From positions 5,440 to 69,439 of the forward strand of contig JBAYJP010000006.1 in assembly GCA_041665025.1 (NCBI GenBank): a stretch of 64,000 bases of DNA, given 5' to 3'. How positions within the stretch are numbered: the first letter of the stretch is position 1; every line of letters begins with the position of its first letter. This DNA is from Candidatus Magasanikiibacteriota bacterium. GTDB lineage: Bacteria; Patescibacteriota; Patescibacteriia; Magasanikbacterales; UBA922. Under the pieces are notes generated by a model. It saw only the letters and a program-made list of their open reading frames with translations, was not told the DNA's origin and ran no database searches. Positions 1-64,000 of the stretch are shown here, piece after piece. The translations under genes were made by a program, and so were the position numbers.

Positions 1-1568
1 AAGATGACGACCCCCTTGATCGCGGTGTTGATTTTTGTGTAAAACAAATAAGCCCCTCTTACCCTCCCAACAATTCGGATACTATAAAATATCCTATTGA
101 CCATAAATTAAAAATTGGTGAAAAATGTGCAGGAGGCGTAGCCACGCCTGCAGCACCTGATCTAAACAAACAGTGCATTACCGGAGATTGCGAAGACAGC
201 GCTGTCGATGATCCATTTGACAACTATTGCGTTTGTCAGACTGCACAACATTGTTTTGACCAATATGGAGGCAGTGATCCCACTGACAAAGTTAGTAACT
301 GGGTATGCAGTGACGATGATGATGATGTGACACACAATGTATATTATTGCAAACAACTCTCAACTAACCACATGATAGACCCAACTGGACAAAAAAGTGA
401 CGCGGGATTCATGGAAGCACTCACCAATCCAGAAGCATACGTTCAAATGTTTACCCAAGAACTTGAGGACGTACTTCGAAAGCCAAATCCGAAAATAGCA
501 ATCCCGGGTCTCAAATTTAGCGAGATAGATGTAGCAAGCATGGTAACCAGTGAGAACGGCAAATCATATTTAAACATTCCTTTCATAGGAGAATACCTAA
601 CTGCGGTTTACAAATACGGCATGATTGCGGCGGGAATTTTGGCGGTATATTACCTTATAGATGCCGGCACGGGCATGATACTCGGCGGGAAAACTCAGGA
701 AGGTAGGCAGGGCGCTCAGAAAAAAATTATCAACGCGATCACCGGGCTTGTGATTGCCTTGTTATCATATATAATTCTCTATACGATCAACCCATATTTA
801 GTACAATTCAAAAATCTGAAAATATTATATGTAAATCAAGATACGTTTAATGAACTTATACTTGGAGGTGACAGAGAAATAAATATGCAAGGAAACAAAT
901 CTATGTCAAATACTGAATTTGACCGGATATTTAAATCATTTAGCAATTGTTTTAATATAGATTACCGAGTGGCAAAAGTAATATCATTGAACGCATCGGG
1001 GTTAGACCCAAATATACAAAATAAAAAAGGAGCAAACTATTTTGGATTATTCCAGACAAACTCAACTAACTGTAAATCAGGACTTAAGGAATATAGCCAA
1101 TGGCTTACCCTGTGTGATGATATCAGAAATCCATGGATAAATTCTGCAGTAGGAGTAAAAATGCTCGAAAAATCAACAAATACCATAAAAAAATACTGCG
1201 GAGGCAATATTTCAGCGCTTGACGCAGGGACATTGTTGCATGTAGGTTTAAATAGCGGACCCGGTGCTTTGAAGCACATTGTCTCAGAGGGACAAGCCTG
1301 CAAAGGAGGAGAATATATTAGGCAAGAACTTGTAAAATATTGGGGTCCAAGATGCGAATCGCTTTTGGGATTAAGCAACGGAAAAAAATGCGATGCACAA
1401 CAAAAACAAGAAGTCATACAACGTGCAGGAAGAAAATATGAATTTACCAGAAAAACTGGACAACAGCTTGTTGACTTGGGTGTAACTGATATGTTTAGCA
1501 ATGCAGCGAATGATGGCCTCCTATGTCCGTTGCACGGCAAACCCTCTGATTTTATTACTGCTCGCTAA
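1..1568 (+). CDS. C-terminal part of a large Cys/Asp-rich secreted protein, 5'-truncated by the window edge. It has a two-helix hydrophobic hairpin and a C-terminal SLT-like (lytic transglycosylase-like) domain.
   Basis: The frame of the listed ORF 327..1568 stays open back to position 3, so the gene enters from upstream. The hydrophobic pair is AAGILAVYYLIDAGTGMILGG...ITGLVIALLSYIILY. The C-terminal part has SLT motif II-like GLFQ and motif III-like LNSGPGAL, but Ile replaces the catalytic Glu in the ES motif (AKVISLNASG). Confidence 0.55.
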   Translation, partial: DDDPLDRGVDFCVKQISPSYPPNNSDTIKYPIDHKLKIGEKCAGGVATPAAPDLNKQCITGDCEDSAVDDPFDNYCVCQTAQHCFDQYGGSDPTDKVSNWVCSDDDDDVTHNVYYCKQLSTNHMIDPTGQKSDAGFMEALTNPEAYVQMFTQELEDVLRKPNPKIAIPGLKFSEIDVASMVTSENGKSYLNIPFIGEYLTAVYKYGMIAAGILAVYYLIDAGTGMILGGKTQEGRQGAQKKIINAITGLVIALLSYIILYTINPYLVQFKNLKILYVNQDTFNELILGGDREINMQGNKSMSNTEFDRIFKSFSNCFNIDYRVAKVISLNASGLDPNIQNKKGANYFGLFQTNSTNCKSGLKEYSQWLTLCDDIRNPWINSAVGVKMLEKSTNTIKKYCGGNISALDAGTLLHVGLNSGPGALKHIVSEGQACKGGEYIRQELVKYWGPRCESLLGLSNGKKCDAQQKQEVIQRAGRKYEFTRKTGQQLVDLGVTDMFSNAANDGLLCPLHGKPSDFITAR

Positions 1569-1584
1569 TAAAAAATCATTTTGA

Positions 1585-2973
1585 TTGGTTCTCAGTTATA
1601 TGGTAAAAAATAATATTATATTCACCTGTTCCAACTGTGGCGCCCAATTTAGTAAATGGACGGGACGTTGTTTGGATTGCGGAAAATGGGGAACAATTGA
1701 GCAAGAAACAAAATACATAGACAAAAATACAAAAATAGTAGGAGAATATAAGCCAGTACAAACTAAAACACTTGATGAAATAAAAGGTAATAATACACAA
1801 CGAACTAAGACAAACATTTCTGAACTCGACCGTGTACTCGGTGGTGGAATTGTCCCTGGCAGTCTGACATTACTTGGTGGCGAACCTGGCATTGGCAAAT
1901 CAACTCTTGCACTCCAACTCGCGCTGTCCATCTCCCCTGCTCTATACATTTCAGGCGAAGAATCAGTTGAACAAATCAAACTTCGTGCAGATCGTCTCGA
2001 GGTAAAGACGCAAAATTTTGCGTCTCTTGAGCTGGCCAACGAAACCAATATCGACTCAATCTGCGCTACTATAAAAAATGTAAAAACCCAGCATGCTGCG
2101 TCTATGGACTACCATCTTGCTATCATCGATTCGATCCAAACTATCTACTCAGACGAAGTCGAGGGCGAACCGGGAAACGTAACGCAAATAAAAGCATGCA
2201 CCATAAAACTTCTCGAATGTGCGAAAAGCACCCGAACACCAATTGTACTCATAGGCCACGTAACCAAAGATGGCGAAGTTGCAGGTCCAAAAACACTGGA
2301 ACATTTGGTAGACACTGTCCTTTATCTCGAGGGCGACCGTTATCATAACTATAGAATTTTACGTACCGCAAAAAACAGATTTGGCGCAACTGATGAAGTG
2401 GGTATTTTTGAAATGACTGGGGCAGGTCTTAAGCCAGTTGAAAATCCATCTGCAAGTTTTTTGCAAGAACGCGGAGAAAATATGCCTGGCTCTGTCGTTA
2501 CGTGTTTGTTGGAAGGTACACGTCCCCTGTTGGTCGAAATACAGGCGCTTGTAAATAAGACATCGTTTGGTTATCCAGTACGCAAAGCAAGTGGATTCGA
2601 CTTGAATCGCTTACATGTACTAACTGCAATATTGCAAAAACGCGCAGGTCTTAATCTCGCGCAATACGATATTTATTTAAACGTGGTCGGAGGAATAAAA
2701 ACATCTGAACCTGCCGCAGACCTCGCTGTGTGTCTTGCAATAGCAAGCTCATACAAAGACAAAGCACTGGGTAAAGATTTAGTTGTGTTTGGCGAAGTTG
2801 GTCTTGGCGGAGAAGTGCGTACTGTAGGTCAGACTGAAAAAAGAATAAAAGAAAGTATGGGATTGGGAATGAAAAGAGTGATAAGCCATTTCAGCAAAAC
2901 AACAGAACAACACAAAAACACATTAACATTGATTGATGTGAAAAATATTGCAGAGTTGATAAAGCATACGTAA
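1585..2973 (+). CDS. radA: DNA repair protein RadA/Sms
   Basis: N-terminal C4 zinc finger (CSNCGAQFSKWTGRCLDCGKWGT), RecA-like Walker A (GGEPGIGKST) and a Lon-protease-like C-terminal domain. Confidence 0.9.
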   Translation: MVLSYMVKNNIIFTCSNCGAQFSKWTGRCLDCGKWGTIEQETKYIDKNTKIVGEYKPVQTKTLDEIKGNNTQRTKTNISELDRVLGGGIVPGSLTLLGGEPGIGKSTLALQLALSISPALYISGEESVEQIKLRADRLEVKTQNFASLELANETNIDSICATIKNVKTQHAASMDYHLAIIDSIQTIYSDEVEGEPGNVTQIKACTIKLLECAKSTRTPIVLIGHVTKDGEVAGPKTLEHLVDTVLYLEGDRYHNYRILRTAKNRFGATDEVGIFEMTGAGLKPVENPSASFLQERGENMPGSVVTCLLEGTRPLLVEIQALVNKTSFGYPVRKASGFDLNRLHVLTAILQKRAGLNLAQYDIYLNVVGGIKTSEPAADLAVCLAIASSYKDKALGKDLVVFGEVGLGGEVRTVGQTEKRIKESMGLGMKRVISHFSKTTEQHKNTLTLIDVKNIAELIKHT

Positions 2974-3002
2974 GTGGTGACGAATTACAACCCATCACCT
3001 GT

Positions 3003-3105
3003 CCTCTTCCCTTAAAAAAGGAAGAGTAACCATCAGCGAACACAAAACTTCTCTACAACGTTCTCCCTCCCTTTTTAAGGGAGGGAGCCAGAGGGTGGGT
3101 TGCTC
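3003..3105. repeat. GC-rich REP-like hairpin cluster (family A): CTCTTCCCTTAAAAAAGGAAGAG, then CTCCCTCCCTTTTTAAGGGAGGGAG followed by CCAGAGGGTGGGTTGC.
   Basis: Perfect inverted repeats read directly. The same hairpin-plus-tail architecture recurs at 5397-5437, 6291-6330, 13586-13660, 14707-14737 and 34641-34802. Confidence 0.7.
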
Positions 3106-3122
3106 AGTCACCTTCAAACAAA

Positions 3123-3150
3123 AAACACCCTTTACAGGTGTTTCTTTTTA
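3123..3150 (+). terminator. Rho-independent terminator downstream of radA
   Basis: AAACACC / GGTGTTT 7-bp stem with a 7-nt loop, followed by CTTTTTA. Confidence 0.6.
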
Positions 3151-3339
3151 TAAACAAAAAACCGCCCAAAAATCCTCCTCGCTCTATCTCCCATTTGGTC
3201 ATCCCGAGCGAACGTAGTGAGAGAGGGATCTTTCTTACTAATAACTTTATTTATTTCTAAAGTTATTATTTCAAAGACACATGTCTTAGGAAAGATTCCT
3301 CGTCACTTTGTTCCTCGGAATGTAATGAGGAATACAGCG

Positions 3340-3740
3340 AGTCGTGGGCGGTCTTCTGTGGAGAAGTACTGGTGTAAAGAACGAGACCACTCGCGACTTG
3401 CCCGGCTGTGGCGGTGGGAGCCGGAAGGGCAGAGAGTCCGGGCCTAGAGGCCCGGCGAGGTCAGGCGCGGTTTCGCGCCTGCATCAGAGCGCGATAGTCG
3501 TTCGAGCCGATCCCGGACTGAACGCCCGAGAACGCGACATCGTAGGTGTTCTCCGAGCCGACCGGCTTGAAGCGAACACGGATGTCCAGTTCCGTGTTCA
3601 CACCCACGATGTGCCCACGCACGCCACGATCGCCTCGAACTTCGATGTGCTCTTCCAGAATCTTCACGAGTAAACTCCCTCAGGGATTTGCGCAAGGCCG
3701 CCTGCCCGACCCAATCGGGTATGGCCTCGCACGAGATGAC
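3340..3740. other. High-GC island 1, about 400 bp of GC-rich DNA in an AT-rich intergenic region. It carries one small ORF with its own RBS and terminator.
   Basis: Abrupt composition shift visible by eye. Long ORFs appear in several frames, which is typical of high-GC sequence. Confidence 0.6.
3461..3667 (-). CDS. Small (68 aa) protein encoded on high-GC island 1. It uses a GTG start and its function is unknown.
   Basis: GGGAG RBS lies 9 nt upstream of the GTG. A CCGGGCCTAGAGGCCCGG hairpin sits immediately after the stop at 3437-3456. Third codon positions are GC-rich. Confidence 0.4.
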   Translation of the reverse strand: MKILEEHIEVRGDRGVRGHIVGVNTELDIRVRFKPVGSENTYDVAFSGVQSGIGSNDYRALMQARNRA

Positions 3741-3824
3741 AACATAATACATAAAAAAAGTGAAAAAGTCAATCAACACAAAAAAACTGGGCAAAACCCA
3801 GTCTTATTCTATGTATGTTCTATG

Positions 3825-4499
3825 TCAGTCCAATCGCTTGATAACCAATTTTCTCTTATCTTTAGGATCCCATATTCCCTGTTCTTTCATCATCTGTTTA
3901 ATTCGAGCATCTTTTAATTCGGTAAAATTGTTTCCGCCTTCCTCTTTCACAAAAAAATCAAATGATCCTTGAGAAAATGCCTCTGCCACAATATAATCAA
4001 ACCCGAGCATCTGTGCCAATGCAATAAGCCTTTCTTTACATTCTGACCCCAAACCTTTGCCGTGATAATCTGCATTGATGTCAATAGTCTCTAAGACCAG
4101 AGCCTTTTGGTCTTTATTCAGCTTGCCAAGTTGTACATACAATACCGGCATTTTTTGTTCTTCATCCAAAAATAAATCAGTAACATCTCTACTTTCTTCA
4201 AAATGCAATTTTGTCCGTGCTGAAGTTCTATCATAACGTACCCTCTTATCTACAACAGCAAAATGCAGTGAGCGTGATGTCTTATCCGGCCCTATCCTAA
4301 GTTCAAATTGTCCTGCTTTGACTGCATCGGGCACGAGCAATGATACAGCTTCTGGGGGTAAATCAAGAGTATGGGCATCTCTCAACTCAGGATGGTTGGA
4401 AAAATAATCTTCAATCTTTTTTTTATGCCCACCAACTCTATCTCCTAATTCAAAGTTTGCAATGCGTGCTCTGCTATGTTGAGAATATTCCAAAGTCAT
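3825..4499 (-). CDS. GNAT family N-acetyltransferase
   Basis: C-terminal GNAT acetyl-CoA motif A: INADYHGKGLGSECKERLIALAQMLGFDYIV. Confidence 0.6.
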   Translation of the reverse strand: MTLEYSQHSRARIANFELGDRVGGHKKKIEDYFSNHPELRDAHTLDLPPEAVSLLVPDAVKAGQFELRIGPDKTSRSLHFAVVDKRVRYDRTSARTKLHFEESRDVTDLFLDEEQKMPVLYVQLGKLNKDQKALVLETIDINADYHGKGLGSECKERLIALAQMLGFDYIVAEAFSQGSFDFFVKEEGGNNFTELKDARIKQMMKEQGIWDPKDKRKLVIKRLD

Positions 4500-4521
4500 A
4501 TATTCAATATATTATTATTTT

Positions 4522-6735
4522 TTATTCAAGATGAACACTCGTTTCCCACTCCTCCACTTTCTCTCTCAAACTTGGATACTCTCCAAAATCAATACCTCTT
4601 GCCATATCTCGCGCTAGTTTAATCAAGTCATGATCTTTGAGCGTGGCTAATTTGAAATTCATCATACCACTCTGTGCTGTGCCATACACTTCTCCAGGCC
4701 CACGTTGGTCTAGATCATACTCTGCCACTTTGAATCCATCAGTTGTTTTTTCAAAATACGATAATCGTTCTTTTACTTTGTCTGTGTCACTGTCAGTAAA
4801 CAAAAAACAATACGACTGGTGAAAACTTCTGCCGACTCGTCCTCTAAACTGATGTAACTGAGCCAAACCAAACCTCTCAGCACCTTCTATCATCATCACA
4901 CTTGCATTGGGAATATTTACGCCAACTTCCACAACTGACGTAGAAACTAAAATGTCTAACTCCCCTGCTGCAAATTTTTTCATGGTCTCATCTTTTTCTT
5001 GTGATTTCATTTTTCCATGTAAATACCCAATTCTTAGATCAGGAAAAACATTCTTAGATAATTTCTCATATTCTGCGAGTACACTCTTTTTTTCAAATGT
5101 AATTGGTAATTGGTAATTGGTAATTGGAATTTTATTTGTATCTTGTCTCTTGGAATTTATTTCTTCTATTAGTGGGCATACAACAAATACTTGCTTTCTA
5201 CGCTTCACTTGTTCGCGTATAAACGCATACGCCTTGTCTCGATTGTGTGGATCTACGAGCCGTGTCATCACTGGCTTTCTATCTTTTGGCATTTCACGGA
5301 TAATAGACAAATCCAAATCACCATACAAAGTCAGAGCAAACGAACGTGGGATAGGTGTCGCAGTCATTGAAAGGAAATGGGGTGAAAGTCTGTCGTCCTC
5401 CCCTCTCTTCGTAAGAGAGGGGCCGGGGGTGAGTTGCGCCGCCGAAGAAATACTTTTCTCTTTTAAAATCTTCCTCTGCTCTACCCCGAACCGGTGCTGT
5501 TCGTCCACAATCACCAAACCCAAATTCTTAAACTGCACATCTTCGGTAAGTAAGGCATGCGTCCCCACAATAACATCAACCTCTCCTTTTGCGATTTGGT
5601 CTATCATTTCTTTTTTTTGAGAAATTTTAGAATTGTTTCGAAATTCGAAATTCGAAATTCGAAATTCATTACGCGTTTGAATCCCCAACCTAACTTTATC
5701 TCCCAACAACTTCACAAGCGACTCATAATGTTGCACCGCCAAAATCTCTGTCGGCGCCATGATGACTCCCTGATATCCATTAAGTGCGGTATTATAGAGC
5801 GCCATTGCCGCCACAACTGTTTTACCAGACCCAACGTCCCCTTCTAGCAAACGATTCATCGGCTCTTTCTTTTCCAAATCTTGCAAAATTTCCCATGCTG
5901 AAACTTTTTGATCTTTCGTGAGTGCAAAAGGAAGCGAATGTACAAATTCTTTAATGGCGTCTTCTTGAAATGAAAGTTGAGGAGCAACAGATCTTTTTAT
6001 ACTTTGGCGTATCATTTCAGCACGAAGTTGCATGACAAATAGTTCATCAAACTTAAGCCGTCTTTGCGCGTATTTCAATTCATCTTGGCTTTCAGGAAAA
6101 TGTATTGCTTTCAAGGCCTCTTGCAACGGCATAATATCTGCCTGCTCCAATAAGTCATCGGGCAACCATTCCTTTATTTCATTTCTAACCTCAATAATCT
6201 GGCTCATCAAAAATCTAATCTGCTTGTGCGTTATACCGGTTGTCAATGAATACATCGGCACTATTCGAGCTGTGTGCGTACTCAAGAGCGTTCCCTCTCC
6301 TTGTAGGAGAGGGTCAGGGTAAGGTCTCTGCTTCACCTTTTCATATCCAGGAGAAACCATCTCTAACCCAAACATATCTGACTTTACTTTCCCAGATAAA
6401 TACACACTATCACCCACATGCAGGGCTTTCGCAATAAACGGCTGACCAAACCAAATAATTCGTAATTGCCCTGAATCATCGGCAACTAAAGCTTCAGTTA
6501 TCATTTTCCGTTTCCGCGGACTTCGTTTATTTGAGATAAGTTCAATTTTTCCTTGTATCGTAACATCCATCCCCTCTTGCAAATCTTTAATTGAAACAAC
6601 GGAACTGTAATCTTCATAGCGAAAAGGAAAATAAAACAAAAGATCCTCGACTGTTTCCACACCGAGATGTTTTAGCCGCGTTGCAAGGATTTTCCCCACG
6701 CGGTTTAATTGTGTAATAGGGGTAGTCAAATTCAT
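4522..6735 (-). CDS. recG: ATP-dependent DNA helicase RecG
   Basis: Wedge/OB N-terminus; helicase motifs GDVGSGKT, DEQHRFGV and MTATPIPRS. It contains four in-frame repeat insertions, described in the findings. Confidence 0.9.
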   Translation of the reverse strand: MNLTTPITQLNRVGKILATRLKHLGVETVEDLLFYFPFRYEDYSSVVSIKDLQEGMDVTIQGKIELISNKRSPRKRKMITEALVADDSGQLRIIWFGQPFIAKALHVGDSVYLSGKVKSDMFGLEMVSPGYEKVKQRPYPDPLLQGEGTLLSTHTARIVPMYSLTTGITHKQIRFLMSQIIEVRNEIKEWLPDDLLEQADIMPLQEALKAIHFPESQDELKYAQRRLKFDELFVMQLRAEMIRQSIKRSVAPQLSFQEDAIKEFVHSLPFALTKDQKVSAWEILQDLEKKEPMNRLLEGDVGSGKTVVAAMALYNTALNGYQGVIMAPTEILAVQHYESLVKLLGDKVRLGIQTRNEFRISNFEFRNNSKISQKKEMIDQIAKGEVDVIVGTHALLTEDVQFKNLGLVIVDEQHRFGVEQRKILKEKSISSAAQLTPGPSLTKRGEDDRLSPHFLSMTATPIPRSFALTLYGDLDLSIIREMPKDRKPVMTRLVDPHNRDKAYAFIREQVKRRKQVFVVCPLIEEINSKRQDTNKIPITNYQLPITFEKKSVLAEYEKLSKNVFPDLRIGYLHGKMKSQEKDETMKKFAAGELDILVSTSVVEVGVNIPNASVMMIEGAERFGLAQLHQFRGRVGRSFHQSYCFLFTDSDTDKVKERLSYFEKTTDGFKVAEYDLDQRGPGEVYGTAQSGMMNFKLATLKDHDLIKLARDMARGIDFGEYPSLREKVEEWETSVHLE
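5397..5437. repeat. Family A GC-rich hairpin, in-frame inside recG: CCTCCCCTCTCTT CGTA AGAGAGGGG then CCGGGGGTGAGTTGC.
   Basis: It translates through on the minus strand as ...AAQLTPGPSLTKRGEDDRLS... in the variable region before MTATPIPRS. Confidence 0.65.
6291..6330. repeat. Family A GC-rich hairpin, in-frame inside recG: CCCTCTCC TTGTA GGAGAGGG then TCAGGGTAAGGTCTC.
   Basis: Translated as ...KQRPYPDPLLQGEGTLL... It contains a GTAG tetranucleotide. Confidence 0.65.
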
Positions 6736-6787
6736 GGCTTTATTCTAACACAAAACCTCCTATGTGAGGAGGTTTAATATCAAAGAG

Positions 6788-6861
6788 TGGATGATACTGG
6801 TTTCGAACCAGTGACCTCTGCAATGTGAATGCAGCGCTCTAACCAACTGAGCTAATCATCC
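6788..6861 (-). tRNA. tRNA-Val (anticodon CAC)
   Basis: The reverse complement folds as a cloverleaf: acceptor GGATGAT/ATCATCC, D-arm GCTCAGTTGGTTAGAGC, anticodon stem CTGCA/TGCAG with loop TTCACAT, and T-loop TTCGAAA. Confidence 0.8.
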
Positions 6862-6958
6862 TTTGCCAGCAACACTATATCACGGAAAAAATTCAAAATC
6901 AAGGCCATATTATTGACTTTCTTTACTTTTTTGTATATACTTCTTACGTTTTCATCAA

Positions 6959-7030
6959 GCGCTCGTCGTTCAACGGATAGGACATTGGCCTGCGAAGCCG
7001 AAAATCCAGGTTCGATTCCTGGCGGGCGCA
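6959..7030 (+). tRNA. tRNA-Arg with a GCG anticodon (unusual for bacteria)
   Basis: Manual fold: acceptor GCGCTCG/CGGGCGC with one G-U pair; anticodon stem TTGGC/GCCGA; loop CTGCGAA with U33 and A37; T-arm CCAGG TTCGATT CCTGG; discriminator A. Confidence 0.65.
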
Positions 7031-7097
7031 CACCTTTGGGGACTAATGTATACATACACACAGACGCATAAATGGTACGTCCCCACAAAATAATACA

Positions 7098-7124
7098 TAA
7101 AAACCCGCCGCGACGGGTTTTTAT
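7098..7124 (+). terminator. Rho-independent terminator after tRNA-Arg
   Basis: AAACCCG CCGCGA CGGGTTTTT. Confidence 0.6.
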
Positions 7125-7221
7125 GTATTATTTTGAAAAATCCGAATAAAAAAATATTGCTTAAACAACAGACAAACTAGAGGATTTGCTAAACAAATTC
7201 CATAGATTCTATATATAAAAT

Positions 7222-7250
7222 TTGAACCCGTTTACCAAATGTGCTATACT
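7222..7250 (+). promoter_or_regulatory. Sigma70-like promoter: TTGAAC, 17-nt spacer, TATACT
   Basis: Near-consensus -35 and -10 hexamers with a 17-bp spacer, 9 bp upstream of the ATG at 7259. Confidence 0.6.
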
Positions 7251-7258
7251 AGCCGTAT

Positions 7259-7762
7259 ATGCCAAAACAAATCTCACCAGATATTATCATCGGCGAGGTA
7301 CTTCATGAATGGAGCATACCCGAATACGAGCAATACCAGAGAAACAAAGCATGGTATATTATTATGTTTGTCCTCGGAGGATCTATGGTATTGTATGCTA
7401 TTTTAAGCAACAACTTTTTGTTTGCCTTGATTATCATATTGTTTGCCATAATTCTCTTCCTACAATCACACCAACAACCCATTGTCATACCATTCAAAAT
7501 CACTGAGATGGGAGTCGTGGTAAATAACCGCTTTTACTCATATATAGAGCTTGATTCGTTTTATCTCTTCTACAATCCTCCAGATGTCAAAACATTGTTT
7601 ATCGAAACCCGAAACGTAAGCCGCCCCAAATTGCGCGTACCACTTATGGACATGGATCCAAATGAAATTCGCGCGACATTGAAAGAATTTCTCGAAGAAG
7701 ACCTGGAAAAAGAAGAAGAACCCATAAGTGATATGATCGGACGCAAATGGCAAATACATTAA
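7259..7762 (+). CDS. Hypothetical small membrane protein with two predicted TM helices
   Basis: ORF with hydrophobic segments, preceded by a promoter and followed by a terminator. Confidence 0.5.
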   Translation: MPKQISPDIIIGEVLHEWSIPEYEQYQRNKAWYIIMFVLGGSMVLYAILSNNFLFALIIILFAIILFLQSHQQPIVIPFKITEMGVVVNNRFYSYIELDSFYLFYNPPDVKTLFIETRNVSRPKLRVPLMDMDPNEIRATLKEFLEEDLEKEEEPISDMIGRKWQIH

Positions 7763-7775
7763 CACCTTCGCCTAT

Positions 7776-7800
7776 AACCCTCTAATATAGAGGGTTTTTA
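7776..7800 (+). terminator. Rho-independent terminator
   Basis: AACCCTCT AATAT AGAGGGTT followed by TTTA. Confidence 0.65.
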
Positions 7801-7826
7801 AATTGTCAGCTTGTCCTGATGTTTTG

Positions 7827-7937
7827 ATAATTATTCTAATTATACTAAATTATGCTGGACAAATTATAGTTTGTTTTATTTTAAAAATTAAAAATTTTTT
7901 AGAATAATTAGGTCAATCAGGATAATTAGAATAATTA
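7827..7937. mobile_element. MITE-like element of about 110 bp with terminal inverted repeats: ATAATTATTCTAATTATACTAA ... TTAGGTCAATCAGGATAATTAGAATAATT.
   Basis: AATTATTCTAATT and AATTAGAATAATT form an inverted pair. A near-identical second copy lies at 28609-28720. Both are bounded by AATTGTCAG. Confidence 0.5.
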
Positions 7938-7948
7938 CCGATGATTGG

Positions 7949-7977
7949 TTGCATTTTGCGTTTTTTTGCTGTATAAT
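7949..7977 (+). promoter_or_regulatory. Sigma70-like promoter: TTGCAT, 17-nt spacer, TATAAT
   Basis: Near-consensus hexamers about 20 bp upstream of the LCP gene start. Confidence 0.6.
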
Positions 7978-7997
7978 CAACAAGAAAATAAATACAT

Positions 7998-9443
7998 ATG
8001 GATCCAACAGAAATCCGTCATATTAATTTTCTTCATGAAAACCCAGAACCAGAACCTCCCAAACGGAGACGCTCCGGCCGGTGGATTTTTGTGTTGATGC
8101 TTATTGGGCTTATTATTGCCGGCGGTATTGGATATGCGGCAAATCAAAAACAACCAGATCTCGATCCTCTTGATTATGACCCGGTAACGCTTGAACCAAA
8201 ACAGCCCGAAGGATTTCTGAAAAAATTGTCCTATTTAGTCTTCAAAAAAGAAGTGAAACTTGAAGGCGCAAAAAATGATCGGATCAATATACTGCTACTT
8301 GGCATGGGTGGGCCAGGCCACGATGGGCCATACCTTACTGACACTATGATGATTGCAAGCATCAAGCCATCTACCAATGAAGTTGCCCTTATTTCAATAC
8401 CTCGAGATTTAGGTGTTGCCATCCCTGGATATGGAACACGAAAAATAAACCACGCCAACGCATTTGGAGAGATGGAAAAAGAAAATTGGGGTGGGGCATT
8501 TGCGACGCAAGTTGTAGCTGATGCATTTGACATGGATATCCCCTATTATATACGCATGGATTTTGCCGCTTTTGAAGAAATCATAAATGAAGTCGGCGGG
8601 ATTCGCGTAAACGTTGATAAAGCATTTACTGATTATATGTTCCCCGCACCACGCGATCAATACCAGACAATATCGTTCAAACAAGGACCGCAAACCATGG
8701 ACGGAAAGATAGCTTTAAATTTTGTACGTTCTCGGCATGGCAATAACGGCGAGGGGTCAGACTTCGCGCGCGCTAGACGTCAACAAAAAGTTATTCTCGC
8801 GCTTAAAGAAAAAGTTTTGTCATTTTCCACGCTTACCAACCCGGTCCGCATCAAAAAAATTATGGATTCGCTCGAACGGCATATGACGACAAATATGAAT
8901 TTTGATGCAATCGTCGGACTCGTGCGCATGGCTCGATCGATAAACACCGACAACGTAAAGACGCTCGTATTGGATAATGCAACAAATGGATTTCTCATAA
9001 GTAGCAACCATCCTACCGCAGGCTTTTTATTGACGCCAAAGACAGGAAATTTTAATGAAATACAACAAGCAATCAGTACTATTTTTGAAAATAATGAATT
9101 AACAAAAAAAGACACAACGCCTGAACAAGAAAAACCACGCTACGATACTGCAGTGGTCGAAGTTCAAAATGGTACATGGAGGGCAGGAACTGCGGCCCGG
9201 CTAAAACAGCAGCTTACTGAAGCAAACTTCTATGTTGACGCGGTTGGAAATACAGACCCAGCCTATAAACCGATTACTATAAGCGGTATTTATAAAATCT
9301 CAGACAATGAATCGCTTGAAGTAATGCAGGCTCTGCAAAATTCTCTGCACATACCTATAAAACAAACCCCTCCAGAAGGGATAATACCAACAGCCACCAG
9401 CACTGATATATTGGTAATTGTGGGGGATGATTTTGTCGAATGA
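7998..9443 (+). CDS. LytR-CpsA-Psr (LCP) family cell-wall glycopolymer phosphotransferase
   Basis: N-terminal TM helix; LCP core motifs LLLGMGGPG...LTDTMMIASI...ALISIPRDL...KINHANAFG; LytR_C-like C-terminus. Confidence 0.85.
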   Translation: MDPTEIRHINFLHENPEPEPPKRRRSGRWIFVLMLIGLIIAGGIGYAANQKQPDLDPLDYDPVTLEPKQPEGFLKKLSYLVFKKEVKLEGAKNDRINILLLGMGGPGHDGPYLTDTMMIASIKPSTNEVALISIPRDLGVAIPGYGTRKINHANAFGEMEKENWGGAFATQVVADAFDMDIPYYIRMDFAAFEEIINEVGGIRVNVDKAFTDYMFPAPRDQYQTISFKQGPQTMDGKIALNFVRSRHGNNGEGSDFARARRQQKVILALKEKVLSFSTLTNPVRIKKIMDSLERHMTTNMNFDAIVGLVRMARSINTDNVKTLVLDNATNGFLISSNHPTAGFLLTPKTGNFNEIQQAISTIFENNELTKKDTTPEQEKPRYDTAVVEVQNGTWRAGTAARLKQQLTEANFYVDAVGNTDPAYKPITISGIYKISDNESLEVMQALQNSLHIPIKQTPPEGIIPTATSTDILVIVGDDFVE

Positions 9444-9530
9444 TGAAATCCGTTCATACAAAAAATATTTTAAATAAAACAGTTAGCCGTGCTTTGGTGC
9501 TCAAGTGCTAAAGTGCTTAAGTGAATTATT

Positions 9531-10925
9531 ATGGATTCAGAAAACAGACAAGCCCAGGAAACAAACCTCCCCATTATTACTCTTGTTGGGCGTGCAAACG
9601 TAGGTAAATCAACACTCTTCAATAAACTAGTAGAAGAACACAAGGCGCTTGTATCGATAATACCCGGCACAACACGCACCGTAAATGAAGGCGATATATT
9701 ATGGAGAGGCGTGTATATCCATACGATAGACACGGGGGGGATAGATAATCTCGAAAATGAACGATTTTCCAAAGAAATTGTAGAACAGTCCGAAGGTGCT
9801 CTCAAACGCGCAGACATCATTCTTATGGTTTTCGACGCGCAAGTAGGCATTCTCCCCCAAGAAAAAGAACTTGCCCGAACATTATTAAAAAAATATCGAG
9901 CAACAAAAAAAATTATACCCGTAGCAAACAAAATAGACAGCAAACGAATTGAAAATAAGCTTCATGCAGAAGAATTTTTGTCTCTGGGGTTGGGCCAGCC
10001 ATTATATATCTCAGCGACAAACGGAAGTGGTGTGGGTGACCTGCTTGATTATGTGTACAAAGAACTACGGAAGCTCGGCAAACGGCCTAAGCAAACTAAC
10101 AAAGCATTGACAACCGATGTGCGCGTGTCTATGTTTGGCAAACCAAATGTAGGAAAATCATCGCTCTTCAACAAAATTGTTGGTCTCGAGAAAGTTATTG
10201 TAAGTGATATTGCACACACAACCCGTGAACCATTTGATACGCAAGTGGAATATACCGAAGGCAAGAAAAAATATACTATTACATTTGTCGACACGGCAGG
10301 CATTCGTAGAAAAGCACATGTGAGCGGTATGCTTGAAGAACAGGGAATTAAAAAAAGTATCCAAAATATTGAAAAATCAGATATTATTTTACTTGTGCTT
10401 GATGGGAGCCAACCATTCTCTTCCCAAGATATGCAGCTTGGCGGACTTATTGAACGCAGAAGCAAAAGTGTTATAATTCTTATCAACAAATGGGATCTGA
10501 CCGAAGATAATAGCGACGCGTACCGCAACCAAGTAAAGGCAATGACGTATGCCCATTTCCCCCATCTCGATTTTGCACCTATTTTATTTGTAAGTGGCAA
10601 GACGGCATATCGTGTTCAACAGATATTTCCATTGATCGTCCAAATTGCGCAGGCCCGTACAACTGAAATTCCCACAGACAAATTGGATGACTTCCTAAAA
10701 CGCGCCATGAAAACACATAGGCCTACCAAGGGAAAAGGCAAAAGTATCCCCGTCATTTGGGGAATAAAACAAATCAATTCAAATCCTCCTGTGTTCGAGT
10801 TATTTTTAAAACCACGAACTTCAGTACATGGATCATACTTCAAATATTTGGAGCACAAACTTCGAGAAGAATTCAACTTTTTGGCAACTCCAATTGTCAT
10901 CAAAGTGACTAAGATGAAAAAATAA
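9531..10925 (+). CDS. der: Ribosome-biogenesis GTPase Der/EngA
   Basis: Two tandem GTPase domains (GRANVGKSTLFN, GKPNVGKSSLFN; DTGG/DTAG; NKxD) and a KH-like C-terminus. Confidence 0.9.
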   Translation: MDSENRQAQETNLPIITLVGRANVGKSTLFNKLVEEHKALVSIIPGTTRTVNEGDILWRGVYIHTIDTGGIDNLENERFSKEIVEQSEGALKRADIILMVFDAQVGILPQEKELARTLLKKYRATKKIIPVANKIDSKRIENKLHAEEFLSLGLGQPLYISATNGSGVGDLLDYVYKELRKLGKRPKQTNKALTTDVRVSMFGKPNVGKSSLFNKIVGLEKVIVSDIAHTTREPFDTQVEYTEGKKKYTITFVDTAGIRRKAHVSGMLEEQGIKKSIQNIEKSDIILLVLDGSQPFSSQDMQLGGLIERRSKSVIILINKWDLTEDNSDAYRNQVKAMTYAHFPHLDFAPILFVSGKTAYRVQQIFPLIVQIAQARTTEIPTDKLDDFLKRAMKTHRPTKGKGKSIPVIWGIKQINSNPPVFELFLKPRTSVHGSYFKYLEHKLREEFNFLATPIVIKVTKMKK

Positions 10926-10930
10926 TTACA

Positions 10931-10994
10931 AGTTCATAGCCAATAGCCAGTAGCTCATAGTATTGAACATTGTCCATTCTATTGGCTATGAACT
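10931..10994. repeat. Palindromic repeat, family E: AGTTCATAGCCAATAG ... CTATTGGCTATGAACT
   Basis: Perfect 16-bp inverted arms between der and pth. A related copy lies at 54321-54390. Confidence 0.6.
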
Positions 10995-11014
10995 ATTGGC
11001 TATCAACTAATTAT

Positions 11015-11560
11015 ATGAAACTCATCGTCGGTCTCGGAAACCCAGGCAAGCAATATGAAAAGACGCGCCACAACGTCGGTTTTATGATACTTGACGCCTT
11101 ACATGATGCACTTTCAGAATATAGTATAAACACATGGGAATTAAGCAAAAAATTTAATGCGTACGTTGCGGGATGCACTATGCATGGCGAAAAAATAATT
11201 TTAGCAAAGCCATTGACATTCATGAATGCATCAGGAGAAACAATCCAGCTCATTGCGCATTTTTATCAGCTTTCTCATGATGATCTTGTCATTGTACATG
11301 ATGATAAAGACATTAAACTGGGCGAAATAAAAATTCAAAAAGACCGCGGAGACGCAGGGCATAATGGCATAAAATCAGTTATCGAACACATTGGCAGTAA
11401 AAATTTTATGCGCGTACGTGTTGGCATTGCACCAGAAGATGAAAAAAGAATGAGAAAAGACGTACCAAAATTTGTATTGGGAAAATTTAGCATGTTTGAA
11501 AAGAAAAAAGTAGAGCAAACAATAGACAATGCGATCCAAAATATTATGAGTCTCCTATAG
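11015..11560 (+). CDS. pth: Peptidyl-tRNA hydrolase
   Basis: MKLIVGLGNPG...RHNVGF N-terminal signature. The start is placed at the ATG at 11015, because the longer ORF from 10970 merely translates the palindrome. Confidence 0.9.
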   Translation: MKLIVGLGNPGKQYEKTRHNVGFMILDALHDALSEYSINTWELSKKFNAYVAGCTMHGEKIILAKPLTFMNASGETIQLIAHFYQLSHDDLVIVHDDKDIKLGEIKIQKDRGDAGHNGIKSVIEHIGSKNFMRVRVGIAPEDEKRMRKDVPKFVLGKFSMFEKKKVEQTIDNAIQNIMSLL

Positions 11561-11565
11561 TTTAA

Positions 11566-11682
11566 CCTATCACATAACACATATCACGTATCACATTGAC
11601 GAAATCACAGAGAACGTCGAATCTGATGTTATGTGTTATGTGTTATGTGTTATATGTTATGTGTTACGTGCTACGTAATATC
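11566..11682. repeat. Imperfect inverted arrays of CACATAA/GTGTTAT heptamers flanking the dprA start
   Basis: TATCACATAACACATATCACGTATCAC ... GTTATGTGTTATGTGTTATATGTTATGTGTTACGTG. Confidence 0.5.
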
Positions 11683-12762
11683 ATGAACAAAGAAATTCTC
11701 CTCGCTCACTTCCCCAAAATTACTGTCAAACGATACCGAGATCTACTCGGTGTTTTTTCATCTATTGAAAACGTATGGAGAGCAGAATTTGATGAACTAA
11801 AAAAAACTAGATGGGATGATCAATTAGTTCATGAATTTCTTGTATGGAGAGAACATATCGACCAAAATAAAATTGAAGAACATCTCCAAAAAGAACATAT
11901 TCATTGTGTTACCAACGAAGACTCAGAATATCCTGAACTCTTAAAACAAATATATGACCCGCCATTTTGTTTATTTGTCCGCGGAAAATTAAAAACTGAT
12001 GCCTTCAATCTGGCCGTTGTAGGAACGCGCAAATATACTCCCTACGGCAAACAAGTTACTGAAGAGATAGTCGGCGAATTAGCACGCCAAGGTATTGTAA
12101 TTATCAGCGGACTTGCTTTTGGCATAGATAGTATTGCCCATGCTGTAACGATCAAAAATCAAGGTACGACAATAGGTATACTCGGTTCGGGTATAGACGA
12201 CGACCACATATACCCTGTAGCTCACAGAGAGCTCGCACAGACGATTATAGAGCGTGGTGGGGCAATTATATCTGAATACCCACCAGGCACACAGCCAAGT
12301 ACATTTACATTTCCTAGAAGAAATCGTATTATTGCGGGGATGTCCTTGGGTACTCTCGTTATTGAGGCCGGAGAACAGTCTGGCGCGCTTATTACAGCTC
12401 AAGTTGCACTAGATAGTGGACGAGAAGTTTTTGCCATACCCCAAAACATCACCTCGCGAACTGCAAAGGGTCCAAATAATTTGATAAAGATGGGAGCGCG
12501 TGCGGTGACATCTGTGCAAGATATCCTAGATGCTTTGAACTTGCAGAATATCTCACAATATGTTACTAATACAGAAGTTTTGCCTGATTCCCCGAGCGAA
12601 GCTCATATCCTCGCTCATGTATCAAAAGAACCCATCCACGTGGATGAACTCATCAAAAAGTCAGGATTAAATAGTCAAACAGTAAATAGCACACTGACAC
12701 TCATGGAAATGAAAGGTAAAGTGCGCAATGTAGGTGGGATGATGTATGTCTTAGCTCGATAA
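11683..12762 (+). CDS. dprA: DNA processing protein DprA/Smf
   Basis: Rossmann-like DprA core (GTRKYTPYG...ISGLAFGIDSIAH...GTLVIEAGEQSGALITA). The start is chosen at the in-frame ATG at 11683 (MNKEILLAHFP); the upstream 29 codons are repeat-derived. Confidence 0.8.
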   Translation: MNKEILLAHFPKITVKRYRDLLGVFSSIENVWRAEFDELKKTRWDDQLVHEFLVWREHIDQNKIEEHLQKEHIHCVTNEDSEYPELLKQIYDPPFCLFVRGKLKTDAFNLAVVGTRKYTPYGKQVTEEIVGELARQGIVIISGLAFGIDSIAHAVTIKNQGTTIGILGSGIDDDHIYPVAHRELAQTIIERGGAIISEYPPGTQPSTFTFPRRNRIIAGMSLGTLVIEAGEQSGALITAQVALDSGREVFAIPQNITSRTAKGPNNLIKMGARAVTSVQDILDALNLQNISQYVTNTEVLPDSPSEAHILAHVSKEPIHVDELIKKSGLNSQTVNSTLTLMEMKGKVRNVGGMMYVLAR

Positions 12763-12900
12763 ATCTCAATTTACAAATTTTCAATTTTCAAATATGTTAT
12801 AAAGTCAAAATTAATCTTTATCGTAAATTTATCCGGCGTAGTCCCGCCTTGGTCGGGACGAAGACGGAATCTTGATTCTTCAATTTTATATTTTATTCCT

Positions 12901-13581
12901 ATGTTCTCACCTATACGAATCAAACAGTCCATTGTCCTCACGCTGTTCATCTTCCTCGGCTTTCTCGCCATGCAAGTTCCTTTTTCACAAATCATTGGCT
13001 CCAGTGTTAAATTTAGTTTATTCGATTTTTACGGACCTATCGTAGGCGGATTTGTCGGATCAGTATGGGGGCTTATTACGGTCATAGCAATGCAGCTCAC
13101 AAACTGGGCATGGCATGGATTTACTATTGACGCCGCTACCGCTATTCGATTTTTTCCAGTCCTTTTTTCAGTTCTCTATTTTGCTCGCAAGTCAAAATCA
13201 ATACTCGCCGTTCCCATCCTCTGTATGATTGCATTTTGGATGCACCCAGAGGGACGTATTGCATGGACCTATGCGCTCTATTGGTTTATCCCTATCGTGG
13301 CATATTTTTTTCATGATTCACATATATTTGCTCGTGCGCTCGGCACGACGTTTACTGCGCATGCGGTTGGCGGCGCTCTATGGATTTGGGTGTTTAACAT
13401 GAAAGCAGGCATATGGATTAGTCTCATCCCAATAGTTTGGAAAGAACGCGGACTCATGTCAATAGGTATCATGCTTACATTTTTGCTCTTCAACTTTGTC
13501 TTACGTACCATCAATGAAAAGACAAATATCAAACTCCCCTTCCTCAAACTCCAACCAAAATTCAGCTTACATACAAAATAA
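12901..13581 (+). CDS. Polytopic membrane protein with about 6 TM helices. It may be an ECF-transporter S-component-like protein, lying upstream of the folC-like gene.
   Basis: Hydrophobicity pattern only. The functional guess rests on size, topology and neighbourhood. Confidence 0.35.
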   Translation: MFSPIRIKQSIVLTLFIFLGFLAMQVPFSQIIGSSVKFSLFDFYGPIVGGFVGSVWGLITVIAMQLTNWAWHGFTIDAATAIRFFPVLFSVLYFARKSKSILAVPILCMIAFWMHPEGRIAWTYALYWFIPIVAYFFHDSHIFARALGTTFTAHAVGGALWIWVFNMKAGIWISLIPIVWKERGLMSIGIMLTFLLFNFVLRTINEKTNIKLPFLKLQPKFSLHTK

Positions 13582-13585
13582 TTTT

Positions 13586-13660
13586 CCCTCCCCCTACAAG
13601 GGGGAGCCAGAGGGGGTCTTCTAAAATTAAGACCCCACCTCGCCTCCCCTTCTAGGGGAG
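13586..13660. repeat. Family A REP-like cluster of three hairpins (CTCCCCCTACAAGGGGGAG, GGGGTCTT..AAGACCCC, CTCCCCTTCTAGGGGAG)
   Basis: Intergenic, between the membrane protein and the folC-like gene; shares the CCAGAGGGGGTC tail. Confidence 0.65.
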
Positions 13661-13673
13661 TTTTCCTGTTACT

Positions 13674-15050
13674 ATGACATTTGACCAAGCATACAATTAC
13701 ATCCTCTCTCTCAACAATCTTCCGCGCAAAGAATACATGGCCGACCCTCGCCACTGCGGATGGTATCTTAAGCGCCTCCAGTTTTTCTTGGATATTTTAG
13801 GGAACCCCGAACGCAAAATTCCACACTATATTCACGTAACCGGCACAAGCGGCAAAGGATCGGTGACTGCCTATATGCATTCTATACTTCATGCAAGCGG
13901 GAAAAAGGTAGGCTCGACCTACTCCCCTCATCCTACTATTATCACTGAGCGATGGAAAATTGGGAACAAATTTATGACAAAAAAAGAGTTTGTCCAATTA
14001 GTGGAATATATCAAGCCAAAACTTGATGAATACACGGCAACTACTCCCTATGATGCGCTGTCCTTCTTTGAAATCACTGAAGCAATCGGTTTTTTGTATT
14101 TTGCAAAACATAATGTCAAATGGGCAGTTTTAGAAGTTGCCTGCGGAGGACGTTATGATGCAAGTAATATTATTCCGTGGAAAGATATCGCTGTTATTAC
14201 AAATATAGGGTTAGACCATGTCGGGCTTATTGGTAATAATAAATCAGAAATTGCATACGAAAAAGCTGGCATCATAAAACGTGGGTGTACATTTTTTTCT
14301 ACTGAAAAAGATAAGAGGATTATCAATGTATTAACTCGGGAAGCAAAAAAAATATTAAATATTAAAGATATTAGGATATTAAATGATATTAAATATCCCA
14401 ATATCACAATATCAAAATATCATAATATCCCAATATCTGGAACCAACTTTACATACAAAGATGCCATATATCACCTGCCCACAATAGGTACGCATCAAAT
14501 ACAAAATTCAATATTATGTATCGAAATTGCCAAACATCTTCATATTCCGCAACATGCTATCAAGCGCGGACTCTCACAAGTCAAACAGCCTCTTCGTATG
14601 GAAATCGTTTCTCACAATCCTCTCGTCATCCTTGACGGCGCACACAATCCAGACAAGATGAGGACGACTGTTGAGACTACAAAAACATTGCAAAAACAAA
14701 AAAATATCCTCCCCCTAGGGGGAGGCGAGAGGGGGTCAAAAAATATCCATCTGGTCGTCGGCTTCTCTGGTGACAAAAACATTCCCAACATGGTTAAACA
14801 ACTTGCCACTGTCAAACCAAAATCAATTGCGGTGACACGCAACACAACAAATCCATTTCGTAAAGTCGCAGACCTACAACTTGTTGCTAGGCAATTTAAA
14901 AAATTACTTCCAAAATCAAAAATTAAACTCTTCCTCGAACCATCTAAAGCATTATTGTGGACAAAAAAAATAGCCAAGACACATGATATCATCTTGGCTA
15001 CTGGATCAATATTTGTAAGTGGAGAACTACGAGGTCAAACAAATGGATAG
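13674..15050 (+). CDS. folC: Folylpolyglutamate synthase / dihydrofolate synthase (Mur ligase family)
   Basis: Mur-ligase P-loop HVTGTSGKGS and overall FolC-like layout. It carries an in-frame AT-rich low-complexity insert (14349-14438) and an in-frame family-A hairpin (14707-14737, PLGGGERGS). Confidence 0.7.
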   Translation: MTFDQAYNYILSLNNLPRKEYMADPRHCGWYLKRLQFFLDILGNPERKIPHYIHVTGTSGKGSVTAYMHSILHASGKKVGSTYSPHPTIITERWKIGNKFMTKKEFVQLVEYIKPKLDEYTATTPYDALSFFEITEAIGFLYFAKHNVKWAVLEVACGGRYDASNIIPWKDIAVITNIGLDHVGLIGNNKSEIAYEKAGIIKRGCTFFSTEKDKRIINVLTREAKKILNIKDIRILNDIKYPNITISKYHNIPISGTNFTYKDAIYHLPTIGTHQIQNSILCIEIAKHLHIPQHAIKRGLSQVKQPLRMEIVSHNPLVILDGAHNPDKMRTTVETTKTLQKQKNILPLGGGERGSKNIHLVVGFSGDKNIPNMVKQLATVKPKSIAVTRNTTNPFRKVADLQLVARQFKKLLPKSKIKLFLEPSKALLWTKKIAKTHDIILATGSIFVSGELRGQTNG

Positions 15051-15052
15051 GA

Positions 15053-18000
15053 CTACGGAAGCATTATTCGAGCTCCCGTATATCCATTTATATATACGTA
15101 TTCCCCATTTCTAACTTTCGTTACTTTCAAAACTGCGGAGTTATTATAGTGCTCTACACGAAGAGAACCAATAAACCAACTGAAAATACTGTACTCATAC
15201 ACTGCGTGGTCACTATACGTTACCTGGACTTTGCCAAACCATGTAGGTGTAACTGATACCATATAACGTTTGGCCAACTGTACATCAAACGGATCCAATT
15301 TAAATAAAAAAGGATGTGTACCGTTCTGGCTTATGGTATTGACTTCATCTACATATTTGTCTCCGTCATTATCTCTTTTATCGCCTTTAATCTCTATTCC
15401 TCGCGCCGGAATTTCATCATCAAAATCTAAATTATTATTTACGTAACCAGCTGGTGCAGAATTACTGCATACAGAGGTTAAAACAATTTTACTTCCGAGC
15501 CCATCGTCATCTCTATCTTCATAAAAATTCTTTAGCTGATATACATTAGGATCGTGATCATTACAGTCTGTAGACGCAGAGGCACCATCGTTGTCAGCAT
15601 CATTGTCATTATGATCATTACTATTGGTTACGTATCCCGCAGGTGTATGTGCCGAACACAAAGTCAGCGTGTCGTTTGGATTACCCAAGCCATCGTAATC
15701 TAAATCATGATAATATATGACAGGTGTTGAAATTTGTGGATTATAATCATCACAATCAGCGCTAGCATCTACTCCATCATTATCACGATCATACGCGTGT
15801 TCATCGCACGCGTCCCCTATTCCATCTTGGTCAGTATCATTTTGATCAGGGTTATATATTTCTAGACAATTGTCTACTGAATCAACAACAGCGTCATTAT
15901 CCTTGTCAAAATCATTTGCATCATCATGATTTGTGACAAATCCATCCAAAGGTACCTCTGAACATATTTCCATGATATCATGTATCGAGCCCAGCCCATC
16001 CTGATCATAATCCCGATAATAAGTAACAGGGCCTAAAACAGCCACGTCATGATCATCGCAATCAACACTCATTTCCACATTATCGTTATCATAATCATGG
16101 TCATTAACATCATCAGAATTGATTACGAAACCTTCAACCAACGTGCATGACTGCTGTAATGTATCAGATCCCCTACCATCACCATCTACATCTTGATAAT
16201 AGTTAATCGGTCCCAAAATAGCAGGATTATTATCATTGCAATCTGTGCCAGTATTAACATTGTCATTATCAAAATCATTGTCATTTCTATCATCGACGTT
16301 CGTAACATAACCAGGAACTACCATGCAGGACTGTCGCGCTGATCCAAAACCCAATCCATCTCCATCAACATCTGCATAATAAAATTGTGGACCTTTAACA
16401 TCAAAATCACGATCATTACAATCTAAAGCTGTGTCAATATTGTCATTGTCATAATCATTATCATTTGTGTCCAGTTCGCTTGAAGCAGTGAGAACATACG
16501 TACCAGAAGCGGAACACATGATCTGTGGTTCACCAAATCTTTTTCCATCGCCATCTGCATCACGATAATAATTAATGGGACCTAAAACAGTGTTATTGTT
16601 ATCATCACAATCAATACCCGTATTCACATTATCATTATCGTGGTCATTATCATTTTGATCACTAGAATTGGTAACACGACCAGAAACTACTGCGCAAGAC
16701 AGTACTGCTTCTCCAGATCCGAGTCCATCGCCGTCTAGATCAAGATAGTATGATTGTGGCCCACGAATATTGTAGTCACGGTCATTACAGTCTATGAGAG
16801 AAGAAATCGTATCATTATCAAAGTCATTGTCATCCACATCTTCTACATTGGTAACATGGCCCGCAAGTACAGTACATGACTGTCGTGCTTGGCCAAATCC
16901 CTTTCCGTCTCCATCAGCGTCAATATAATAATTTACCGGTCCTAAAACGGTATTATTAGCATCATTACAATCAACACCAATACTGATGCCATCATTATCG
17001 AAATCGTTGTCATTCACGTCATTTGAATTAGCAACATAGCCCGTCGGCGCTGCCAAGGTACTTATCATGCTTGAAACATGAGAACCAAGTCCGTCATTAT
17101 CTAAATCCTGATAATATACGGCGGTGTGCTTGCTTATATACGTGGCGGTAGAAGCGTCATGCGCAATATAAATAATTGATCCGCCAATCTCATCTCGTCT
17201 AATCAAAAATCCTTCACGTCCATCACCCGGAACATTCGTATACGCCCGTACAACTTTATTAGTTTTTGGATCGACCTCTATCAAAAGATTTACGCCGTCA
17301 TCATACAAAATAAAAAGAGTGCCGGTATCTTCATTGAAGAACATGTCAGAAATGTTTGAGTTTGCCAAGCCCGTGAAACCATTTGCATTCAATGTAATAT
17401 AACCTCTTGATGTAAAAATACCTGTATGATTTACATCAAGATCAAAAACATAAATAAGGCCATCATCTGTTGTAGTTGCTCCTCCAGGGGTAGGCGCTCT
17501 TTGCACGCCAACATAAAATAACCCGCCAGATCCGTAAATACTGTCAGGAACACTGGAAGGTAAAAAAGCATTTGGGACAAAAGCCGCGCCTTCAAGTCCG
17601 GAATTAGAAGGGGTATTCAAATGATAACTTAAATCCCATGATTTCCCTGTTTTTACTCCGCGTGACCAATCAAACTGAGAGATTGAGTCAGGATTTTCCT
17701 CACCTAAATATATAAAATTACTATGTGGATCAGTAATTACCAGGGCTTCAAGATCTGCATTAGCCGTAGCATTGGGTGGTTCTCTCTTTATATTTCTCCA
17801 TTCTGTTTCTACTACCCCATCTTTGTTCATCTTTGTCAAAACCCCTCCATCACTAATAGTAAATAATTTTTCCGATACACTATTCCACGCCATACCACTT
17901 GGTTCATAAGGCGCGGTTGGAGTGATGCGATCACTAAGGCTAGAAGAAGCTGGCCAATTCGTCGGACTTACGGCCAAAACAAAATTACTAGGGAACAATA

Positions 18001-18070
18001 GCACTCCAAGAGCCAGTGCGCCTAAGATAAACTTTTTCTGCATACGGAAATATATAGTATTAAAAACCAT
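15053..18070 (-). CDS. Secreted 1005-aa protein: signal peptide, YjiK/SdiA-regulated-like beta-propeller region, then about 10 tandem MopE-like (YYxDxDGDGxG ... DCxDxN) putative metal/Ca-binding repeats
   Basis: The N-terminus KKFILGALALGVLLFPSNFVLAVS is signal-like; the likely start is the second Met, near 18043. Repeat units of about 55 aa match NDNDFDNDxxxxxxDCNDxxxxxxGPxxYYxDxDGDGxGxG...C..xGYVTN. Confidence 0.7.
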   Translation of the reverse strand: MVFNTIYFRMQKKFILGALALGVLLFPSNFVLAVSPTNWPASSSLSDRITPTAPYEPSGMAWNSVSEKLFTISDGGVLTKMNKDGVVETEWRNIKREPPNATANADLEALVITDPHSNFIYLGEENPDSISQFDWSRGVKTGKSWDLSYHLNTPSNSGLEGAAFVPNAFLPSSVPDSIYGSGGLFYVGVQRAPTPGGATTTDDGLIYVFDLDVNHTGIFTSRGYITLNANGFTGLANSNISDMFFNEDTGTLFILYDDGVNLLIEVDPKTNKVVRAYTNVPGDGREGFLIRRDEIGGSIIYIAHDASTATYISKHTAVYYQDLDNDGLGSHVSSMISTLAAPTGYVANSNDVNDNDFDNDGISIGVDCNDANNTVLGPVNYYIDADGDGKGFGQARQSCTVLAGHVTNVEDVDDNDFDNDTISSLIDCNDRDYNIRGPQSYYLDLDGDGLGSGEAVLSCAVVSGRVTNSSDQNDNDHDNDNVNTGIDCDDNNNTVLGPINYYRDADGDGKRFGEPQIMCSASGTYVLTASSELDTNDNDYDNDNIDTALDCNDRDFDVKGPQFYYADVDGDGLGFGSARQSCMVVPGYVTNVDDRNDNDFDNDNVNTGTDCNDNNPAILGPINYYQDVDGDGRGSDTLQQSCTLVEGFVINSDDVNDHDYDNDNVEMSVDCDDHDVAVLGPVTYYRDYDQDGLGSIHDIMEICSEVPLDGFVTNHDDANDFDKDNDAVVDSVDNCLEIYNPDQNDTDQDGIGDACDEHAYDRDNDGVDASADCDDYNPQISTPVIYYHDLDYDGLGNPNDTLTLCSAHTPAGYVTNSNDHNDNDADNDGASASTDCNDHDPNVYQLKNFYEDRDDDGLGSKIVLTSVCSNSAPAGYVNNNLDFDDEIPARGIEIKGDKRDNDGDKYVDEVNTISQNGTHPFLFKLDPFDVQLAKRYMVSVTPTWFGKVQVTYSDHAVYEYSIFSWFIGSLRVEHYNNSAVLKVTKVRNGEYVYINGYTGARIMLP

Positions 18071-18156
18071 TTTATTATAACATAAAATGACATCTCAATC
18101 AAAACAAAAGTCGGTAATCAAACATGGCTGAAGTAAATTTACAAAACTCTATATGT

Positions 18157-18489
18157 CTAGGGTTCTTGTAAAGGTTCAAAAAATATTTTTGGCTGCTTTG
18201 TATTTCTATCTACACTCAAAAAAACCACCAATTGAATAGCTATCCATTTATTACCTATATAAACATTAAAAAATTCCTCCTCTCTATGCCCTGTCAATTT
18301 CTGATTGCTTCTTAAATTACCCAAAGGAACCGGTGACATGGGCATGCCACATGTTTTTTCATAATATTCTACCCATGCCATTCTCAAATCTGCTATGGTC
18401 GGAAAACCATTTTCTCTACAAAAATCAACAAACTGTCGACGAGCATCATGATCTCCTCCCCCTCTTCTCTTTTCTTCCTCTGTCGCCAT
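18157..18489 (-). CDS. Hypothetical protein (110 aa)
   Basis: ORF only; no recognisable motif. Confidence 0.3.
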   Translation of the reverse strand: MATEEEKRRGGGDHDARRQFVDFCRENGFPTIADLRMAWVEYYEKTCGMPMSPVPLGNLRSNQKLTGHREEEFFNVYIGNKWIAIQLVVFLSVDRNTKQPKIFFEPLQEP

Positions 18490-18533
18490 ATGTAATATAG
18501 CTAAATATGATTAAATCTAATTTTACTACATAT

Positions 18534-18562
18534 TTGACACCCTCGTCAATTTAGACTATGCT
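18534..18562 (+). promoter_or_regulatory. Sigma70-like promoter: TTGACA, 17-nt spacer, TATGCT, upstream of topA
   Basis: Consensus -35 with a plausible -10, about 20 bp before the topA start. Confidence 0.5.
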
Positions 18563-18583
18563 GTTTACCATTCAATACTACAT

Positions 18584-20866
18584 ATGAAATTAGTCATCGT
18601 CGAATCACCTACCAAAGCAAAAACCATTTCCAAATTCCTTGGTAAGGATTTTGTTGTAGAGTCATCATTTGGCCATGTACGCGATTTGCCCAAAAGCAAA
18701 ATGGGAATTGATATAGAAGGCGGGACGTTTGAACCAAGCTATATGGTAAGTAAAGATAAGACAAAGCACGTGACCAAGCTCAAACAGCTTGCCAAAAAAG
18801 CAGACGCCATCATATTTGCAACTGACGAAGACCGCGAGGGAGAAGCTATTTCCTGGCATCTTGCCTATCTATTTGACATCAAGCCAGAAAAGGCAGAGCG
18901 CATTGCATTTCATGAAATTACTAAATCTGCTATAGAAGATGCCCTGAAGCACCCACGCCATATTGATCAAAAATTAGTCGACGCACAGCAGGCACGTCGC
19001 GTCTTAGATAGGCTTGTCGGATATGAGCTTTCTCCATTTTTATGGAAAAAAGTAGCACGAGGCCTTTCTGCCGGACGCGTGCAATCGGTGGCTGTTCGCA
19101 TTATTGTAGAACGCGAACGAGAAATCCAAGCATTTATACCACAAGAATATTGGTCCTTAGAAGGTATTTTTATCCCCTCATCAAAAAAAGAAAACCAAAT
19201 TCTTGGAAAATTACATACGATTGATGACAAAAAGATTGACCGTCTAGAAATAAAAACAAAAGAGCAGATGGATGAAATTTTAAACGATCTGAAAGATGAG
19301 ACTTACCATATCAAAAATATTGACGAAAAAGAAACAAAGCGCAGTCCTTCTGCGCCATTTACCACATCAACGCTCCAACAACAATCGAACCAAAAACTTG
19401 GCTACTCGGCAAAACAAACCATGGTACTCGCGCAACAATTGTATGAAGGCGTCGAGCTCGGATCACAAGGTTCTATTGGTCTTATCACCTACATGCGTAC
19501 TGATTCAGTAAATTTGTCTGATAATTTTTTAAATAGTGCGTCTGATTATATCAAGAAAAATTTTAGTGAAAAATTTTTAGAAAAAAGAACATTCAAGACA
19601 AAATCAAAAGGCGCGCAAGAAGCGCATGAAGCAATCAGACCAACCGATGTATACAATACCCCAGATGCAGTTGCACCATATCTCAATCCGCAACAATTAA
19701 AATTGTATACGCTTATTTGGAAACGCTCAGTTGCAACACAAATGGCAGATGCACGCTTGCTCAATACAAACATTGATATAAACACGCAAAAGTCTAACAA
19801 TCATGCGTACTCATTTCGTGCGACAGGACAACGTATCACATTTAATGGATGGCTTGCCCTCTATCCTGAGACGATAAAAGAAGAAACTCTCCCTACCCTT
19901 CACATCGATGAAACGCTTGTATGTGAGAAATTGAATCCCGAGCAACACAGTACCGAGCCACCAGCTCGATATTCAGACGCAACACTCGTCAAAACGCTTG
20001 AAGAATATGGCATTGGCCGCCCTTCTACCTATGCGCCTACCATTGCCACAATTGAAGACCGCGGATACGTAGAACGCGACGACAACAAACGCCTTAGGCC
20101 AAAAGATATTGCATTTCTCGTAAATGATTTGTTAGTCCAGCATTTTAGCAACATTGTAGATTACCAATTTACTGCACAAATGGAAGGTAATCTTGATGCT
20201 ATTGCAGAAGGAGAAAAGGATTGGAAACCAATTATTGCGACATTTTATACTCCTTTTCATGAAAATGTTGTTCAAAAAACAGACAACCTCACCAAAGAAG
20301 ACACGGCAAGCATGCGCGAACTTGGTGCTGATCCAGAAAGCGGAAAACCTATCTTTGTTCGCATTGGACGCTATGGGCCATTTGTACAAAAAGGCAAAGC
20401 TGAGGATGAAGAAAAACCTCAATTTGCAAAACTTAAAAAAGAACAGTCAGTTGAAACTATTACGCTTGAGGACGCGCTTATACTCTTCACACTGCCCCGT
20501 ATTTTAGGTACAGACGAGGAGGGACACGACATTATTGCAAACACCGGACGGTTTGGACCGTATGTACAAATTGAAAAAAAATATTTTTCAATAAAAGGTG
20601 AAGACCCCTACACCATCACACTACAGCGCGCTCGAGAGATTATTGCTGAACAAAAAGAAAAGAAAGAAAAAGCTACTATTAAAAAATTTGAAAACTCAAC
20701 CGTAGAAATTCGTGATGGGCGCTATGGACCATACATTACTGATACGGCAACCAAAACTAACACAAAAATTCCAAAAGACAAAGCTCCTGCAGATTTGACG
20801 CTTGAGGAATGCACTAAACTTCTCATAGAACAACCGAGCAAAAAACGCTGGAGAAAAAAGAAATAA
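18584..20866 (+). CDS. topA: DNA topoisomerase I
   Basis: Toprim N-terminus (MKLVIVESPTKAKTI...DEDREGEAISWH), topoisomerase IA core and C-terminal repeats. Confidence 0.9.
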   Translation: MKLVIVESPTKAKTISKFLGKDFVVESSFGHVRDLPKSKMGIDIEGGTFEPSYMVSKDKTKHVTKLKQLAKKADAIIFATDEDREGEAISWHLAYLFDIKPEKAERIAFHEITKSAIEDALKHPRHIDQKLVDAQQARRVLDRLVGYELSPFLWKKVARGLSAGRVQSVAVRIIVEREREIQAFIPQEYWSLEGIFIPSSKKENQILGKLHTIDDKKIDRLEIKTKEQMDEILNDLKDETYHIKNIDEKETKRSPSAPFTTSTLQQQSNQKLGYSAKQTMVLAQQLYEGVELGSQGSIGLITYMRTDSVNLSDNFLNSASDYIKKNFSEKFLEKRTFKTKSKGAQEAHEAIRPTDVYNTPDAVAPYLNPQQLKLYTLIWKRSVATQMADARLLNTNIDINTQKSNNHAYSFRATGQRITFNGWLALYPETIKEETLPTLHIDETLVCEKLNPEQHSTEPPARYSDATLVKTLEEYGIGRPSTYAPTIATIEDRGYVERDDNKRLRPKDIAFLVNDLLVQHFSNIVDYQFTAQMEGNLDAIAEGEKDWKPIIATFYTPFHENVVQKTDNLTKEDTASMRELGADPESGKPIFVRIGRYGPFVQKGKAEDEEKPQFAKLKKEQSVETITLEDALILFTLPRILGTDEEGHDIIANTGRFGPYVQIEKKYFSIKGEDPYTITLQRAREIIAEQKEKKEKATIKKFENSTVEIRDGRYGPYITDTATKTNTKIPKDKAPADLTLEECTKLLIEQPSKKRWRKKK

Positions 20867-20966
20867 AGGATCTTCACAACAAGCTAACGAGGTATTACGA
20901 GCTTAATTGAAGAGCTATTTTCTTGGCAAGCCACGAGGTATTGATCCTATAGTTACTCCTCGGCTC

Positions 20967-20993
20967 GGAAAAGCAAAATCGCTTTTGCTTTCC
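20967..20993 (+). terminator. Stable hairpin GGAAAAGCAAAA-TCGC-TTTTGCTTTCC downstream of topA; a possible terminator or part of an ncRNA
   Basis: 9-bp perfect stem read from sequence. A weaker hairpin with a T-tract lies at 21033-21064. Confidence 0.4.
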
Positions 20994-21451
20994 TCTCGCC
21001 TGCGTCGTAAATAAAACAAATTCCACAACAAAAAAACGCCCATTATTACGATGCGCGTTTTTTATGTAGCAGGAGAGTGTGACCTCAATGCCTATGGTGA
21101 TAGTAAGGTTCTCTACCCGCTACGCAAAATAGTATAGCAGGCTGAACAAAAAAAGACAAGCGTAGAGACACTAATTACACTAATTTTGTCGGATTCTACA
21201 GTGTTCTTAATTATACTCAGCGTAATCCTTAAAAAACAGTATAATCAATGTTAAATAAGCTAAAAAAAGAGAAAACCCCAACCTTACGATTGGGGTTTCC
21301 TTTCGGCGTTTAGGCCTCTACCTTATTATCACCAAAAGTATTATATCATAAATATAGCCTTTTGTCAAGGTTTTGGTCGATATACAGCAAATTAACTTGC
21401 AAAATAAGCCAATAAATGATACAAATATAAAGACGTCAAATTAATTATTAT

Positions 21452-22951
21452 ATGCCTGCTACGCAAAAAAACATCACTATAGAGCAATTACTTGAAAAAA
21501 TTAAGTCTTATGACCCTAAGGCTGATTTAGATTTGGTCAGACTTGCCTACGATTTTGCAGCGCACGCGCATGAAGGACAGACGCGAAAATCAGGAGAACC
21601 TTATATAATCCATCCACTTGCTGCGGCAGACATACTCGTTGACATGCACATAGATCCCATTATTGTTGTGGCCGCCCTTTTGCATGATGTTCCAGAAGAC
21701 ACAAAATATACACTAGACGACATTGAAAAAAATTTTGGCGGTGAAGTGGCGTCTATGGTACGAGGCATTACTAAATTGGGTAAATTAAAATACCGCGGGG
21801 TAGAACGCTACATAGAAAATTTACGTAAAATGTTTATTGCCATGGCCGAGGATGTCCGCGTGATGATTATCAAATTTGCCGACCGGATACACAATCTCAC
21901 TACGCTTGATGCTCTACCTCCCCAAAAACGATATCGAATTGCATTAGAAAGTCTAGAAATTTATGCTCCCATTGCCAACCGCCTTGGCATGGATGAAATC
22001 AAAGGGCAACTCGAAGACCTGTCATTTAAGTATGTATATCCCAAAGAATATGAACGCATAAAAGATGAACGCGATGAAAAACTAAAAGGAAAAGAAGGAT
22101 ATTTTGCCCAACTCATCCTACGCACAAAACAAGAATTAGAAAAAGCAGGTATACATCCGATATCCATACATGGAAGAGATAAACGCCTGTATAGTCTGTA
22201 TCGGAAACTTTTGCGCAAAGAAAATGACATAAATAAAATATACGACATCGTCGCTATACGTATTATCGTAAATAATTTAGCTGAATGTTACGCCACACTG
22301 GGAATTTTACATACATGTTGGAAACCGGTAAAAGGAAGAATAAAAGACTATATTTCACAACCAAAACCAAACGGTTATCAATCATTGCACACTACGGTGT
22401 TTGATCAAAGTGGCGAACTTATAGAATTTCAAATACGGACATTATCCATGCATGAAAATGCTGAATTTGGTATTGCCGCGCATTGGCACTATGATGAGAA
22501 TGGAAGTCATATGCCTGCCAAACAAATAAAATGGATAAAGGAACTGGCAGAAATACAAAAAGAAATCTTGAGCAAACTGTCTGATCTTGAAGAAATAAAG
22601 GTGGATTTCCTTCAATCACGGATATTTGTATTTACTCCAAAAGGCGACGTCATAGATTTGCCGGAAGACGCCACGCCTATTGATTTTGCCTACCACATAC
22701 ACTCGGACGTCGGAAATAAATGCGTGGCTGCTCGTGTAAATGACAAAATGGTAAGTCTAGATACGGGGCTCAACAATGGCGATGTTGTAGAGATAATAAC
22801 TGACAAAAATAGAAAAGGACCAAGCGACGACTGGATTAATATTGCAAAAACTCATACTGCCAAAATACATATACGAACGGCAATGAAAAAAAGCGGAGGT
22901 ATGTCTATTACAAAATTATTCAAATCCGTATTACCGAAAAAACAAGGATGA
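21452..22951 (+). CDS. rel: Bifunctional (p)ppGpp synthetase/hydrolase Rel/SpoT, short form: HD, synthetase and TGS domains, with no ACT/RIS C-terminus
   Basis: HD motif HDVPEDT, synthetase motif GYQSLHTTV, TGS motif VFTPKGDVIDLPEDATPIDFAYHIHSDVG. It is 499 aa. Confidence 0.85.
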   Translation: MPATQKNITIEQLLEKIKSYDPKADLDLVRLAYDFAAHAHEGQTRKSGEPYIIHPLAAADILVDMHIDPIIVVAALLHDVPEDTKYTLDDIEKNFGGEVASMVRGITKLGKLKYRGVERYIENLRKMFIAMAEDVRVMIIKFADRIHNLTTLDALPPQKRYRIALESLEIYAPIANRLGMDEIKGQLEDLSFKYVYPKEYERIKDERDEKLKGKEGYFAQLILRTKQELEKAGIHPISIHGRDKRLYSLYRKLLRKENDINKIYDIVAIRIIVNNLAECYATLGILHTCWKPVKGRIKDYISQPKPNGYQSLHTTVFDQSGELIEFQIRTLSMHENAEFGIAAHWHYDENGSHMPAKQIKWIKELAEIQKEILSKLSDLEEIKVDFLQSRIFVFTPKGDVIDLPEDATPIDFAYHIHSDVGNKCVAARVNDKMVSLDTGLNNGDVVEIITDKNRKGPSDDWINIAKTHTAKIHIRTAMKKSGGMSITKLFKSVLPKKQG

Positions 22952-23012
22952 TTTCCTCCCTAAGTTTACTAAGTACCTACGTTACCTAAGTAAAATCATA
23001 AACGCCATATCA

Positions 23013-23046
23013 TAAAAATCTGTGTTTAATACACAGATTTTTTTAA
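23013..23046. terminator. Bidirectional rho-independent terminator between the convergent rel and parB genes
   Basis: AAAAATCTGTGT TTAAT ACACAGATTTTTTT, a perfect 9-bp stem flanked by an A-tract and a T-tract. It sits at the centre of a symmetric CTAAGT x3 / ACTTAG x3 array. Confidence 0.7.
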
Positions 23047-23067
23047 AATTAGCTTAGTCAACTTAGA

Positions 23068-23931
23068 CTAACTTAGTTCCTGAACTAACCGTTTGAGTTC
23101 TTCGCGAGAATGATATGCAATGACAATAGTCCCCTTTTCTCCTTTTTGGGTAATGCTCACGCGTGTACCAAGGCGTTCCTCAATCATTTCTTCTTGTGCT
23201 CGAATATTTGGATCTCTTCGAACTGATCCTTTACGGGATGTTTCTGGCTTTTGAGATACCAAATGTTCCACATCACGCACACTCATCTGTTGTCCCATCA
23301 TACTTTTGAACACTTCAAGCTGTTCTTCTGAATTTTTGAGTGTAAGCAATGCTTTGGCCTTGCCAGCACTCAGTGTGCCATCTGCCAAAGATTTTTGTAT
23401 TGCGTCTGGCAAATCAAGCAAACGTATGGTATTTGCTACTGCAGGTCTGCTTTTTCCAACACGCTGTGCAACCTGTTCTTGAGTCAGATTGAATTCTTCC
23501 ATAAGCCGGCTATATGCAAACGCCTCTTCTATCGGATTCAAATTCTGTCTTTGAACATTTTCAATAAGGGCTAATTCGAGTTTCTGCTGTTCTGTTGCGC
23601 TACGCACCAACACAGGGACAGTTGCAAGCCCTGCGATTTGTGCTGAACGAAGACGCCGTTCTCCGGCAATAAGCTCATATCCTCCGTCTTCTTTTTCTGT
23701 TGCAATAAGAGGCTGTAAAATTCCATGTTCTTTTATCGAACTCACCAAATCTTCCAGTCCCTGGTGATCAAAATATTGACGCGGCTGATGTGCATTGGGC
23801 GTGATCTCAGAAATTGGCACATGCCAAATTTTATCATCTTGTCGCTGTGCTATACCTGTTTCATGGCGAATAATATGCAAAACTTTTTTTTGCTGGGGAA
23901 TAAGAGAATTGAGTCCTTTGCCTAAAGCCAT
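23068..23931 (-). CDS. parB: Chromosome partitioning protein ParB/Spo0J
   Basis: ParB box GERRLRSAQIAGL plus an HTH region. Confidence 0.9.
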   Translation of the reverse strand: MALGKGLNSLIPQQKKVLHIIRHETGIAQRQDDKIWHVPISEITPNAHQPRQYFDHQGLEDLVSSIKEHGILQPLIATEKEDGGYELIAGERRLRSAQIAGLATVPVLVRSATEQQKLELALIENVQRQNLNPIEEAFAYSRLMEEFNLTQEQVAQRVGKSRPAVANTIRLLDLPDAIQKSLADGTLSAGKAKALLTLKNSEEQLEVFKSMMGQQMSVRDVEHLVSQKPETSRKGSVRRDPNIRAQEEMIEERLGTRVSITQKGEKGTIVIAYHSREELKRLVQELS

Positions 23932-23998
23932 AAAAAAATTTAGAATTTCAAATTTTAAATTTCGAATTGTTTCAAAATTTAGAATTCAAAACTAATAA

Positions 23999-24766
23999 TT
24001 AAATCTGGTGTCTTTCAATAACTTCTCTTGCTAACCGCTCATATGCTTTTGCACCTTTGCCGTTTGGTTCATAATGAACAATAGATTTTCCAAAACTAGG
24101 CGCTTCGGCAAGACGTACGGTGCGCGGAATTACGGAACGAAATATATTATTGGGAAAATATTTATATAATTCATTCATGACCTCGGTCGACAACCGTGTC
24201 CGCTGGTCAAACATGGTCAATACTGCGCCCAACACCTTGAGGTCTGGGTGGATGTGCGTTTTGACAAGCTCAATGGTGTGCAATAACTGTCCCAATCCTT
24301 CAAGCGCGTAATACTCAGCTTGAACTGGAATTAGTAATTCATCCGCAGCAACCAGACTATTTATGGTGAGCAAACCAAGTGATGGTGGACAATCAATAAT
24401 AATATAATCATATCCATGCCTTACTTCGCTCAATAAATCACGCAATTGAAATTCTCGACGCTCGACGTCCACAAGCTCGACAGATGCACCTGCAAGATTT
24501 GAGGTGGCTGGGGCAATGCGCAAGCCTTCGTGACCCGTATTTACAACCACGTCATGCATCCTTTTTTGACGCGCCAATGCTTCATAAATGCCATGCGTAA
24601 GCTGTTCGCGATTAATGCCAAGACCGCTTGTAGCATTTCCCTGTGGATCCATATCCACAAGCAAGACAAACTTGCCCAGTTCAGCAAGAAAAGCGGCAAG
24701 ATTTACCGCCGTTGTAGTTTTCCCTACTCCGCCTTTTTGATTGACAACAGAAACAATTTTTGGCAT
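23999..24766 (-). CDS. parA: Chromosome partitioning ATPase ParA/Soj
   Basis: Deviant Walker A KGGVGKTTTAVNLAA. Confidence 0.9.
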   Translation of the reverse strand: MPKIVSVVNQKGGVGKTTTAVNLAAFLAELGKFVLLVDMDPQGNATSGLGINREQLTHGIYEALARQKRMHDVVVNTGHEGLRIAPATSNLAGASVELVDVERREFQLRDLLSEVRHGYDYIIIDCPPSLGLLTINSLVAADELLIPVQAEYYALEGLGQLLHTIELVKTHIHPDLKVLGAVLTMFDQRTRLSTEVMNELYKYFPNNIFRSVIPRTVRLAEAPSFGKSIVHYEPNGKGAKAYERLAREVIERHQI

Positions 24767-24951
24767 ACGATAATATGTACATACAGTATATCAAATATTG
24801 ACATAGGCTACAATATTTTATATACTTCTTTTCGTCTAAAAAGCTCGGGTGGCGGAATTAGCCTGCCCGCCGTCGCTACGCTCAGGCATTGCAGGCGGGT
24901 AGACGCAACAACATTTTTGATCTCAACAACATATCTTAAAAAGTAAGCAAA

Positions 24952-25035
24952 GCCGAAGTGGTGGAATTGGTAGACGCAACGGACTCAAAATCCGTCGGGG
25001 GCAACCCCATGAGGGTTCAAGTCCCTCCTTCGGTA
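24952..25035 (+). tRNA. tRNA-Leu (anticodon CAA)
   Basis: Acceptor GCCGAAG, D-arm GGTGGAATTGGTAGACGC, anticodon stem ACGGA/TCCGT with loop CTCAAAA, long variable arm, T-arm GAGGG TTCAAGT CCCTC. Confidence 0.8.
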
Positions 25036-25042
25036 CTAATAT

Positions 25043-26017
25043 ATGAACATATTTTTTGACTTGCTTATTGCGATAGGTATGATAATAACTGCTTTTCCAG
25101 CGGTTATTTTATTGTATAGTAGTTTTAAGCGGCCAGAAAGTTGGGAATATACTCATAAAAAAATCACATATATATTTTCGTCTCTACTATTTGCTTGTAC
25201 ACTAACTTTAATCTGGGGAAGTTTTATCGAGCCTCGTATACTTGTGGTCAAGGAATATACACAGGATATACAACAAATTAAAAAACCAGTGAGAATTGCT
25301 TTTGTTTCAGACATCCACATGGGTATATACAAACAAACTGAATGGATGAAAAAAATTATTGAAAAAATTAAAACACTCAATCCAGACATGGTCATCCTTG
25401 GAGGTGATCAAATAGACAATGATATCTACAATCCCGCAGAACTCATTTACTTGGAACCATTGCGCGAACTTGCAAAAGATTACCCTGTCTATACTATACA
25501 TGGCAACCATGAATATGGCATTCGCGGAGGTAAATCTGTAAGTGATCCAAAATATCGCGCAGCAGATATTTCCAAAGAAGCCAGAAAAAGAATGGAAGAT
25601 ATCGGGGTTATTTATCTCGTAAATCAAGTAGAGCTTGTCACCGTCGAGGAACAGACGTTCTATCTATTTGGGGGCGATGAATATTGGAACCACACACTTG
25701 ATTTCTCTACAATACAAAATCGTGAAAAGAAAGATATCCCCGTCATAGGTGTTGTACATAACCCCTCATTTATTACAGAGACATATCCGTATGATGTGCC
25801 ACTATGGCTTTCTGGACATACACACGGTGGACAAATAAGGTTGCCTTTTGTGGGGCCGATAGGTCGTGCTGATTCTGTCTTGTCGACACGATATTACAAA
25901 GGACTGCAAGAACTGCCCAATACCCAACATATTCTTATAAGCTCTGGCGCTGGCGAAACAGGTGCACGAGCACGACTGTTTAATCCGCCAGAAATTGTTT
26001 TCCTTACCATATACTAA
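25043..26017 (+). CDS. Membrane-anchored metallophosphoesterase (calcineurin-like)
   Basis: N-terminal TM helices; motifs FVSDIHMG, GGDQ, GNHEY and GHTHGGQ. Confidence 0.8.
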   Translation: MNIFFDLLIAIGMIITAFPAVILLYSSFKRPESWEYTHKKITYIFSSLLFACTLTLIWGSFIEPRILVVKEYTQDIQQIKKPVRIAFVSDIHMGIYKQTEWMKKIIEKIKTLNPDMVILGGDQIDNDIYNPAELIYLEPLRELAKDYPVYTIHGNHEYGIRGGKSVSDPKYRAADISKEARKRMEDIGVIYLVNQVELVTVEEQTFYLFGGDEYWNHTLDFSTIQNREKKDIPVIGVVHNPSFITETYPYDVPLWLSGHTHGGQIRLPFVGPIGRADSVLSTRYYKGLQELPNTQHILISSGAGETGARARLFNPPEIVFLTIY

Positions 26018-26042
26018 AAAGATCCTATACGTACGGGATCTT

Positions 26043-26534
26043 TTATATTAGTTTTTGACGTAGCAGCTCAGACACTGGCGGTCCATCTTGGACTTTAAAC
26101 TCAACTTCATTCTCCCCCGACAATACATACGCGATTCTCTCCTTTTTGTAAGGCGAAGTATTGCGGGGTAATTCATCATACGAAAACCACTTGCAATCAT
26201 TTACTTCTTCTTTTTGAAGTTTTAATTTTCCCCCGATAACATGGCCTACAAAATTAAACACCATACCATTGTTGTGAGGACGTATATATATTCCCGAAAG
26301 CCGATCTATCTCAATATCATATCCTGTCTCTTCTTTTACTTCTCGAACGGCTGCATCGTAGGGAGTTTCACCAGGCTCAAGCCCTCCACCAGGTGTTTCC
26401 CATAAGTCACGGTCTGCGCGATGAATATACAAAATCTCTTTTTTATCATTTAAAATAGTTACAAATACTCCTATAGCATATTTTGTTTTCTTTTTCTTAT
26501 GCATAATTACCATAGCCATTGAAAAGCCTCCCAA
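26043..26534 (-). CDS. NUDIX hydrolase
   Basis: Nudix box GGGLEPGETPYDAAVREVKEETG. Confidence 0.85.
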   Translation of the reverse strand: MGGFSMAMVIMHKKKKTKYAIGVFVTILNDKKEILYIHRADRDLWETPGGGLEPGETPYDAAVREVKEETGYDIEIDRLSGIYIRPHNNGMVFNFVGHVIGGKLKLQKEEVNDCKWFSYDELPRNTSPYKKERIAYVLSGENEVEFKVQDGPPVSELLRQKLI

Positions 26535-27079
26535 GCAAAAAGCGTAATGAGCGTAACAATAATACCAGCTAATGCAACGCCTGCAAAAATAAGCGGAAAG
26601 GATTTACGAAATGGGATGTTGAAAATAAATGCGATGAGAGACCCTGTCCATGCACCCGTCATAGGCAAAGGAATACCTACAAAAATAACAAGGGCGATGG
26701 CTCCATATTTTGAAAATTTTCCAGAAAATACACGCTCAGCTTTTTCGAGCCTATGTTTAAATAGCTTTCCAATGAGTGGTTGATGAAGTAGCCACGTATG
26801 CAGTTTTGGGATAATGAGGAGTAATACTGCAACAGGCACCATATTCCCCAATACAGTCAAAATGAAAGCCTCCCACACCGGAAGTTTATACACGGTAAGT
26901 GCAATCGGCAATGAAGCACGCAATTCAGTCAAGGGCAACATGGAAAGCAAAAAGGTCGCCCACTCATGCGACACGCCACTAAACCATATAGATGTATCTA
27001 ACATACGTATATTAATTCCACGTATAATTATCAAAAGCCCACTGTGCCAAATCTCGAGCTTCATTAAAACGAGATTCAT
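26507..27079 (-). CDS. Small polytopic membrane protein, possibly of the small multidrug-export family
   Basis: About four TM helices; the family assignment is tentative. Confidence 0.4.
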   Translation of the reverse strand: MNLVLMKLEIWHSGLLIIIRGINIRMLDTSIWFSGVSHEWATFLLSMLPLTELRASLPIALTVYKLPVWEAFILTVLGNMVPVAVLLLIIPKLHTWLLHQPLIGKLFKHRLEKAERVFSGKFSKYGAIALVIFVGIPLPMTGAWTGSLIAFIFNIPFRKSFPLIFAGVALAGIIVTLITLFAWEAFQWLW

Positions 27080-28040
27080 TGCTTTGTGAACCTAATACCA
27101 CCACATCAACCGCATGGCCATTCTCATCAGCCACTTCCATAGTAAAATTATATCCAGACGAAGGTATAAAACCTGTCTTGCCTCCTCTAAAATCAGCAAA
27201 ATTATGAGTGACCCACCCAAGCAAGAGCCAATCAGTATTCCACATCTGATGCTCGTTATCTCGTTCATGCGAGTACAACGTGTATTCTTTTACATGAAGA
27301 GCTGAGGCTATTTCTGATTTTTGCAAAGCTTCATGAACCAACAAAGCAACATCTGACGCGTTTGAAACATTTCCACTATCTAATCCTGTAGGCTCTACAA
27401 ATACAGTCTGGGTTAGACCAATTTCTTGGGCTTTTTCATTCATACGGGCCACAAATTGCTCGCGCGTCCAGCCAGTCGCATCAACCAATGTTAAAACTGC
27501 TTTATTTGATGAACCAACATACGCGGCATTCCAAAGCTGTTCAAGCGTATAGGTATCCCCTGCATACATATGCGTATCAACAACGGCATCATCTACAACC
27601 ACGGTAGATGTTGTCCATTCAACATCATGTTCGAGCAAGACAAGAGCGCTCATCAATTTGGTAATGCTTGCAAGCGGACGGCTCATATATTCATTTTGTG
27701 AAAATAAAACAGTACCGCTCTGAATATCTTTTACCATTGTACAGCAGGCACTAAGTCCAGATGCGTCATAGGGCGACGAAGAAGTATTGAGGACAGGAGT
27801 AGGAATAATGACGCGCGCAAAAGTTACATCCCCGCCAATGTCTGATATATTATCCTGCGAATCAATGTTGCGTACCACGTGCCGGTACAATTCTCCAAAT
27901 GAAATATCTTCGTTTTCGCTTCTGCTATAGAACACAAGAGATCCCGCAGCCACTATAAGAAGTATAAGAGCTATTCCATTTCTTACTCGATTTGAAGCAA
28001 TCGTGACACCCTGTGTGTTTTGTTTTAAAAAATTTATCAT
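27012..28040 (-). CDS. D-alanyl-D-alanine carboxypeptidase (serine peptidase S11, PBP5-like)
   Basis: N-terminal TM helix; SxxK motif (ASITK), SxN motif (SSNK) and KTG motif (GGKTGF). Confidence 0.8.
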   Translation of the reverse strand: MINFLKQNTQGVTIASNRVRNGIALILLIVAAGSLVFYSRSENEDISFGELYRHVVRNIDSQDNISDIGGDVTFARVIIPTPVLNTSSSPYDASGLSACCTMVKDIQSGTVLFSQNEYMSRPLASITKLMSALVLLEHDVEWTTSTVVVDDAVVDTHMYAGDTYTLEQLWNAAYVGSSNKAVLTLVDATGWTREQFVARMNEKAQEIGLTQTVFVEPTGLDSGNVSNASDVALLVHEALQKSEIASALHVKEYTLYSHERDNEHQMWNTDWLLLGWVTHNFADFRGGKTGFIPSSGYNFTMEVADENGHAVDVVVLGSQSNESRFNEARDLAQWAFDNYTWN

Positions 28041-28597
28041 AAGGTTTTTTCATTTTCAGACGATGTATTATCAGACTCCTGTTCTAAATGTGCATGATGA
28101 CGCAATGCGTCATAATCGGGAAGCTCTTTAACCTCCGAAATGCCCAAGAAACGCAATGCATCGATAGATAATTCGTATGTGGAAAGGACACTTTCCTTTT
28201 GTTCTTTTTCCTCCACCAAACCGCGCATGAGCAAATTACGTAAAATAATAGAACAATTAACACCACGAATTTCTTCAAGTTCAGGACGCGTCATCGGACC
28301 ACGATAGGCGACAACCGTAAGTGTTTCCAACTGTGCACGCGTTAATTCCCCTACTATTTCATTCTTGGTAAATTGTTCTACAGATGACGTATATAACGGG
28401 TTAGTAATCATTTGTACTGTCTCACCAGAACGCACAACCCACAAACCACGCTCATTTGAATATATATGTATGAGATCCTGTACCACCTGCTCAACTTCTT
28501 CGTCTGAAACAGATAACGCCTTTGCAATTTTTTGTATAGACAAAGGCTTTGACGCAACAAAGAGAATAGATTCAACAATAGAAACAAAATTATTCAT
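28037..28597 (-). CDS. scpB: Segregation and condensation protein B
   Basis: ScpB winged-helix N-terminus SIVESILFVASKPLSIQKIA. Confidence 0.85.
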   Translation of the reverse strand: MNNFVSIVESILFVASKPLSIQKIAKALSVSDEEVEQVVQDLIHIYSNERGLWVVRSGETVQMITNPLYTSSVEQFTKNEIVGELTRAQLETLTVVAYRGPMTRPELEEIRGVNCSIILRNLLMRGLVEEKEQKESVLSTYELSIDALRFLGISEVKELPDYDALRHHAHLEQESDNTSSENEKTL

Positions 28598-28608
28598 AAA
28601 GAATAAAA

Positions 28609-28720
28609 AATTATTCTAATTATACTAACTATTCTAATTATTCTAAACAAATTCTAATTTCAAAAAATAATTTGTGTATTCCTTAGGTCAATTAGAATAA
28701 TTAGCACAATTAGAACAATT
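28609..28720. mobile_element. Second copy of the MITE-like element (AAAAATTATTCTAATTATACTAA ... TTAGGTCAATTAGAATAATTAGCACAATTAGAACAATTG), between scpA and scpB
   Basis: Same terminal inverted repeats as 7827-7937; about 110 bp. Confidence 0.5.
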
Positions 28721-28721
28721 G

Positions 28722-29435
28722 TCAGATACCTTTAATAACAATATTCCCAAAGCTCGCATCCTGTTCAACATAGACCATCTTTTGTTTTACCAGCTCGAGC
28801 AAGGCGAGAAAACTTATGATTATTTCTGTGCGCGATGTAGTATCTGCAAGCAATTCATTGAAACTCAATGTCTTTCTTTTTGAAATAAGTGATCGTAATA
28901 TGTCAACTTTTTCTTTCAATGAAACAGTCTTGTCAATACGCGTCTCAGGCAATGGTTTGGGAGGCGCAAGTCGCGACACCAATTGTACCATACTTTCATA
29001 TAGCGCGTCAGTGGACAAATTATCAGGTTTCACTAATTCCTTTGGGGGAGACAGGGGTTCAATACGCTCATATCCTTTGTCTGGAGAAAGCCACATCTCA
29101 TTTAATTTTTTACTTACTGCTACAAAATGCCGATACAGACGCAATTGTTCCTCAAGCGACATCCCTTCTTCGTCTGGCTGACCTATTTCTGGCAACAGCG
29201 TCTTTGATTTGAGCAAAAGCAATTTTGCGGCAATAACCAAAAAATCAGCTAAATCATGAGGGTTTATCTCTTCCAAAGAATCAAGATATATCAAATATTG
29301 TTCGGTAACGGCAGAAAGCGAAATCTCGCTCAACTCCATTTTTTCTTGTTCAATAAGAGAAAGCAAGAGATCCAAAGGACCTTCAAATTTTCTACTTTTA
29401 AAACTAATTGCGTTCATACACTCCTTGTTTATCAT
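28722..29435 (-). CDS. scpA: Segregation and condensation protein A
   Basis: FEGPLDLLLSLIEQEKMELSEISLSAVTEQYL N-terminal signature. Confidence 0.85.
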   Translation of the reverse strand: MINKECMNAISFKSRKFEGPLDLLLSLIEQEKMELSEISLSAVTEQYLIYLDSLEEINPHDLADFLVIAAKLLLLKSKTLLPEIGQPDEEGMSLEEQLRLYRHFVAVSKKLNEMWLSPDKGYERIEPLSPPKELVKPDNLSTDALYESMVQLVSRLAPPKPLPETRIDKTVSLKEKVDILRSLISKRKTLSFNELLADTTSRTEIIISFLALLELVKQKMVYVEQDASFGNIVIKGI

Positions 29436-30177
29436 TGCGATAAATAGTTATGACATCTTTTATAATCTGCAAACCATGGCGCAATGCCGATACTCCCCCG
29501 CGCGTATTGCATGGTTGCTTCAATGCAACAGGAATTTGGAGTATATCCACGTTATTGCGGATTGCGATAATAAATAATTCAACATCAAAAACCCACCGGT
29601 ATGTCTTTATGTTTGAAAACAAAATATGTGCCGCCTCCCGCGTAAATATTTTCAATCCGCACTGTGTGTCTTCGTACGCACGCACCTCTCTTGGTAATAT
29701 GAGATGAAAAATTTTGGTAAAAAAACCACGGTATCTATTATACTGCGGATGAAGTGTTTTGACTATATGCCTGTTGCCTACAATCATACCAATTTCTTTG
29801 TCTTGCAACAACATCATACTGTCTTTCAAAACTTCTAAACCGTAGGGTAACTCTACATCAGTAAAAGCAACAAGACCATTTGGATGAACATGTTCAAACG
29901 CAAACTTAATAGCATGACCTTTTCCTTTATTTTCTCTATAGCCTAAAATTTTGAATTTAAAACTTTTATTTTGAGTATAATCTTCCATGCGTTTTCGCGT
30001 TTCATCGGTGCTTCCATCGTCCACAAATACAATGGTATCAATAAAATTATTCTGAACACAAAAAGTATGCAATTCATTGCACGTCTTTTCAATATACTGC
30101 TCGCCATTGTAGACCGGAATAATAAGGGTCAAAATTTGTGGGAATTGCATAAGAATATAGAAGAGTAAGTATAACAC
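29404..30177 (-). CDS. Family 2 glycosyltransferase (dolichyl/polyprenyl-phosphate sugar transferase-like)
   Basis: GT-A signature LIIPVYNGE...FVDDGSTDET; the DxD region is present. Confidence 0.8.
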   Translation of the reverse strand: MLYLLFYILMQFPQILTLIIPVYNGEQYIEKTCNELHTFCVQNNFIDTIVFVDDGSTDETRKRMEDYTQNKSFKFKILGYRENKGKGHAIKFAFEHVHPNGLVAFTDVELPYGLEVLKDSMMLLQDKEIGMIVGNRHIVKTLHPQYNRYRGFFTKIFHLILPREVRAYEDTQCGLKIFTREAAHILFSNIKTYRWVFDVELFIIAIRNNVDILQIPVALKQPCNTRGGVSALRHGLQIIKDVITIYRNDKQGVYERN

Positions 30178-30187
30178 ACATCGTTCA

Positions 30188-31846
30188 TCACTTCACCTCA
30201 AAAAAGTTCATCTTCTCTCCATCAAAAAAAGCTAAAATTATTTGCTTCTCCTGCTCTGTATATGTTTTTAAGACATCATCTCTAACATCAATAGTAATGC
30301 CCTCTCCCTTAAATCCCAATCGGACAAAATTCTCCATACTAAAATTTGCTAATTCATGTTTGTATGTCGCAAACCCAGTGAAAATACTTTTATCTAAATT
30401 ATTAATCGGCACAAGTTGATAGCTATATTCATTTTGTTCTAATGCGAGAATATTCTTACCCACTCTTGATTTGCCGAGTTCTGTATATAGCGGTATTCTC
30501 TCGCCAAGAAAGAAGCCTCTGTCTGAAGTCAAATACACTGCCTCTTTTATGGCGTTACGAAATACAGGAGCTCCAGCCACGTTGTCTGGCAACCCGACAA
30601 TAAGCGTATAGTAATTATTTTTAAAATTAAATGATCTAAAATCATCTAAAATCTGATCACGAACACGGGATGCGAGCGTATAATCATGTAATTTGGAAGG
30701 AATCTGATATAACAAAAATATACTTGCAACGGCAACAATACCCCATGTTATCCACTTTCCATATGTTACTCGTATGAATACTCCATACAAAACTACCCCT
30801 ACCCACATCACAAAAAATATAGATACAAAATATCCATACCGTTCACCTTCATTATTTACAGGGTTTAATTGCAAAGATAAAAATGGATAACTCAAAATAA
30901 CATATGCACCCAGTAAAAACCACGCTATTTTTCTATATTCTTTGTGCATTACAAAAATCATTATTCCCAAAATTGCCAGGATACTTAATACAAACAACAT
31001 ATCATGTCTAAAAAACCACTCCGAAACCGACTGCCTATATGGATAAGAAATAACATGTGAAGTTGCAATTTCTACAAAAGTTTTCAGCTTTGCAACAAGT
31101 CCTATTGATTCACCTTGCCCTGCGTAATACCCAAATACATACCCGACAATACGATAACGCAACCATACGAACAACAGGGTAAAAAGGCCAAAAGGCAACA
31201 AACGAATCACCAGGCGTTTGAACGTACCCAAAATTCCATCCCATCTGCCAAAGAAGCATTCCATAAGCAAGACAACGAATGGAAGCATAATGGCTGTTTC
31301 TTTGGTAAAGACTGACAGAACATACGCACATACAGAAACAAACAAAAGATTTTTTTTCTTGGTCTCAATAAATTCGTAATAAAAATATAATGCCAGAACC
31401 GCAAAGAACGTGGCAAATACATGCGGTTGTACGGCAATCCACGATACGGACTCAATATGGCCGGGCAATATAATAAACAGAACACTAGAAATAAAACCTA
31501 TTATTTTTGAATGAGACAATTTCGTTAACCACAGATATATAATAAAAGCCGTTAGTGTATACAAGATAAGTGACACCAAGTGGTAAAAAACAGCATTGAG
31601 ATGAAACAAAAGATACTCAATCGTAAACAACACATTCCACACAGGTCCATATGACCCTCCGGAGGCTTCGCCGACATTATTTGTATTGAAGTATTTCAAT
31701 ACTGAATCCTGAAGTGATGTAATATACAAAAAATGATAATCATCGCTCAGAAAGCCGAAAAATAATGAACGGTAATATAAACTAAAAACAACTCCCAGAA
31801 GGAGGAGAAAGACAAGGATATTTTTTCGGGTTGAAGTCATGTGCAT
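30188..31846 (-). CDS. Polytopic membrane protein, putative GT-C fold (ArnT/PMT-like) glycosyltransferase
   Basis: Twelve or more TM helices, with an extracytoplasmic loop near the N-terminus; placed directly downstream of the GT2 gene. Confidence 0.45.
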   Translation of the reverse strand: MHMTSTRKNILVFLLLLGVVFSLYYRSLFFGFLSDDYHFLYITSLQDSVLKYFNTNNVGEASGGSYGPVWNVLFTIEYLLFHLNAVFYHLVSLILYTLTAFIIYLWLTKLSHSKIIGFISSVLFIILPGHIESVSWIAVQPHVFATFFAVLALYFYYEFIETKKKNLLFVSVCAYVLSVFTKETAIMLPFVVLLMECFFGRWDGILGTFKRLVIRLLPFGLFTLLFVWLRYRIVGYVFGYYAGQGESIGLVAKLKTFVEIATSHVISYPYRQSVSEWFFRHDMLFVLSILAILGIMIFVMHKEYRKIAWFLLGAYVILSYPFLSLQLNPVNNEGERYGYFVSIFFVMWVGVVLYGVFIRVTYGKWITWGIVAVASIFLLYQIPSKLHDYTLASRVRDQILDDFRSFNFKNNYYTLIVGLPDNVAGAPVFRNAIKEAVYLTSDRGFFLGERIPLYTELGKSRVGKNILALEQNEYSYQLVPINNLDKSIFTGFATYKHELANFSMENFVRLGFKGEGITIDVRDDVLKTYTEQEKQIILAFFDGEKMNFFEVK

Positions 31847-31849
31847 GCA

Positions 31850-32152
31850 TTAACGACGAAACGGTAATTTCCGCTGTCGTCGCTGATATATTTCTTTCAC
31901 TATCTTCGCACCCACCAGGGTTAGCCCCACATGCGTGATAAACCATTTGTGCGGCGTTCGCCTACCAAATCCGGTCAGAAGCTCTCTGTCGATTAGGCGT
32001 TCGATGCTTTGGGTAATAATGTGTTCTAGGTATTCTTGTTTGGGTTTTTTATTTTGAGTTTCGTAAAATGTCCGAAATATTTTTCGATCTACGCGCCCTC
32101 CCTTTTGTGATAACTCAAGCAAAATATATTCTTGTAAGCGGGAAAGAAGCAT
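31850..32152 (-). CDS. Hypothetical small basic protein
   Basis: ORF only. Confidence 0.35.
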   Translation of the reverse strand: MLLSRLQEYILLELSQKGGRVDRKIFRTFYETQNKKPKQEYLEHIITQSIERLIDRELLTGFGRRTPHKWFITHVGLTLVGAKIVKEIYQRRQRKLPFRR

Positions 32153-32195
32153 ATGAAACCAACAACGAAATTTACTGCACCAAATGGCTTTTAAT

Positions 32196-32741
32196 TTAAT
32201 TATCTTCTTTCAATATAGGTGGTTCATTATCTTCATGCACAACGCCTTGTCGAAGTAATCCGGGGTGCACTCGTTCAGCCATATCTATAAACCTCTCTTT
32301 TTCTGACACTTGTAATCCCGCTAACACCTCAGCAGGAATTTGCTGTCCTCCCGGGTAAACAGATGAATATGCGATTTTCGCACTTAAAATTTCAGCAAGA
32401 TCAGCATCTGTTGCAGGCCTTAAACTTTGCGGAAGAGGTTCGCCACTTTCAAAGTAAGGTACGGAAGCACCACCTCCAAGACCATATTGGAAGCGTCGTT
32501 CCCCGTCAATGACCGCACCTGGCTTTGTACTGGTTATTCCTTGCCACGCGCCATCCGGCGTAGAAGGGCTGACAACTAGTTCCTTCTTCACCCTATCTGC
32601 AGAGTTTGTTACTGTATTTATATACAAGCTACCAGGGACAAATTCCCTTTTACCGAGTTCCGTCTTAGCGCGATCCTCCTGTACAGGTACTGAAAACCCA
32701 GATACTTCTGCGCCATGACGTAATATTTCTGATTCATTCAT
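32196..32741 (-). CDS. Hypothetical protein
   Basis: ORF only; slightly GC-richer than its neighbours. Confidence 0.35.
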   Translation of the reverse strand: MNESEILRHGAEVSGFSVPVQEDRAKTELGKREFVPGSLYINTVTNSADRVKKELVVSPSTPDGAWQGITSTKPGAVIDGERRFQYGLGGGASVPYFESGEPLPQSLRPATDADLAEILSAKIAYSSVYPGGQQIPAEVLAGLQVSEKERFIDMAERVHPGLLRQGVVHEDNEPPILKEDN

Positions 32742-32778
32742 AAGAAATTTGATTAAAACAAATTAAATATTAAAACTC

Positions 32779-34551
32779 TTATTTTCTATCTATAATCTTC
32801 AGTCCCAGTTCACCAAGCTGTTTTTTATCAACTTCAGATGGGCTTCCCATCATCGGCTCTTGTGCTTTTTGATTTTTGGGGAATGCGACAACAGCACGGA
32901 TATTCTTTTCGCCTTTCAAAACCATGGTAAGTCGTTCAATGCCCGGTGCAAAACCGCAGTGTGGAGGCGCACCGTATTCAAACGCGTCAATCATGTGTCC
33001 AAATTTTGCGTCAACATCTTTTTTGCTGTATCCGGCAATTTCAAATGCTTTGTACATTATTTTTGGATCCTTATTTCGAACCGCGCCAGAAGAAAGTTCA
33101 AATCCGTTGGCGATAATGTCGTATTGGTATGCGAGAATATCCAGAGGATCTCGGGTTTCAAGAGCTTTCATACCCCCTTGCGGCATTGAGAATGGATTGT
33201 GTCCAAAGTCTATTTTTTTCTGATCATCATTGTATTCATACATGGGAAAGTCCACAATCCACGCCCACGCAATCACACTTTCATCAATCAAATGTAATTT
33301 ATTGGCTGCAAGTTCTCGTACTGGTCCTAGTGATTTGCATGATACATCCCATCTATCTGCAGAGAAAAATAATATGGCATTACCAAACTTAGATAATGTA
33401 GCTAACTCGGTCAACTTAGATAGCTTTTTATCGTCAAAAAATTTACTCACTCCCCCATCAAATTTTCCATCTGTATATTTCATCCACGCCAATCCTTTGG
33501 CCCCGGTGCGTTTTGCTTTATCAGTAAATTCGTCATCAATTTCTTTTCGGGTAAACACGTCCCCACCTGGTACGACAAGCACGCGCACATAAGGTGCTTG
33601 TTTGAATACATTGAAATCTGAAGAATGTGCCCAGTCGGTAACATCGGTTAATTTCAAATCATAACGCAAATCCGGCCTATCACTGCCATATTCTTCCATA
33701 ACTTGTTTGAAGGGAATGCGTGGGAATGGTGTTTTCAATACTTTTTTTCCTGCAAGCTTCTCGGTCAATTCTACAAACAATGGTTCAACTACATCAAAAA
33801 ATTCATCCTGAGTAAGAAAACTTGTCTCCACATCAAGCTGATAAAATTCTCCTGGAGAACGGTCTGCACGTGCGTCCTCGTCGCGCATACACGCCGCTAT
33901 TTGGTAATACCTGTCAAACCCCGCAACCATTAATAATTGCTTGTATTGTTGAGGAGCTTGTGGCAAAGCATAAAATTTTCCTGGATGGAGTCGTGACGGC
34001 ACAAGAAAATCACGAGCGCCTTCGGGAGAAGACACAGTTAAAATGGGTGTAGCAATATCTACAAAATTTCTATCTTCCATGAATTTGCGAATGTGCTGTA
34101 CGACTTTTGCGCGAAATAAAATATTGTCTCTCAATTTTTCACGGCGCAATTCCAAATAACGGTATTTGAGGCGCAGTTCTTCGTCTTCTTCTTCTTTGTG
34201 CGCGTCAAAAATTTCAAATGGCAATGTCTTTGCTTCGCTTAATATTTCGATCTCGTTTGCAATTATTTCAATCTCACCTGTAGATAATTTATTATTCACG
34301 CTTTTTGCCTCTCGCTCACCTACTTCGCCCTCAACTCTAATAACATATTCATATTTCAGTTTTTCTACAACATCAAAATGTTTCACCGTGTCGGGATGAA
34401 ATACGACTTGGGTCAAGCCATATTTGTCACGCAGGTCTACAAACACAAGTCCGCCTAAATCACGCCGTTTGTGCACCCAGCCGGATAACATTACCTTTTT
34501 TCCAACATGTTTTTTGGTTAATTCACCACAGGTGTGTGTACGATAGGTCAT
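32779..34551 (-). CDS. aspS: Aspartyl-tRNA synthetase (bacterial type with GAD insertion)
   Basis: N-terminal OB fold (GWVHKRRDLGGLVFVDLRD) and class II motifs (FRDED-like, GFDRYYQIAACMRDED, GGGIERL). Confidence 0.9.
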   Translation of the reverse strand: MTYRTHTCGELTKKHVGKKVMLSGWVHKRRDLGGLVFVDLRDKYGLTQVVFHPDTVKHFDVVEKLKYEYVIRVEGEVGEREAKSVNNKLSTGEIEIIANEIEILSEAKTLPFEIFDAHKEEEDEELRLKYRYLELRREKLRDNILFRAKVVQHIRKFMEDRNFVDIATPILTVSSPEGARDFLVPSRLHPGKFYALPQAPQQYKQLLMVAGFDRYYQIAACMRDEDARADRSPGEFYQLDVETSFLTQDEFFDVVEPLFVELTEKLAGKKVLKTPFPRIPFKQVMEEYGSDRPDLRYDLKLTDVTDWAHSSDFNVFKQAPYVRVLVVPGGDVFTRKEIDDEFTDKAKRTGAKGLAWMKYTDGKFDGGVSKFFDDKKLSKLTELATLSKFGNAILFFSADRWDVSCKSLGPVRELAANKLHLIDESVIAWAWIVDFPMYEYNDDQKKIDFGHNPFSMPQGGMKALETRDPLDILAYQYDIIANGFELSSGAVRNKDPKIMYKAFEIAGYSKKDVDAKFGHMIDAFEYGAPPHCGFAPGIERLTMVLKGEKNIRAVVAFPKNQKAQEPMMGSPSEVDKKQLGELGLKIIDRK

Positions 34552-34640
34552 ATTTTTTTGCTTAAATTACGTACGTATCTTAGCAAAAAAACCTTGGTAA
34601 GACAAGGGTGATAATAGGTTATCCCGAAGACTTAATCTCT

Positions 34641-34802
34641 GCCCCTCTGAGTTTGTTCGAGCAACCCACCCTTAATCCCTCCTTTAAAAAGGGAGGGAAA
34701 GACGATTTAACAAACTCCTCCTCCCTTTTTAAGGGAGGAGGTTGGGAGGTGGGTTGCACGGACAATGCAAGGGAAAATAAAAAGAAGATAGGTTGCTCGA
34801 AC
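34641..34802. repeat. Family A REP-like cluster: two oppositely oriented CTCC(T)CCCTTTTTAAGGGAGG hairpins nested inside a GTTCGAGCAACCCACCC ... GGGTGGGTTGC ... GGTTGCTCGAAC outer inverted repeat
   Basis: Intergenic, between aspS and the M23/LTD gene; read directly from sequence. Confidence 0.65.
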
Positions 34803-34816
34803 TGTTAACCCAAGAC

Positions 34817-37800
34817 TCAAAACGGAAACAACTCCGCCGGATGCCAATTTTTTAATCCCTGATGAAAAAACATATCAGCAAAACTATCAGCCGACATGTT
34901 ATTATGAGAAAATATGTAATCGCCTTCTGCATGCACAGCAAAATCCATTCTGTTGAACTGCACCGCATCCAAATTCAATGAACCTCCATCAAAATATATA
35001 CCATTGTCATACCATGATGAATATATTTTATCATATGGCTCATCCCAGCCTATCGAACTGTTTGAAATATTCAACTGGCTATTTTTTGCATATATATTTC
35101 CTCCTGGCCGTCGAGAATTTGATATTTCGACTCCATTTAAAATGACTTCTGAATCTCGCAACCACAATGCTGCGCTCTCCGGCGCGCCTACTATTGGATA
35201 TGATGAAACATTTGGAAATGATCCTCCTCTTATTATATCTACATGATTTAACTGTGATATTGAATTATTAAAATATATTCCTCCAAACCAACTATTATCT
35301 GCTCCGGAAATAATCACAGGAAATTCAACTGTCCCTTGCGCGTTAAGCGTACCATCCACCGTCAATAGGCTATATGGAGTAAACAAAAGCGTTGCGCCAG
35401 GCATAAGAGTAAGTGTACTTGAAGCAGAGACTGTCGCGCTTGAAAAAATAAAAGGTGTTTGAGCTTGTATGGTTGTGTCATAGTCAAATACAACTGAACT
35501 GCCATACATTGCACTGGTTGAATTCCCTATAAATGTATTGCCTGAACTTGAATGAGGAAAATTTCCTGCAAAGACTGCAGGGTATGTATGGGGAAATATA
35601 AAATCAGAAAAAATTGAATTATTCACCATAGCATGTGGAACATCTTTTATATAAACACCCTGGTAACCTCCACTCAAATGTATATTCTCCAATGAAACTT
35701 GTCCGCCATTGCTCCATATATATGCATCATTATCAGACGTACGAGATCCCGCGTCATAACTATTGTGAACACTCACGTGATCTAAATCTAGAATTCCTCC
35801 GTCATTTCGTACAAGCTCCGAAACTGATTGGGATGTAGGAAAAAAGCGATTTCCGCCATAGTACATATCAGCATATTGGGCTTTAAATAAACCTCCGCTT
35901 TGCACGTGTATTCCCTGCCAGTCTCCTGCAGCAGGTTCACCTTCACATGAGGCAAGAGTCATAAATGCTTCACACACCTGTACTGTTTGAGGATCTCTAC
36001 GGGACGTCATAATAATATGATGGTCCTGCGCACCTGAAAAGATTAAAGAACCACTGACACTAAATCCTCCAGCATCAAATATGCTAATAATGTTTGAACC
36101 TTGTGCAAATTCAACTGTGTATCCCGTTGGAATAACTACATTATCAATAATATAAGGACTATGCTCTTTTGAAAATACTATGGTAGAAGTATTGGCAAGC
36201 AGATTATTATAATATAACGTAACATTACTTGGAATGTACCAATCTGTTTTGTTGTCTGACTCGGGACTTCCATATACGTCTCCACAATTATTGCTTCTAA
36301 CTCCATAACGCAGAGATTCACTCGTACGCCAATTCGTTGGCCAATTGCCAGGCAAAGCAGAATTCACGCGTTCCATAGGACGAAATACTCCTATTGATTG
36401 ACCACCAAACCAACCAGCTTGTTGATCTGTTTCATCTACAATATTACTTTCACTATCTTTTAACGTGAGATGCGCGCCGCTATCGGACAATGAAACACCT
36501 GGAGGAAATAAGGAGTTAGACTGTTTGCTTGTGATTACTTTTTCATTGCGCTCGACAAGATAATATCCATGTCCTGCAATACTGCCCGCAAGCGGCATAC
36601 TAAACTCTTCATTTTCATATTGTACCTGTAGGGTCCACCCGGATACATCCATAGGTACATCGCTCGGGTTATACAATTCAATCCATTCATCTTGCGCACA
36701 TTTGTTAATAGATGCCACACCCATCCACGCTATCTCATTTATAACCACTGTCTTTGGCCAGTCAACTGCTACGCTTTGATCTTCCCCACTCCACAAAGAC
36801 TCATTGCCTGCCTTATCATATGCTTTTACGCGCATATAATATGATACATAGCGATCTACGTCTGTCATTTCATAACTCGTACTTGTCGTGTGAGATAGGA
36901 GTTTCTGCCACTCTGAACCTGAACCATTTTTGTATTCAATATCAAAATATGCAATACCAGTCCCCGAGTCAGTACTTGTCCATTCACTGTGCAATGTAGG
37001 AGTAGCAAAATCACTTTGTACAAGCTGGACAATAGGCTGCGTTGGTGGCGTACTATCAAGATTGATAACAATATTTGCTCCGGATATTGGTTTCCCTTCT
37101 CCATCCTCAATATGCAATGAAAATACATTTTCACCTTCTGTCAAAACGACCTCTTTGCGCCATGTTGTGCTTGACGCGTATTCCACTCCGTCTGAACTGC
37201 CATTGATAAAAATCTTTTCAACACTCACTGATTTGTCACCTTCAAATGTAGTTGTTGCAGAATTGGTTATCCACGGCGTTTCAGTTGGGAATGAAATACT
37301 AAACCACGGCTCTTCTTCACCAGATTCTGCATTACTAGATTCCTGTGTAGAATCTGACGAAGAATTCGGCGTAGATGAGCCGCCCCCACCGCCATATGAA
37401 GGTGAAACAAATGGTGAAATAATAGTATGCACTACTTCTTCAACTTTTTCCTGAATAATTTTTATACCATGCACGATATCATCCAATGCTCTCTGGTCTT
37501 TTTCAACTATTGTTTCTGGTTTCCACTCCTCTTCAACTTTTTTATCTGCAATAGCTAGATTCAATCTATATATCTCATTTCCAATTTGTTCATATGTGCT
37601 GCCCGTGTATCTCACAATCATCAATTGTAATCCGTAATTCCCTACAACATCTGGAGTATGAACAATGAAGGAAAAAGACGCTGTTTGACCACTAATAACC
37701 ATAGCTTGGTCCATGAGTGCTGGACGCAAGCTTGTAAGCCAGGTCGCGTGTTTGAACTGTACGTTTTTTTCCACTCCCCCAATTACATTTAGAGAAACCT

Positions 37801-38764
37801 GATCAGACCTGTTCCACGCAGTCTTTCCTGTATTTTTTACACTGATTTTTAGTGCGACATCTTTGCCTGGTTCAGAAGTAATATGTTCTGGCGTATTCAA
37901 AATATCTGCATTATACACAGACAGATTGTTTGCTTCTTCTTTCTTCTCCTCCGGTTTTTGTTCTGGTATATTTTCTATTTTTTCTCCCTCAACGTTTTGT
38001 TGTTCTGAAGAAAAGAGTGAAGAAAAAAAGATTTTTACATTGTTCCAGAGAGAGGGCGACGGAGATTGAGATTGCGATTGAGAATTTTGGATTGGTTGGT
38101 TTTCCTGAACACCTAAATTTTTATTGAGTTCGATAAATTTGGATGGGGAGTAACGGTGAGGGGCGTAGCCGGTGGTGCCGGAGTAACCTTTACCGACGCC
38201 ACCTAAAATATCATCCTGAAAAGCTTTAGCATCTTTTACCTCAAAGTGTAGATGTGCATCATAAATACACAACTTAGCAACATCAGCTATGATATCTCCC
38301 TTCTTCACAATGTCTCCATCTTCTACTTTTATATTTGTTAAATGCCCGTAAAGACTATACACAACAGTAGGATTATTTTCAGTCGATGCGGTAATGATAG
38401 TACCATCGGAAGAAAAGACGTCAGGATTTACAACCTCATGCTTTATGATAACCACGCCTCCCCACCCGTGTGAATCTTCTACCTTTTTTCTAACACCATC
38501 GATTATTTCCACCTTATCACATAGTGCCCAGCGAACGCTTTTAACTACTTCGCCGTTAGCAATCGATTTTACCTGAGTACCCGCATCTACCGCAAAGTCC
38601 TCACCTAAGTGTCCCACATACTTATCTGTATATTTTGCGCCAAATCCGTTAGACAAATAATAATCACTAAGTGGCAATAGCATGCCACTGTCAACAACAG
38701 AAAATACTAAAACTGGAATAAAAACAAATAGACCAACAAAGAAAAATATATCCCTCCTAAACAT
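34817..38764 (-). CDS. Secreted 1315-aa protein: N-terminal TM/signal, M23 (LytM-type) peptidase domain, Ig/FN3-like regions, Lamin-tail domain (LTD) and a beta-helix-like C-terminal region
   Basis: M23 motifs HLGEDF...YGHL...HLHFEV; LTD signature NEIAWMG...EWIELYNPSD..VSGWTL. Confidence 0.7.
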   Translation of the reverse strand: MFRRDIFFFVGLFVFIPVLVFSVVDSGMLLPLSDYYLSNGFGAKYTDKYVGHLGEDFAVDAGTQVKSIANGEVVKSVRWALCDKVEIIDGVRKKVEDSHGWGGVVIIKHEVVNPDVFSSDGTIITASTENNPTVVYSLYGHLTNIKVEDGDIVKKGDIIADVAKLCIYDAHLHFEVKDAKAFQDDILGGVGKGYSGTTGYAPHRYSPSKFIELNKNLGVQENQPIQNSQSQSQSPSPSLWNNVKIFFSSLFSSEQQNVEGEKIENIPEQKPEEKKEEANNLSVYNADILNTPEHITSEPGKDVALKISVKNTGKTAWNRSDQVSLNVIGGVEKNVQFKHATWLTSLRPALMDQAMVISGQTASFSFIVHTPDVVGNYGLQLMIVRYTGSTYEQIGNEIYRLNLAIADKKVEEEWKPETIVEKDQRALDDIVHGIKIIQEKVEEVVHTIISPFVSPSYGGGGGSSTPNSSSDSTQESSNAESGEEEPWFSISFPTETPWITNSATTTFEGDKSVSVEKIFINGSSDGVEYASSTTWRKEVVLTEGENVFSLHIEDGEGKPISGANIVINLDSTPPTQPIVQLVQSDFATPTLHSEWTSTDSGTGIAYFDIEYKNGSGSEWQKLLSHTTSTSYEMTDVDRYVSYYMRVKAYDKAGNESLWSGEDQSVAVDWPKTVVINEIAWMGVASINKCAQDEWIELYNPSDVPMDVSGWTLQVQYENEEFSMPLAGSIAGHGYYLVERNEKVITSKQSNSLFPPGVSLSDSGAHLTLKDSESNIVDETDQQAGWFGGQSIGVFRPMERVNSALPGNWPTNWRTSESLRYGVRSNNCGDVYGSPESDNKTDWYIPSNVTLYYNNLLANTSTIVFSKEHSPYIIDNVVIPTGYTVEFAQGSNIISIFDAGGFSVSGSLIFSGAQDHHIIMTSRRDPQTVQVCEAFMTLASCEGEPAAGDWQGIHVQSGGLFKAQYADMYYGGNRFFPTSQSVSELVRNDGGILDLDHVSVHNSYDAGSRTSDNDAYIWSNGGQVSLENIHLSGGYQGVYIKDVPHAMVNNSIFSDFIFPHTYPAVFAGNFPHSSSGNTFIGNSTSAMYGSSVVFDYDTTIQAQTPFIFSSATVSASSTLTLMPGATLLFTPYSLLTVDGTLNAQGTVEFPVIISGADNSWFGGIYFNNSISQLNHVDIIRGGSFPNVSSYPIVGAPESAALWLRDSEVILNGVEISNSRRPGGNIYAKNSQLNISNSSIGWDEPYDKIYSSWYDNGIYFDGGSLNLDAVQFNRMDFAVHAEGDYIFSHNNMSADSFADMFFHQGLKNWHPAELFPF

Positions 38765-38769
38765 ATATT

Positions 38770-39348
38770 TTATCTAAAAGTCATGTTATTAAAAATTTCC
38801 ATAGGGTTTCCAAATATGGAATCAACGAATACAACTTTATTCTCATACTTATAAATCAAAATTTTTTCATTATCTGCATATGAGGGAACATTAATTATAT
38901 ACACTTCTTTGTCTCCTATTAATTTTTTCTCATAAGAATAATCGTCACCGTATTCTTGTTGACTAATCCATGACAATACCCAATCTTCTAAAGAAGAATT
39001 TTTTAAATCTAACAAACTGATATTGTAAGATTCCCTATAATCTAATTCGTTATTATCCGAAATAGCTTGATTAGTTACTACTAACAAGCCATTTTTATAT
39101 TCGATTGATTTAAAATCTGATTCTAATCTGACAGAATAATTATCGATGTTATTGACCAATTTTTTATTACCATCTTCTTCAATAATGCTCACCCCCTCTG
39201 GCAACGATACTTCTTGCCCACCATTCGTTTCTTGGTCCTTATCAACTACAGAATTATTTTGTCTTACAAAAAATAAATAACCCCCGACACCGAGGGCTAC
39301 AACCAAAATAATTGCCCCCCACAACATAAAATATGTTTTGTTTCGCAT
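38770..39348 (-). CDS. Hypothetical membrane-anchored protein (single N-terminal TM helix), co-directional with and 6 bp downstream of the 1315-aa gene
   Basis: ORF with an N-terminal hydrophobic helix. Confidence 0.45.
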   Translation of the reverse strand: MRNKTYFMLWGAIILVVALGVGGYLFFVRQNNSVVDKDQETNGGQEVSLPEGVSIIEEDGNKKLVNNIDNYSVRLESDFKSIEYKNGLLVVTNQAISDNNELDYRESYNISLLDLKNSSLEDWVLSWISQQEYGDDYSYEKKLIGDKEVYIINVPSYADNEKILIYKYENKVVFVDSIFGNPMEIFNNMTFR

Positions 39349-39427
39349 AGAAAAAATTAATGTATATTAATAATATAAAAATTATACTACACAGCGTGGC
39401 TAAAGACAATATGTGTATGTTGTATGT

Positions 39428-40144
39428 TTATAAACGTGGACGATTGTTCCGATCACGATTCCACATGGGTGGATTATATATAATATAACGTTGTATATTA
39501 TGAAACGCCGTTTCATTTCGGATAATATTATCATAAAACGACCGTTGCCATTTGAATTGTGGAAAACCAATTTCGTGGATACGTTTCGACGTGGTCGTTT
39601 TCAATGCGCCGATAATATTTGATAATGATAATATGTTGTATGAACCCGGTGCATGTAGGGACAGGTCTAGACCTGTCCCTACACCACGTTCCATGTCAAT
39701 CATCATATTGAGGTCATTGCCGCGACCTGCCCCTACGGACCCCGCATTATCCAAATCCATTGCAATACCACCGGCATGACCCACCCCTACACCATCGGCA
39801 CAATCCATATCAATATCATTATTCAAATCCATTGTAATATTATTTCCATTGACGACCGTATCGTCACATATTTCCAATATCCCATGCACATGGTTCGGCA
39901 TAACCACAAACCCGTGTGATCGTATATACGAATATTGGTGCGACAACCATTCCCATTGGCGATATAGGACCGTGCCCACACGATTCACGCACATTACACC
40001 ATTATATACACCACCAAAAAATGAAATCCTACCCTCTACACAGATCGTAATAAAATAACACCTATTATTTTTATAATCAAAACCCCGTAAACGATTATTT
40101 TTTCTATTATTCCTCCTATACATATACGCATAGTATACATGCAA
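39428..40144 (-). mobile_element. REP-associated tyrosine transposase (RAYT, IS200/IS605-like Y1/HuH family) carrying an in-frame insertion of about 85 aa
   Basis: YFITICVEGR...VVMPNHVHGIL (HuH) ... FKWQRSFYDNIIRNE (catalytic Tyr helix) ... YIIYNPPMW. The order and spacing match E. coli YafM-type RAYTs, apart from the insert between the HuH motif and the Tyr helix. Confidence 0.75.
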
Positions 40145-40559
40145 AATTCTATGATTTAAATCTATCTAACTTAGACGAACTTAGATAACTTAGGTACTTA
40201 GCAAACTCAAGTTTATCCCCACTCTATCCCCAAAAGCGCTCTTGACTTGACAAAAAGGCTAAAAAGTGGTCTAATAGGTATGTATTTAGGGAAAAATGTC
40301 TCATACCACATACCACACAACAACTCGCTTGTTACGCGGTATGTGTCATGTGACCACGAGGCGAAGCTTTTCGTGGCGCATACACTATGCATAGTGAGCC
40401 CAATACCACTCTGGTATAGGACAAACTTCCGTAAACAAAATGTTCTGTTCTTTCCATTTGTCACACTATTCCTCTGATCAAGGAGTAGTACGACAATACA
40501 ATTAAGTGCGCGAGGCAATTTATCACGTGTCCGCCCAAGGCGGATTTACGTGAGACAAA

Positions 40560-41300
40560 CTCGTCCGTTTTAAAATTTAGAAACCACGTCGTCAACCAGC
40601 AAGAGTGCGATGTGGATATTGAGAAGTAAATTTACTCCTTAGTACCCACATCACATCTCTCGACCGCGAGAAGTTTTTCGGGGGCACTCGCTCCCGACTC
40701 GCGGTCAAGCCGCAAGCGCCGCGTTTCGCGGTAAGGAAAGGGGGACTCATGTCCCACCTGCGGCTCGCGCTGTTCGCCGCGATCGCGGCGCTGGCACTCG
40801 TCCTCTCGGGCTGCGTCGAGCCCGAGGACGAGACGAATGAGTCTCCCGACACGACGCAACAGCCGTCGGGAGATGTGCAGGCGCCCCTCTGCCAGAAGAA
40901 GGCGGACGGGACCTGCCGCGACGACGTCGCCCCCTCCCCGGGCGACGAGATCGTCGGTGACGACACCGACGGGGAGACGGACGAGGACGTCCTCCAGCCG
41001 AACGGCTGCGAGGCGGTGGAGTGGACCGAGATCACGATCGGCCACGACATCGCCCTCTGCCACGCCGAGAACGGCATGGGCAGCGAGGGCGAGTGCGAGT
41101 TCGCCATGTACGAGCAAGATGGGCAGTGCGTCACCGACTGCATGCCCAACTTCTCGGGGCGACCGACGAACGAGATGGAGGCGGTCCCTGGTGGATTCGC
41201 CTACAACCACCCGTTCCTCGGGCGGGTCATCTGCATCATGCAGTGACCCGACCACACCCGACTGAGCTCGTCCGTGGACTGGGATGCGTCGCGCACCGGT
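40560..41300. other. High-GC island 2, about 740 bp, immediately upstream of the RAYT and 3' of the giant gene
   Basis: Abrupt compositional shift. Contains the inverted repeats GACCGCGAG..CTCGCGGTC and GATGTGG..CCACATC. Confidence 0.6.
40749..41246 (+). CDS. Lipoprotein (165 aa) encoded on high-GC island 2
   Basis: Signal peptide with lipobox LVLSGC; a GGGGG RBS; strongly GC-biased third codon positions. Overlapping ORFs in other frames are GC artefacts. Confidence 0.55.
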   Translation: MSHLRLALFAAIAALALVLSGCVEPEDETNESPDTTQQPSGDVQAPLCQKKADGTCRDDVAPSPGDEIVGDDTDGETDEDVLQPNGCEAVEWTEITIGHDIALCHAENGMGSEGECEFAMYEQDGQCVTDCMPNFSGRPTNEMEAVPGGFAYNHPFLGRVICIMQ

Positions 41301-41333
41301 CCCTAGAGAATAACAAAATGGTATTATCTAGAG

Positions 41334-41366
41334 AAAAAAAATCTCCCAAATTGGGAGATTTTTTTG
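41334..41366. terminator. Bidirectional terminator AAAAAAATCTCCCAA-ATT-GGGAGATTTTTTT directly 3' of the giant gene
   Basis: Perfect 9-bp stem flanked by an A-tract and a T-tract. Confidence 0.75.
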
Positions 41367-41377
41367 TTTTGGAATCT

Positions 41378-44300
41378 TTACGGAATGACAATAATTGCAC
41401 CTTTATATTTTGTAAAATGATAATCATGCATGGTTGAATCATCACATTGATGATCAGTAGTATCATTAAAAAATGCGGTCGGATTGCCATTACCATCTAC
41501 CCCATTACACCACCCCCAATTATCAAGCACCTGAACGCCGGGTTTGAAGATACAGATACCAGTCTCTTCGGTAATTTCACTGCGTTCCATGAGACGAGCG
41601 TATGCTTCGTCTGCGTATGAGAGATTATCACCAAAATATTTTCTCTTTATGGTGTCATTTCTCAAATCACCTACTTCAATATCTGTCGTGTTGCAATAAT
41701 AGGTATGCTCGAATTCAAAATAATTTTCCTGGCACGCACGCGGTGCATCTCCAAAGATTGGATCCTCAATGTTATCATCACAAAAGTAGCCATCCCCAAA
41801 TATCTGGACGCATTCCTCATCTTTTTTACATGTAATGGGAGGCTCGCCCTGAGCCCAGTTACGTTCACGTTCATCTCCTGTACATCTACCTACTGTTTTA
41901 TTACCGTCTGTATCATCACAATAAGGCTTGTGATTCCGATACATGCCCTTTACATCTTTGTTTTGCACGTCCGTGCCGTCGTCCCAATTCACCATCACTC
42001 TGCGTATAGGCATGCGATTATCATCCGCAAACGCAAAGAACCGAGCATTGACCGTAACACTTCCCTGCTGGATAAATGGATCGGGCGTACCTCTTCCGAA
42101 ATCGCTTTTATCTTCATCCCCGTCTTTCCCATCGTCATCATAATCTTTCATTGTATAATTTTTCATGTTAATCGTGATATTGTCTGCTTCTCCTGGAATA
42201 CAATCTTTGTCTCTCCTCGAACATAGGCTCGGGTTGATAGAGAAAATTTGTGGAGGTTTGGTATCGCCAATAAAATCTTGACCTCCTAAATTACTGCTAT
42301 AATCTTCTCCGACATATTCACCTCCTACATAGTCTCCAAGTGTGTCCACTACTGCATCATCTCCAAAAAGATGATTTTGCGACTTAATACTAAAATACTT
42401 CAAAAATAAATCATTCAAACTCAGGTAATACAGATTTGCGTCTTGATATGAAAAATTATCATCCTGTTCTTGTTCTTGCCTATCTACTGCGTGAGTATTT
42501 ATTCCTTTAAGCGTGGCATAACTACCTCCTGTGGTTTTTATTTCTTCACATATAGTTGGAACTCCTCCCAGACGATGGCTATCTGTTTCGTCGCAACTAT
42601 AAGGGAACCCATCGAATACGAGATTGGTGAATGTGTATGAAAGCCAATAAGGATTTCCAATCCCAAGCCATGGATCAAGAGGGCTCGTTCCGCGAAGTGA
42701 GAGAGAAGCATAAGGTTGGAGTTGAGTGGTTTTGAAAATCTGACTAAAAAACCCTGATGACGCTAGATATTCACCGTGTTCCCAGATGCGATCTGTCCAT
42801 GCCTTATTTGTAGTATCTCCAATGTCTCCGCTTTCGTCATATACCTTTACAAATTCATTACAGCTCTCATTCAACTCGACAATAACCGCAAATCGGATGC
42901 CGTGTCCTTCTCCATCATCATTTTCATATCCATTACACCAGCGAGATACATATCCAAGAAATTCACCATTTTTATTAAAGTCAAGGCCAATGGCAATCCA
43001 ACTACCTTCTTTTTTGCCGTCATTTTCATCCTGATGAAGATTAAATTTACATTCAGCCTGCAGAGGATCGGAGTCAGCATTACTGGGTAGACTTACTTCC
43101 TGGCCAGCTATTCCATTCACCAGATCTGTGTTAGGCAAAAACTCAGGCGTTTGCTTTTCAGTATTAGTCAATGGGTAGTATTCATGATATACACCCATAT
43201 ATCTATGCTCTATCTCATTGAGTGTTTGTAAAGCAGGATACCTTTTATACACTTCAAGTATCTTACCGGAAAACTCATATGGACTTGAATCATCATATCC
43301 CTGAAACGACACTAATCCATTTTCATTATCCTTATCCAAAAGATATGTGTACAAGCCTGCGTCCGCAGCACCATCGTCATTAAAAAAATCTATATACCCT
43401 CCATCACTATTACCTCTAATATAATGATATGTTAATGGAACTCTCTCATGAAAGGCAATTTTATCAGGTTCTCTTCCACCTGGGCCTGCAATTCCTCTCA
43501 AACCATTAAAATCAATTCTAAACGCATCTGTCAACAAAGGAACAGGTGCTCCGCCCTCGAGCTTACCTGGATAAGCAACAGGAACAAAATAAATGGCCTT
43601 TATATCTTTTTCTCTTATTTTTTCTTCAAGCGTCGAGCGATATATCTTTGGATAGCTATCGGAAAATGCTAATTTAGTCATCGAAGCTAGTGTCATCGAT
43701 TCTCCTAACACTCTGTCCACGGTTAAAAACGAAGTTTCAACCTTATAATCTATTCCATGCTCTAACTCCATGCCTATAAGAGTCCTGTCTCGAGATGTTT
43801 CATCGCTGTTTTCTATTCCATCGAGGTCACTCATGAAAAAATTCTTGGCATCTGTATCTGGGAGATCTCGAGCTTCTGCAGCCTTATCCCACAAACGCGG
43901 AGGATGCATAAATGTTCCCAGCTCGACAGTATCATACAGCTCAGCATATGTGCCCTCATTTTTTTCAAAAATAGAAGGAGCAAAAATCTCAGGTACGAGT
44001 AATGATGCATCATCTTTGGCCACTTGGCTCTCCAAACTTGTGATATAATCTACACTATTAAAAGCTAGATAGGGATATAATTCTCCTCCTCTTGGATTCA
44101 TGTCCATTCGCAGTACTGTCGCGTTTGTGCCTATTTTCCTCCACGCCCATATATTCATAAGTGCAATAGGAGTGTTTTCTTCATATGGTCCTCGCCATGC
44201 ATCCCTATTGAGATCATCAGCCCAACACATAATATATCTATACATCCCCGTATGACCACAACTTTCTCCGTCATCAAGATTGAGAGGACAAATGCCGCCT

Positions 44301-47300
44301 GCATTTGTTTTAACATTGGGACAATTTTCAGCTAGGCCAGCACTACCCCATGGCAAATTTTCTGAATCCATAAACCGGGTGTAATCTCTATTCATCACTA
44401 TCTGGTGGGCCGGGGGTGCATCTGGATTTGTCTTTAGAGTAAAATTTCCATCTGCAGGTCCTGTTCCTCCGGGCTCAAAACTATATGTACCACCAAAATC
44501 TACTTCTGAATACGCACCTCCGACATTATTACTCAAACTGCAATAATATTCGCCGCCATTGCTTTCACTATCGAGTGTGGGAAAATATCCGGCATCCTGG
44601 TAGGCATTGTAGTTGTCAACAGTAGAAGCAGATGATTGTATAGGAAACCAGGTAAGGCACGCATACTGTTCATCCATACGAACCATGCTCCCGGCTGGCC
44701 CAAGTGGTCGGCTCAGATCATATTCAAGACATAGCCCTTTAAGCCCAAAATATGATGCCTGTTGTTTGATCATACTACATGTTCCTGTGCTACCGCATTC
44801 ATCATTGGTCATACAAGGGAACCCATTTATTGCGCCATCTCCTACACAAACTCCCCCGGTACTTACATGTGCCGGCGTGTCTCGTACTGGCCAATAATCA
44901 ATAGTGCCGTCTTTATATTCTATTTTTCTATATTCACACGAACATTCTTCAACTATAGAGCCATCCTCTTTTACTACTCGTTGACATACATTCGCTTGCG
45001 AATATATTGGTTTTTTTGTCGAGTAATCCCAACGATAATACTGATTGTCCTCCCCTGACGTTTTTTTGTCTCTTTGTTCCGGCTGTTGAGTTAGCGCCAT
45101 TTGAGTAGAAAAAGGACTGCCTTGCTCCGGGTATGCTTTACATATGCCTGTTTCCAAATAAATAGTCATCTCTTCAACTGAATTAACCTCATCGGGAAAC
45201 ATTCCACCGAGTGGATATGTACACCGTTGTTTATAACATCTACCCCCATCATCAAAACCGCACGCATCGCCGTCTTCTTTTTTAAATTTGCTGTCGCTAT
45301 CCACCTCACTGCAGCCTACGTCTGGAAAATCTGCGTCCCCGTCGCCATCTTTATCTGCCATAAAAAATGAATCATTCATCAGATAGGTCAGGTAGACTTC
45401 GTTATCCAAGACAACAGACTTGTAATTTCCAATATTATACTTGTTGAATAAAGAATATCCCGAATATTCAAAACTACCCCAACCTACATTGCGAATGACA
45501 TATTCTTCCTCTGATAACAATGTGTTGTTAAGTGATATGTCTGCCCAACCATCATCGGCGCACGCCCCGTTGCTATTGAGTTTATTACATGTTCCGTAGT
45601 CTTGACATATCCGCTGAGGCACATTATTTTCATCATATACGGTCATCGATGTCCGGCACGCCAACCACTCACTACACTCACGATCACGTTCTACTTTGAG
45701 AAGTACATTGGTATCACGCGTTCCTGCGGTGGCAATAGGAACAAGCGCGTACTTTTTGCTCATACTATCTGCATACGTCAGTACGCTATTATATATCTTG
45801 TTTGGATTTTCAGTCATGTTGAAGAGCACGCATCCTTCTTTTTGGCTCGCTTTGCTATCGCATTCTCCGGTACGTTCAAACAAGCGATCATTATTTATCA
45901 CATAATAAGGTTCACCATCCATATTCCCCGACGTATCTGCTGGATCTATGAGCTCAGTACACCCACTGTATTCTGTTTCGCACATCCCCACATACCCTTG
46001 GTATCCAGGGGTGCCCTGGGACAAAAGTCCATATTCTCCGCTTCCCGAGAGCTGATTTGGATAGCACGCTGTGAGGCCTTTTTTGCATGTTTCGCCTGAA
46101 ACGGTACACTCATTGTCACTGCTACAATAGGTATTAGTACCTCCGCCTGCTTCAGTTTGGCACTGTCCAACGTTATCCATAAACCAGCCACTATATTGTA
46201 TACCACTTATTTCGACATTATCGCGATATGTGCATGATTTAGCACCAATAACAGCCGGATCTTTGAAATAAGTGAGATTATTTCCATTTCTATACTCAGA
46301 ACACCCGACCAAATCTTCACTGCATAATGTCTGGTCATAGTGATCCGGATTATTGAGGACCATAGTATCTGAAAAACTATACGCGGTGTTACTCTGCGCG
46401 TCTGGATTTGTCTGCTGTTGTAATCCTACTTTCTCGCATCCCACATGTTCATCGCTACATACAAATTCAGAACGATGAGTAAGGTAAATCGTATTGGAAT
46501 CAGCAGGAACAACAATAGTAGACGTCACTACATACAAATCGTCAGTATTACCCGTACAAAGACCTACCATGCCAGTTCTCTCTATACACCCACTGGGGAG
46601 ATACACCTTATTGTGAAATTCAGTTGCTCCTGGATCATCGCTATAACTGGGTACGACAACCGCAGTATCTATATAACAACTTGTTTCTCCTTTTCGTATC
46701 GTACAACTATATGTTTCAAAATTAGTAGCGTCAGAATATATTTTTGCCTCGCATTTCGATGCATCACCTGGATACGTAGGACTTGTCGTACCCCGTTTAC
46801 ATAATACATTGTACGCATTCATTTGCATGGCATCTTCACCTGATACAGTATTGTATGTATCTACCATCGCCTTACACCCAACTGCCTCGACACGGCACAA
46901 ACGGTCAAAACCAGACAAAGCAACAGGCTCATTATCTCGTGTCGTGTATGCACGACAGCCCAATGCTTCGCCAGGAAATGCGTCAAGCGGTGTAGAATCG
47001 CATAAAAGTGGCACATCATACCCTTCGCGTGTTTTCCATGAATTTTTTATCAGATAAAGATGGTCATCATTTTCCTGTCCAATACGAACAATGCGGACAT
47101 TATCAATAAAGTACGAGGCAGATTCATTGGTGTCCAAAAACAATGACGCCGTGCCACTCGCCATACCCGTAAACTGTACAGGGCCCAATGTATATTCCTG
47201 CCAATCATTGCCAATAGGCGCTTGTATCGAAGTATTGGTAAGCGGATCAAGCGTAAATGTTCCTTTTGTTGCTCCGTCTTGTCTAAACGAAATGTCCAAT

Positions 47301-50300
47301 GCCTGAGTCTGTCCGCGCGCCCAGAAACTCAACTCATACCATGCACCCGACTGCATACGCTCGGCATTAAATGTATATGAGGCGTCACCGGTAATGCGCA
47401 AAGAATGAAGGCCGACTTGCGTTGCCTCTGCTTCAATAGAAGTATTGCCTGGCCACCCTTCCTTTGCCCGTGTCAACGCATCTGTATCATCCCCATCCGG
47501 TTCAAAATTCATGGAATGAACTTCAATATTATTCCCCTGATTGCCAATATATGAACGGCATCCATTTGCTGTCGCAGGGCATGAATCTGCTTCGCTTTTT
47601 ATGGAATAATATACGCATGCGCCTTGCGCGGGATTACTCGGATCTGTTTGATATGTTCCGCCATTATAACAACGATTGCACACGCTATTCACACTATCCC
47701 ATGTACCACCTTTCTGCGCACATAACGTATTTTTTGCAACCCCTCCGACAGACCCTGATCCGGATAAATATTCATCCTCGTACAAATTTGAAATGCTTTT
47801 ACGCAATGGACGGCAGTCCAAAGACACTGACACGGTATCATTTTTCAAACGATAATATACGCCTCCGGAAGCATCATAATACGCGCGGCAGTCAGGACTT
47901 GTATTAGAAGCATATGGATTTTGCAAATGCAGATTATATTGTGCTGCATTACAAATTGCATAATTATTTTCCAAGGAAGTTTTACTATCATCGGCGTATG
48001 CCGGAGAGTTACTCGCAAACTCAGCAACCGCACCACTTGCCAGACCAAGTCCTGAAATATAAAGTGCCTGAGCCGCGTCAATTTTTGCAAGCGTGTGTTT
48101 TTGCAATATAAATCCCTGACTTGCAGAACCTTCCCACGTATAAAATACTTTTGCATTTTCACCTTCGGGTCGTTCACAATATTTCAAATTACTATAATAT
48201 TCTAGTGACTCGCCTCCGCCGGTGAGCGCATCAATATTGGTAAATTCATCACACCCTACATACTGAGCTGCGCACGTCTGACCGCCTGAAGGACCTGTAG
48301 GAATAAAATACATGGGAAATTGAGATTGTTCGAAATTGGATTCTTCTTGTTTAAACGTGTCATATCCAATACACTGCTCATTGCATAAATTTTCTGTGGT
48401 TGCAATGCCCGGAATTTCTATACCCCCTTGCGCCGGAGTATACCCTTTGCATCCCACTTCGTCTTGTACACACACTTGCGCAAAATTACTGCAACTTTCC
48501 GGTTTATCTTCAAATCCAACAAGATCCGCGCGAGTCTGCGGCCAATCTATGGCAGGCGTACCAATATTTTTATCATAACAACCCAGATACTCTGGAGCTT
48601 TTTTCAATCGAATTGATTCTCCATTCAAAGCATCTTTGAAAACACTACATCCTTCTGCGTTACCGGGACATGAAGCGTAGGAAGATAATTTGTCATTAAA
48701 ATAAAGCATTTGCTCTCTGCCAAGAAGTTTATCCTCGATATTTACTTGGCCACTATTCTTCCATGTACCATCTTCATTTTGTTCACTACTATATGCACGG
48801 CATCCTTTTGATTCCACACTGCATGCGCCATAGTCGAGGGTGCGTGAAAGATACGATGATACAGAGCCCGAGACTGAATTGACATATGTTTTGCATGTGT
48901 TGTAATACGCCGGACAACTGTCTCCCGGCATATGCCATACATTTTTTTCTTTTGTACAATATCCATACGAAATGCACTGGCCTTTGTCGTCTTCTTTGAG
49001 ACATGTTGAAAAATCTACGCACTCCTGCGTTCGCAGGGCTGTACCTTCTTGTTGCAATTGGGGACCCCACACGCGCGCTTCACAGCGAGCCTCAGGAGCT
49101 TTGATAATCCAATTGGGATCAATGAGGTGACAATATGGGAAAGCAGCACTTGGTCTTCCTGAGGGATCGCACTCGGTAAATCCGTCTACGACCTTCTTTA
49201 GTGTCACGGGGTTATCTGGATCAGATTTAAGTGCAGCAATTTCAAACCCAAGCGGTAAAATACGTGCTTTTCTAAGTTTTTGAATATTTGAATAACAATA
49301 TGCCTGACTATAGCAATAGGGCAAATTCGTATTATCTACATCACGACCTGGCGGTATGAGTAGCCAATTTTCATGAAGCTGTCCACTCTTCATTGCTTCA
49401 TCTATGGTAAGAGGATCCCCTGTTTGTGCCAAATTGACTGCTTCTACAAGCTTACCATCCATAACACAATTATTGAGTCCTGGCGCCGGCGTTTGCGGAC
49501 ATGCACTGAATTCAGTTACCAAATCATAGGTGTCGAGGCTGCGCTGAGGAACCGTTGCAATAAGATATGAAAAAGCTTTTTCTGCCGCCTGACGATTGTA
49601 ACTAATATTTGAAGCAAAAAAATCAGTAACTCCTGAGGATTCGCTATCACCACCTGAAGGAAATAATCCCCCATCCATTATATTTTGTAAAAGAGAAGAC
49701 ACGAGCGTATTAGCAAAGACTGACAGCGCCATGGGCAAAATCTGTAAAGATCCTGAACCATAGATACCTGCGATTTGACCGGCCGTCATGTCTCCTTGAT
49801 TTTTTGCAGTCACTGACTTTGTTTCTTCTTGGATTACTTGGGCTGGCGTTCGAATCTTACCTGAGATAATGTCAGCAACTGGTTTGAAGCCATTTCCCTC
49901 TTGACGCGCTTGAGTTGCGTCTATCTGCGATTGGGTCACCACACGATCCAACTTCCCCATCAGTCCAAGCGCCGCTCCAAAATCTGAGTCTGAAACACTT
50001 AGAGAGGCAGTGAAACGCTCGGAAATAGCGTCCTTACTTCCGTACATATCATCAACTTGCTCCCAATTACTCGTGAATTCAGACCAATTACAACGAGGAG
50101 CTGGACCGCCTTCGTTTCCATATTCTGAATCATATATTCTCTGCAATCCAACCTGTAGCCCCACTTGCACCCGAAGATCCGGTGGTTTACACAAATCAAG
50201 TCCGAGAGGCTCCCCAAACTGCTGAATGGCTCCCGCAGCACTATCCAATGCAGTATTTCCAAGATATGAACCAAAACCATCTTGAAATGCGAGTGCGCTT

Positions 50301-50599
50301 TGACCCTTCCCACCGGAGGCAACATACTTGGCAGAATCATAAGCCAACTTACGCATAAAATATGATGCGCCATTGACCAGAGCGCCGAGAGCTGCACCCA
50401 CAAGAGTATTTTGAACTTGTTCCCACGTCCATTTCCCGGAAAAAGCTGCAGTAATCGCGGCATCCATCTGCGCGTGTGCTCTTTGTGGCAACGCAAAAAA
50501 ACCGAGCAATTGCACTCCCAAAAATAATGATATAACAAAAGAGATAGACAATTTACGGGAACGATTGGAGGAAAACCACATACATCTTTTAAGTAACAA
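41378..50599 (-). CDS. Giant (3073 aa) secreted Cys-rich protein with a signal peptide and a galactose-binding/CBM-like domain among many Cys-rich modules
   Basis: Uninterrupted 9.2-kb ORF. The N-terminal hydrophobic segment FVISLFLGVQLLGFFALPQRAHA is signal-like. The CBM-like segment is (...WYELSFWARGQ...FIDNVRIV). Cysteines are frequent and patterned. Confidence 0.75.
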   Translation of the reverse strand: MLLKRCMWFSSNRSRKLSISFVISLFLGVQLLGFFALPQRAHAQMDAAITAAFSGKWTWEQVQNTLVGAALGALVNGASYFMRKLAYDSAKYVASGGKGQSALAFQDGFGSYLGNTALDSAAGAIQQFGEPLGLDLCKPPDLRVQVGLQVGLQRIYDSEYGNEGGPAPRCNWSEFTSNWEQVDDMYGSKDAISERFTASLSVSDSDFGAALGLMGKLDRVVTQSQIDATQARQEGNGFKPVADIISGKIRTPAQVIQEETKSVTAKNQGDMTAGQIAGIYGSGSLQILPMALSVFANTLVSSLLQNIMDGGLFPSGGDSESSGVTDFFASNISYNRQAAEKAFSYLIATVPQRSLDTYDLVTEFSACPQTPAPGLNNCVMDGKLVEAVNLAQTGDPLTIDEAMKSGQLHENWLLIPPGRDVDNTNLPYCYSQAYCYSNIQKLRKARILPLGFEIAALKSDPDNPVTLKKVVDGFTECDPSGRPSAAFPYCHLIDPNWIIKAPEARCEARVWGPQLQQEGTALRTQECVDFSTCLKEDDKGQCISYGYCTKEKNVWHMPGDSCPAYYNTCKTYVNSVSGSVSSYLSRTLDYGACSVESKGCRAYSSEQNEDGTWKNSGQVNIEDKLLGREQMLYFNDKLSSYASCPGNAEGCSVFKDALNGESIRLKKAPEYLGCYDKNIGTPAIDWPQTRADLVGFEDKPESCSNFAQVCVQDEVGCKGYTPAQGGIEIPGIATTENLCNEQCIGYDTFKQEESNFEQSQFPMYFIPTGPSGGQTCAAQYVGCDEFTNIDALTGGGESLEYYSNLKYCERPEGENAKVFYTWEGSASQGFILQKHTLAKIDAAQALYISGLGLASGAVAEFASNSPAYADDSKTSLENNYAICNAAQYNLHLQNPYASNTSPDCRAYYDASGGVYYRLKNDTVSVSLDCRPLRKSISNLYEDEYLSGSGSVGGVAKNTLCAQKGGTWDSVNSVCNRCYNGGTYQTDPSNPAQGACVYYSIKSEADSCPATANGCRSYIGNQGNNIEVHSMNFEPDGDDTDALTRAKEGWPGNTSIEAEATQVGLHSLRITGDASYTFNAERMQSGAWYELSFWARGQTQALDISFRQDGATKGTFTLDPLTNTSIQAPIGNDWQEYTLGPVQFTGMASGTASLFLDTNESASYFIDNVRIVRIGQENDDHLYLIKNSWKTREGYDVPLLCDSTPLDAFPGEALGCRAYTTRDNEPVALSGFDRLCRVEAVGCKAMVDTYNTVSGEDAMQMNAYNVLCKRGTTSPTYPGDASKCEAKIYSDATNFETYSCTIRKGETSCYIDTAVVVPSYSDDPGATEFHNKVYLPSGCIERTGMVGLCTGNTDDLYVVTSTIVVPADSNTIYLTHRSEFVCSDEHVGCEKVGLQQQTNPDAQSNTAYSFSDTMVLNNPDHYDQTLCSEDLVGCSEYRNGNNLTYFKDPAVIGAKSCTYRDNVEISGIQYSGWFMDNVGQCQTEAGGGTNTYCSSDNECTVSGETCKKGLTACYPNQLSGSGEYGLLSQGTPGYQGYVGMCETEYSGCTELIDPADTSGNMDGEPYYVINNDRLFERTGECDSKASQKEGCVLFNMTENPNKIYNSVLTYADSMSKKYALVPIATAGTRDTNVLLKVERDRECSEWLACRTSMTVYDENNVPQRICQDYGTCNKLNSNGACADDGWADISLNNTLLSEEEYVIRNVGWGSFEYSGYSLFNKYNIGNYKSVVLDNEVYLTYLMNDSFFMADKDGDGDADFPDVGCSEVDSDSKFKKEDGDACGFDDGGRCYKQRCTYPLGGMFPDEVNSVEEMTIYLETGICKAYPEQGSPFSTQMALTQQPEQRDKKTSGEDNQYYRWDYSTKKPIYSQANVCQRVVKEDGSIVEECSCEYRKIEYKDGTIDYWPVRDTPAHVSTGGVCVGDGAINGFPCMTNDECGSTGTCSMIKQQASYFGLKGLCLEYDLSRPLGPAGSMVRMDEQYACLTWFPIQSSASTVDNYNAYQDAGYFPTLDSESNGGEYYCSLSNNVGGAYSEVDFGGTYSFEPGGTGPADGNFTLKTNPDAPPAHQIVMNRDYTRFMDSENLPWGSAGLAENCPNVKTNAGGICPLNLDDGESCGHTGMYRYIMCWADDLNRDAWRGPYEENTPIALMNIWAWRKIGTNATVLRMDMNPRGGELYPYLAFNSVDYITSLESQVAKDDASLLVPEIFAPSIFEKNEGTYAELYDTVELGTFMHPPRLWDKAAEARDLPDTDAKNFFMSDLDGIENSDETSRDRTLIGMELEHGIDYKVETSFLTVDRVLGESMTLASMTKLAFSDSYPKIYRSTLEEKIREKDIKAIYFVPVAYPGKLEGGAPVPLLTDAFRIDFNGLRGIAGPGGREPDKIAFHERVPLTYHYIRGNSDGGYIDFFNDDGAADAGLYTYLLDKDNENGLVSFQGYDDSSPYEFSGKILEVYKRYPALQTLNEIEHRYMGVYHEYYPLTNTEKQTPEFLPNTDLVNGIAGQEVSLPSNADSDPLQAECKFNLHQDENDGKKEGSWIAIGLDFNKNGEFLGYVSRWCNGYENDDGEGHGIRFAVIVELNESCNEFVKVYDESGDIGDTTNKAWTDRIWEHGEYLASSGFFSQIFKTTQLQPYASLSLRGTSPLDPWLGIGNPYWLSYTFTNLVFDGFPYSCDETDSHRLGGVPTICEEIKTTGGSYATLKGINTHAVDRQEQEQDDNFSYQDANLYYLSLNDLFLKYFSIKSQNHLFGDDAVVDTLGDYVGGEYVGEDYSSNLGGQDFIGDTKPPQIFSINPSLCSRRDKDCIPGEADNITINMKNYTMKDYDDDGKDGDEDKSDFGRGTPDPFIQQGSVTVNARFFAFADDNRMPIRRVMVNWDDGTDVQNKDVKGMYRNHKPYCDDTDGNKTVGRCTGDERERNWAQGEPPITCKKDEECVQIFGDGYFCDDNIEDPIFGDAPRACQENYFEFEHTYYCNTTDIEVGDLRNDTIKRKYFGDNLSYADEAYARLMERSEITEETGICIFKPGVQVLDNWGWCNGVDGNGNPTAFFNDTTDHQCDDSTMHDYHFTKYKGAIIVIP

Positions 50600-50698
50600 A
50601 GTTATAATGTTATAAAGTTCCGAGTTATAAAGTTCCGAGTTATAAATATATAAATTTTTCTATAACTTTATAACATTATAACTTTCAACTTTACAACC

Positions 50699-51394
50699 CT
50701 ACATTTGTGGCGTACTTGAAGTCTGTCCATCTGTATTCGTCGGCATGGATTGTTTTTGCATAATGCTTTCAACCATAGACATAAGTTCTGCATCGCTTAT
50801 GCTATTTAATTTTTCTTGTGATATCTGCCCAGTTTGCAAAAGTAATTGTCGTACGTACTCTGGATTTGAAGTAAGCGCGGACATGTCTAGACTACCACCA
50901 GATACCGTAGATGACGTGGAACCCTGATTTAATTCTCCCATACTGCCCATAACCACATCAGCCACAGTCCCTACCCCGCTTACCAAAGGAGAAATCAGTG
51001 AGGCAGGAGTGCTACTCGGGCTCGTGTCGCTTGTCTGCGAACATATTTTTCCCTCTGCACATAGTGGATCCTTGCCCTGGTCTATTTCCACTTTGTCTTG
51101 CAATCCATCTGAGTCTGTGTCAGGAAGATAAGGACTTGTCTGATAAAAATTCAATTCTTCATAATCATTTATCCCATCGCGATCTGTGTCTATCTGTTGA
51201 AGCCTAATTTCTTCGTCAAATTGAAAGGAAAGGTCGACCTCTTTGGCTACACGGCGTGAAGCAAATGGTCCATAAATAGAATTGCGCATTTGAAGAAACC
51301 CCAGCGCAACGGTCGTAATAGCAAAAATGAGCAATAAAACAAAACCTGTCTTTTGCCCATTTGACAATTGTTTGTAGTAGCCTAATTTTGACAT
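50699..51394 (-). CDS. Membrane-anchored protein with two EF-hand/thrombospondin-type-3-like Asp loops (DTDRDGINDYEE, DTDSDGLQDKVE) and a Ser/Thr-rich tail; first gene of the giant-protein operon
   Basis: Single N-terminal TM helix plus the sequence motifs; 100 bp upstream of, and co-directional with, the 3073-aa gene. Confidence 0.55.
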   Translation of the reverse strand: MSKLGYYKQLSNGQKTGFVLLLIFAITTVALGFLQMRNSIYGPFASRRVAKEVDLSFQFDEEIRLQQIDTDRDGINDYEELNFYQTSPYLPDTDSDGLQDKVEIDQGKDPLCAEGKICSQTSDTSPSSTPASLISPLVSGVGTVADVVMGSMGELNQGSTSSTVSGGSLDMSALTSNPEYVRQLLLQTGQISQEKLNSISDAELMSMVESIMQKQSMPTNTDGQTSSTPQM

Positions 51395-51520
51395 CTTGCT
51401 AAGTTTTCTAAGTATCTAAGTTTTCTAAGTATCTAAGTTACAAGTCTATAGTAATAACTTAGTCAACTTAGCGAACTTAGTAAACTTAATTAACTTAGTC
51501 TAGTATACCAAAAAATAAGA
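51395..51520. promoter_or_regulatory. Symmetric heptamer array upstream of the giant-protein operon: CTAAGT x5, a central spacer, then ACTTAG x5
   Basis: Read directly from sequence. The same heptamer family occurs at 22965-23080 and 40165-40205. Confidence 0.5.
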
Positions 51521-51533
51521 AAACTCACAAAGA

Positions 51534-52388
51534 TTATGTGAGTTTTTTGGCCAAAGTTATCCACTGTTGCACATTGAGTTCCTGCGCCCGTGCTTTTTCA
51601 TTGTCTATTATCTCTTTTAAGAAGCTTTCCATTTGTAATTTATCTCTTTTCAACCCATCTGCTAAGTTTTTTGCCAACTGTTTTCGTTTGTTGGCAAATC
51701 CAATTCTTGCAATTTCAAAAAATCTCTGATTAAAATCTCTGTTCCCTGTTCCTTGTTCCCTAATCAATATATGTACCACAGCTGAATCAACCGCGGGCAT
51801 TGGCCAAAAATTACCTTTAGGAACTTTGCATACAATTTTTGGCTCACCATAGTATTGGACTGACAAGGACAACAAACTCATATCTCCTGGTTTGGCAACT
51901 ATTCTTTCAGCAACTTCTTTTTGAACCATGACCGTAATGCTTTCTGGTTTGTGTTCAAGCTCGAGCAAAACGCGCAGGATATGTGAGGTGATTTGATAAG
52001 GTAAATTAGCAATCACTTTATAATTTTTGATACGTGATACGTGATACGTGATGAGTGATAAAACATCTCCCCAAATAATTTCAATATCTCCTGTCTCATT
52101 GTCTAATCTTGTAATCTTAAAATCTTTTAATCTTTCGTCCCAATACTGTTCCAACCGTCGTTCAATCTCAAACGCTTTCACATGTGCACCTCTCTGTGCT
52201 AATTCAAACGTCAGCACGCCAAAACCTGGTCCTATTTCAATAACTGTGTCCCCTTTCCTGACATCCGCTGCTTCAATCATTTTGTGAATAGGCGCATCTG
52301 AAATCAAAAAATTCTGGCCATACTTTTTGGAAGGGATAAGACCACATTCTTTGCAGAGTTGTTTCAGTTTAGTTGGCGTGAGTTGCAT
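51534..52388 (-). CDS. rsmA: 16S rRNA (adenine1518/1519-N6) dimethyltransferase RsmA/KsgA
   Basis: YGQNFL...IEIGPGFG...NLPYQITS motifs. It contains an in-frame GTGATAC x3 tandem at 52028-52060. Confidence 0.9.
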   Translation of the reverse strand: MQLTPTKLKQLCKECGLIPSKKYGQNFLISDAPIHKMIEAADVRKGDTVIEIGPGFGVLTFELAQRGAHVKAFEIERRLEQYWDERLKDFKITRLDNETGDIEIIWGDVLSLITYHVSRIKNYKVIANLPYQITSHILRVLLELEHKPESITVMVQKEVAERIVAKPGDMSLLSLSVQYYGEPKIVCKVPKGNFWPMPAVDSAVVHILIREQGTGNRDFNQRFFEIARIGFANKRKQLAKNLADGLKRDKLQMESFLKEIIDNEKARAQELNVQQWITLAKKLT

Positions 52389-52486
52389 AAAAAAATAATT
52401 TCTAATTTTAAATTTTCAATTTAGAAACAATTTACAATTTTAGAATTTTTTAATTCGAAATTGTTTTAAAATTTGAAATTAAAAAT

Positions 52487-53659
52487 TTAAAATTCTAAAC
52501 CAGATTTTAGTCCATCAGACGTGTAACGATTAGCGGCATTCCACAACAACCACCCTGCATCAGTGTATTTCTCAATGGTATCAATCTGGGCACGAATTTT
52601 CTGTGCATCATATACCGCTCCGATATTAAATGCCTGTATCCATGGACGAAATTCTGCACGCTTGTCTATAAATGCATCAATCCCCTTTTTTGTGCTATAT
52701 GCTAAAACTTGAGATGGATATTGCGCTGGATTTTCATACCCCGCATAGCCATGTGCATAGTGCGACGGATACATCATCGGACAAATATAATCTACCTCAT
52801 CAACGCTATCTACAAGTCGCTGGCCAATATTCATATCACTTCCAGTCGGGACCGTATCCATAATCATGCCAAACAAATCAAGGGAAATAAGTGCTGGTCG
52901 GGGCGTAAGTTCAGTGTTCAAAAAATGATAAAATTCTTTCATGACCTCATGCTTGGCTTTTTCCGGAACGGTATAGACCACATCTGACATATTTCCATCA
53001 GAAGGAAAGCGGACATAATCAAAATTAATTTCATCAAACCCAAGACGTATTGCTTCTTTTGCAATAGCTACGTTATAACTCCATACCGATGTTTGCGTAG
53101 GGTCGACCCATGACAATCCATTTCGGTCACGCCATATTCCTCCTCGTTTACTTTTTACCGCCCACTCGGGCTTGGCACCTGCTAGCACAGGATCTTGAAA
53201 CACCGTCTGGCGCGCAATGACGTAAATAGTATGTTCGTGTAATTTTTTTATTAATGCTTTTGCATCGCCTATCCTGTTATCCTCTGCGCCGATATCCTGA
53301 ACCATAGCAAGATCACTATCATACAGCACACGTCCGCTGTAATCTTTTATATCAATAACAACTGCGTTCAATTCTGTCGTATCAATAAGTCTAATAATCT
53401 CATCAATTTTTTTCTCACTACCTGCTGAGTATGCCGTCACATACAACCCCTTTACGGTTTGGCGTGCGGGTTTTTCTCTCCTTTGTTTAGCAATAACTTC
53501 AGGGTCATTTTGTGCAGAAGATGAATTTGTCTCAGCCGCATATGCATACATGGTGTTTTGATATTCTGACGTTGACGACCCTGAGTACCAGACAAGCATA
53601 AAAATAATACAACCGAATGCTATACACAACGGGAGATAGAAGCGATGATGATTATTCAT
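52487..53659 (-). CDS. Putative glycoside hydrolase of the DUF4015/GHL TIM-barrel family, with an N-terminal TM anchor
   Basis: NAVVIDIKD...IYVIARQTVFQDP...WVDP...EINFDYVRFP pattern. Confidence 0.55.
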   Translation of the reverse strand: MNNHHRFYLPLCIAFGCIIFMLVWYSGSSTSEYQNTMYAYAAETNSSSAQNDPEVIAKQRREKPARQTVKGLYVTAYSAGSEKKIDEIIRLIDTTELNAVVIDIKDYSGRVLYDSDLAMVQDIGAEDNRIGDAKALIKKLHEHTIYVIARQTVFQDPVLAGAKPEWAVKSKRGGIWRDRNGLSWVDPTQTSVWSYNVAIAKEAIRLGFDEINFDYVRFPSDGNMSDVVYTVPEKAKHEVMKEFYHFLNTELTPRPALISLDLFGMIMDTVPTGSDMNIGQRLVDSVDEVDYICPMMYPSHYAHGYAGYENPAQYPSQVLAYSTKKGIDAFIDKRAEFRPWIQAFNIGAVYDAQKIRAQIDTIEKYTDAGWLLWNAANRYTSDGLKSGLEF

Positions 53660-53707
53660 ACAAATTATGAAAAAAAATGTCCGTTATTAACTTTATGACT
53701 GTCAACG

Positions 53708-54328
53708 TTACAGATGTTCAATTATCACGCTGCCTTGCCTCACTATTTCTATGTTTCCATTTTTTATTGCAATAATAGTGGATGGCTTTTGGACAGGCAG
53801 TTCCCCCGCGTCGATACATATGTCAGGCTGTACTAATTCGTGTTCAAATGTTTTTATAACATCAATAGGTGTATACGCATTATCTCCTCCACTGATATTT
53901 GCCGAGGTAGAAACAAGTGGTGCTCTTAGCTCACTGCAAATTTTTTGTGCAATTGGATGAGAGGTTATTCTAAATGCAACTGTTCCTTCACTACTTACAA
54001 TTCCTTTGGGTAAAATTACACCCTGTTTTATGGGCACGACAACTGTCAGAGGCCCTGGCCAATATTTTTTTGCGACCATATCGAGCGTTTGATTCCACTC
54101 GACATATCCCTTCATCATTTCAATATCTGAAGTAACAACAAGTAGAGATTTTGAGACTGGCCTTTGTTTTATGTTGTATATATGTTCAACGGCCGTTACA
54201 TGTGTTGCATCGCAACCCAATCCATAACAGGTTTCTGTGGGATAGATAATTGTCTTGCCATCATGCAAAGAGTCTACAATACTCTGAATGTTAAGTTGTG
54301 AAGATTTAATAATCTGCATATAGTTCAT
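53708..54328 (-). CDS. tsaC: L-threonylcarbamoyladenylate synthase (TsaC/YrdC/Sua5 family)
   Basis: IYPTETCYGLGCDA signature. The start is trimmed to the Met at 54328/54319, because the longer ORF to 54358 translates the family-E palindrome. Confidence 0.8.
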   Translation of the reverse strand: MNYMQIIKSSQLNIQSIVDSLHDGKTIIYPTETCYGLGCDATHVTAVEHIYNIKQRPVSKSLLVVTSDIEMMKGYVEWNQTLDMVAKKYWPGPLTVVVPIKQGVILPKGIVSSEGTVAFRITSHPIAQKICSELRAPLVSTSANISGGDNAYTPIDVIKTFEHELVQPDICIDAGELPVQKPSTIIAIKNGNIEIVRQGSVIIEHL

Positions 54329-54390
54329 AGCCAATAGTTCATAGCCAACAAACACCAAAACTATTGGCTAATGGCTGTTGGCTACGAACT
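54321..54390. repeat. Family E palindrome: TAGTTCATAGCCAATAGTTCATAGCCAAC ... CTATTGGCTAATGGCTGTTGGCTACGAACT
   Basis: Related to 10931-10994; it overlaps the apparent 5' end of tsaC. Confidence 0.55.
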
Positions 54391-54536
54391 AAAGATATTG
54401 TAGCTAAAATAAGCTAAATTTGCAATTATTCAACCTATTTTTCTGGGATACTTGATTTTTATCTAAATTTAGACTATAATATGTCCATTATTATTTATTC
54501 ACCATTCATAATTCAAAATTCATAATTCTACACTAT

Positions 54537-54755
54537 ATGGGACTCCCCGCAAAACGAAGAACATCACGATCACGCGACGACCGTCGTTCACATTTCGCAC
54601 TCAAAACTACTACTGTCACAAAATGCGTATCTTGTGGTGCGAATGTATTACCACACCGTGCATGCGCGGCATGTGGCACATACAAGGGCAAAAAAATAGT
54701 AGGAACTGAAAAACGAGCCACTCGTCTTGCACGCAGAACGAAAAAAATTAGCTAA
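54537..54755 (+). CDS. rpmF: 50S ribosomal protein L32
   Basis: MGLPAKRRTSRSRDDRRSHFAL..., with a Cys pair and a CAACG zinc-ribbon-like region. Confidence 0.8.
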   Translation: MGLPAKRRTSRSRDDRRSHFALKTTTVTKCVSCGANVLPHRACAACGTYKGKKIVGTEKRATRLARRTKKIS

Positions 54756-54830
54756 GATAAAAATGTACGAAATTCGAAAACTGCGAAATATCCGAAATTC
54801 GTTTTTTTCGTACCTTTCGTAGTTTTCGAA
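54755..54830 (+). repeat. Hairpin element F of about 75 nt: GTACGAAATTCGAAAACTGCGAAA ... TTTCGTAGTTTTCGAATTTCGTAC, a 24-bp stem with one G-U pair
   Basis: A near-identical copy lies at 56241-56312, so the pair flanks nusB and rnc. Confidence 0.65.
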
Positions 54831-54846
54831 TTTCGTACATAAAAAT

Positions 54847-55317
54847 ATGTCTAAACGCCATCTCGCCCGTTCTATTGTCATGCAATCATTGTATCAGTGG
54901 GATTTTCGCGGCAACCCAACAGCTGCTATTCCTGCTATTATTGATGAAATCATGGAAGAGTTTGGCGTAGGACTTGAAGATACAAAAGAATACGTAGAAA
55001 AAACAGTTAACGGTGTCATTGACCACAAAGACGAAATAGACAAACTCATGGCAGAGTATGCCCCCCATTGGCCGCTTGCACAGATGACGCTTATTGATCG
55101 AAATATTTTGCGCATTGGAATATATGAACTTTCATATAATACAGAAGAAATCCCTCCGCGTGTGGCTATCAATGAAGCAATCGAGCTTGCCAAAACATAT
55201 GGCGGTCCAAGCTCTGGAAAATTCGTAAACGGAATATTGGGAGCGATGTACAAAAAAATTGAAGGGAATATAAACAATAAAACAAAGTCCAGTCAATTAA
55301 ATAAAAAAACAGAATAA
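54847..55317 (+). CDS. nusB: Transcription antitermination factor NusB
   Basis: [18 protein letters not shown]-terminus and an all-helical NusB fold. Confidence 0.85.
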
Positions 55318-55323
55318 AATTAT

Positions 55324-55436
55324 AACTCAAAAATCAAATCTCAAAACTCAAATAAAAAACTTAAAACTAAAACCGCTCTGAATATTCATTTTTGAGTTTA
55401 GAGTTTATGTTTTGACTTTTGACCTTTGAGTTTTGA
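55324..55436. repeat. Long AT-rich hairpin built from CAAAACT/AGTTTTG-type repeats (family G)
   Basis: AACTCAAAAATCAAATCTCAAAACTCAAA ... TTTGAGTTTAGAGTTTATGTTTTGACTTTTGACCTTTGAGTTTTG. A second copy of the family lies at 56399-56490. Confidence 0.5.
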
Positions 55437-55475
55437 AATTCTGCATCCCATTTTGGATTTCGAAATTCAATATAT

Positions 55476-56237
55476 ATGTCTATACCATTCTACGAAGAAA
55501 AAAACTTCACAAAAATAGAGGAAAAAATTGGTGTATCATTCAACAACAAAGATATTTTGGTCCAAGCCCTTGTTCACCGATCATACCTCAACGAACACCG
55601 AGACTTTCCTTTGGCTCATAACGAACGTCTGGAATTCTTGGGAGATGCGGTGCTTGAACTGATCGTAACAGAATTCCTCTTTGAAAATTACTTAAATCCC
55701 GAAGGAGAACTTACCAATTGGCGTGCGGCTTTGGTAAATGGCACCAACTGCGCATTAGTATCGCATGAAATAGGACTTGATGAATTTTTGTTCTTGAGTC
55801 ATGGGGAATCAAAAGATGCAAATACCAAGGCGCGGGACTATATACTTGCCAATGCGCTTGAAGCACTTATTGGCGCGATTTATATAGATCAAGGCTGGGA
55901 CATTACGGAGCAATTTGTTATACGCTGGGTAGTAACCAAACTTCCCGAGGTACTCGAACAAGGACTCTGGATGGATCCAAAATCTCGGTTCCAGGAAGCG
56001 GCCCAAGAGATTGTCGGCGTCACACCGACATACAAAGTAGTAAAAGAAGAAGGGCCTGATCATGCAAAACAATTTGTCATTGCGGTATATCTCGATAAAG
56101 AACAAATAGCAACCGGTGAAGGGACAAGTAAGCAAGAAGCACAGACTTCCGCTGCAGAAGCAGGGCTCAAGGCGAAGGGATGGAAAGGACCAAAAATACA
56201 GATACTTACACGAAAACCAGAAGATCCAATTGGATAA
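55476..56237 (+). CDS. rnc: Ribonuclease III
   Basis: RNase III signature ERLEFLGDAVLEL plus a C-terminal dsRBD. Confidence 0.9.
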   Translation: MSIPFYEEKNFTKIEEKIGVSFNNKDILVQALVHRSYLNEHRDFPLAHNERLEFLGDAVLELIVTEFLFENYLNPEGELTNWRAALVNGTNCALVSHEIGLDEFLFLSHGESKDANTKARDYILANALEALIGAIYIDQGWDITEQFVIRWVVTKLPEVLEQGLWMDPKSRFQEAAQEIVGVTPTYKVVKEEGPDHAKQFVIAVYLDKEQIATGEGTSKQEAQTSAAEAGLKAKGWKGPKIQILTRKPEDPIG

Positions 56238-56240
56238 CGT

Positions 56241-56312
56241 GTACGAAATACGAAAACTGCGAAATATTCGAAATTCGTTTTTCGTACCTTTCGTAGTTTT
56301 CGTATTTCGTAT
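56241..56312 (+). repeat. Second copy of hairpin element F, between rnc and tRNA-Lys
   Basis: GTACGAAATACGAAAACTGCGAAATATTCGAAATTCGTTTTTCGTACCTTTCGTAGTTTTCGTATTTCGTATAT. Confidence 0.65.
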
Positions 56313-56318
56313 ATAGAT

Positions 56319-56394
56319 GGGTCGCTAGCTCAGTTGGTAGAGCAGTTGCCTCTTAAGCAAACGGTCCAGGGTTCGATCCCCTGGCGACCCACCA
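56319..56394 (+). tRNA. tRNA-Lys (anticodon CTT) with an encoded CCA
   Basis: GGGTCGC acceptor, GCTCAGTTGGTAGAGC D-arm, anticodon loop CTCTTAA, T-arm CAGGG TTCGATC CCCTG, then ACCA. Confidence 0.85.
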
Positions 56395-56495
56395 ATATAA
56401 AACTCAAAACACAAAATTCAAAATGCAAAACTGAGATAATGCATACATAAAAATAAGTTTTGAATTTTGAGCTTTGACTTTTGAGTTTTTTTATT

Positions 56496-56567
56496 GCCTC
56501 TGTCGTTCAACGGATAGGACAACAGCCTTCGAAGCTGTATATGCGGGTTCGATTCCTGCCGGGGGCA
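56496..56567 (+). tRNA. tRNA-Arg (anticodon TCG)
   Basis: Acceptor GCCTCTG/CGGGGGC with two G-U pairs; D-arm identical to the other Arg tRNA; anticodon stem ACAGC/GCTGT with loop CTTCGAA; T-arm GCGGG TTCGATT CCTGC. Confidence 0.7.
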
Positions 56568-56630
56568 CGCGTAAAAAATTTCGAATTTTAAATTTCGAAT
56601 TTCGAAACAATCAATTTAGAATTCAATCCT

Positions 56631-56701
56631 GGGCTTATAGTACAGCGGTAGTACGGGGCATTCGCATTGCTCAGACCCGGGTTCGATTCCCGGTAAGTCC
56701 A
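56631..56701 (+). tRNA. tRNA-Ala (anticodon CGC)
   Basis: A G3-U70 pair in the acceptor stem (GGGCTTA/TAAGTCC); anticodon loop TTCGCAT; T-arm CCGGG TTCGATT CCCGG. Confidence 0.8.
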
Positions 56702-56787
56702 CTGTATTCGCACTTGCCCGCAGTAGCTTTCTTGACCGCCATAGCTTTAGCGAAGGCGGTAGTGAAGGTGGGTTAATAATAACGCCT

Positions 56788-57822
56788 ATGAAAACGCTAA
56801 TGCTGAGTAGCAATAACATCAAATCTATCATTAAACAGGTAGGCATTGATGAATTCATGGATGCCTCAATAAATAACATAGAAAATTATTTTTTATACCT
56901 AGGAAAAAAATACGAAAGAAGACAACGAATCGGCTTTTTCTTTAGGAATGGAAGAACTGTCGAAAGTATGCCTTGCAGAAAAATTGGATCTAAAATTCTT
57001 TTCAAGACAGTAAACTTTCATGAGACAAATTGCTTAAGAGGACTTCCGACTGTTATGTCCTCTACAATACTATGCGATGAAAAAACAGGATTTCAAGAAG
57101 TTATCACTGACTCAACTCTTCTTACGTATATTAGAACGGGAGCTGCCACTGCAATTGCCACTAAATATTTAGCACGTAAAGAAAGTTCGAAAGTTGGGGT
57201 AATAGGTGCAGGCAGCGTAGGCCAAGCATGTCTACATGCTATATCGAGGATCTACAATCTCACAAAAATCTATATATGGGACACAGATAACAACGCACTG
57301 GAAACATTTCGAAAAAGAATGGAAAAAATTATAAAAAAACCAATTGAAATTGAACACCCTAAAAAATTTGTTCCCGATATCGATATCTTGACAACAACTA
57401 CTTATGGTAATAAAAAAATTGTAAAAAACTTATGGGTCCCAAAAGGAATTCATATAAATGCAATAGGTGGTGATGCCCCAGGAAAACAGGAATTGGATGG
57501 GAATATCTTAAAAAGAGCCAAAATTGTTGTTGATTACAAAGAACAAGCTATTACGGAAGGAGAAATTAATGTGCCAATTACTAAAGGTATTATCTCTATT
57601 GAGGATGTTCACGCTGAACTCTCGGATGTTGTAAAAAAGAAAAAAAATAGTAGAAAAAATTCCTCGGAAATCACTTTATTTGATTCAACCGGCGATCCTC
57701 TTGAGGATCTTGCAATTATAGAACTTCTTCTAAAATATAATAAAAGATTTAATCTAGGAAAGAAAACAAATTTTATATACAGCCCATCACACACCAAGGA
57801 TCCCTACAAAGACCTCCGTTGA
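56788..57822 (+). CDS. Ornithine cyclodeaminase / mu-crystallin family protein
   Basis: LLTYIRTGAATAIATKYLARKESSKVGVIGAGSVGQ, the OCD-family Rossmann signature. Confidence 0.6.
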   Translation: MKTLMLSSNNIKSIIKQVGIDEFMDASINNIENYFLYLGKKYERRQRIGFFFRNGRTVESMPCRKIGSKILFKTVNFHETNCLRGLPTVMSSTILCDEKTGFQEVITDSTLLTYIRTGAATAIATKYLARKESSKVGVIGAGSVGQACLHAISRIYNLTKIYIWDTDNNALETFRKRMEKIIKKPIEIEHPKKFVPDIDILTTTTYGNKKIVKNLWVPKGIHINAIGGDAPGKQELDGNILKRAKIVVDYKEQAITEGEINVPITKGIISIEDVHAELSDVVKKKKNSRKNSSEITLFDSTGDPLEDLAIIELLLKYNKRFNLGKKTNFIYSPSHTKDPYKDLR

Positions 57823-57881
57823 CACAATAAAACTCTCCGTTATCCCGGAGAGTTTTATAATCTGTAATATCTGTCGGCAAA

Positions 57882-59891
57882 TTATTTCAACAATATCTCC
57901 TCCCCTTCTCCCGTTATCTGTTGATTTAAAACAGTATCAAGCGCTTGAACTTTTACTTTTGAAGTAAGATTGGTCTGGGTTGGATTGTCAGTAACTATTT
58001 CAACGTCAAACTGCATAGCCAATACATCACTACTAAGGGGTATCTCGGGTATGGTCCAAACAAGTTTTTTTGTCTTTTCATCAAATTGAGCCGTGCCCCC
58101 CGTCACTTGTTCATCATCCAACAATACCTTTACGTCTCCGTAAATATCTGCAGTAAGTTTAACATCTTTTAGCGGATGAAATGAATTGGATAAAAGCCAG
58201 ATAACGGTATGTACGGCATTTCCTTCTGCGTTTGTTGTGATTTCGTTACGGACTTCAACTCCCATATCAGAAGCGACAGTCAAAAGGACTTCATTACTGC
58301 GCACGATAAATGAATCACTACCATGTTGTAGTTCGACGACCTGCGTAATGCGAGATGCACTATAATTTGAAAGCGTCGTTTCAGTGCCATTTTTAATAGG
58401 CAAACTTACATCAATCAAAACTTCTTGCCCTGGATCAAGGCGTCCTAGCTCTGGAATATATCTCTTATCCCAGGTAATAACACCTCTACGAACATCTTCT
58501 GAAATTTGTTCGCCATTTATATCCGCATCATAGAGCGAATCGAGTCTCGGCCAGGCGAGCATACTTTTGTTTGAGTATGACGGAGCGTCGATAAAAAGAC
58601 GAACCTGAGCATTTTCAATAGGTGTATTGCCAGAATTTTTAACTACAATACTTGTGTTTAATGACTGGCCGGGCATAACAGACAAACCACTCATCCCTCC
58701 GTTAACTGCAAGGGTTAATACGGTATCAGTCTTTTGTATGGCAAATTCTTTTTCAACTTCTGAAAGTACTACCCCATCGCCTGTTCGATCTGCCGAATTC
58801 CAGCCAAGCAACTTCACCTTAAGCGTTGAAGAAGAATCCTGTTCACCGCTAAATGAGCCCGTTAATGTAAAGACACGCTCTTGGTCAAGCTTATCAAATG
58901 TCCACAAACAGCCTTTTCCTGCATCAGGAGATGGAGAAGAATGTTCTGCCTTTAGAGAAAACTCTCCAGATTCGCATGACAGCGCCAAATTTTCAATTGT
59001 CTTACCATCTATAGGAGCTACTTTTACAGAAAAAGATACCTCAGAACCAAATGAAATTTGTGCGGGCGATTCAATTGAAATTGAAGCCACCGGATCAGCC
59101 AACGACAACGCTATGTGAGAAACTTTTTGAAATTCTGAACTAAAGTTTGCGGGAGTATAGTTCAAAAATACACGTATAGATTGATCTGTGTTCAAATCTC
59201 CATATGCTTTCCCCGTAATATCTATAAAGCCACTGGCCTGAGGTTCAATGCTCCCCAAACGCCAGACATCATGAGTGTCATTGCTTGCAGGCAAGGTGCT
59301 TGTACTAAACAAAAAACCTTTTGGATATTTCACTTCAAGCACCACATTTGAAAGGGCAACATTTTGTGCATTGCGATACCGCACACGATAGACCACCTCC
59401 TGTCCTACTTTTATTTTTTCTTCACCTGAAATTGAGAGGATTACATCTTCCTGAGAAAAATGACTACGCGGTTGAACCACAAAAAAACCTACCCATGCAA
59501 TTACTGCTAACAATGCACACGACAATAACAAAACTAAAAGAGCACTCATCACCCGGTGTCGTTTGCGGCCGTCAAATTTTTTCATGTCAGGCATTGAACC
59601 ATCACCATTTTCATAAATCTCTGTCAATTGTTTTTCTATATGATCCTCATTTTGAAGAGGACTAAATTCATTTTCTGGTTGTTCTTTTCTTGGAGAAACT
59701 AGTAATTTTTTCTTTTTAATAATTCTCTTTGGCTTCTTTACTTTTTCAACTTTATCAACTTTATCAACTACAGAATCAAAAGGTACTTGGGTACTATCTA
59801 CCTTATCCTCTAGATTTTTGGTGACAAATTCATGATCTTCCAAAATAGAAGTGGGTTCCTTTTCGTCAATATTTTTTTTCTTTTTAGGCAT
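57882..59891 (-). CDS. Membrane-anchored surface protein (669 aa): basic cytoplasmic N-terminus, one TM helix, then repeated beta-rich (DUF11/CARDB-like) extracellular domains
   Basis: TM helix VMSALLVLLLSCALLAVIAWVGFFVV. No catalytic motif recognised. Confidence 0.5.
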   Translation of the reverse strand: MPKKKKNIDEKEPTSILEDHEFVTKNLEDKVDSTQVPFDSVVDKVDKVEKVKKPKRIIKKKKLLVSPRKEQPENEFSPLQNEDHIEKQLTEIYENGDGSMPDMKKFDGRKRHRVMSALLVLLLSCALLAVIAWVGFFVVQPRSHFSQEDVILSISGEEKIKVGQEVVYRVRYRNAQNVALSNVVLEVKYPKGFLFSTSTLPASNDTHDVWRLGSIEPQASGFIDITGKAYGDLNTDQSIRVFLNYTPANFSSEFQKVSHIALSLADPVASISIESPAQISFGSEVSFSVKVAPIDGKTIENLALSCESGEFSLKAEHSSPSPDAGKGCLWTFDKLDQERVFTLTGSFSGEQDSSSTLKVKLLGWNSADRTGDGVVLSEVEKEFAIQKTDTVLTLAVNGGMSGLSVMPGQSLNTSIVVKNSGNTPIENAQVRLFIDAPSYSNKSMLAWPRLDSLYDADINGEQISEDVRRGVITWDKRYIPELGRLDPGQEVLIDVSLPIKNGTETTLSNYSASRITQVVELQHGSDSFIVRSNEVLLTVASDMGVEVRNEITTNAEGNAVHTVIWLLSNSFHPLKDVKLTADIYGDVKVLLDDEQVTGGTAQFDEKTKKLVWTIPEIPLSSDVLAMQFDVEIVTDNPTQTNLTSKVKVQALDTVLNQQITGEGEEILLK

Positions 59892-59987
59892 AATATGTTC
59901 GAGAAAGTAACGAATAAGTTATAATGTTCCAAATTATAAAACCTCAAAACCGTTAAAACTTTATAACTTCTAACTTTATAACTTCGT

Positions 59988-62591
59988 TTAATATTTCTTC
60001 ATCACCACACCCGCAATAATATCCTCAGTAAATGGTTTTTCAAATGATTCTCCATTCACAGACACATTGACACCATCCCCTGTCTTCCATACAGGCCTCC
60101 AATTTGGGGGATAAATAACTGTGTGTTTTATTGTACTATCTGATCCAGATTGTTTCTGAAAAATAACATTATAGGTAGATAGTTGTTCATCTCCGCTAGC
60201 TCTTTCAAGCAATGAAGCAACCGATACAAATGATTGCTCAGAAATCGTTTTGGCAGAAACAGTAAAGGGAAGCTTGTACGTAAAATACACACGAGCATCT
60301 TCTTCCGGCTTGGTAACAATCCAATTGCCAAATGCGGTTTTGCCAAATTCTGTTGTGATACGCGTGCCTGTCTTTACATGTATCGACTCTTCTTTTTCAT
60401 ATGCACTCAAATCAATATCTTCCTTATATTCTCGAGGTGGCACACTAAATGATGCTTCGTCTGGATAGGTAAATCCTCCGGCATCAAGCAATTCAGACCC
60501 TTCCGGCACATACATGCGGATATAACTACTGTTGAATTCATCATACAAAAGAGCAGGGTTGTCTCCTTCGTGTGAACGTGTAATCCAAACCGTATCAATA
60601 ATAGAACCATCCTCTTGCACAACAGCTTGATGTTCAATAATTTGTTTCAACTGTGCATTGCTCTTTCCTCCCCCAATGTTTGCATCCACAAGCATGAAAT
60701 AGTCCTGATTTTGCTTGGTGTCAATAATATCACCTGTCCAACCATAATTTCCGACAAGCGACTGAATGCGTTCGTCTGAAAAATATAATTGTATTTCTTT
60801 TTCATCCAAAGCACCGCTGAGCTCGCCGAGCAACAAGACAACCTGCTTCGCGTCTATACGTGAGACTCCATTCAAAAGCTGGTCCAGTAAAACTGACAGA
60901 ATTGCTTTGGGCTTATTTTCTTCCTTATTATCATAATTTTGGATTTGATATTCTAATTGTGATAATGCGTTATCCGCGTCAAATACCACATTACTTTGTG
61001 CATCATACGTAGGTCCAAGCACGCGCAATAGACGCTCGAGTACGCTTGCATTTATCGCGATAACGCCATCGACCGTGCTATTTCTGCTATGCTGATAAAA
61101 CCACGCCATTTTTTGTGCAGAAGCAGGGAAATCAGGAAACCAGTTGCTATCTTGAAATTCCCATCGCTTATTGAGAAGCTGGAGAGGAAGCGGAGGCTTC
61201 ACAAATGTATCCAGTTGTCCTTGTACATCATACGTACCGCCTCCTGGAATCTCCATATTTAATACTTTTCCATTTTGGACATCTACAACCGCAAAACTTC
61301 CTGCAAAACCACCAGTTGGGCGCAATTCATATTGATTTTGAAATATAACTAGATATCGTTTAAACCCTTCACCGCCCATCATGAGCTGAATAGATTCAAT
61401 AATATCATCCATTTCATGCATATCAGAAACAAAGGCGCCAAACAATGTCTTGAAATCCTCAAATGATTCTTGGTGTTCAGCAGGTACTGCGGTCGACTGC
61501 ACTGTCTGTAAATAAGCCACGGCTTGTTCATACTGCGGAATAGCACTGCGCAAATGTTGCTTGATAATGCCAAGCCTACTAATAAGCGTACCCTCGCCAT
61601 CTTGTGTTGCTTCGCTGAGACCCTTTACTAAATACGTATTTCCAAGTGCCAAACTATGTCCCGCAAGAAGCAAAGACTGGCGGCTCTTGATTTGCGTCCC
61701 AACTATCGGCAACATCTCTCCGACATACACGAGCGCCTTATACTCTTTATCAAGCAATTCTTCCGCGCTATGAAAAGACTGGAGCGCGGAAGTAAGATCA
61801 AACTGTGCTTGACCAATGTTGTTATGAAATACAGCAACGGTGGAAGATTGCAAAGATAAAAATGCATTCGTACTATTTTCTATAATTTTGTTTGTATCGC
61901 TCTGGACCTTGCGATACAATCCAAGTGCGGGATATGGAATTGCAGCAATGAGGACAAACACAAGTGTACTTAAAGCAAATTTCTTGATATGAATATGATC
62001 TAAACACGAAATACATGCATCTTGTACATGCCGTAATACGCCAATGATAGCACCATACATGCTTCGAAATGGATTGAACTTGGGTACTTTAAATCCGTTT
62101 GACTTTTTCTTTTTCAAAAGAGCAGGATCAGAATAACGAAATATTGCTTCAGGAGAATTCTCGACAGGTGCAAAAGTCTGTTCATTTTGGTATTCAGCAA
62201 TTTCTTTCAAAATATCCACGCCGACAGTCTTGTCTGCATAAGTATCTTCAACCTGTGCAGTATTGACGACACCTTTGTTTGCCGTCCTCACCAAATGTGC
62301 AAAATCTATTTTTTTTCGTTCCATATTTCGTGGACGCGCGTCCTCGTATACGGGAATTTCATAAGATGGTTTCGTCTGTTTTTCACCACCAGGCAATTCC
62401 ATACGGTGTGGGGACAAAGACCACGAAGGCAAAACTCGAACAACCACGCTTTGAGGTGGTTTTTTATTTTCTTGTTTCGGTGACCCTTGTGCATGGGCAG
62501 GGCCACTTGAAATGCATGTTCGTGCGTTATGACCAAAACGTCCGCACGTGGAACATGCACGGGGTTCTACCCTCCTCTTTTGGTTCTTCAT
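59988..62591 (-). CDS. DUF4012 domain membrane protein with an N-terminal CCHC zinc knuckle
   Basis: CSTCGRFGHNARTC (CX2CX4HX4C), a TM helix, then the DUF4012 core RYLVIFQNQYELRPTGGFAGSFAVVDVQNGK. The start is placed at MKNQKRR (62591), which has an AGGT RBS. The 45 upstream codons of the listed ORF look like translated spacer. Confidence 0.6.
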   Translation of the reverse strand: MKNQKRRVEPRACSTCGRFGHNARTCISSGPAHAQGSPKQENKKPPQSVVVRVLPSWSLSPHRMELPGGEKQTKPSYEIPVYEDARPRNMERKKIDFAHLVRTANKGVVNTAQVEDTYADKTVGVDILKEIAEYQNEQTFAPVENSPEAIFRYSDPALLKKKKSNGFKVPKFNPFRSMYGAIIGVLRHVQDACISCLDHIHIKKFALSTLVFVLIAAIPYPALGLYRKVQSDTNKIIENSTNAFLSLQSSTVAVFHNNIGQAQFDLTSALQSFHSAEELLDKEYKALVYVGEMLPIVGTQIKSRQSLLLAGHSLALGNTYLVKGLSEATQDGEGTLISRLGIIKQHLRSAIPQYEQAVAYLQTVQSTAVPAEHQESFEDFKTLFGAFVSDMHEMDDIIESIQLMMGGEGFKRYLVIFQNQYELRPTGGFAGSFAVVDVQNGKVLNMEIPGGGTYDVQGQLDTFVKPPLPLQLLNKRWEFQDSNWFPDFPASAQKMAWFYQHSRNSTVDGVIAINASVLERLLRVLGPTYDAQSNVVFDADNALSQLEYQIQNYDNKEENKPKAILSVLLDQLLNGVSRIDAKQVVLLLGELSGALDEKEIQLYFSDERIQSLVGNYGWTGDIIDTKQNQDYFMLVDANIGGGKSNAQLKQIIEHQAVVQEDGSIIDTVWITRSHEGDNPALLYDEFNSSYIRMYVPEGSELLDAGGFTYPDEASFSVPPREYKEDIDLSAYEKEESIHVKTGTRITTEFGKTAFGNWIVTKPEEDARVYFTYKLPFTVSAKTISEQSFVSVASLLERASGDEQLSTYNVIFQKQSGSDSTIKHTVIYPPNWRPVWKTGDGVNVSVNGESFEKPFTEDIIAGVVMKKY

Positions 62592-62722
62592 TTTACCTAG
62601 ACTATGTATGAAGTAATATGATACAAGTATACCATATATACACAAACAAAAAAATGCCTCTCGGCGATTGTTTGTGTGTACAACTCTCGACCCAAAAACA
62701 AAAAAACCACCTATCATGGTGG

Positions 62723-63874
62723 TCAATGTTTGTCTGATGTTTTTTCATATATTTCCAACGTCTCTCTCGCCAATTTATTCCATGAAAATTGCTTGAGATG
62801 CTGTCGGGCATTTTCATGAAGTTCCATTTGAATATCTTTGTTAGATAATACCCCATACATTACGTCAGCAATTTGCTCTACGTTTTCTGGATCAAAATAC
62901 ATAGCCGCCTCCCCCAAAATCTCGGGCAAACAACTCGCGTTGGACGAGACAACAGGCGTACCACAACTCATTGCTTCAAGCGGAGGCAAACCAAATCCTT
63001 CATACAAGCTAGGAAACACATACAAGTGGGCATTTTCATATAAACCGATCAACGTTTCGTCATCGACAAATCCTGTGAAAACCACTGACTGATGATGGTT
63101 GATTGTTGATTTCAATCTTTTGTAGAAATAGTCTTCCTTGCCTACCAAGACGAGCTGATAATTTTTTCCATATTTTTCCTCAAACATTTTCCACGCTTCA
63201 ACCAACTTCTCTAAGTTCTTGTGCGGATACGCGGCTCCAACATATAAAATATATGGCTTATTAATATTATATGTTTTTAACATTTTTTCTTCTTTTTTGC
63301 TTTCTTGCTCCCTTTCCCGTGTCTCTTGTTCTCTATCTCTCAGTTCAAATGGAGCCTGATATGTCACCACGATTTTTTCTTTTGAGACACCTAGAGTTTT
63401 GACTATATCGTGCAACGTAAACTGGCTCGTTGTGATAATGCAATGGGATTTTTTCACTGCACGCCGAACAACAAAACGATGAATTTTGTCTTTCATCCAA
63501 AAAATAACCGGCCCAAGTGTGGTGGCTTCTGCACGCGGGTAGTGAAACATAATAAGATCATGGATAGTCACTACAAACGGTCCGCGATATAAAATAGGTA
63601 CATTGAAATGAGGAAAATGCATGAGATCCAGATTTTGCTTTCGTATGACAGAAGGCAAAATCAACTGCTCTTGAAACGAATACCAGGGTATATCTACTTT
63701 TACTTTTTGAAAATTACCTGCCTTTGGATTGTACGTATCCCAATTTTCAGAACGTAAAAAAATAAAGTATTGATTGACAGTATCAATCTGTTCTAAATAT
63801 GCTATAAGTTGTTCAATGTAGCGCCCTATCCCAAATGAGGGCCCCAGCATGCGTGCGTCTATCCCTATCTTCAT
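62723..63874 (-). CDS. Family 4 (GT-B) glycosyltransferase
   Basis: C-terminal EX7E-type region FVFPSLYEGFGLPPLEAMSCGTPVVSS. Confidence 0.8.
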   Translation of the reverse strand: MKIGIDARMLGPSFGIGRYIEQLIAYLEQIDTVNQYFIFLRSENWDTYNPKAGNFQKVKVDIPWYSFQEQLILPSVIRKQNLDLMHFPHFNVPILYRGPFVVTIHDLIMFHYPRAEATTLGPVIFWMKDKIHRFVVRRAVKKSHCIITTSQFTLHDIVKTLGVSKEKIVVTYQAPFELRDREQETREREQESKKEEKMLKTYNINKPYILYVGAAYPHKNLEKLVEAWKMFEEKYGKNYQLVLVGKEDYFYKRLKSTINHHQSVVFTGFVDDETLIGLYENAHLYVFPSLYEGFGLPPLEAMSCGTPVVSSNASCLPEILGEAAMYFDPENVEQIADVMYGVLSNKDIQMELHENARQHLKQFSWNKLARETLEIYEKTSDKH

Positions 63875-64000
63875 ACCAAATTTCTTATAAGAAGTTACCT
63901 AATACACCTCTGTCGATGGTATTGTAACAAACTGAAGGACTAGAAACAAGCTCTGTGCAACATATATAGTCCATCGCGTTTTTATTATATTGATACCCTT

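What the first reader, a model, noticed from the sequence alone, without database searches (positions are those of the whole stretch)
3003..3105. Genome-wide family of GC-rich REP-like hairpins (family A) with a shared GGGTGGGTTGC-type tail
Copies lie at 3003-3105, 5397-5437, 6291-6330, 13586-13660, 14707-14737 and 34641-34802. Each has a 9-11 bp G/C-rich perfect stem with a 4-7 nt AT-rich loop, for example CTCCCTCCC-TTTTTAA-GGGAGGGAG. Most are followed by a CCAGAGGGTGGGTTGC, CCGGGGGTGAGTTGC or CCAGAGGGGGTC tail. Several contain GTAG or CTAC. The 34641-34802 cluster has two oppositely oriented copies nested in a longer inverted repeat, arranged like a BIME. Together with the RAYT at 39428-40144, this looks like an active REP/RAYT system in an AT-rich small genome.
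Basis: partly seen in the sequence, partly recalled or inferred. Interest (0 to 1): 0.7.

Follow-up and report, generated by a model that had tools for sequence, protein, structure and literature searches.

The report
Mobile mini-hairpins, some inside genes
A candidate-phyla-radiation bacterium carries nine copies of a ~40-base C-rich/G-rich hairpin repeat that occurs across many bacterial phyla, sits just after genes or in-frame inside housekeeping genes (recG, folC), and is not the partner of the transposase next door.

Summary
The hairpins are real and non-random. There are nine copies on a 78.5-kb Candidatus Magasanikbacteria contig, against none in 20 simulated sequences. All 63 stem pairs have the pyrimidine on the 5' arm, and each copy has a G-rich tail on one side.

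Six copies form three inverted doublets that begin 4-15 nt after stop codons. Three single copies lie in-frame inside recG (two) and a folC-like gene (one). These sites are empty in close orthologues. Elsewhere they are filled in other reading frames or with other hairpin variants.

The family is not genome-specific. One variant has exact matches in at least ten phyla and in viral contigs, at 23-71% GC.

The neighbouring ORF is a RAYT-like transposase, but its cognate repeat is a different palindrome, GTAGGGACAGGTC..GACCTGTCCCTAC, which lies inside the RAYT gene itself. RAYT genes occur in 19 of 126 loci holding that palindrome and in 0 of 157 family-A loci.

The only gene that recurs beside family-A hairpins is a DUF559 (Vsr-like nuclease) cassette. 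It is bracketed in the same two arrangements as the window's doublets, but no DUF559 gene is on this contig.

Verdict: an untagged repeat that behaves like REPs and Rickettsia palindromic elements, probably mobile, and a new variant of a known kind. The DUF559 link is a lead, not proof.

The parts
2977..3113 (.). Head-to-head inverted doublet. It starts 4 nt after the radA stop codon (2973). Unit 2988-3026 (-) has a CTCTTCC/GGAAGAG stem and the tail CAACCCATCACC read on the + strand. Unit 3063-3103 (+) is CTCCCTCCC-TTTTTAA-GGGAGGGAG plus CCAGAGGGTGGGTTGC. The outer stem is GGTGAC...GTCACC.
   Evidence: Fold -26.1 kcal/mol, z = -4.4.
5400..5437 (+). Single unit inside recG (4522-6735, - strand), antisense to the gene and in-frame. 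It encodes ...AQLTPGPSLTKRGED... between helicase motifs II and III.
   Evidence: The site is a gap in the alignment to T. maritima RecG 1GM5 and is empty in orthologues P0007 and P0017.
6293..6326 (+). Single unit inside recG, in a loop of the wedge domain, antisense and in-frame. It encodes RPYPDPLLQGEG. This copy is an exact match to the cross-phylum pattern AGGAGAGGG-N3-GGGTAAGGTC.
   Evidence: The site is empty in P0007 and P0009. It is filled in another reading frame in P0002 and P0017.
13586..13660 (.). Tail-to-tail inverted doublet. It starts 5 nt after the stop of ORF 12901-13581. Units are 13588-13618 (+) and 13631-13660 (-). The two tails pair with each other (GGGGTCTT/AAGACCCC), giving three consecutive hairpins.
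   Evidence: I9. Fold -22.8 kcal/mol, z = -4.2.
14708..14737 (+). Single unit inside the folC-like Mur-ligase gene (13737-15050, + strand), sense and in-frame. It encodes ILPLGGGERGS in a variable loop of the C-terminal domain.
   Evidence: Orthologues P0132, P0134, P0141 and P0148 have no insertion here. P0170 and P0229 carry the canonical SPLLVGEGSGVRS.
34655..34760 (.). Head-to-head inverted doublet, 15-60 nt after the stop (34817) of the 1315-aa gene on the - strand and upstream of aspS. Units are 34661-34698 (-) and 34717-34757 (+). The tails form the outer stem (GCAACCCACC/GGTGGGTTGC). An extra partial tail copy lies at 34793-34804.
   Evidence: I20. Fold -31.6 kcal/mol, z = -4.8.
39428..40123 (-). 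RAYT-like Y1/HUH transposase gene. It is NOT the partner of family A. An in-frame insertion of about 75 aa between the HUH and Tyr motifs carries the clade's own GTAG palindrome at 39654-39683 and half copies at 39724-39736 and 39778-39790.

Best explanation
Family A is the local population of a very widespread class of miniature hairpin repeats, about 37-46 nt long. Each unit is a pyrimidine/C-rich 5' arm, a short loop, a purine/G-rich 3' arm, and on one side a G-rich half-stem (the 'tail'). The canonical form is CCCCTCTCCT-nnn-AGGAGAGGGG-yy-GGGGGTGAGGTC.

The units behave as tiny non-autonomous insertional elements. They are gained and lost at orthologous sites. Most accumulate just downstream of genes, often as inverted doublets that fold into larger structures. 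A minority survive inside genes when the insert is a multiple of 3 and stop-free.

The Py and Pu arms encode only Pro/Leu/Ser/Phe and Gly/Glu/Arg/Lys, so the added 12-17 residues make a flexible surface loop. This is the Rickettsia-palindromic-element mode of existence.

What is shown: the anatomy, the non-randomness, the in-frame position in recG and folC, presence/absence and frame or variant differences among orthologues, the breadth across phyla, and the lack of a link to the RAYT.

What is inferred: actual transposition, and the agent. My best guess for the agent (about 0.3) is a DUF559/Vsr-like nuclease. Its small gene is bracketed elsewhere by these hairpins in the same two arrangements as the gene-less doublets here. 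On that reading the doublets would be MITE-like derivatives of a DUF559 cassette.
For: 1. Non-random family: 7 strict elements against 0 in 20 simulations. 63 of 63 stem pairs have the pyrimidine on the 5' arm, with C-G/T-A covariation at every position.

2. In-frame and intragenic: recG twice and folC once, with the ORFs intact and the Pfam domains interrupted by extra residues.

3. Insertion polymorphism. RecG P0002 is filled at both sites, while P0007 (85% identical) is empty at both. The difference at site 1 is exactly the 39-nt element. Site 1 is filled in two different reading frames in different lineages. Site 2 carries three different hairpin variants. The folC site is likewise variable.

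4. The element is conserved far above its host gene: 92-93% nucleotide identity (third codon positions 31 of 34) against 66-78% (third positions 45-58%) for the rest of recG.

5. Breadth. There were also 37 viral contigs. About 9 of 10 hits have the complementary arm even though the search pattern did not require it.

6. Elsewhere 17 of 105 copies lie in long open frames. These include two UvrD-type helicases, an amino-acid kinase, a radical-SAM protein and an M16 peptidase.

7. DUF559. It forms the largest gene cluster near the elements, in 7 of 120 genome loci against 0 of 126 control loci (p = 0.006). The gene is bracketed as [hairpin-tail]gene[tail-hairpin] or as [tail-hairpin]gene[hairpin-tail]. 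In viral contigs, 28 of 80 DUF559 loci (mostly among the best-scoring loci) have such hairpins just before and after the gene.
Against: - No transposition event was observed. The closest filled/empty pair is only 85% identical, so no target-site duplication or exact excision scar can be read.
- High element identity between orthologues could reflect DNA- or RNA-level selection or gene conversion rather than recent insertion.
- No DUF559 gene lies on the 78.5-kb contig or in about 120 kb of related Magasanikbacteria loci. The rest of the genome was not available.
- The DUF559 association was found post hoc from one clustering run. Bracket orientation is not uniform. Hairpins next to DUF559 could instead be its expression signals or its cleavage targets.
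- The window's copies are sequence variants of the canonical element. Only 6293 matches the scanned pattern, so homology of every copy with the cross-phylum family rests on shared architecture.
- Copies occur only in the first 35 kb of the window.
Confidence: 0.6

Rival explanations
1. Family A hairpins are the REPs of the RAYT at 39428-40144, which binds the hairpin as ssDNA and cuts and rejoins it to spread copies.
For: - The ORF is RAYT-like.
- The intergenic behaviour of family A (inverted doublets, within 20 nt of stop codons) matches REPs.
- The tail (TTAGGGTGAGGTC, GGGTGGGTTGC) resembles the left arm of the RAYT's own palindrome (GTAGGGACAGGTC, GTAGGGGTGGGTC) at about 10 of 13 positions. 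I noticed this post hoc.
Against: - There is no conserved GTAG tag.
- The RAYT clade carries a different palindrome in or at its own gene in five genomes.
- RAYT genes occur in 19 of 126 loci of that palindrome and in 0 of 157 family-A loci.
- No family-A copy flanks the RAYT here or in L166 and L167.
- L166, which has the RAYT, has no family-A hairpin in 20 kb.
Confidence: 0.1
2. The hairpins are primarily functional cis elements, such as 3'-end mRNA stabilisers, attenuators, terminator-like structures or ribosome-binding modules. On this view they are kept by selection, and mobility is incidental or absent.
For: - All three intergenic doublets start 4-15 nt after a stop codon.
- Element sequence is conserved above synonymous sites.
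- In phage-like contig L040 seven copies lie on one strand, with the tail GGGTGAGGTC 2-8 nt before ATG codons.
- The purine arm and the tail are Shine-Dalgarno-like.
Against: - No U-tract follows the hairpins. A separate terminator-like hairpin plus T-run follows at 3124-3150.
- A 3'-UTR function does not explain copies inside recG and folC in either orientation (9 sense, 8 antisense elsewhere).
- It also does not explain presence/absence at the same codon positions in different frames.
- Near-identical 40-mers in genomes of 23-71% GC across phyla argue for spread rather than independent invention.
- This explanation is compatible with the best explanation if the function is secondary (exaptation).
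Confidence: 0.17
3. The hairpins are not mobile. They arise de novo at permissive places by template switching or slippage on G-rich or C-rich tracts, and look alike through convergence (stop-free, loop-friendly codons).
For: - The tail is a degenerate direct repeat of the 3' arm, as template switching could produce.
- Arms vary among copies.
- GC-rich Py/Pu arms are automatically stop-free.
Against: - Exact 19-26-nt matches, including spacer and tail, recur across phyla and in multi-copy contigs.
- At recG site 1 the whole 39-nt unit is present or absent.
- Association with one particular gene family, DUF559.
Confidence: 0.05
4. The intragenic copies are not translated. They are skipped by the ribosome (as with the mitochondrial 'byp' elements or T4 gene 60) or removed from the mRNA.
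For: GC-rich hairpins inserted in genes of AT-rich genomes are bypassed in Magnusiomyces mitochondria (own knowledge, not checked here).
Against: All intragenic copies examined here and in orthologues are multiples of 3 and stop-free in the host frame. A bypassed or spliced element would not need that.
Confidence: 0.03

Closest known systems
REP / REPIN elements with RAYT transposases (GTAG-tagged REP superfamily)
   Same: - A palindrome of 20-40 nt.
- Many units occur in inverted pairs (HH or TT) that fold into larger hairpins.
- They sit within 20 nt of the 3' end of ORFs.
- A minority lie inside genes, notably replication and repair genes (PMC3733652). Here the hosts are recG, and UvrD-type helicases in other loci.
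   Different: - No GTAG (or CGTC) tag.
- No RAYT linkage (0 of 157 loci).
- Strict pyrimidine-5'/purine-3' arm asymmetry.
- Near-identical sequence across many phyla, whereas REP families are usually lineage-specific.
- The RAYT in this window has its own, different REP.
[quoted passage not shown]
   Same: - Palindromic repeats inserted in-frame in conserved genes of a small AT-rich genome.
- They add a peptide segment at permissive surface sites.
- They also occur in intergenic DNA.
   Different: - RPEs are 105-146 bp and confined to Rickettsia. Family A is about 40 nt and cross-phylum.
- There is no sequence similarity.
- The short RPE-4 and RPE-6 are CGTC-tagged REPs (PMC3733652), which family A is not.
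CGTC-tagged REPs (no known transposase)
   Same: - Short hairpin with an unpaired tail.
- Mostly HH dimers.
- Intragenic copies exist.
- No dedicated transposase is known.
   Different: CGTC REPs have a CGTC/TGTC/CCTC end tag, stems of 8-9 bp that start with A-T pairs, loops of 4-5 nt and a CCA tail. Family A has C-rich stems, no such tag, and a 10-16-nt G-rich tail.
MITEs (non-autonomous derivatives of a gene-bearing element)
   Same: The window's HH and TT doublets have the same end arrangement as the hairpin units bracketing DUF559 genes elsewhere. This is the relation a MITE has to its parent element.
   Different: - No target-site duplication is visible.
- The putative parent encodes a PD-(D/E)XK Vsr-like nuclease, not a known transposase.
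- Single units also occur alone.
DUF559 / Vsr / I-Bth0305I clade of PD-(D/E)XK nucleases
   Same: The bracketed genes match PF04480 at E about 1e-35. The clade includes a very-short-patch repair nickase and a group-I-intron homing endonuclease (PMC3424549; PMC3239194).
   Different: - None of the 25 held papers that mention DUF559 appears, from its title and abstract, to describe flanking hairpin repeats.
- No DUF559 gene is present in this window.
Yeast mitochondrial GC clusters / 'byp' elements (own knowledge, not checked here)
   Same: Short GC-rich mobile hairpins in an AT-rich genome, sometimes inside coding sequence.
   Different: Byps break the frame and are bypassed in translation. Family A copies keep the frame.

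Membership tests
REP (GTAG superfamily) / REPIN-RAYT system | Short (20-40 nt) imperfect palindrome repeated in the genome | tested here: met
   Nine units with 7-11 bp stems on 78.5 kb, against 0 in 20 simulations.
REP (GTAG superfamily) / REPIN-RAYT system | Unpaired GTAG tetranucleotide at a fixed end of the palindrome | tested here: not met
   GTAG/CTAC appears only in loops (6293, 13588) or 8 nt upstream (3063) and is absent from the other copies. The canonical cross-phylum copies have variable bases there.
REP (GTAG superfamily) / REPIN-RAYT system | Cognate RAYT gene flanked by, or linked to, the repeats | tested here: not met
   0 of 157 family-A loci hold a RAYT-clade gene, against 19 of 126 loci of the GTAG palindrome. 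No family-A copy lies within 4.6 kb of the RAYT here, and none in L166 or L167.
REP (GTAG superfamily) / REPIN-RAYT system | Inverted doublets that form a longer hairpin (REPIN-like), located after genes | tested here: met
   Three doublets, z = -4.2 to -4.8, starting 4-15 nt after stop codons.
CGTC-tagged REPs | CGTC-type end tag, 8-9 bp stem starting with A-T pairs, 4-5 nt loop, CCA tail | tested here: not met
   At the foot of the stem 8 of 9 copies have C-G. There is no CGTC tag. Tails are 10-16 nt and G-rich.
Rickettsia palindromic elements | In-frame insertion in conserved protein genes, absent from orthologues | tested here: met
   recG twice and folC once. The sites are empty in orthologues.
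Rickettsia palindromic elements | Sequence family of 105-146 bp restricted to Rickettsia | tested here: not met
   Units are about 40 nt, in Patescibacteria and at least 9 other phyla. RPE sizes are from PMC3184786.
MITE | Terminal inverted repeats shared with an autonomous, gene-bearing parent element | tested here: inconclusive
   DUF559 genes are bracketed by the same units in the two arrangements seen in the doublets. However, there is no parent copy in this genome fragment and mobility of the cassette has not been shown.
MITE | Target-site duplication at insertion sites | tested here: inconclusive
   The closest filled/empty pair is 85% identical at the protein level. No duplication is visible at recG site 1, but divergence is too high to exclude a short one.
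Known RNA families (Rfam 15) | Match to a curated covariance model | tested here: not met
   Only six tRNAs reach the gathering score in the window. In 2950-3850, at E up to 10, the hits are chance-level miRNA-precursor and sRNA matches.
RAYT (for ORF 39428-40123) | HUH motif, catalytic Tyr motif, match to the REP_Tyr_transpos / Y1_Tnp models | tested here: inconclusive
   The motifs are present (NHVHGIL, WQRSFYDNIIR). NCBIfam gives E = 1e-14 at 54.7 bits, below the cut-off of 80. Pfam Y1_Tnp gives 18.9 bits, below 23. The gene is split by a 75-aa insert. Homologues are named RayT and many carry PF01797. I treat it as a RAYT-clade gene whose activity is unknown.

The most novel reading that the evidence does not exclude
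The pyrimidine-arm/purine-arm mini-hairpins are the ends, and the gene-less derivatives, of a previously unrecognised mobile element that is spread across bacterial phyla. Its only gene would be a DUF559 (Vsr-like, PD-(D/E)XK) nuclease that nicks the hairpin or cruciform and spreads by repair-templated copying. Its 40-nt derivatives would colonise 3' UTRs, phage genomes and even housekeeping ORFs such as recG, uvrD and folC in ultra-small CPR genomes. A second, separate novelty is that this RAYT clade keeps its cognate GTAG REP inside its own coding sequence. The REP is conserved as DNA across phyla but read in different frames and at different positions.
Probability: 0.3. Interest if true: 0.8.

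Novelty: new variant of a known kind. Interest (0 to 1): 0.6.

Why it matters
- It would extend 'selfish DNA inside protein-coding genes', best known from Rickettsia RPEs and a few REP families, to the candidate phyla radiation. Every gene counts in these roughly 1-Mb genomes, and lineage-specific protein insertions there are common but unexplained.
- It points to a 40-nt sequence shared almost unchanged by genomes from 23 to 71% GC in at least ten phyla and by phages. That calls for a common agent.
- It offers a testable candidate agent, DUF559, for a class of hairpin repeats that lacks one. REP literature notes the same gap for CGTC REPs.
- Practically, these inserts create spurious 'hypothetical' ORFs and odd peptide motifs (PSPxxGEG, PLLxGEGxGVRS). 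They confuse domain boundaries and can break metagenome assemblies.
- The double dissociation (RAYT with the GTAG palindrome, DUF559 with the Py/Pu hairpin) is a clean way to assign repeats to their enzymes from metagenomes.

Tried and rejected
1. Two MAFFT alignments (A2, A3) put the loops out of register because of low-complexity arms and variable loops and spacers. I did not build a model on them. I used an explicit hairpin-plus-tail descriptor with simulations instead.

2. Rfam. Nothing beyond tRNAs.

3. Fixed 16-nt tail as a family marker. It is unique in the window even with 3 mismatches allowed.

4. Literature by sequence strings and by concept. I found no description of this element or of hairpins flanking DUF559. 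The Elhai 2008 paper on small dispersed repeats is not held, so overlap with cyanobacterial SDRs could not be checked.

5. RAYT as partner. Rejected.

6. G-quadruplex, H-DNA or alternative pairing of the tail with the 5' arm. I considered these by eye. Only some copies have four G-runs and the pairing is poor, so I did not pursue them.

7. Resemblance of the tails to 16S rRNA helix-44 strands (GGGAGTGGGTTGC, GGGGTGAAGTCG, recalled from memory). Judged post hoc and probably chance.

8. 'Stop-free in six frames' as a selected feature. GC-rich 13-codon stretches are mostly open anyway (my estimate is about 70%), so I treat it as a by-product.

9. Target-site duplication. Not readable at 85% identity.
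Full report
ORGANISM AND SETTING

The window is about 40% GC. RecG encoded at 4522-6735(-) is 100% identical to a protein annotated from a Candidatus Magasanikbacteria MAG, on a 78.5-kb contig. I rebuilt the whole contig; the window is contig positions 5458-69457. Rfam finds only six tRNAs.

Every reported place contains the hairpins. A systematic scan gives nine units:
- 2988-3026(-)
- 3063-3103(+)
- 5400-5437(+)
- 6293-6326(+)
- 13588-13618(+)
- 13631-13660(-)
- 14708-14737(+)
- 34661-34698(-)
- 34717-34757(+)

Each unit has a perfect 7-11 bp stem and a 2-9 nt loop. On one side it has a G-rich tail: GGGTGGGTTGC, GGGTGAGTTGC, GGGTAAGGTC or GGGGGTC.

A descriptor for this anatomy finds 7 units in the window and none in 20 Markov-simulated windows. 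All 63 stem pairs have the pyrimidine on the 5' arm. C-G and T-A alternate at every position, so pairing is kept through double changes. Hairpins with the pyrimidine arm first number 8; those with the purine arm first number 0.

The full 16-mer tail is not shared, since it has one match even at up to 3 mismatches. GTAG/CTAC is not a positional tag.

2. WHERE THE COPIES LIE

Six units form three inverted doublets:
- 2977-3113, head-to-head
- 13586-13660, tail-to-tail
- 34655-34760, head-to-head

They begin 4, 5 and 15 nt after the stop codons of radA, ORF 12901-13581 and the 1315-aa gene. They fold much better than shuffles, at -26.1, -22.8 and -31.6 kcal/mol with z = -4.2 to -4.8. The tails form the outer or middle stem.

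The other three units are inside genes, which changes the picture. Units 5400 and 6293 lie in recG, and 14708 lies in a folC-like Mur ligase. The reading frames stay open. The units encode AAQLTPGPSLTKRGED, RPYPDPLLQGEG and ILPLGGGERGS.

3. THE INTRAGENIC COPIES ARE INSERTIONS THAT COME AND GO

In an alignment of 26 orthologous RecG proteins, the two peptides sit in two loops of variable length. Many orthologues have the minimal loop of 5-7 and 6 residues. Site 2 is a gap against the solved T. maritima RecG structure.

I fetched DNA for five orthologues and made a codon alignment. It shows the following:
- P0002 is filled at both sites, while P0007 (85% identical) is empty at both. At site 1 the difference is exactly the 39-nt unit GACCTCACCCCCAACCCCTCTCCTTATAAAGGAGAGGGG.
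- Site 1 is read in two different frames in different lineages: RPYPDPLLQGEG here and in P0008, DLTPNPSPYKGEG in P0002 and P0017.
- Site 2 holds three different hairpin variants: CCCCTCTCTT, CCCCCC and CCCTCCCCTT.

These points argue for repeated, independent insertion into the same permissive loops, not one ancestral event.

Where two orthologues share a filled site, the unit is 92-93% identical (third codon positions 31 of 34). The rest of recG is 66-78% identical (third positions 45-58%). So the unit is either younger than the gene divergence, homogenised, or constrained as DNA or RNA.

The folC site behaves the same way. Several orthologues have no insert, and two have the canonical SPLLVGEGSGVRS.

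4. THE FAMILY REACHES FAR BEYOND THIS GENOME

The copy at 6293 and copies in related Magasanikbacteria fit CCCCTCTCCT-loop-AGGAGAGGGG-yy-GGGGGTGAGGTC. I scanned only for the 3' arm plus tail (AGGAGAGGGN{2,6}GGGTRAGGTC).

Results:
- 37 viral-contig stretches.

The genome hits come from Bacteroidota, Ignavibacteriota, Chloroflexota, Cyanobacteria, at least eight Patescibacteria lineages, Verrucomicrobiota, Armatimonadota, Acidobacteriota, Gammaproteobacteria and Cloacimonadota. Locus GC ranges from 23 to 71%.

About nine hits in ten are preceded by the complementary arm and a 2-6 nt loop, although the pattern did not ask for it. By my arithmetic, chance matches would number in the tens at most and would lack the arm. 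Some contigs carry 3-7 copies.

A fully palindromic form exists, GACCTCACCCC-CCCTCTCC-nn-GGAGAGGG-GGGGTGAGGTC (L131, L138). The 'tail' is therefore the outer half-stem of a longer hairpin.

In loci below 50% GC, 88 of 105 copies are intergenic and 17 lie in long open frames, 9 sense and 8 antisense. Hosts confirmed by Pfam include two UvrD-type helicases, an amino-acid kinase, a radical-SAM protein and an M16 peptidase.

5. THE RAYT IS REAL BUT BELONGS TO ANOTHER REPEAT

ORF 39428-40144(-), with a probable start at 40123, shows NHVHGIL and WQRSFYDNIIR. It matches NCBIfam REP_Tyr_transpos at E = 1e-14 and 54.7 bits, under the cut-off of 80. It matches Pfam Y1_Tnp weakly. It has 112 homologues, many named RayT.

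It is split by an in-frame insert of about 75 aa. The insert holds the perfect palindrome GTAGGGACAGGTC-TA-GACCTGTCCCTAC (39654-39683) and two half copies.

The same DNA palindrome lies inside four other RAYT genes:
- The syntenic orthologue L166.
- L167, where it is read in another frame.
- A Pontibacter RAYT, which has a second copy 70 nt upstream.
- A Flavobacterium RAYT, where it sits at a different position in the gene.

Of 126 loci, 19 contain a RAYT-clade gene, and 31 of 149 palindromes lie in it or within 300 nt of it. None of 157 family-A loci (1.13 Mb) contains one (Fisher 9e-8). No family-A unit flanks the RAYT here or in L166 and L167.

The 'REP/RAYT system' therefore exists in this lineage, but its REP is the GTAG palindrome, not family A.

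6. A CANDIDATE PARTNER FOR FAMILY A

I clustered all ORFs within 2.5 kb of family-A copies. The largest cluster shared between loci is a 120-140-aa DUF559 protein (PF04480, E about 1e-35), present in 7 of 120 genome loci and in 0 of 126 control loci (p = 0.006).

In each of the seven loci there is a family-A hairpin close to the gene, on both sides in L089, L118, L125, L135 and L148. Two arrangements occur:
- [hairpin-tail]gene[tail-hairpin] in L135 and L118.
- [tail-hairpin]gene[hairpin-tail] in L089 and L125.

 These are the arrangements of the window's tail-to-tail and head-to-head doublets, minus the gene.

I then started from DUF559 instead. In viral contigs, 28 of 80 DUF559 loci, mostly among the best-scoring loci, have Py/Pu GC-rich hairpins about 80-100 nt before and 40-110 nt after the domain. 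The arm sequences differ between lineages.

DUF559 belongs to the Vsr / I-Bth0305I clade of PD-(D/E)XK nucleases (PMC3424549). None of the 25 held papers that mention DUF559 appears, from its title and abstract, to describe flanking repeats.

No DUF559 gene is on this contig or in the related Magasanikbacteria loci. For this genome the link is an inference.

7. HOW IT MOST LIKELY WORKS

Shown: a structured, non-random repeat family; insertion polymorphism at codon resolution; tolerance in-frame; cross-phylum spread; dissociation from the RAYT.

Inferred: the units are non-autonomous insertional elements. Insertions anywhere in a gene are lost unless they are multiples of three, stop-free and in a surface loop. 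The Py and Pu arms encode only P/L/S/F and G/E/R/K, which suits such loops. Intergenic copies persist just past stop codons, where they may secondarily affect mRNA 3' ends.

More speculative (about 0.3): a DUF559 nuclease nicks the hairpin and the unit spreads by repair or replication. The doublets would then be the gene-less counterparts of the cassette.

8. COMPARISON WITH WHAT IS KNOWN

The behaviour matches what Di Nocera et al. [quoted passage not shown] It also matches the RPE mode of in-frame insertion (PMC3184786).

Membership fails on defining features. There is no GTAG or CGTC tag and no RAYT linkage. The stem, loop and tail rules differ from CGTC REPs. The size and host range differ from RPEs.

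I therefore file it as a new variant of a known kind: an untagged, Py/Pu-asymmetric, cross-phylum REP-like element. I could not check the cyanobacterial 'small dispersed repeats' paper, so prior description under another name is possible.

9. VERDICT

Observation confirmed. Interpretation partly supported: REP-like yes, RAYT-driven no. Interest 0.6. Intragenic REP-like repeats are known. The points worth follow-up are the cross-phylum identity, the recurrent colonisation of recG, uvrD and folC in CPR genomes, the DUF559 lead, and the REP inside the RAYT gene.

Noticed in passing
window 39654-39683 (plus 39724-39736, 39778-39790); L166 10325-10358; L167 10284-10311; L168 9915-9934 and 10272-10291; L169 10110-10129: The RAYT-clade genes carry their own GTAG-tagged palindrome (GTAGGGACAGGTC-nn-GACCTGTCCCTAC) inside the coding sequence. 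It is conserved as DNA across Patescibacteria and Bacteroidota, but is read in different frames and sits at different positions in the protein.
   Followed up: yes
L089, L118, L125, L135, L138, L148, L154; L296-L330: Small DUF559 (Vsr-like nuclease) genes are bracketed by Py/Pu GC-rich hairpins at nearly fixed distances in many lineages. Arm sequences differ between lineages (CCCTCTCCCGC, TCCGCCCCC, CCTCCCCC). This looks like a conserved gene-plus-hairpin cassette.
   Followed up: partly
window 3330-3740 and 40600-41300; L166 8886-9536: Islands of about 60-65% GC in a 40% GC genome. One lies in an 850-nt stretch with no called gene (2974-3824). The other is a 185-aa lipoprotein-like ORF next to the RAYT and is also present beside the orthologous RAYT in L166. 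Neither has a Pfam match. Their origin is unexplained.
   Followed up: no
window recG 4522-6735 (peptides FRISNFEFRN and NKIPITNYQLPITF); intergenic 52397-52494, 54763-54840, 56242-56311, 50598-50697: A second, AT-rich repeat type. Long AT-rich inverted repeats fill intergenic regions. Related AT-rich motifs seem to encode variable peptides (xSIFNFQFx, IGNWKLEI) at two further indel-variable sites of RecG in many orthologues.
   Followed up: no
RecG homologues P0024, P0046, P0074, P0076, P0082, P0086: Some Magasanikbacteria RecG proteins are 877-903 aa long and contain a PF13366 (GxxExxY / PDDEXK_3) domain, as if a whole nuclease-like domain were inserted in recG. L090's UvrD-type helicase also seems to contain an intein-like insert, besides the hairpin peptide.
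   Followed up: no
L040 (IMGVR_UViG_3300007351_000082), 2761-14335: A phage-like contig with seven family-A copies, all on one strand, about 1.5-2.5 kb apart. The tail GGGTGAGGTC often lies 2-8 nt before an ATG, as if the unit served as an intergenic module supplying a ribosome-binding site.
   Followed up: no
window tails (3093-3103, 34747-34757, 6317-6326) versus 39655-39667 and 39778-39790: The family-A tail (TTAGGGTGAGGTC, GGGTGGGTTGC) resembles the left arm of the RAYT's GTAG palindrome (GTAGGGACAGGTC, GTAGGGGTGGGTC) at about 10 of 13 positions. I noticed this post hoc, so it could be chance, or it could hint at cross-recognition.
   Followed up: no
contig genes L005 19742-20086, L376 7417-7785, and L004 5777-6148 in a relative: Several PF05635 (23S rRNA intervening-sequence protein) genes are scattered on the contig. 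A 3073-aa ORF (41378-50599, -) has no Pfam hit on record for its 3091-aa orthologue in L166; I did not scan the window ORF itself, and the gene is syntenic in L166.
   Followed up: no
P0254: The NCBI annotation of this contig calls only a 157-aa fragment of the RAYT gene (44% of the core query), probably because of the repeat-rich in-frame insert.
   Followed up: no

Follow-up and report, generated by a model that had tools for sequence, protein, structure and literature searches.

Gene content and composition of the radA–recG spacer

The window, that is, the whole stretch of DNA analysed, is a 64-kb sequence from a Candidatus Magasanikbacteria MAG. The conserved genes radA and recG converge in this sequence, and the spacer between them (hereafter the slot) holds a short GC-rich segment, designated island 1, together with a predicted small transcription unit on the minus strand. 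The features of the locus are listed below in the order in which they occur from radA to recG.

1585–2973, plus strand: radA, the conserved right-hand flank, converging on recG (Pfam AAA_25, KaiC-type ATPase, zinc ribbon and Lon_C/ChlI)
2977–3111, no strand assigned: REP-like nested hairpins of 'family A' (inverted repeat I1, 2988–3022 / 3068–3102)
3123–3143, plus strand: hairpin on the radA side that resembles a terminator and has a T-run (terminator scan; matching hairpin in locus L083)
3148–3359, minus strand: two-tier hairpin followed by a U-tract, the real terminator of the unit (inverted repeat I4, folds and covariance)
3195–3324, no strand assigned: AT-rich long hairpin, a MITE/REP-like insertion of 130 nt in the terminator's apical loop (missing in L083 and L086)
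3329–3411, minus strand: GC-rich segment of the 3′-UTR (76% identity over 85 nt to the 3′-UTR of L086)
3438–3455, minus strand: GC hairpin CCGGGCCTAGAGGCCCGG, 5 nt past the stop codon (sequence)
3461–3667, minus strand: 68-aa ORF with a GTG start, p68, NCBI WCW16_05045 (ORF list and codon periodicity)
3668–3737, minus strand: 5′-UTR of ~70 nt with a GC-rich hairpin and the Shine-Dalgarno sequence GAGGGAG at 3681–3675 (sequence and fold)
3772–3744, minus strand: sigma-70-type promoter TTGACT-17-TATTAT (promoter scan, sequence match)
3783–3805, minus strand: intrinsic terminator of the upstream GNAT gene (terminator scan)
3825–4499, minus strand: orphan GNAT-like acetyltransferase gene between recG and the unit (weak Pfam Acetyltransf_1 match, 19.9 bits vs a cutoff of 20.7)
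4522–6735, minus strand: recG, the conserved left-hand flank (Pfam families; synteny with radA in 73 loci)

Besides recG, the GNAT-like gene and radA, cellular housekeeping genes lie within 10 kb of the island, and DprA is encoded 7–8 kb away. A database search with the GNAT protein returned its own entry as the only match, and tblastn with the same protein across the other loci showed one weak relative only, located just downstream of radA in L042 (27% identity). The spacer of L006 holds an unrelated GNAT. The GNAT-like gene is an extra occupant of the spacer. The cluster of family-A hairpins to which a previous reading of this DNA, made from the sequence only, had drawn attention exists at ~2988–3102 and belongs to a repeat family with three copies in the window (3066–3110, 5400–5444 and 34720–34764); these hairpins are co-residents of the spacer and lie outside the unit.

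The same sequence-only reading had described a GC-rich patch of about 400 bp, and the shift in composition could be quantified. The results showed that GC is 0.627 inside and 0.377 outside island 1, with maximum-likelihood change points at 3337 and 3733 (log-likelihood ratio 33.7), which corresponds to 63% for 3337–3733 against 38% in the surroundings; the mean of the 64-kb window is 0.40 (40%). When the 64 kb were scanned in 150-nt windows, only two stretches, ~3293–3751 and ~40618–41336, reached ≥57% GC. The second of these, designated island 2, is the sole other island. The right change point of island 1 (3733) would coincide with the predicted transcription start at ~3737, and the GC-rich segment spans the distance from this putative start to the 5′ arm of the terminator. 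On the other side, the island seems to stop at ~3337 because of the AT-rich insertion at 3195–3324.

Two further assemblies of the locus were reached via the neighbouring GNAT protein. Positions 2900–4000 were 100% identical in both of them, an ENA MEGAHIT (k141) contig (L001) and the Logan assembly of SRR6484324 (L002), and island 2 was likewise found in the Logan and MEGAHIT assemblies. The identity of the sequence in two independent assemblies makes an assembler-specific chimera very unlikely.

Anatomy of the predicted transcription unit

The hexamers of the predicted promoter, TTGACT and TATTAT, also precede slot ORFs in L014, L039, L096, L114 and L127. In the window, 76 nt separate the −10 box from the start codon; the corresponding range in 28 other slot units with a promoter match of ≥10/12 is 43–101 nt. 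The 68-aa ORF on the minus strand, already proposed together with an upstream RBS, is present, and the RBS was located as GAGGGAG, 7 nt before the GTG start codon. GC at the three codon positions of the ORF is 0.67/0.41/0.74, compared with ~0.52/0.35/0.34 for radA, GNAT and recG. The antisense frame is likewise open (109 aa).

The hairpin that had been noticed right after the stop codon proved to be CCGGGCCTAGAGGCCCGG, in which CCGGGCC and GGCCCGG enclose a UCUA loop. The role of terminator that had been given to it did not hold, as a U-tract is lacking and the terminator scan did not pick up the hairpin. It is probably an mRNA-stabilising or processing hairpin, and GC hairpins in a comparable position are present past the stop codons of L025, L029, L036, L051 and L059.

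The predicted terminator proper lies further downstream. Its outer stem is formed by pairing of 3345–3359 with 3154–3168 (inverted repeat I4), and its inner stem, which has the purine-rich bulge GAGGAGGA, by pairing of CUCGCU with AGCGAG. An A-tract precedes the two-tier hairpin and a U-tract trails it, suggesting that it would probably terminate transcription in both directions. A consensus derived from 14 homologues/loci contains 23 pairs, 16 of them with compensatory changes, and the covariance model built from this consensus has its best match in the window at 3151–3235 on the minus strand (E = 6e-5), the other matches being generic terminators.

Alignment with the related loci showed that the 3′-UTR and terminator of the window (3411–3329 and 3195–3145) match L086 at 76–88% and L083 at 82–91%, and that the leader and the ORF are unique; in the terminator region, 3195–3145 aligns to L086 at 88% and 3197–3120 to L083 at 82%. 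Judged by this homology, the segment 3329–3411 is native conserved sequence and not foreign DNA. With the 3′-UTR and terminator matched in relatives, only ~3412–3740 of the island is unique, comprising the leader, the ORF and the stop-proximal hairpin. The 130-nt insertion in the apical loop is missing from the otherwise collinear elements of L083 and L086 and folds as an extension of the hairpin, and an Rfam scan of this insertion gave a spurious miRNA-hairpin match only. A 19-nt inverted repeat (3193–3211 / 3727–3745) was considered as the terminal repeats of a mobile element and was rejected, as no extra copies beyond chance were found.

The RNA of island 1 folds better than dinucleotide shuffles, with z-scores of −3.7 to −4.3. 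Investigation of Rfam 15 within 3340–3740 gave, at E ≤ 10, a chance miRNA-precursor match at 3686–3734 as the sole match (E = 4.8, 17.5 bits vs a gathering score of 85), and a scan of 2900–4000 gave chance miRNA-type hairpin matches only. ARAGORN found no tmRNA.

The p68 protein

The p68 protein had no match in Pfam, NCBIfam, PHROGs, PADLOC or PDB sequences. A k-mer-seeded search of 5.8 billion clusters returned its own entry (WCW16_05045) alone, and an exhaustive search of 1.8 billion representatives returned two repeat proteins only (E ~1e-4), which were judged spurious because the score arises through four weak repeats. No relatives were found by tblastn in metagenome and viral sequences or by tblastn and blastn in phage and plasmid sequences.

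Among the slot ORFs, residues 15–63 of p68 match the ORF at the same slot position in L016 (phmmer, 15 bits, E = 8e-5 among 55 sequences), and this score was reached by 0 of 1872 shuffles; BLASTP of p68 against the L016 ORF gave no match. Profile comparison of p68 with two slot superfamilies showed only a 14-column motif match (E = 0.033, probability 1.5%), a weak resemblance between the C-terminus of p68 and one of the superfamilies. AlphaFold predicted four strands and a C-terminal helix with a pLDDT of 58, a poor model, and the prediction on a 5-sequence family alignment had a pLDDT of 46. According to these comparisons, p68 is a predicted orphan small protein that represents the variable module of the slot and has one weak relative.

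Occupation of the slot in Magasanikbacteria

A total of 160 loci were fetched by RadA from GTDB genomes and JGI metagenomes, with RadA orthologues of 45–77% identity; the closest relative of the window has 76–77% RadA identity. The results showed that radA and recG converge in 73 non-redundant low-GC Magasanikbacteria-type loci, with spacers ranging from ~10 nt to >4 kb (<100 nt in 10, 400–1500 nt in 52 and >1.5 kb in 9 of the 73). In 38 of these loci, including the window, the spacer contains units on the recG strand that consist of a promoter, a long leader, a small RBS-led ORF with codon periodicity and a terminator; leaving the window aside, at least 37 genomes have a filled slot, and REPs are present in some of them and absent in others. 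A GC-rich island of 300–500 nt lies directly after radA in ~20 GTDB loci.

In the common layout of the spacer, seen in the direction of the recG strand, a near-consensus promoter overlaps the terminator of recG. Next come the leader, an RBS-led ORF of ~40–200 aa and a GC hairpin past the stop codon, and the unit closes with a two-tier hairpin and its U-tract. A promoter match of ≥10/12 was present ahead of 29 of the 55 slot ORFs, compared with 3.3% of shuffled upstream regions. Arrays of two to three units, each with its own promoter, occur in L014, L024, L034, L096 and L127.

The slot units are mostly 10–25 GC points above their genome. When the most GC-rich ORF of each locus was compared with the genome GC, the excess was ≥0.10 in 28 and ≥0.20 in 11 of 37 loci (window excluded), and the slot ORFs of the relatives have a GC3 of up to 0.93 and a GC2 of 0.3–0.5. 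Island transcripts also fold more strongly than shuffles (mean z ~−2.3, 7 of 12 at ≤−2), and radA controls gave values of ~0. An Rfam scan of 11 related loci at the gathering score gave tRNAs only and no match in the islands. A tandem GCCGTCAC motif in the leader was examined as a general recombination site and was discarded, as it is restricted to one clade.

Replacement of modules and selection on slot ORFs

The 55 recG-strand slot ORFs fell into 41 BLASTP clusters. Loci L025, L029 and L040, whose RadA proteins are 94–97% identical, carry three unrelated ORFs, and the ORF of L016 differs from those of its close relatives L019, L021 and L026. Conversely, ORF family A is common to L008 and L019 (66% RadA identity), and ORF family B is common to L025 and L036 (76% RadA identity) and also occurs in L059. 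In these sister clades, therefore, the slot content differs in the closest relatives and recurs in distant ones, which is the behaviour looked for in a minimal mobile element. As no genome with more than 77% RadA identity to the window was found, this replacement of modules concerns the sister clades and not the species of the window itself.

Comparison of L025 with L029 showed 88–91% homology through the end of recG and the promoter, then none, and homology returned at 84%, 5–16 nt past the stop codons, and continued through to radA. Across such pairs, homology ends just after the promoter and returns 5–64 nt past the stop codon. Reshuffling also affects which leader goes with which ORF: L025 and L036 have the same ORF family and different leaders, and L029 and L036 have a leader in common but not the ORF.

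Four orthologous ORF pairs gave dN/dS values of 0.3–0.45 at dS of 0.7–1.7, with a GC3 of 0.8–0.9 in both members. The slot modules are genuine genes under purifying selection. A GC3 of this height despite such dS values indicates that GC is maintained and not decaying; high GC characterises the slot modules and persists over long divergence. When 5.8 billion clusters were searched with a profile of the family-B-like superfamily, Magasanikbacteria proteins alone were retrieved, and neither ORF families B and C nor the island 2 protein had relatives in IMG/VR.

A proposed mechanism and its alternatives

Our preferred reading, which we think probable although far from assured, is that the island forms a single transcription unit and is what this genome carries in a variable small-gene slot common to the lineage, in which modules are swapped. 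A near-consensus sigma-70 promoter would fire on the minus strand just past the GNAT terminator and give a GC-rich, strongly folded mRNA of ~460 nt, or ~590 nt with the AT-rich insertion, in which a 70-nt leader, a strong Shine-Dalgarno sequence, the 68-codon GTG ORF and the stop-proximal GC hairpin would follow each other; the conserved 3′-UTR would end in the two-tier terminator facing radA, probably acting in both directions. From these signals we infer that the unit is transcribed and translated, and its predicted product is a small soluble protein with no signal peptide and no known relatives. In Magasanikbacteria generally, the slot between convergent recG and radA would be empty or would hold one to three units, of which the promoter, part of the leader, the 3′-UTR and the terminator appear to track the host lineage, and the leader–RBS–ORF module appears to be replaced wholesale, even between near-identical genomes.

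Replacement may occur by DNA uptake and subsequent homologous recombination in the conserved flanks. The breakpoints in conserved frame sequence and the presence of DprA nearby point indirectly to this route, and cultured Patescibacteria (Saccharibacteria) have been shown to be naturally competent (PMC10633639). A further contribution may come from differential loss within tandem arrays. The modules may be fast-turnover accessory microproteins, most plausibly serving conflict or partner interaction. Their high GC may be caused by a hidden high-GC reservoir, by biased gene conversion at a recombination hotspot or by selection for stable mRNA; with regard to a reservoir, no homologue of the modules was found anywhere searched.

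Differential loss from ancestral arrays is the main rival for the origin of the diversity. Here the modules would be inherited vertically from an ancestral tandem array and lost differentially, and a slot-intrinsic process (GC-biased gene conversion at a recombination hotspot, or mRNA-structure selection) would raise their GC. That arrays of two to three units with their own promoters exist, and could mimic swapping, fits this explanation, and repeated leaders and terminators would favour deletions. However, L025, L029 and L040, whose RadA proteins are only 3–6% apart, have one different module each and would require three independent losses from a recent three-unit ancestor, and leader types and ORF families are reshuffled among L025, L029 and L036. 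Concerning GC, recombining bacterial genes tend towards higher GC3 (PMC4450053), and this recombination-linked rise, the persistence of high GC3 at the dS values given above and the folding of the island transcripts relative to the radA controls all favour a slot-intrinsic process, whereas a change in GC3 from ~0.35 to ~0.9 far exceeds the reported effects of biased gene conversion in bacteria. Taken as a whole, vertical inheritance with differential loss seems unlikely to us, but it is an explanation to be taken seriously. A structured non-coding RNA gene, whose GC would be high on account of its structure, as happens in other AT-rich genomes, and with the ORF as a by-product of GC-rich sequence, was also considered. 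It would agree with the promoter and terminator that bound the island, with the fold z-scores, with the long ORFs on both strands and with the orphan status and low-confidence structure model of p68. Against it, the RBS-led frame has a GC2 much lower than its GC1 and GC3, the ORFs of relatives combine high GC3 and low GC2 with conservation at the protein level and dN/dS <0.5, the central region is unconserved between relatives, contrary to what a conserved RNA would show, and within 3340–3740 the Rfam and tmRNA searches gave nothing beyond the chance miRNA-precursor match. This makes a non-coding RNA gene rather improbable.

The sequence-only reading had interpreted the unit as a cassette acquired through capture by adjoining REP/RAYT material, a mechanism that would hold for both islands. 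Such a one-off capture of foreign high-GC DNA, from a donor common with island 2, would account for the deviation of GC and dinucleotide signature from the host and for the likeness of the two islands; the dinucleotide delta is 0.117 between islands 1 and 2, and 0.208 and 0.286 between the islands and the host, values that at 400–640 nt are weak evidence. REP-like hairpins also lie ~230 bp off, and a weak IS200-like Y1 transposase ORF adjoins island 2 (39428–40144; Y1_Tnp E = 0.0017, below the cutoff; 36 kb from island 1). The idea is, however, largely refuted by synteny, since island 1 sits in a conserved Magasanikbacteria recG–radA slot that is filled in other genomes whether or not they have REPs there. 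Moreover, the RAYT-like ORF is 36 kb away, the REP-like hairpins lie on one side of island 1 only, which is not the arrangement of a REP/RAYT-associated element, the segment 3329–3411 and the terminator have homologues in relatives, the unit has the promoter type and the leader length of its lineage, and searches of protein, plasmid, phage, viral and metagenome sequences found no donor. REP-like hairpins, a DUF559 endonuclease gene and GNAT genes are present in this permissive spacer in various genomes, suggesting that the REPs are co-residents and not the capturing agent. Neither the promoter nor the slot architecture of island 1 is present in island 2, and a common mechanism for the two islands need not hold. 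What survives of the cassette is a compact expression unit whose ORF module is replaced in relatives; its foreign one-off capture we regard as quite improbable. An integron-like gene cassette or orphan attC cluster, moved by site-specific recombination, would explain a small ORF followed by an imperfect structured hairpin and varied ORFs downstream of a fixed promoter, but no GTTRRRY or RYYYAAC core sites are present on either strand of 3100–3830, no integrase is among the called genes within 10 kb on each side, the 3′ hairpin tracks the host lineage and not the ORF family, and the units have their own promoters, so that this explanation is highly improbable. The suspicion of an assembly chimera or contaminating high-GC reads, raised by the metagenome-assembled source and the sharp jump in composition, is scarcely tenable given the identical MEGAHIT k141 and Logan contigs with island 2 in both, the coincidence of both edges with functional signals of host type and the homology of the 3′ part to other Magasanikbacteria.

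Relation to known systems and significance

Under the preferred reading of a variable small-gene slot, the locus is a variant of a moron-like or minimal-mobile-element-like hotspot. Phage morons have their own promoter and terminator, deviant GC and a position between adjacent phage genes (PMC2920897). Like a moron, the slot has its own promoter and terminator (by sequence match) between two conserved adjacent genes, a GC that deviates from its neighbours and varied units at one hotspot across genomes. Unlike a moron, it is chromosomal and lies between housekeeping repair genes, not in a phage or prophage, and its promoter–terminator frame is conserved while the ORF module alone changes. Searches for a phage link of the slot or p68 gave no PHROG, phage-record, viral-contig or IMG/VR relatives.

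The minimal mobile element of Neisseria (defined in PMC3787668), for which transformation and homologous recombination in the flanks is the accepted explanation, is likewise a variable region between specific conserved flanking genes. In the slot, by contrast, what is exchanged is one microprotein ORF within a conserved expression frame, the modules are orphans with systematically high GC, the phylum is Patescibacteria, and transformation is a matter of inference. Integron cassettes are similar to the slot in having small, mostly orphan ORFs, each followed by a structured element and expressed at a fixed site, and they differ from it in that the slot has no attC core sites or nearby integrase, its hairpin is the terminator of the host frame and its units have their own promoters. 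The island also shares sharp bounds and well-folded RNA with the GC-rich structured-RNA islands of AT-rich genomes, from which it is set apart by a periodic RBS-led ORF, an unconserved centre and the lack of an Rfam family. In the literature, no prior description of GC-rich small genes in Patescibacteria was found.

A more far-reaching proposal, which we put forward tentatively as a possibility that may well prove wrong, is a dedicated recG–radA slot with a fixed strong promoter, a long leader, a 3′-UTR hairpin and a probably bidirectional terminator, in which a large pool of orphan microprotein genes is continually exchanged and high GC (GC3 up to 0.9 in genomes of 35–47% GC) is actively maintained. 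If this were true, the slot would resemble an integron or moron hotspot without a dedicated recombinase, specific to ultra-small epibiotic bacteria, and would probably serve conflict or host interaction. Its GC signature would then point to an unrecognised force, such as biased gene conversion of extreme strength, selection at the RNA level or a hidden reservoir of high-GC genes, for example the host bacteria.

At a single chromosomal address, the slot reveals a pool of no fewer than 40 unrelated orphan microprotein genes that look expressed, in a phylum, Patescibacteria, few of whose lifestyle genes are known. It is also natural material for the study of gene turnover by recombination in naturally competent ultra-small bacteria. 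High GC3 through ~1 synonymous substitution per site in AT-rich genomes conflicts with simple amelioration, and its persistence could be used to test ideas of biased gene conversion or RNA-level selection. For curation, brief GC-rich stretches in Patescibacteria MAGs are readily written off as contaminating or chimeric sequence; island 1 is reproducible and lies at a conserved locus.

Accessory genes in the recG–radA spacer

In the window, the spacer between the convergent genes recG and radA (the slot) carries, besides the GC-rich promoter–ORF–terminator unit of island 1, a further gene located between this unit and recG.

3825–4499, minus strand: GNAT-like gene

The protein encoded by this gene had no match but itself among 5.8 billion protein clusters and is thus an orphan. 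Among the related radA loci from other genomes and metagenomes (L-numbers), the same spacer of L006 holds a GNAT gene unrelated to that of the window, and L042 has one whose identity to the window's is 27%. Taken together, these genes show that the recG–radA spacer gathers accessory genes of several kinds. In L025, the stretch between the slot terminator and radA holds a small gene for a DUF559 endonuclease-like protein (Pfam E = 2e-32), and similar AT-rich ORFs were found in the spacers of L026, L029, L040, L051 and L083. The DUF559 gene is bracketed by REP-like hairpins of the CCTCTCCTAAGAGGAGAGG type, which suggests that it is a REP-flanked selfish insertion.

Many of the GTDB records, namely L004, L006, L015, L025, L027, L030, L031, L033–L036, L038, L040, L048, L054, L056 and L059, are titled 'uncultured Gammaproteobacteria bacterium'. 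Their RadA and RecG proteins are 52–74% identical to those of the window and their synteny is that of Magasanikbacteria; the organism names in the titles appear to be wrong.

Repeats in the slot terminator and the 5′ leaders

Within the slot terminator, a two-tier hairpin with a U-tract, a long hairpin has inserted precisely into the apical loop; no further copy of this long hairpin was detected within the window.

3195–3324: AT-rich long hairpin of 130 nt, MITE/REP-like, with CCGAGG/CCTCGG-type arms

In the 5′ leaders of L029, L036, L051 and L059, two direct tandem copies of GCCGTCAC, separated by 0 or 1 nt, lie about 30–45 nt upstream of the start codon; the repeat is degenerate in L040 and not present in the window's leader. 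It is conserved within one clade, where it precedes unrelated ORFs, and it may be an operator or an RNA-binding site.

A REP-like repeat within recG

The REP-like 'family A' repeat D3 occurs in the window at three places.

3066–3110: D3 copy
5400–5444: D3 copy
34720–34764: D3 copy

The second lies in frame within recG (4522–6735, minus strand; stretch concerned 5382–5445). Between helicase motifs II (DEQH) and III (TATPIPR) it adds 17 residues (ISSAAQLTPGPSLTKRG) to RecG, and these residues are absent from RecG of L003, L009, L016 and L025. The arrangement is similar to that of the palindromic elements that lie in frame in Rickettsia. Another insertion specific to the window (about RPYPDPLLQGEG) is located further upstream in the protein.

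Island 2 and other GC-rich coding islands

The other GC-rich patch of the window, island 2, is also contained in the Logan assembly (SRR6484324).

40660–41300: island 2, with a 165-aa ORF at 40749–41246, plus strand
41335–41369: hairpin flanked by A- and U-tracts, beside island 2
40145–40660: hairpin-rich stretch separating island 2 from the next ORF
39428–40144, minus strand: RAYT/IS200-like ORF with a long low-complexity insertion (sub-cutoff Pfam match to Y1_Tnp, E = 0.0017)

The protein encoded by the island 2 ORF (GC3 = 0.92) carries a signal peptide of the lipoprotein type and an LSGC lipobox; relatives of it were not found in Pfam, PHROG, PADLOC or IMG/VR. The ORF has no sigma-70-like promoter upstream, and the slot architecture of island 1 is not common to island 2.

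Two larger GC-rich ORFs were found in genomes of 46–48% GC.

L035 12288–13250, minus strand: 320 aa, GC3 0.97
L039 12388–13335, minus strand: 315 aa, GC3 0.74

Since both lie outside the radA–recG slot, GC-rich protein-coding islands occur at other places of these genomes as well as in the slot.

What the first reader, a model, noticed from the sequence alone, without database searches (positions are those of the whole stretch)
4522..6735. recG carries four separate in-frame repeat insertions: two GC-rich REP-like hairpins and two tandem heptamer arrays
Inside the recG CDS I see four insertions. Two are family-A GC-rich hairpins, at 5397-5437 (translated ...AAQLTPGPSLTKRGEDDRLS...) and 6291-6330 (...KQRPYPDPLLQGEGTLL...). 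Two are tandem heptamer arrays: (AATTGGT)x4 at 5099-5131 (...IPITNYQLPITF...) and (GAAATTC)x4 at 5636-5667 (...NEFRISNFEFRNN...). All keep the frame and sit in loop or variable regions; for example, the first hairpin lies just before the MTATPIPRS motif. The same hairpin and heptamer families also occur intergenically. This is the pattern of Rickettsia palindromic elements, which insert in-frame into protein genes, but here it involves a different element family and a different, CPR-like lineage.
Basis: seen in the sequence. Interest (0 to 1): 0.8.

Follow-up and report, generated by a model that had tools for sequence, protein, structure and literature searches.

The report
Triplex motifs and heptamer arrays inside recG
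An intact DNA-repair helicase gene (recG) of an uncultured Magasanikbacteria (CPR) bacterium has four short pieces of the genome's own repeat DNA translated as extra surface loops: two are BoxC-like "intrastrand triplex" motifs, previously described only between genes, and two are slippage-prone 7-base arrays, one of which has lost a unit and broken recG in a related strain.

Summary
recG (4522-6735, minus strand, 737 aa) is intact and carries all four repeat segments in frame.

- **GC-rich hairpins.** They are not plain REP hairpins. Each has a pyrimidine arm, a 3-nt loop, a purine arm, a 3-nt turn and a G/T tail that mirrors the purine arm. This is the class II purine-motif intrastrand triplex architecture known as BoxC/PIT/TMECO in E. 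coli, where it is reported as always intergenic.
- **Family in the window.** There are nine copies: three pairs between genes and three inside genes (two in recG, one in a folC-like gene).
- **Heptamer arrays.** They belong to a lineage-wide excess of 7-9-nt arrays, about 8 times denser than in outgroup loci and mostly intergenic.
- **Orthologues.** Across eight Magasanikbacteria recG genes the same four loops are hypervariable. Elements are present or absent, sit in different reading frames or have different units. Non-CPR RecGs lack all four segments.
- **Structure.** Three of the four inserts are low-confidence loops in an AlphaFold model.
- **Instability.** In a near-identical strain pair, loss of exactly one 7-nt unit at the site-2 array splits recG.

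Best reading: tolerated, recurrent in-frame colonisation of permissive loops by DNA-level repeats. This is RPE-like in outcome, but the elements are different and there is no evidence of transposition. I rate it a new variant of known kinds.

The parts
4522..6735 (-). recG coding sequence, 737 aa, intact; helicase motifs I, II, III and VI conserved
6293..6325 (+). Site 1 (RecG aa 137-149, wedge-domain loop): intrastrand-triplex motif CCCTCTCCT-TGT-AGGAGAGGG-TCA-GGGTAAGGT. 8 of 9 triples fit. The G-rich strand is the template strand of recG. Translated as RPYPDPLLQGEGT.
   Evidence: pLDDT <50 at 137-165; 92% nt identity to the L081 copy against 67% in flanking codons
5637..5667 (-). Site 2 (aa 357-367, between helicase motifs Ib and II): heptamer array, GAATTTC on the coding strand, 4.4 copies. 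Translated as EFRISNFEFRN.
   Evidence: every Magasanikbacteria orthologue has an array here, with other units; a one-unit deletion splits recG in L088 compared with L089
5400..5435 (+). Site 3 (aa 430-447, between motifs II and III): intrastrand-triplex motif CCCCTCTCTT-CGT-AAGAGAGGGG-CCG-GGGGTGAGTT. 10 of 10 triples fit. Followed by a further GC-rich stretch of about 15 nt (5436-5450). Translated as AAQLTPGPSLTKRGED.
   Evidence: gap of 17-21 aa in 1gm5_A and 9wm0_A; pLDDT <50 at 431-447
5099..5131 (-). Site 4 (aa 535-545, after the motif IV strand CPLIEE): heptamer array, CCAATTA on the coding strand, 4.9 copies. Translated as IPITNYQLPIT.
   Evidence: gap of 18 aa in PDB RecGs; pLDDT <50 at 525-548
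2992..3101 (.). Intergenic inverted pair of triplex motifs: 2992-3026 on the minus strand and 3063-3101 on the plus strand (11 of 11 triples)
13588..13660 (.). Intergenic inverted pair of triplex motifs: 13588-13617 (+) and 13632-13660 (-)
14708..14735 (+). Triplex motif in frame inside the Mur-ligase/FolC-like ORF 13674..15050 (peptide LPLGGGERGS). Here the G-rich strand is the coding strand.
34666..34755 (.). Intergenic inverted pair of triplex motifs: 34666-34698 (-) and 34717-34755 (+, 11 of 11 triples)
56577..56606 (+). Intergenic array of the same unit as recG site 2 (AATTTCG x4.3). A weaker copy lies at 23946-23966.
14359..14437 (+). 8-10-nt arrays in frame inside the FolC-like ORF. The region is indel-variable among orthologues.
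52028..52135 (-). Two arrays (TGATACG x4.7 and TAATCTTT x4) in frame inside the KsgA/RsmA ORF 51534..52388

Best explanation
recG of this Magasanikbacteria genome has been colonised, in four structurally permissive loops, by the two kinds of short repeat DNA that fill the genome's intergenic regions.

(a) BoxC/PIT-like intrastrand-triplex motifs, at sites 1 and 3. Each is 33-39 nt with three blocks: a pyrimidine arm, a purine arm, and a G/T third strand that mirrors the purine arm under the G.G-C, A.A-T, T.A-T rule.

(b) Tandem arrays of 7 nt, at sites 2 and 4, which grow, shrink and change unit by slipped-strand mispairing.

Both arise at the DNA level, with no regard to reading frame. Only versions whose total length is a multiple of three, that lack stop codons, and that sit in loops which do not disturb the helicase fold survive selection. 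Those versions are translated as extra, mostly disordered, loops.

The same four loops are hit again and again across the clade because they are tolerant and because the lineage produces these repeats at a high rate. A side effect is that the heptamer arrays make recG prone to frameshift inactivation in single-unit steps.

Shown: the anatomy, in-frame translation, presence or absence among orthologues, different frames and units, loop location, and one natural one-unit deletion.
Inferred: how the triplex motifs spread, that slippage is the generator of the arrays, and that the inserts are neutral or nearly so.
For: Triplex anatomy.
- Nine GC-rich copies in the window, with stems of 7-11 nt, first loops of 2-9 nt (3 nt in six of the nine copies), turns of 2-5 nt (3 nt in six) and 7-11 fitting triples. 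Shuffles give 0-1.
- In eight Magasanikbacteria loci plus the strain variant L088, 19 of 25 Y-R hairpins have a mirror tail. Only 4 pass a direct-order control.
- The arms and tail vary together between copies.
- The architecture and loop sequences (TTA, CCG) match TMECO/BoxC (PMC4666352).

Insertion status.
- Empty alleles exist at site 1 (L087), site 3 (L083, L085, L086, L087) and site 4 (L086).
- Non-CPR RecGs lack all four segments.
- The site-1 element is read in different frames: WIN/L081/L084 give P[HY]PxPL..GEG, while L082/L086 give LTPNPSPxKGEG.
- Site 3 carries different alleles in otherwise identical proteins, P0005 and P0136.

Arrays.
- Period 6-10 arrays occur at 0.36 per kb in Magasanikbacteria loci against 0.044 per kb in 80 outgroup loci. 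Period 7 accounts for 37 of 68.
- In the window, 18 arrays are intergenic (12.6% of the bases) and 7 are genic.
- Orthologues carry different units at the same site.
- An exact 7-nt unit loss splits recG in L088 compared with L089.

Tolerance.
- All helicase motifs are invariant.
- AlphaFold pLDDT is below 50 at sites 1, 3 and 4.
- Other housekeeping genes, folC-like and ksgA, carry the same elements in frame.
Against: - The site-1 element is far better conserved than neutral DNA should be. WIN against L081 is 92% identical, and 92% at third positions, while flanking codons show 45% at third positions, and the junction is the same. This points to selection on the DNA, to gene conversion from other copies, or to site-specific reinsertion. 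Simple junk would not behave this way.
- Site 2 is fixed in all Magasanikbacteria and modelled with pLDDT 83-90, so it may have become functional.
- recG carries 4 of the 10 genic elements in the window within 2.2 kb. I estimate about 0.4 would be expected from the genic density, so tolerance alone may not explain it.
- No mechanism of dispersal is known for triplex motifs. In E. coli no stable triplex was detected in vivo.
- The single unit-loss variant comes from one metagenome assembly. Another MAG has recG split outside any repeat.
Confidence: 0.6

Rival explanations
1. RPE-like mobile elements. Both the hairpins and the heptamer arrays are copies of mobile, selfish elements that transpose into genes and survive when in frame.
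For: - Triplex motifs are a dispersed family with a similar consensus in different genomes.
- They show patchy presence or absence that does not follow the RecG tree.
- Near-consensus copies sit at the same site in distant orthologues.
- In-frame insertion in several unrelated housekeeping genes matches RPEs (PMC10969869).
Against: - The alignment of 16 copies shows no terminal inverted repeats, target duplications or conserved flanks.
- The elements are only 33-39 nt.
- No transposase is associated with BoxC/TMECO in E. coli.
- The heptamer arrays have different units at the same site and change by single units. That is slippage behaviour, not transposition.
- The GTAATTG array has no second copy in the window.
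Confidence: 0.15
2. Contingency switch. The heptamer arrays are selected as phase-variation tracts that reversibly turn RecG off and on, modulating recombination and repair in the population.
For: - The unit length is not divisible by three and lies inside the coding sequence.
- An array is kept at site 2 in all Magasanikbacteria.
- A natural variant has exactly one unit fewer and a truncated recG.
Against: - Only one such variant was found, against 13 contigs carrying the intact allele.
- 14 full-length members of another cluster show no length change.
- The same arrays occur throughout intergenic DNA and in ksgA and folC-like genes, so no special link to recG is needed.
- Copy numbers are low (3-5), which gives modest slippage rates; this last point is from my own knowledge.
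Confidence: 0.12
3. Exapted protein loops. The inserted peptides have been recruited for RecG function in CPR bacteria, for example as partner binding surfaces or for DNA contacts, and are kept by selection on the protein.
For: - Site 2 is present in every Magasanikbacteria RecG, has an F-x-F/I-x-N flavour and is modelled confidently.
- CPR RecGs in general are longer at sites 1, 2 and 4.
Against: - Peptide sequences at sites 1, 3 and 4 are not conserved, are read in different frames, and are absent in close relatives.
- Conservation is at the DNA level: third positions are 92% identical.
Confidence: 0.1
4. Artefact or pseudogene. The segments are assembly errors, or recG is decaying.
For: The source is a metagenome assembly. 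Some MAG recG genes are split.
Against: - The ORF is intact and all catalytic motifs are invariant.
- The same kinds of insert occur at the same sites in at least 8 independent assemblies from different projects.
- The protein sequence is present in the NCBI, JGI and ENA collections, although on a single contig.
Confidence: 0.02

Closest known systems
BoxC / PIT elements / TMECO intrastrand triplex motifs of E. coli and other Proteobacteria and Cyanobacteria (Holder et al. 2015, PMC4666352; Hoyne & Maher 2002, cited there)
   Same: - The same three-block architecture: a C/T-rich arm, a 3-nt loop, a purine arm, a 3-nt loop and a G-rich third block that obeys G.G-C, A.A-T and T.A-T.
- Stems of about 9-11 nt.
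- Second loop TTA or CCG in several copies.
- Intergenic copies often occur as inverted pairs.
- Copies are associated with local sequence turnover between strains.
- No linked transposase.
   Different: - The published pattern CCCTCNCCC N3-6 GGGNGAGGG N3 GGGNGAGGG does not match any copy. Here the stems are CCCTCTCC, CTCCCTCCC, CCTCCTCCC or CTCCCCC.
- The host is a 40%-GC CPR bacterium.
- Three of the nine window copies, and most copies in the orthologous loci (which were chosen through recG), are inside genes and translated. TMECO in E. coli K-12 is reported as always intergenic.
Rickettsia palindromic elements (RPE)
   Same: - Repeat DNA inserted in frame into unrelated housekeeping genes.
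- Located where the protein fold tolerates it.
- Also present intergenically.
- Patchy among related genomes.
   Different: - RPEs are about 100-150 bp and each family encodes a conserved peptide.
- These elements are 31-39 nt and are read in different frames.
- One class here is a triplex motif and the other a tandem array.
- There is no sequence relationship.
Simple-sequence contingency loci (slipped-strand phase variation)
   Same: - A tandem unit not divisible by three lies inside a coding sequence.
- A natural variant differs by exactly one unit and frameshifts the gene.
   Different: - The target is a core DNA-repair helicase, not a surface or restriction gene.
- Arrays are short (3-5 units).
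- The same arrays are spread over intergenic DNA.
- No evidence of reversible switching.
Borg tandem repeats that create disordered regions in proteins (PMC9879509)
   Same: - A genome-specific excess of short tandem repeats in both intergenic DNA and ORFs.
- The genic copies add disordered segments and evolve fast.
   Different: [quoted passage not shown] Here the units are 7-10 nt, so the frame is kept only by total length.

Membership tests
Class II (purine-motif) intrastrand triplex motif, ITxF definition (PMC4666352) | Watson-Crick hairpin of a pyrimidine arm and a purine arm, stem 6-15 nt, at most one mismatch | tested here: met
   recG site 3 has a stem of 10 and site 1 a stem of 9. The other window copies have stems of 7-11.
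Class II (purine-motif) intrastrand triplex motif, ITxF definition (PMC4666352) | Loops of 1-6 nt between the three blocks | tested here: met
   Both recG copies have a 3-nt loop and a 3-nt turn. Across all nine window copies the turns are 2-5 nt; the first loop is 2-3 nt in seven copies and 9 nt in two, outside the 1-6 range.
Class II (purine-motif) intrastrand triplex motif, ITxF definition (PMC4666352) | Third block antiparallel to the purine arm, giving G.G-C, A.A-T or T.A-T triads | tested here: met
   10 of 10 triads fit at site 3 and 8 of 9 at site 1. Two intergenic copies fit 11 of 11. 19 of 25 hairpins pass the mirror rule against 4 for the direct-order control.
Class II (purine-motif) intrastrand triplex motif, ITxF definition (PMC4666352) | Actually folds into a triplex (CD or NMR on the single strand) | not testable with these tools
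   No triplex energy model is available here. For TMECO the isolated strand folds in vitro, but no stable triplex was seen in vivo.
TMECO / BoxC in the strict sense | Sequence pattern CCCTCNCCC N3-6 GGGNGAGGG N3 GGGNGAGGG | tested here: not met
   0 matches in the window and in 89 loci. A blastn of a consensus copy against E. coli genomes found nothing.
TMECO / BoxC in the strict sense | Always intergenic | tested here: not met
   3 of 9 window copies lie inside ORFs (recG twice, folC-like once).
TMECO / BoxC in the strict sense | Frequent inverted-pair configuration; second loop TTA (type A) or CCG (type B) | tested here: inconclusive
   There are three inverted intergenic pairs. Second loops seen are CCG (recG site 3), TTA (L081, L086), and also TCA, CCA, TTG and ACA.
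Rickettsia palindromic elements | Element of about 100-150 bp whose families encode a conserved peptide | tested here: not met
   The core is 33-39 nt with no conserved flanks. The peptides differ by frame.
Rickettsia palindromic elements | In-frame insertion into unrelated conserved genes at positions compatible with the fold | tested here: met
   Seen in recG, the folC-like gene and ksgA. The inserts are low-pLDDT loops and correspond to gaps against PDB RecGs.
REP / RAYT system | Simple palindrome tagged by GTAG or CGTC at one end (PMC3733652) | tested here: not met
   No conserved tetranucleotide flanks the 16 aligned copies. The conserved third block is a mirror repeat, not a palindrome.
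REP / RAYT system | A RAYT (Y1 transposase) gene in the genome | not tested
   Only a 64-kb window was available, and no systematic search for one was made.
SSR contingency locus | Intragenic tandem unit not divisible by three | tested here: met
   Two arrays of period 7 lie inside recG.
SSR contingency locus | Unit-number polymorphism among strains that switches the frame | tested here: inconclusive
   One case, at the orthologous site-2 array of another species: L088 has 2 units and L089 has 3. Nothing could be tested for this genome, which is represented by a single contig. There was no length change among 14 members of another cluster.
Borg-type amino-acid tandem repeats | Genic repeat units divisible by three | tested here: not met
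   The genic arrays in the window have periods of 7, 8, 9 and 10; only one, at 59740-59769, has a unit (9 nt) divisible by three. Compare the Borg rule.

The most novel reading that the evidence does not exclude
Magasanikbacteria, and perhaps other CPR bacteria, run a lineage-wide process in which non-B-DNA repeats are continually seeded into, and kept in, the loops of core genes. The repeats are BoxC-like triplex motifs and AAATT-core heptamer arrays.

On this reading the triplex motifs are maintained at the DNA level even inside coding sequence. That would imply a cellular function or a homing or conversion mechanism.

The heptamer arrays would act as unit-step frameshift switches that make recG, a fork-rescue helicase that itself deals with such structures, phase-variable.
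Probability: 0.2. Interest if true: 0.8.

Novelty: new variant of a known kind. Interest (0 to 1): 0.6.

Why it matters
**Triplex motifs.** BoxC/PIT/TMECO motifs have been an unexplained class of bacterial repeat for about 30 years, and the literature I could search describes them as intergenic. Finding the same architecture in a distant, small-genome CPR lineage widens their known range. Here the motifs are translated inside conserved genes and keep their three-way complementarity while neighbouring codons are saturated with substitutions. Coding copies offer built-in neutral controls, namely the synonymous sites next door. This gives a natural test bed for whether the DNA structure itself is under selection.

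**Protein evolution and annotation.** The case gives a second, mechanistically different example, after Rickettsia RPEs, of repeat DNA reshaping the loops of housekeeping proteins. It also explains the odd P/G/E-rich and F-x-I-x-N peptides that annotators will meet in CPR proteins.

**Heptamer arrays.** These arrays show that a core repair gene can be knocked out by a single slippage step. This matters for interpreting apparently split genes in MAGs and possibly for population-level variation in recombination.

Tried and rejected
- **Genome-contig scan.** These served as outgroups, not as close relatives. Close orthologue DNA came instead from exact-protein look-ups; P0015 gave no DNA.
- **Rfam.** A gathering-threshold scan of the whole window found only tRNAs, so the hairpins are not a curated RNA family.
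- **E. coli genomes.** A blastn of a consensus triplex copy gave no match. The low-complexity filter or the sequence difference could be responsible. The strict TMECO pattern also fails.
- **Alternative pairing of the tail.** I checked by hand whether the tail could pair Watson-Crick with the pyrimidine arm as an alternative hairpin. It works partly for near-symmetric arms but fails for recG site 3 and for 34717, so I rejected this in favour of the mirror (triplex) rule.
- **More frameshift examples.**
  - L090 recG is split by a deletion outside any repeat.
  - P0129/P0128 and P0144 also break outside the repeat sites.
  - So only the L088 case supports array slippage.
- **Literature.** Searches for RPE-like insertions or such repeats in CPR/Patescibacteria found nothing relevant.
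- **GC-rich islands.** The islands at 3390-3720 and 40678-41304 have no Pfam or Rfam match. They appear unrelated to the finding.
Full report
**1.

The minus-strand ORF 4522-6735 encodes a 737-aa protein with no interruptions. Pfam finds the RecG wedge, DEAD, Helicase_C and RecG domain-3 C-terminal models. The protein is 100% identical to a RecG annotated in an NCBI 'Candidatus Magasanikbacteria' MAG, so the CPR guess was right.

- TRF finds GTAATTG x4.9 at 5099-5131 and TTCGAAA x4.4 at 5637-5667.
- The two GC-rich hairpins are at 5400-5422 and 6293-6313.
- All four quoted peptides are in the translation.
- Shuffled sequence gives essentially none of these features.

**2. What the hairpins really are**

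Each hairpin has a pyrimidine 5' arm and a purine 3' arm. After a turn, usually of 3 nt, comes a G/T-rich tail as long as the stem. Read away from the turn, the tail repeats the purine arm in mirror order, with G opposite G and A or T opposite A.

- recG site 3: CCCCTCTCTT-CGT-AAGAGAGGGG-CCG-GGGGTGAGTT, 10 of 10 positions fit.
- recG site 1: CCCTCTCCT-TGT-AGGAGAGGG-TCA-GGGTAAGGT, 8 of 9 fit.
- Intergenic copies at 3063-3101 and 34717-34755 fit at 11 of 11.

A purpose-written scan finds nine GC-rich copies in the window against 0-1 in shuffles. In eight Magasanikbacteria loci plus the strain variant L088, 19 of 25 pyrimidine/purine hairpins carry such a tail. Only 4 pass a control in which the tail is compared in direct rather than mirror order. 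Different copies have different stems, and all three blocks change together.

This is the rule for a purine-motif (reverse-Hoogsteen) intramolecular triple helix. The literature search led to Holder et al. 2015 (PMC4666352). That paper describes this architecture as BoxC, PIT elements or 'TMECO', with pattern CCCTCNCCC N3-6 GGGNGAGGG N3 GGGNGAGGG and second loop TTA or CCG. It reports:
- 3610 copies in 262 proteobacterial genomes, and many G/C-rich motifs in cyanobacteria;
- in E. coli K-12, copies that are always intergenic and often in inverted pairs;
- no link to mobile elements;
- association with local sequence instability;
- triplex folding of the isolated strand in vitro, but no stable triplex detected in vivo.

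The same paper notes that purine-motif triplexes cannot form in RNA, so any structural role would be at the DNA level.

The copies here do not match the strict TMECO pattern. They do satisfy the structural definition and share the loop types and the inverted-pair habit. The three intergenic sites in the window are all pairs: 2992/3063, 13588/13632 and 34666/34717.

In recG the G-rich strand is the template strand, in this genome and in every orthologue that has the element. In the folC-like ORF it is the coding strand. Orientation relative to transcription is therefore not fixed.

**3. What the heptamers are**

The window and seven orthologous Magasanikbacteria loci carry 0.36 arrays of period 6-10 per kb. 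Eighty outgroup loci carry 0.044 per kb. Period 7 accounts for 37 of 68 arrays, and 24 of 38 period-7 units share an AAATT core.

In the window, 18 arrays lie in the 12.6% of sequence that is intergenic, where they typically form inverted pairs, meaning long hairpins with periodic arms. Seven lie in ORFs: two in recG, two in a Mur-ligase/FolC-like gene, two in ksgA and one in a DUF11 protein.

The recG site-2 unit recurs intergenically at 56577-56606 and, more weakly, at 23946-23966. The site-4 unit has no second copy in the window.

**4. Are they insertions?**

Against solved RecG structures:
- Sites 3 and 4 are clean gaps of 17-21 and 18 residues in T. maritima 1gm5_A and E. coli 9wm0_A.
- Sites 1 and 2 are about 10 residues longer.

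Chloroflexi, Streptococcus and Vampirovibrio RecGs have minimal loops at all four sites.

I threaded DNA onto a protein alignment of this gene and seven Magasanikbacteria orthologues with 69-75% amino-acid identity to it over ungapped columns.

| Site | This genome | Orthologues |
|---|---|---|
| 1 | Triplex motif | Triplex motif in L081, L084, L082 and L086; TTCACAG-type array in L083; composite insert in L085; empty in L087 |
| 2 | GAATTTC array | An array in every orthologue, with different units: AATTTTC, AATTTGA, an 18-mer, ATAAAGTC and others |
| 3 | Triplex motif | Triplex motifs in three others; empty in four |
| 4 | CCAATTA array | Heptamers of six different units; a different inverted repeat in L083; empty in L086 |

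The element at site 1 is read in one frame in WIN, L081 and L084 and in another in L082 and L086. At least two independent events hit that loop. The presence pattern does not follow the RecG tree.

In the 28-protein alignment the same four columns are the only large indel regions, apart from occasional lineage-specific extras. On the other hand, the phenomenon belongs to the whole clade, not to this genome.

**5. Structure**

An AlphaFold2 model built from the 28-sequence alignment has mean pLDDT 77. Apart from short segments at 37-42 and 680-694 and the C-terminal tail, pLDDT falls below 50 only at 137-165, 431-447 and 525-548, which are sites 1, 3 and 4. Site 2 is modelled confidently, at 83-90. 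All helicase motifs are invariant across the clade.

The inserts lie in:
- a wedge-domain loop (site 1);
- between motifs Ib and II (site 2);
- between motifs II and III (site 3);
- just after the motif IV strand (site 4).

**6. Dynamics**

- *A conserved element.* Between this genome and L081 the site-1 element is 92% identical, and 92% at third codon positions. The surrounding 100 codons are 67% identical overall and 46% at third positions. The junction (AGA CCT) is shared. The element is therefore either kept by selection or gene conversion at the DNA level, or reinserted site-specifically. It is not drifting like neutral filler.
- *Allele replacement.* Within a cluster of at least 90% identity, P0005 and P0136 differ by a complete replacement of the site-3 segment plus a single substitution near the C-terminus.
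- *A one-unit deletion.* P0060 is an intact 729-aa RecG found on 13 contigs. In one ENA assembly it has a counterpart split into 362 and 347 aa. The DNA alignment shows the only difference in 91 nt is loss of exactly one 7-nt unit of the site-2 array, GAAATTG x3 becoming x2. This is the signature of slipped-strand mispairing, at the site homologous to 5637-5667.
- *Caveats.* This is one assembly. Fourteen full-length members of another cluster show no array change. Another MAG has recG split by a deletion unrelated to repeats.

**7. Mechanism**

*Best-supported account (confidence about 0.6).* Two DNA-level repeat classes that this lineage produces in abundance land or arise in genes without regard to frame. 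Selection keeps only in-frame, stop-free versions in loops that tolerate extra residues. RecG has four such loops, which are therefore occupied repeatedly. The heptamer arrays grow and turn over by slippage. How the triplex motifs spread is unknown, as it is for BoxC in E. coli.

*What argues for something more.*
- The DNA-level conservation of the site-1 element.
- The fixation and confident modelling of site 2.
- The concentration of 4 of the window's 10 genic elements in 2.2 kb of recG, where I roughly estimate 0.4 would be expected.

*Rivals, in order of my confidence.*
- True mobile-element behaviour, as in RPEs (0.15).
- A selected phase-variation switch on recG (0.12).
- Exaptation of the loops (0.10).
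- Artefact or pseudogene (0.02).

**8. Comparison with what is known**

- The hairpins work like, and are structurally members of, the class II intrastrand triplex motifs. They are not members of the strict TMECO sequence family.
- The overall outcome parallels Rickettsia palindromic elements (PMC10969869), but element size, coding behaviour and sequence differ, so this is an analogy, not membership.
- The arrays resemble contingency-locus repeats in form and in one observed event, but reversible switching is not shown.
- They differ from Borg genic repeats, whose units are all divisible by three.

I found no report of triplex motifs inside coding sequences or in CPR bacteria in the searchable literature. 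That library is incomplete, so the novelty is provisional.

**9. Verdict**

This is a real and well-defined feature. I rate it a new variant of known kinds, with interest about 0.6. The most interesting open question is why a triplex-forming architecture is preserved inside a coding sequence.

Noticed in passing
window 10931-11008, 11565-11670, 28609-28720, 50598-50697, 51399-51500, 52397-52499, 55324-55436, 56399-56489, 59916-59985: Most intergenic spacers consist of an array of 7-9-nt units, a short spacer, and the reverse-complement array. These form long AT-rich hairpins with periodic arms. Several unit families recur at different spacers: AACTTAG, TTATAAC, AAAACTC, TTGGCTAT and AATTTCG. 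Their function is unknown; terminator or operator roles are possible.
   Followed up: partly
window 54763-54840 and 56242-56311: Two near-identical copies of a palindromic element of about 75 nt built from CGAAA-type units. The second lies immediately upstream of tRNA-Lys (56319-56394).
   Followed up: no
window 3390-3720 and 40678-41304: Two islands of about 65-70% GC in a 40% GC genome, with overlapping ORFs on both strands. They have no Pfam and no Rfam match. The origin is unexplained; foreign DNA or an assembly chimera are possibilities.
   Followed up: partly
proteins P0024, P0046, P0074, P0076, P0082, P0086, P0146, P0147 (RecG of other Magasanikbacteria): RecGs of 877-903 aa carry a complete PF13366 GxxExxY/PDDEXK_3 nuclease-like domain (about 150 aa) in frame exactly at site 3, between helicase motifs II and III. 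Close relatives P0041 and P0145 lack it. The same loop therefore also accepts a whole mobile-looking domain.
   Followed up: partly
window 13674-15050 and 51534-52388: A Mur-ligase/FolC-like gene and ksgA/rsmA also carry short arrays in frame. The FolC-like gene carries a triplex motif as well. An L083 orthologue of the FolC-like gene has a triplex motif at the same place, and L085 lacks it.
   Followed up: partly
window 41378-50599 (-): Giant ORF of 3073 aa, not examined.
   Followed up: no
L011 483-2654 (Parcubacteria RecG): An insert of about 40 aa (SPYSDAVEGSASEHHQQYHKADSSTSLRYAQND...) at the same site 2. This suggests the loop is permissive across CPR.
   Followed up: no
proteins P0009, P0017 and P0146: Further GC-rich in-frame inserts at other RecG positions: SAQG(AVPAGRQ)GSALGG just before motif II, and PAQGGSVSGGKRSKDS after HGKM. 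These indicate additional element families.
   Followed up: no
L090 957-3063 (GCA_000998635.1): recG is split into 172-aa and 520-aa ORFs by a deletion of about 43 nt that is not in any repeat. Split recG genes in MAGs are therefore not always array slippage.
   Followed up: yes
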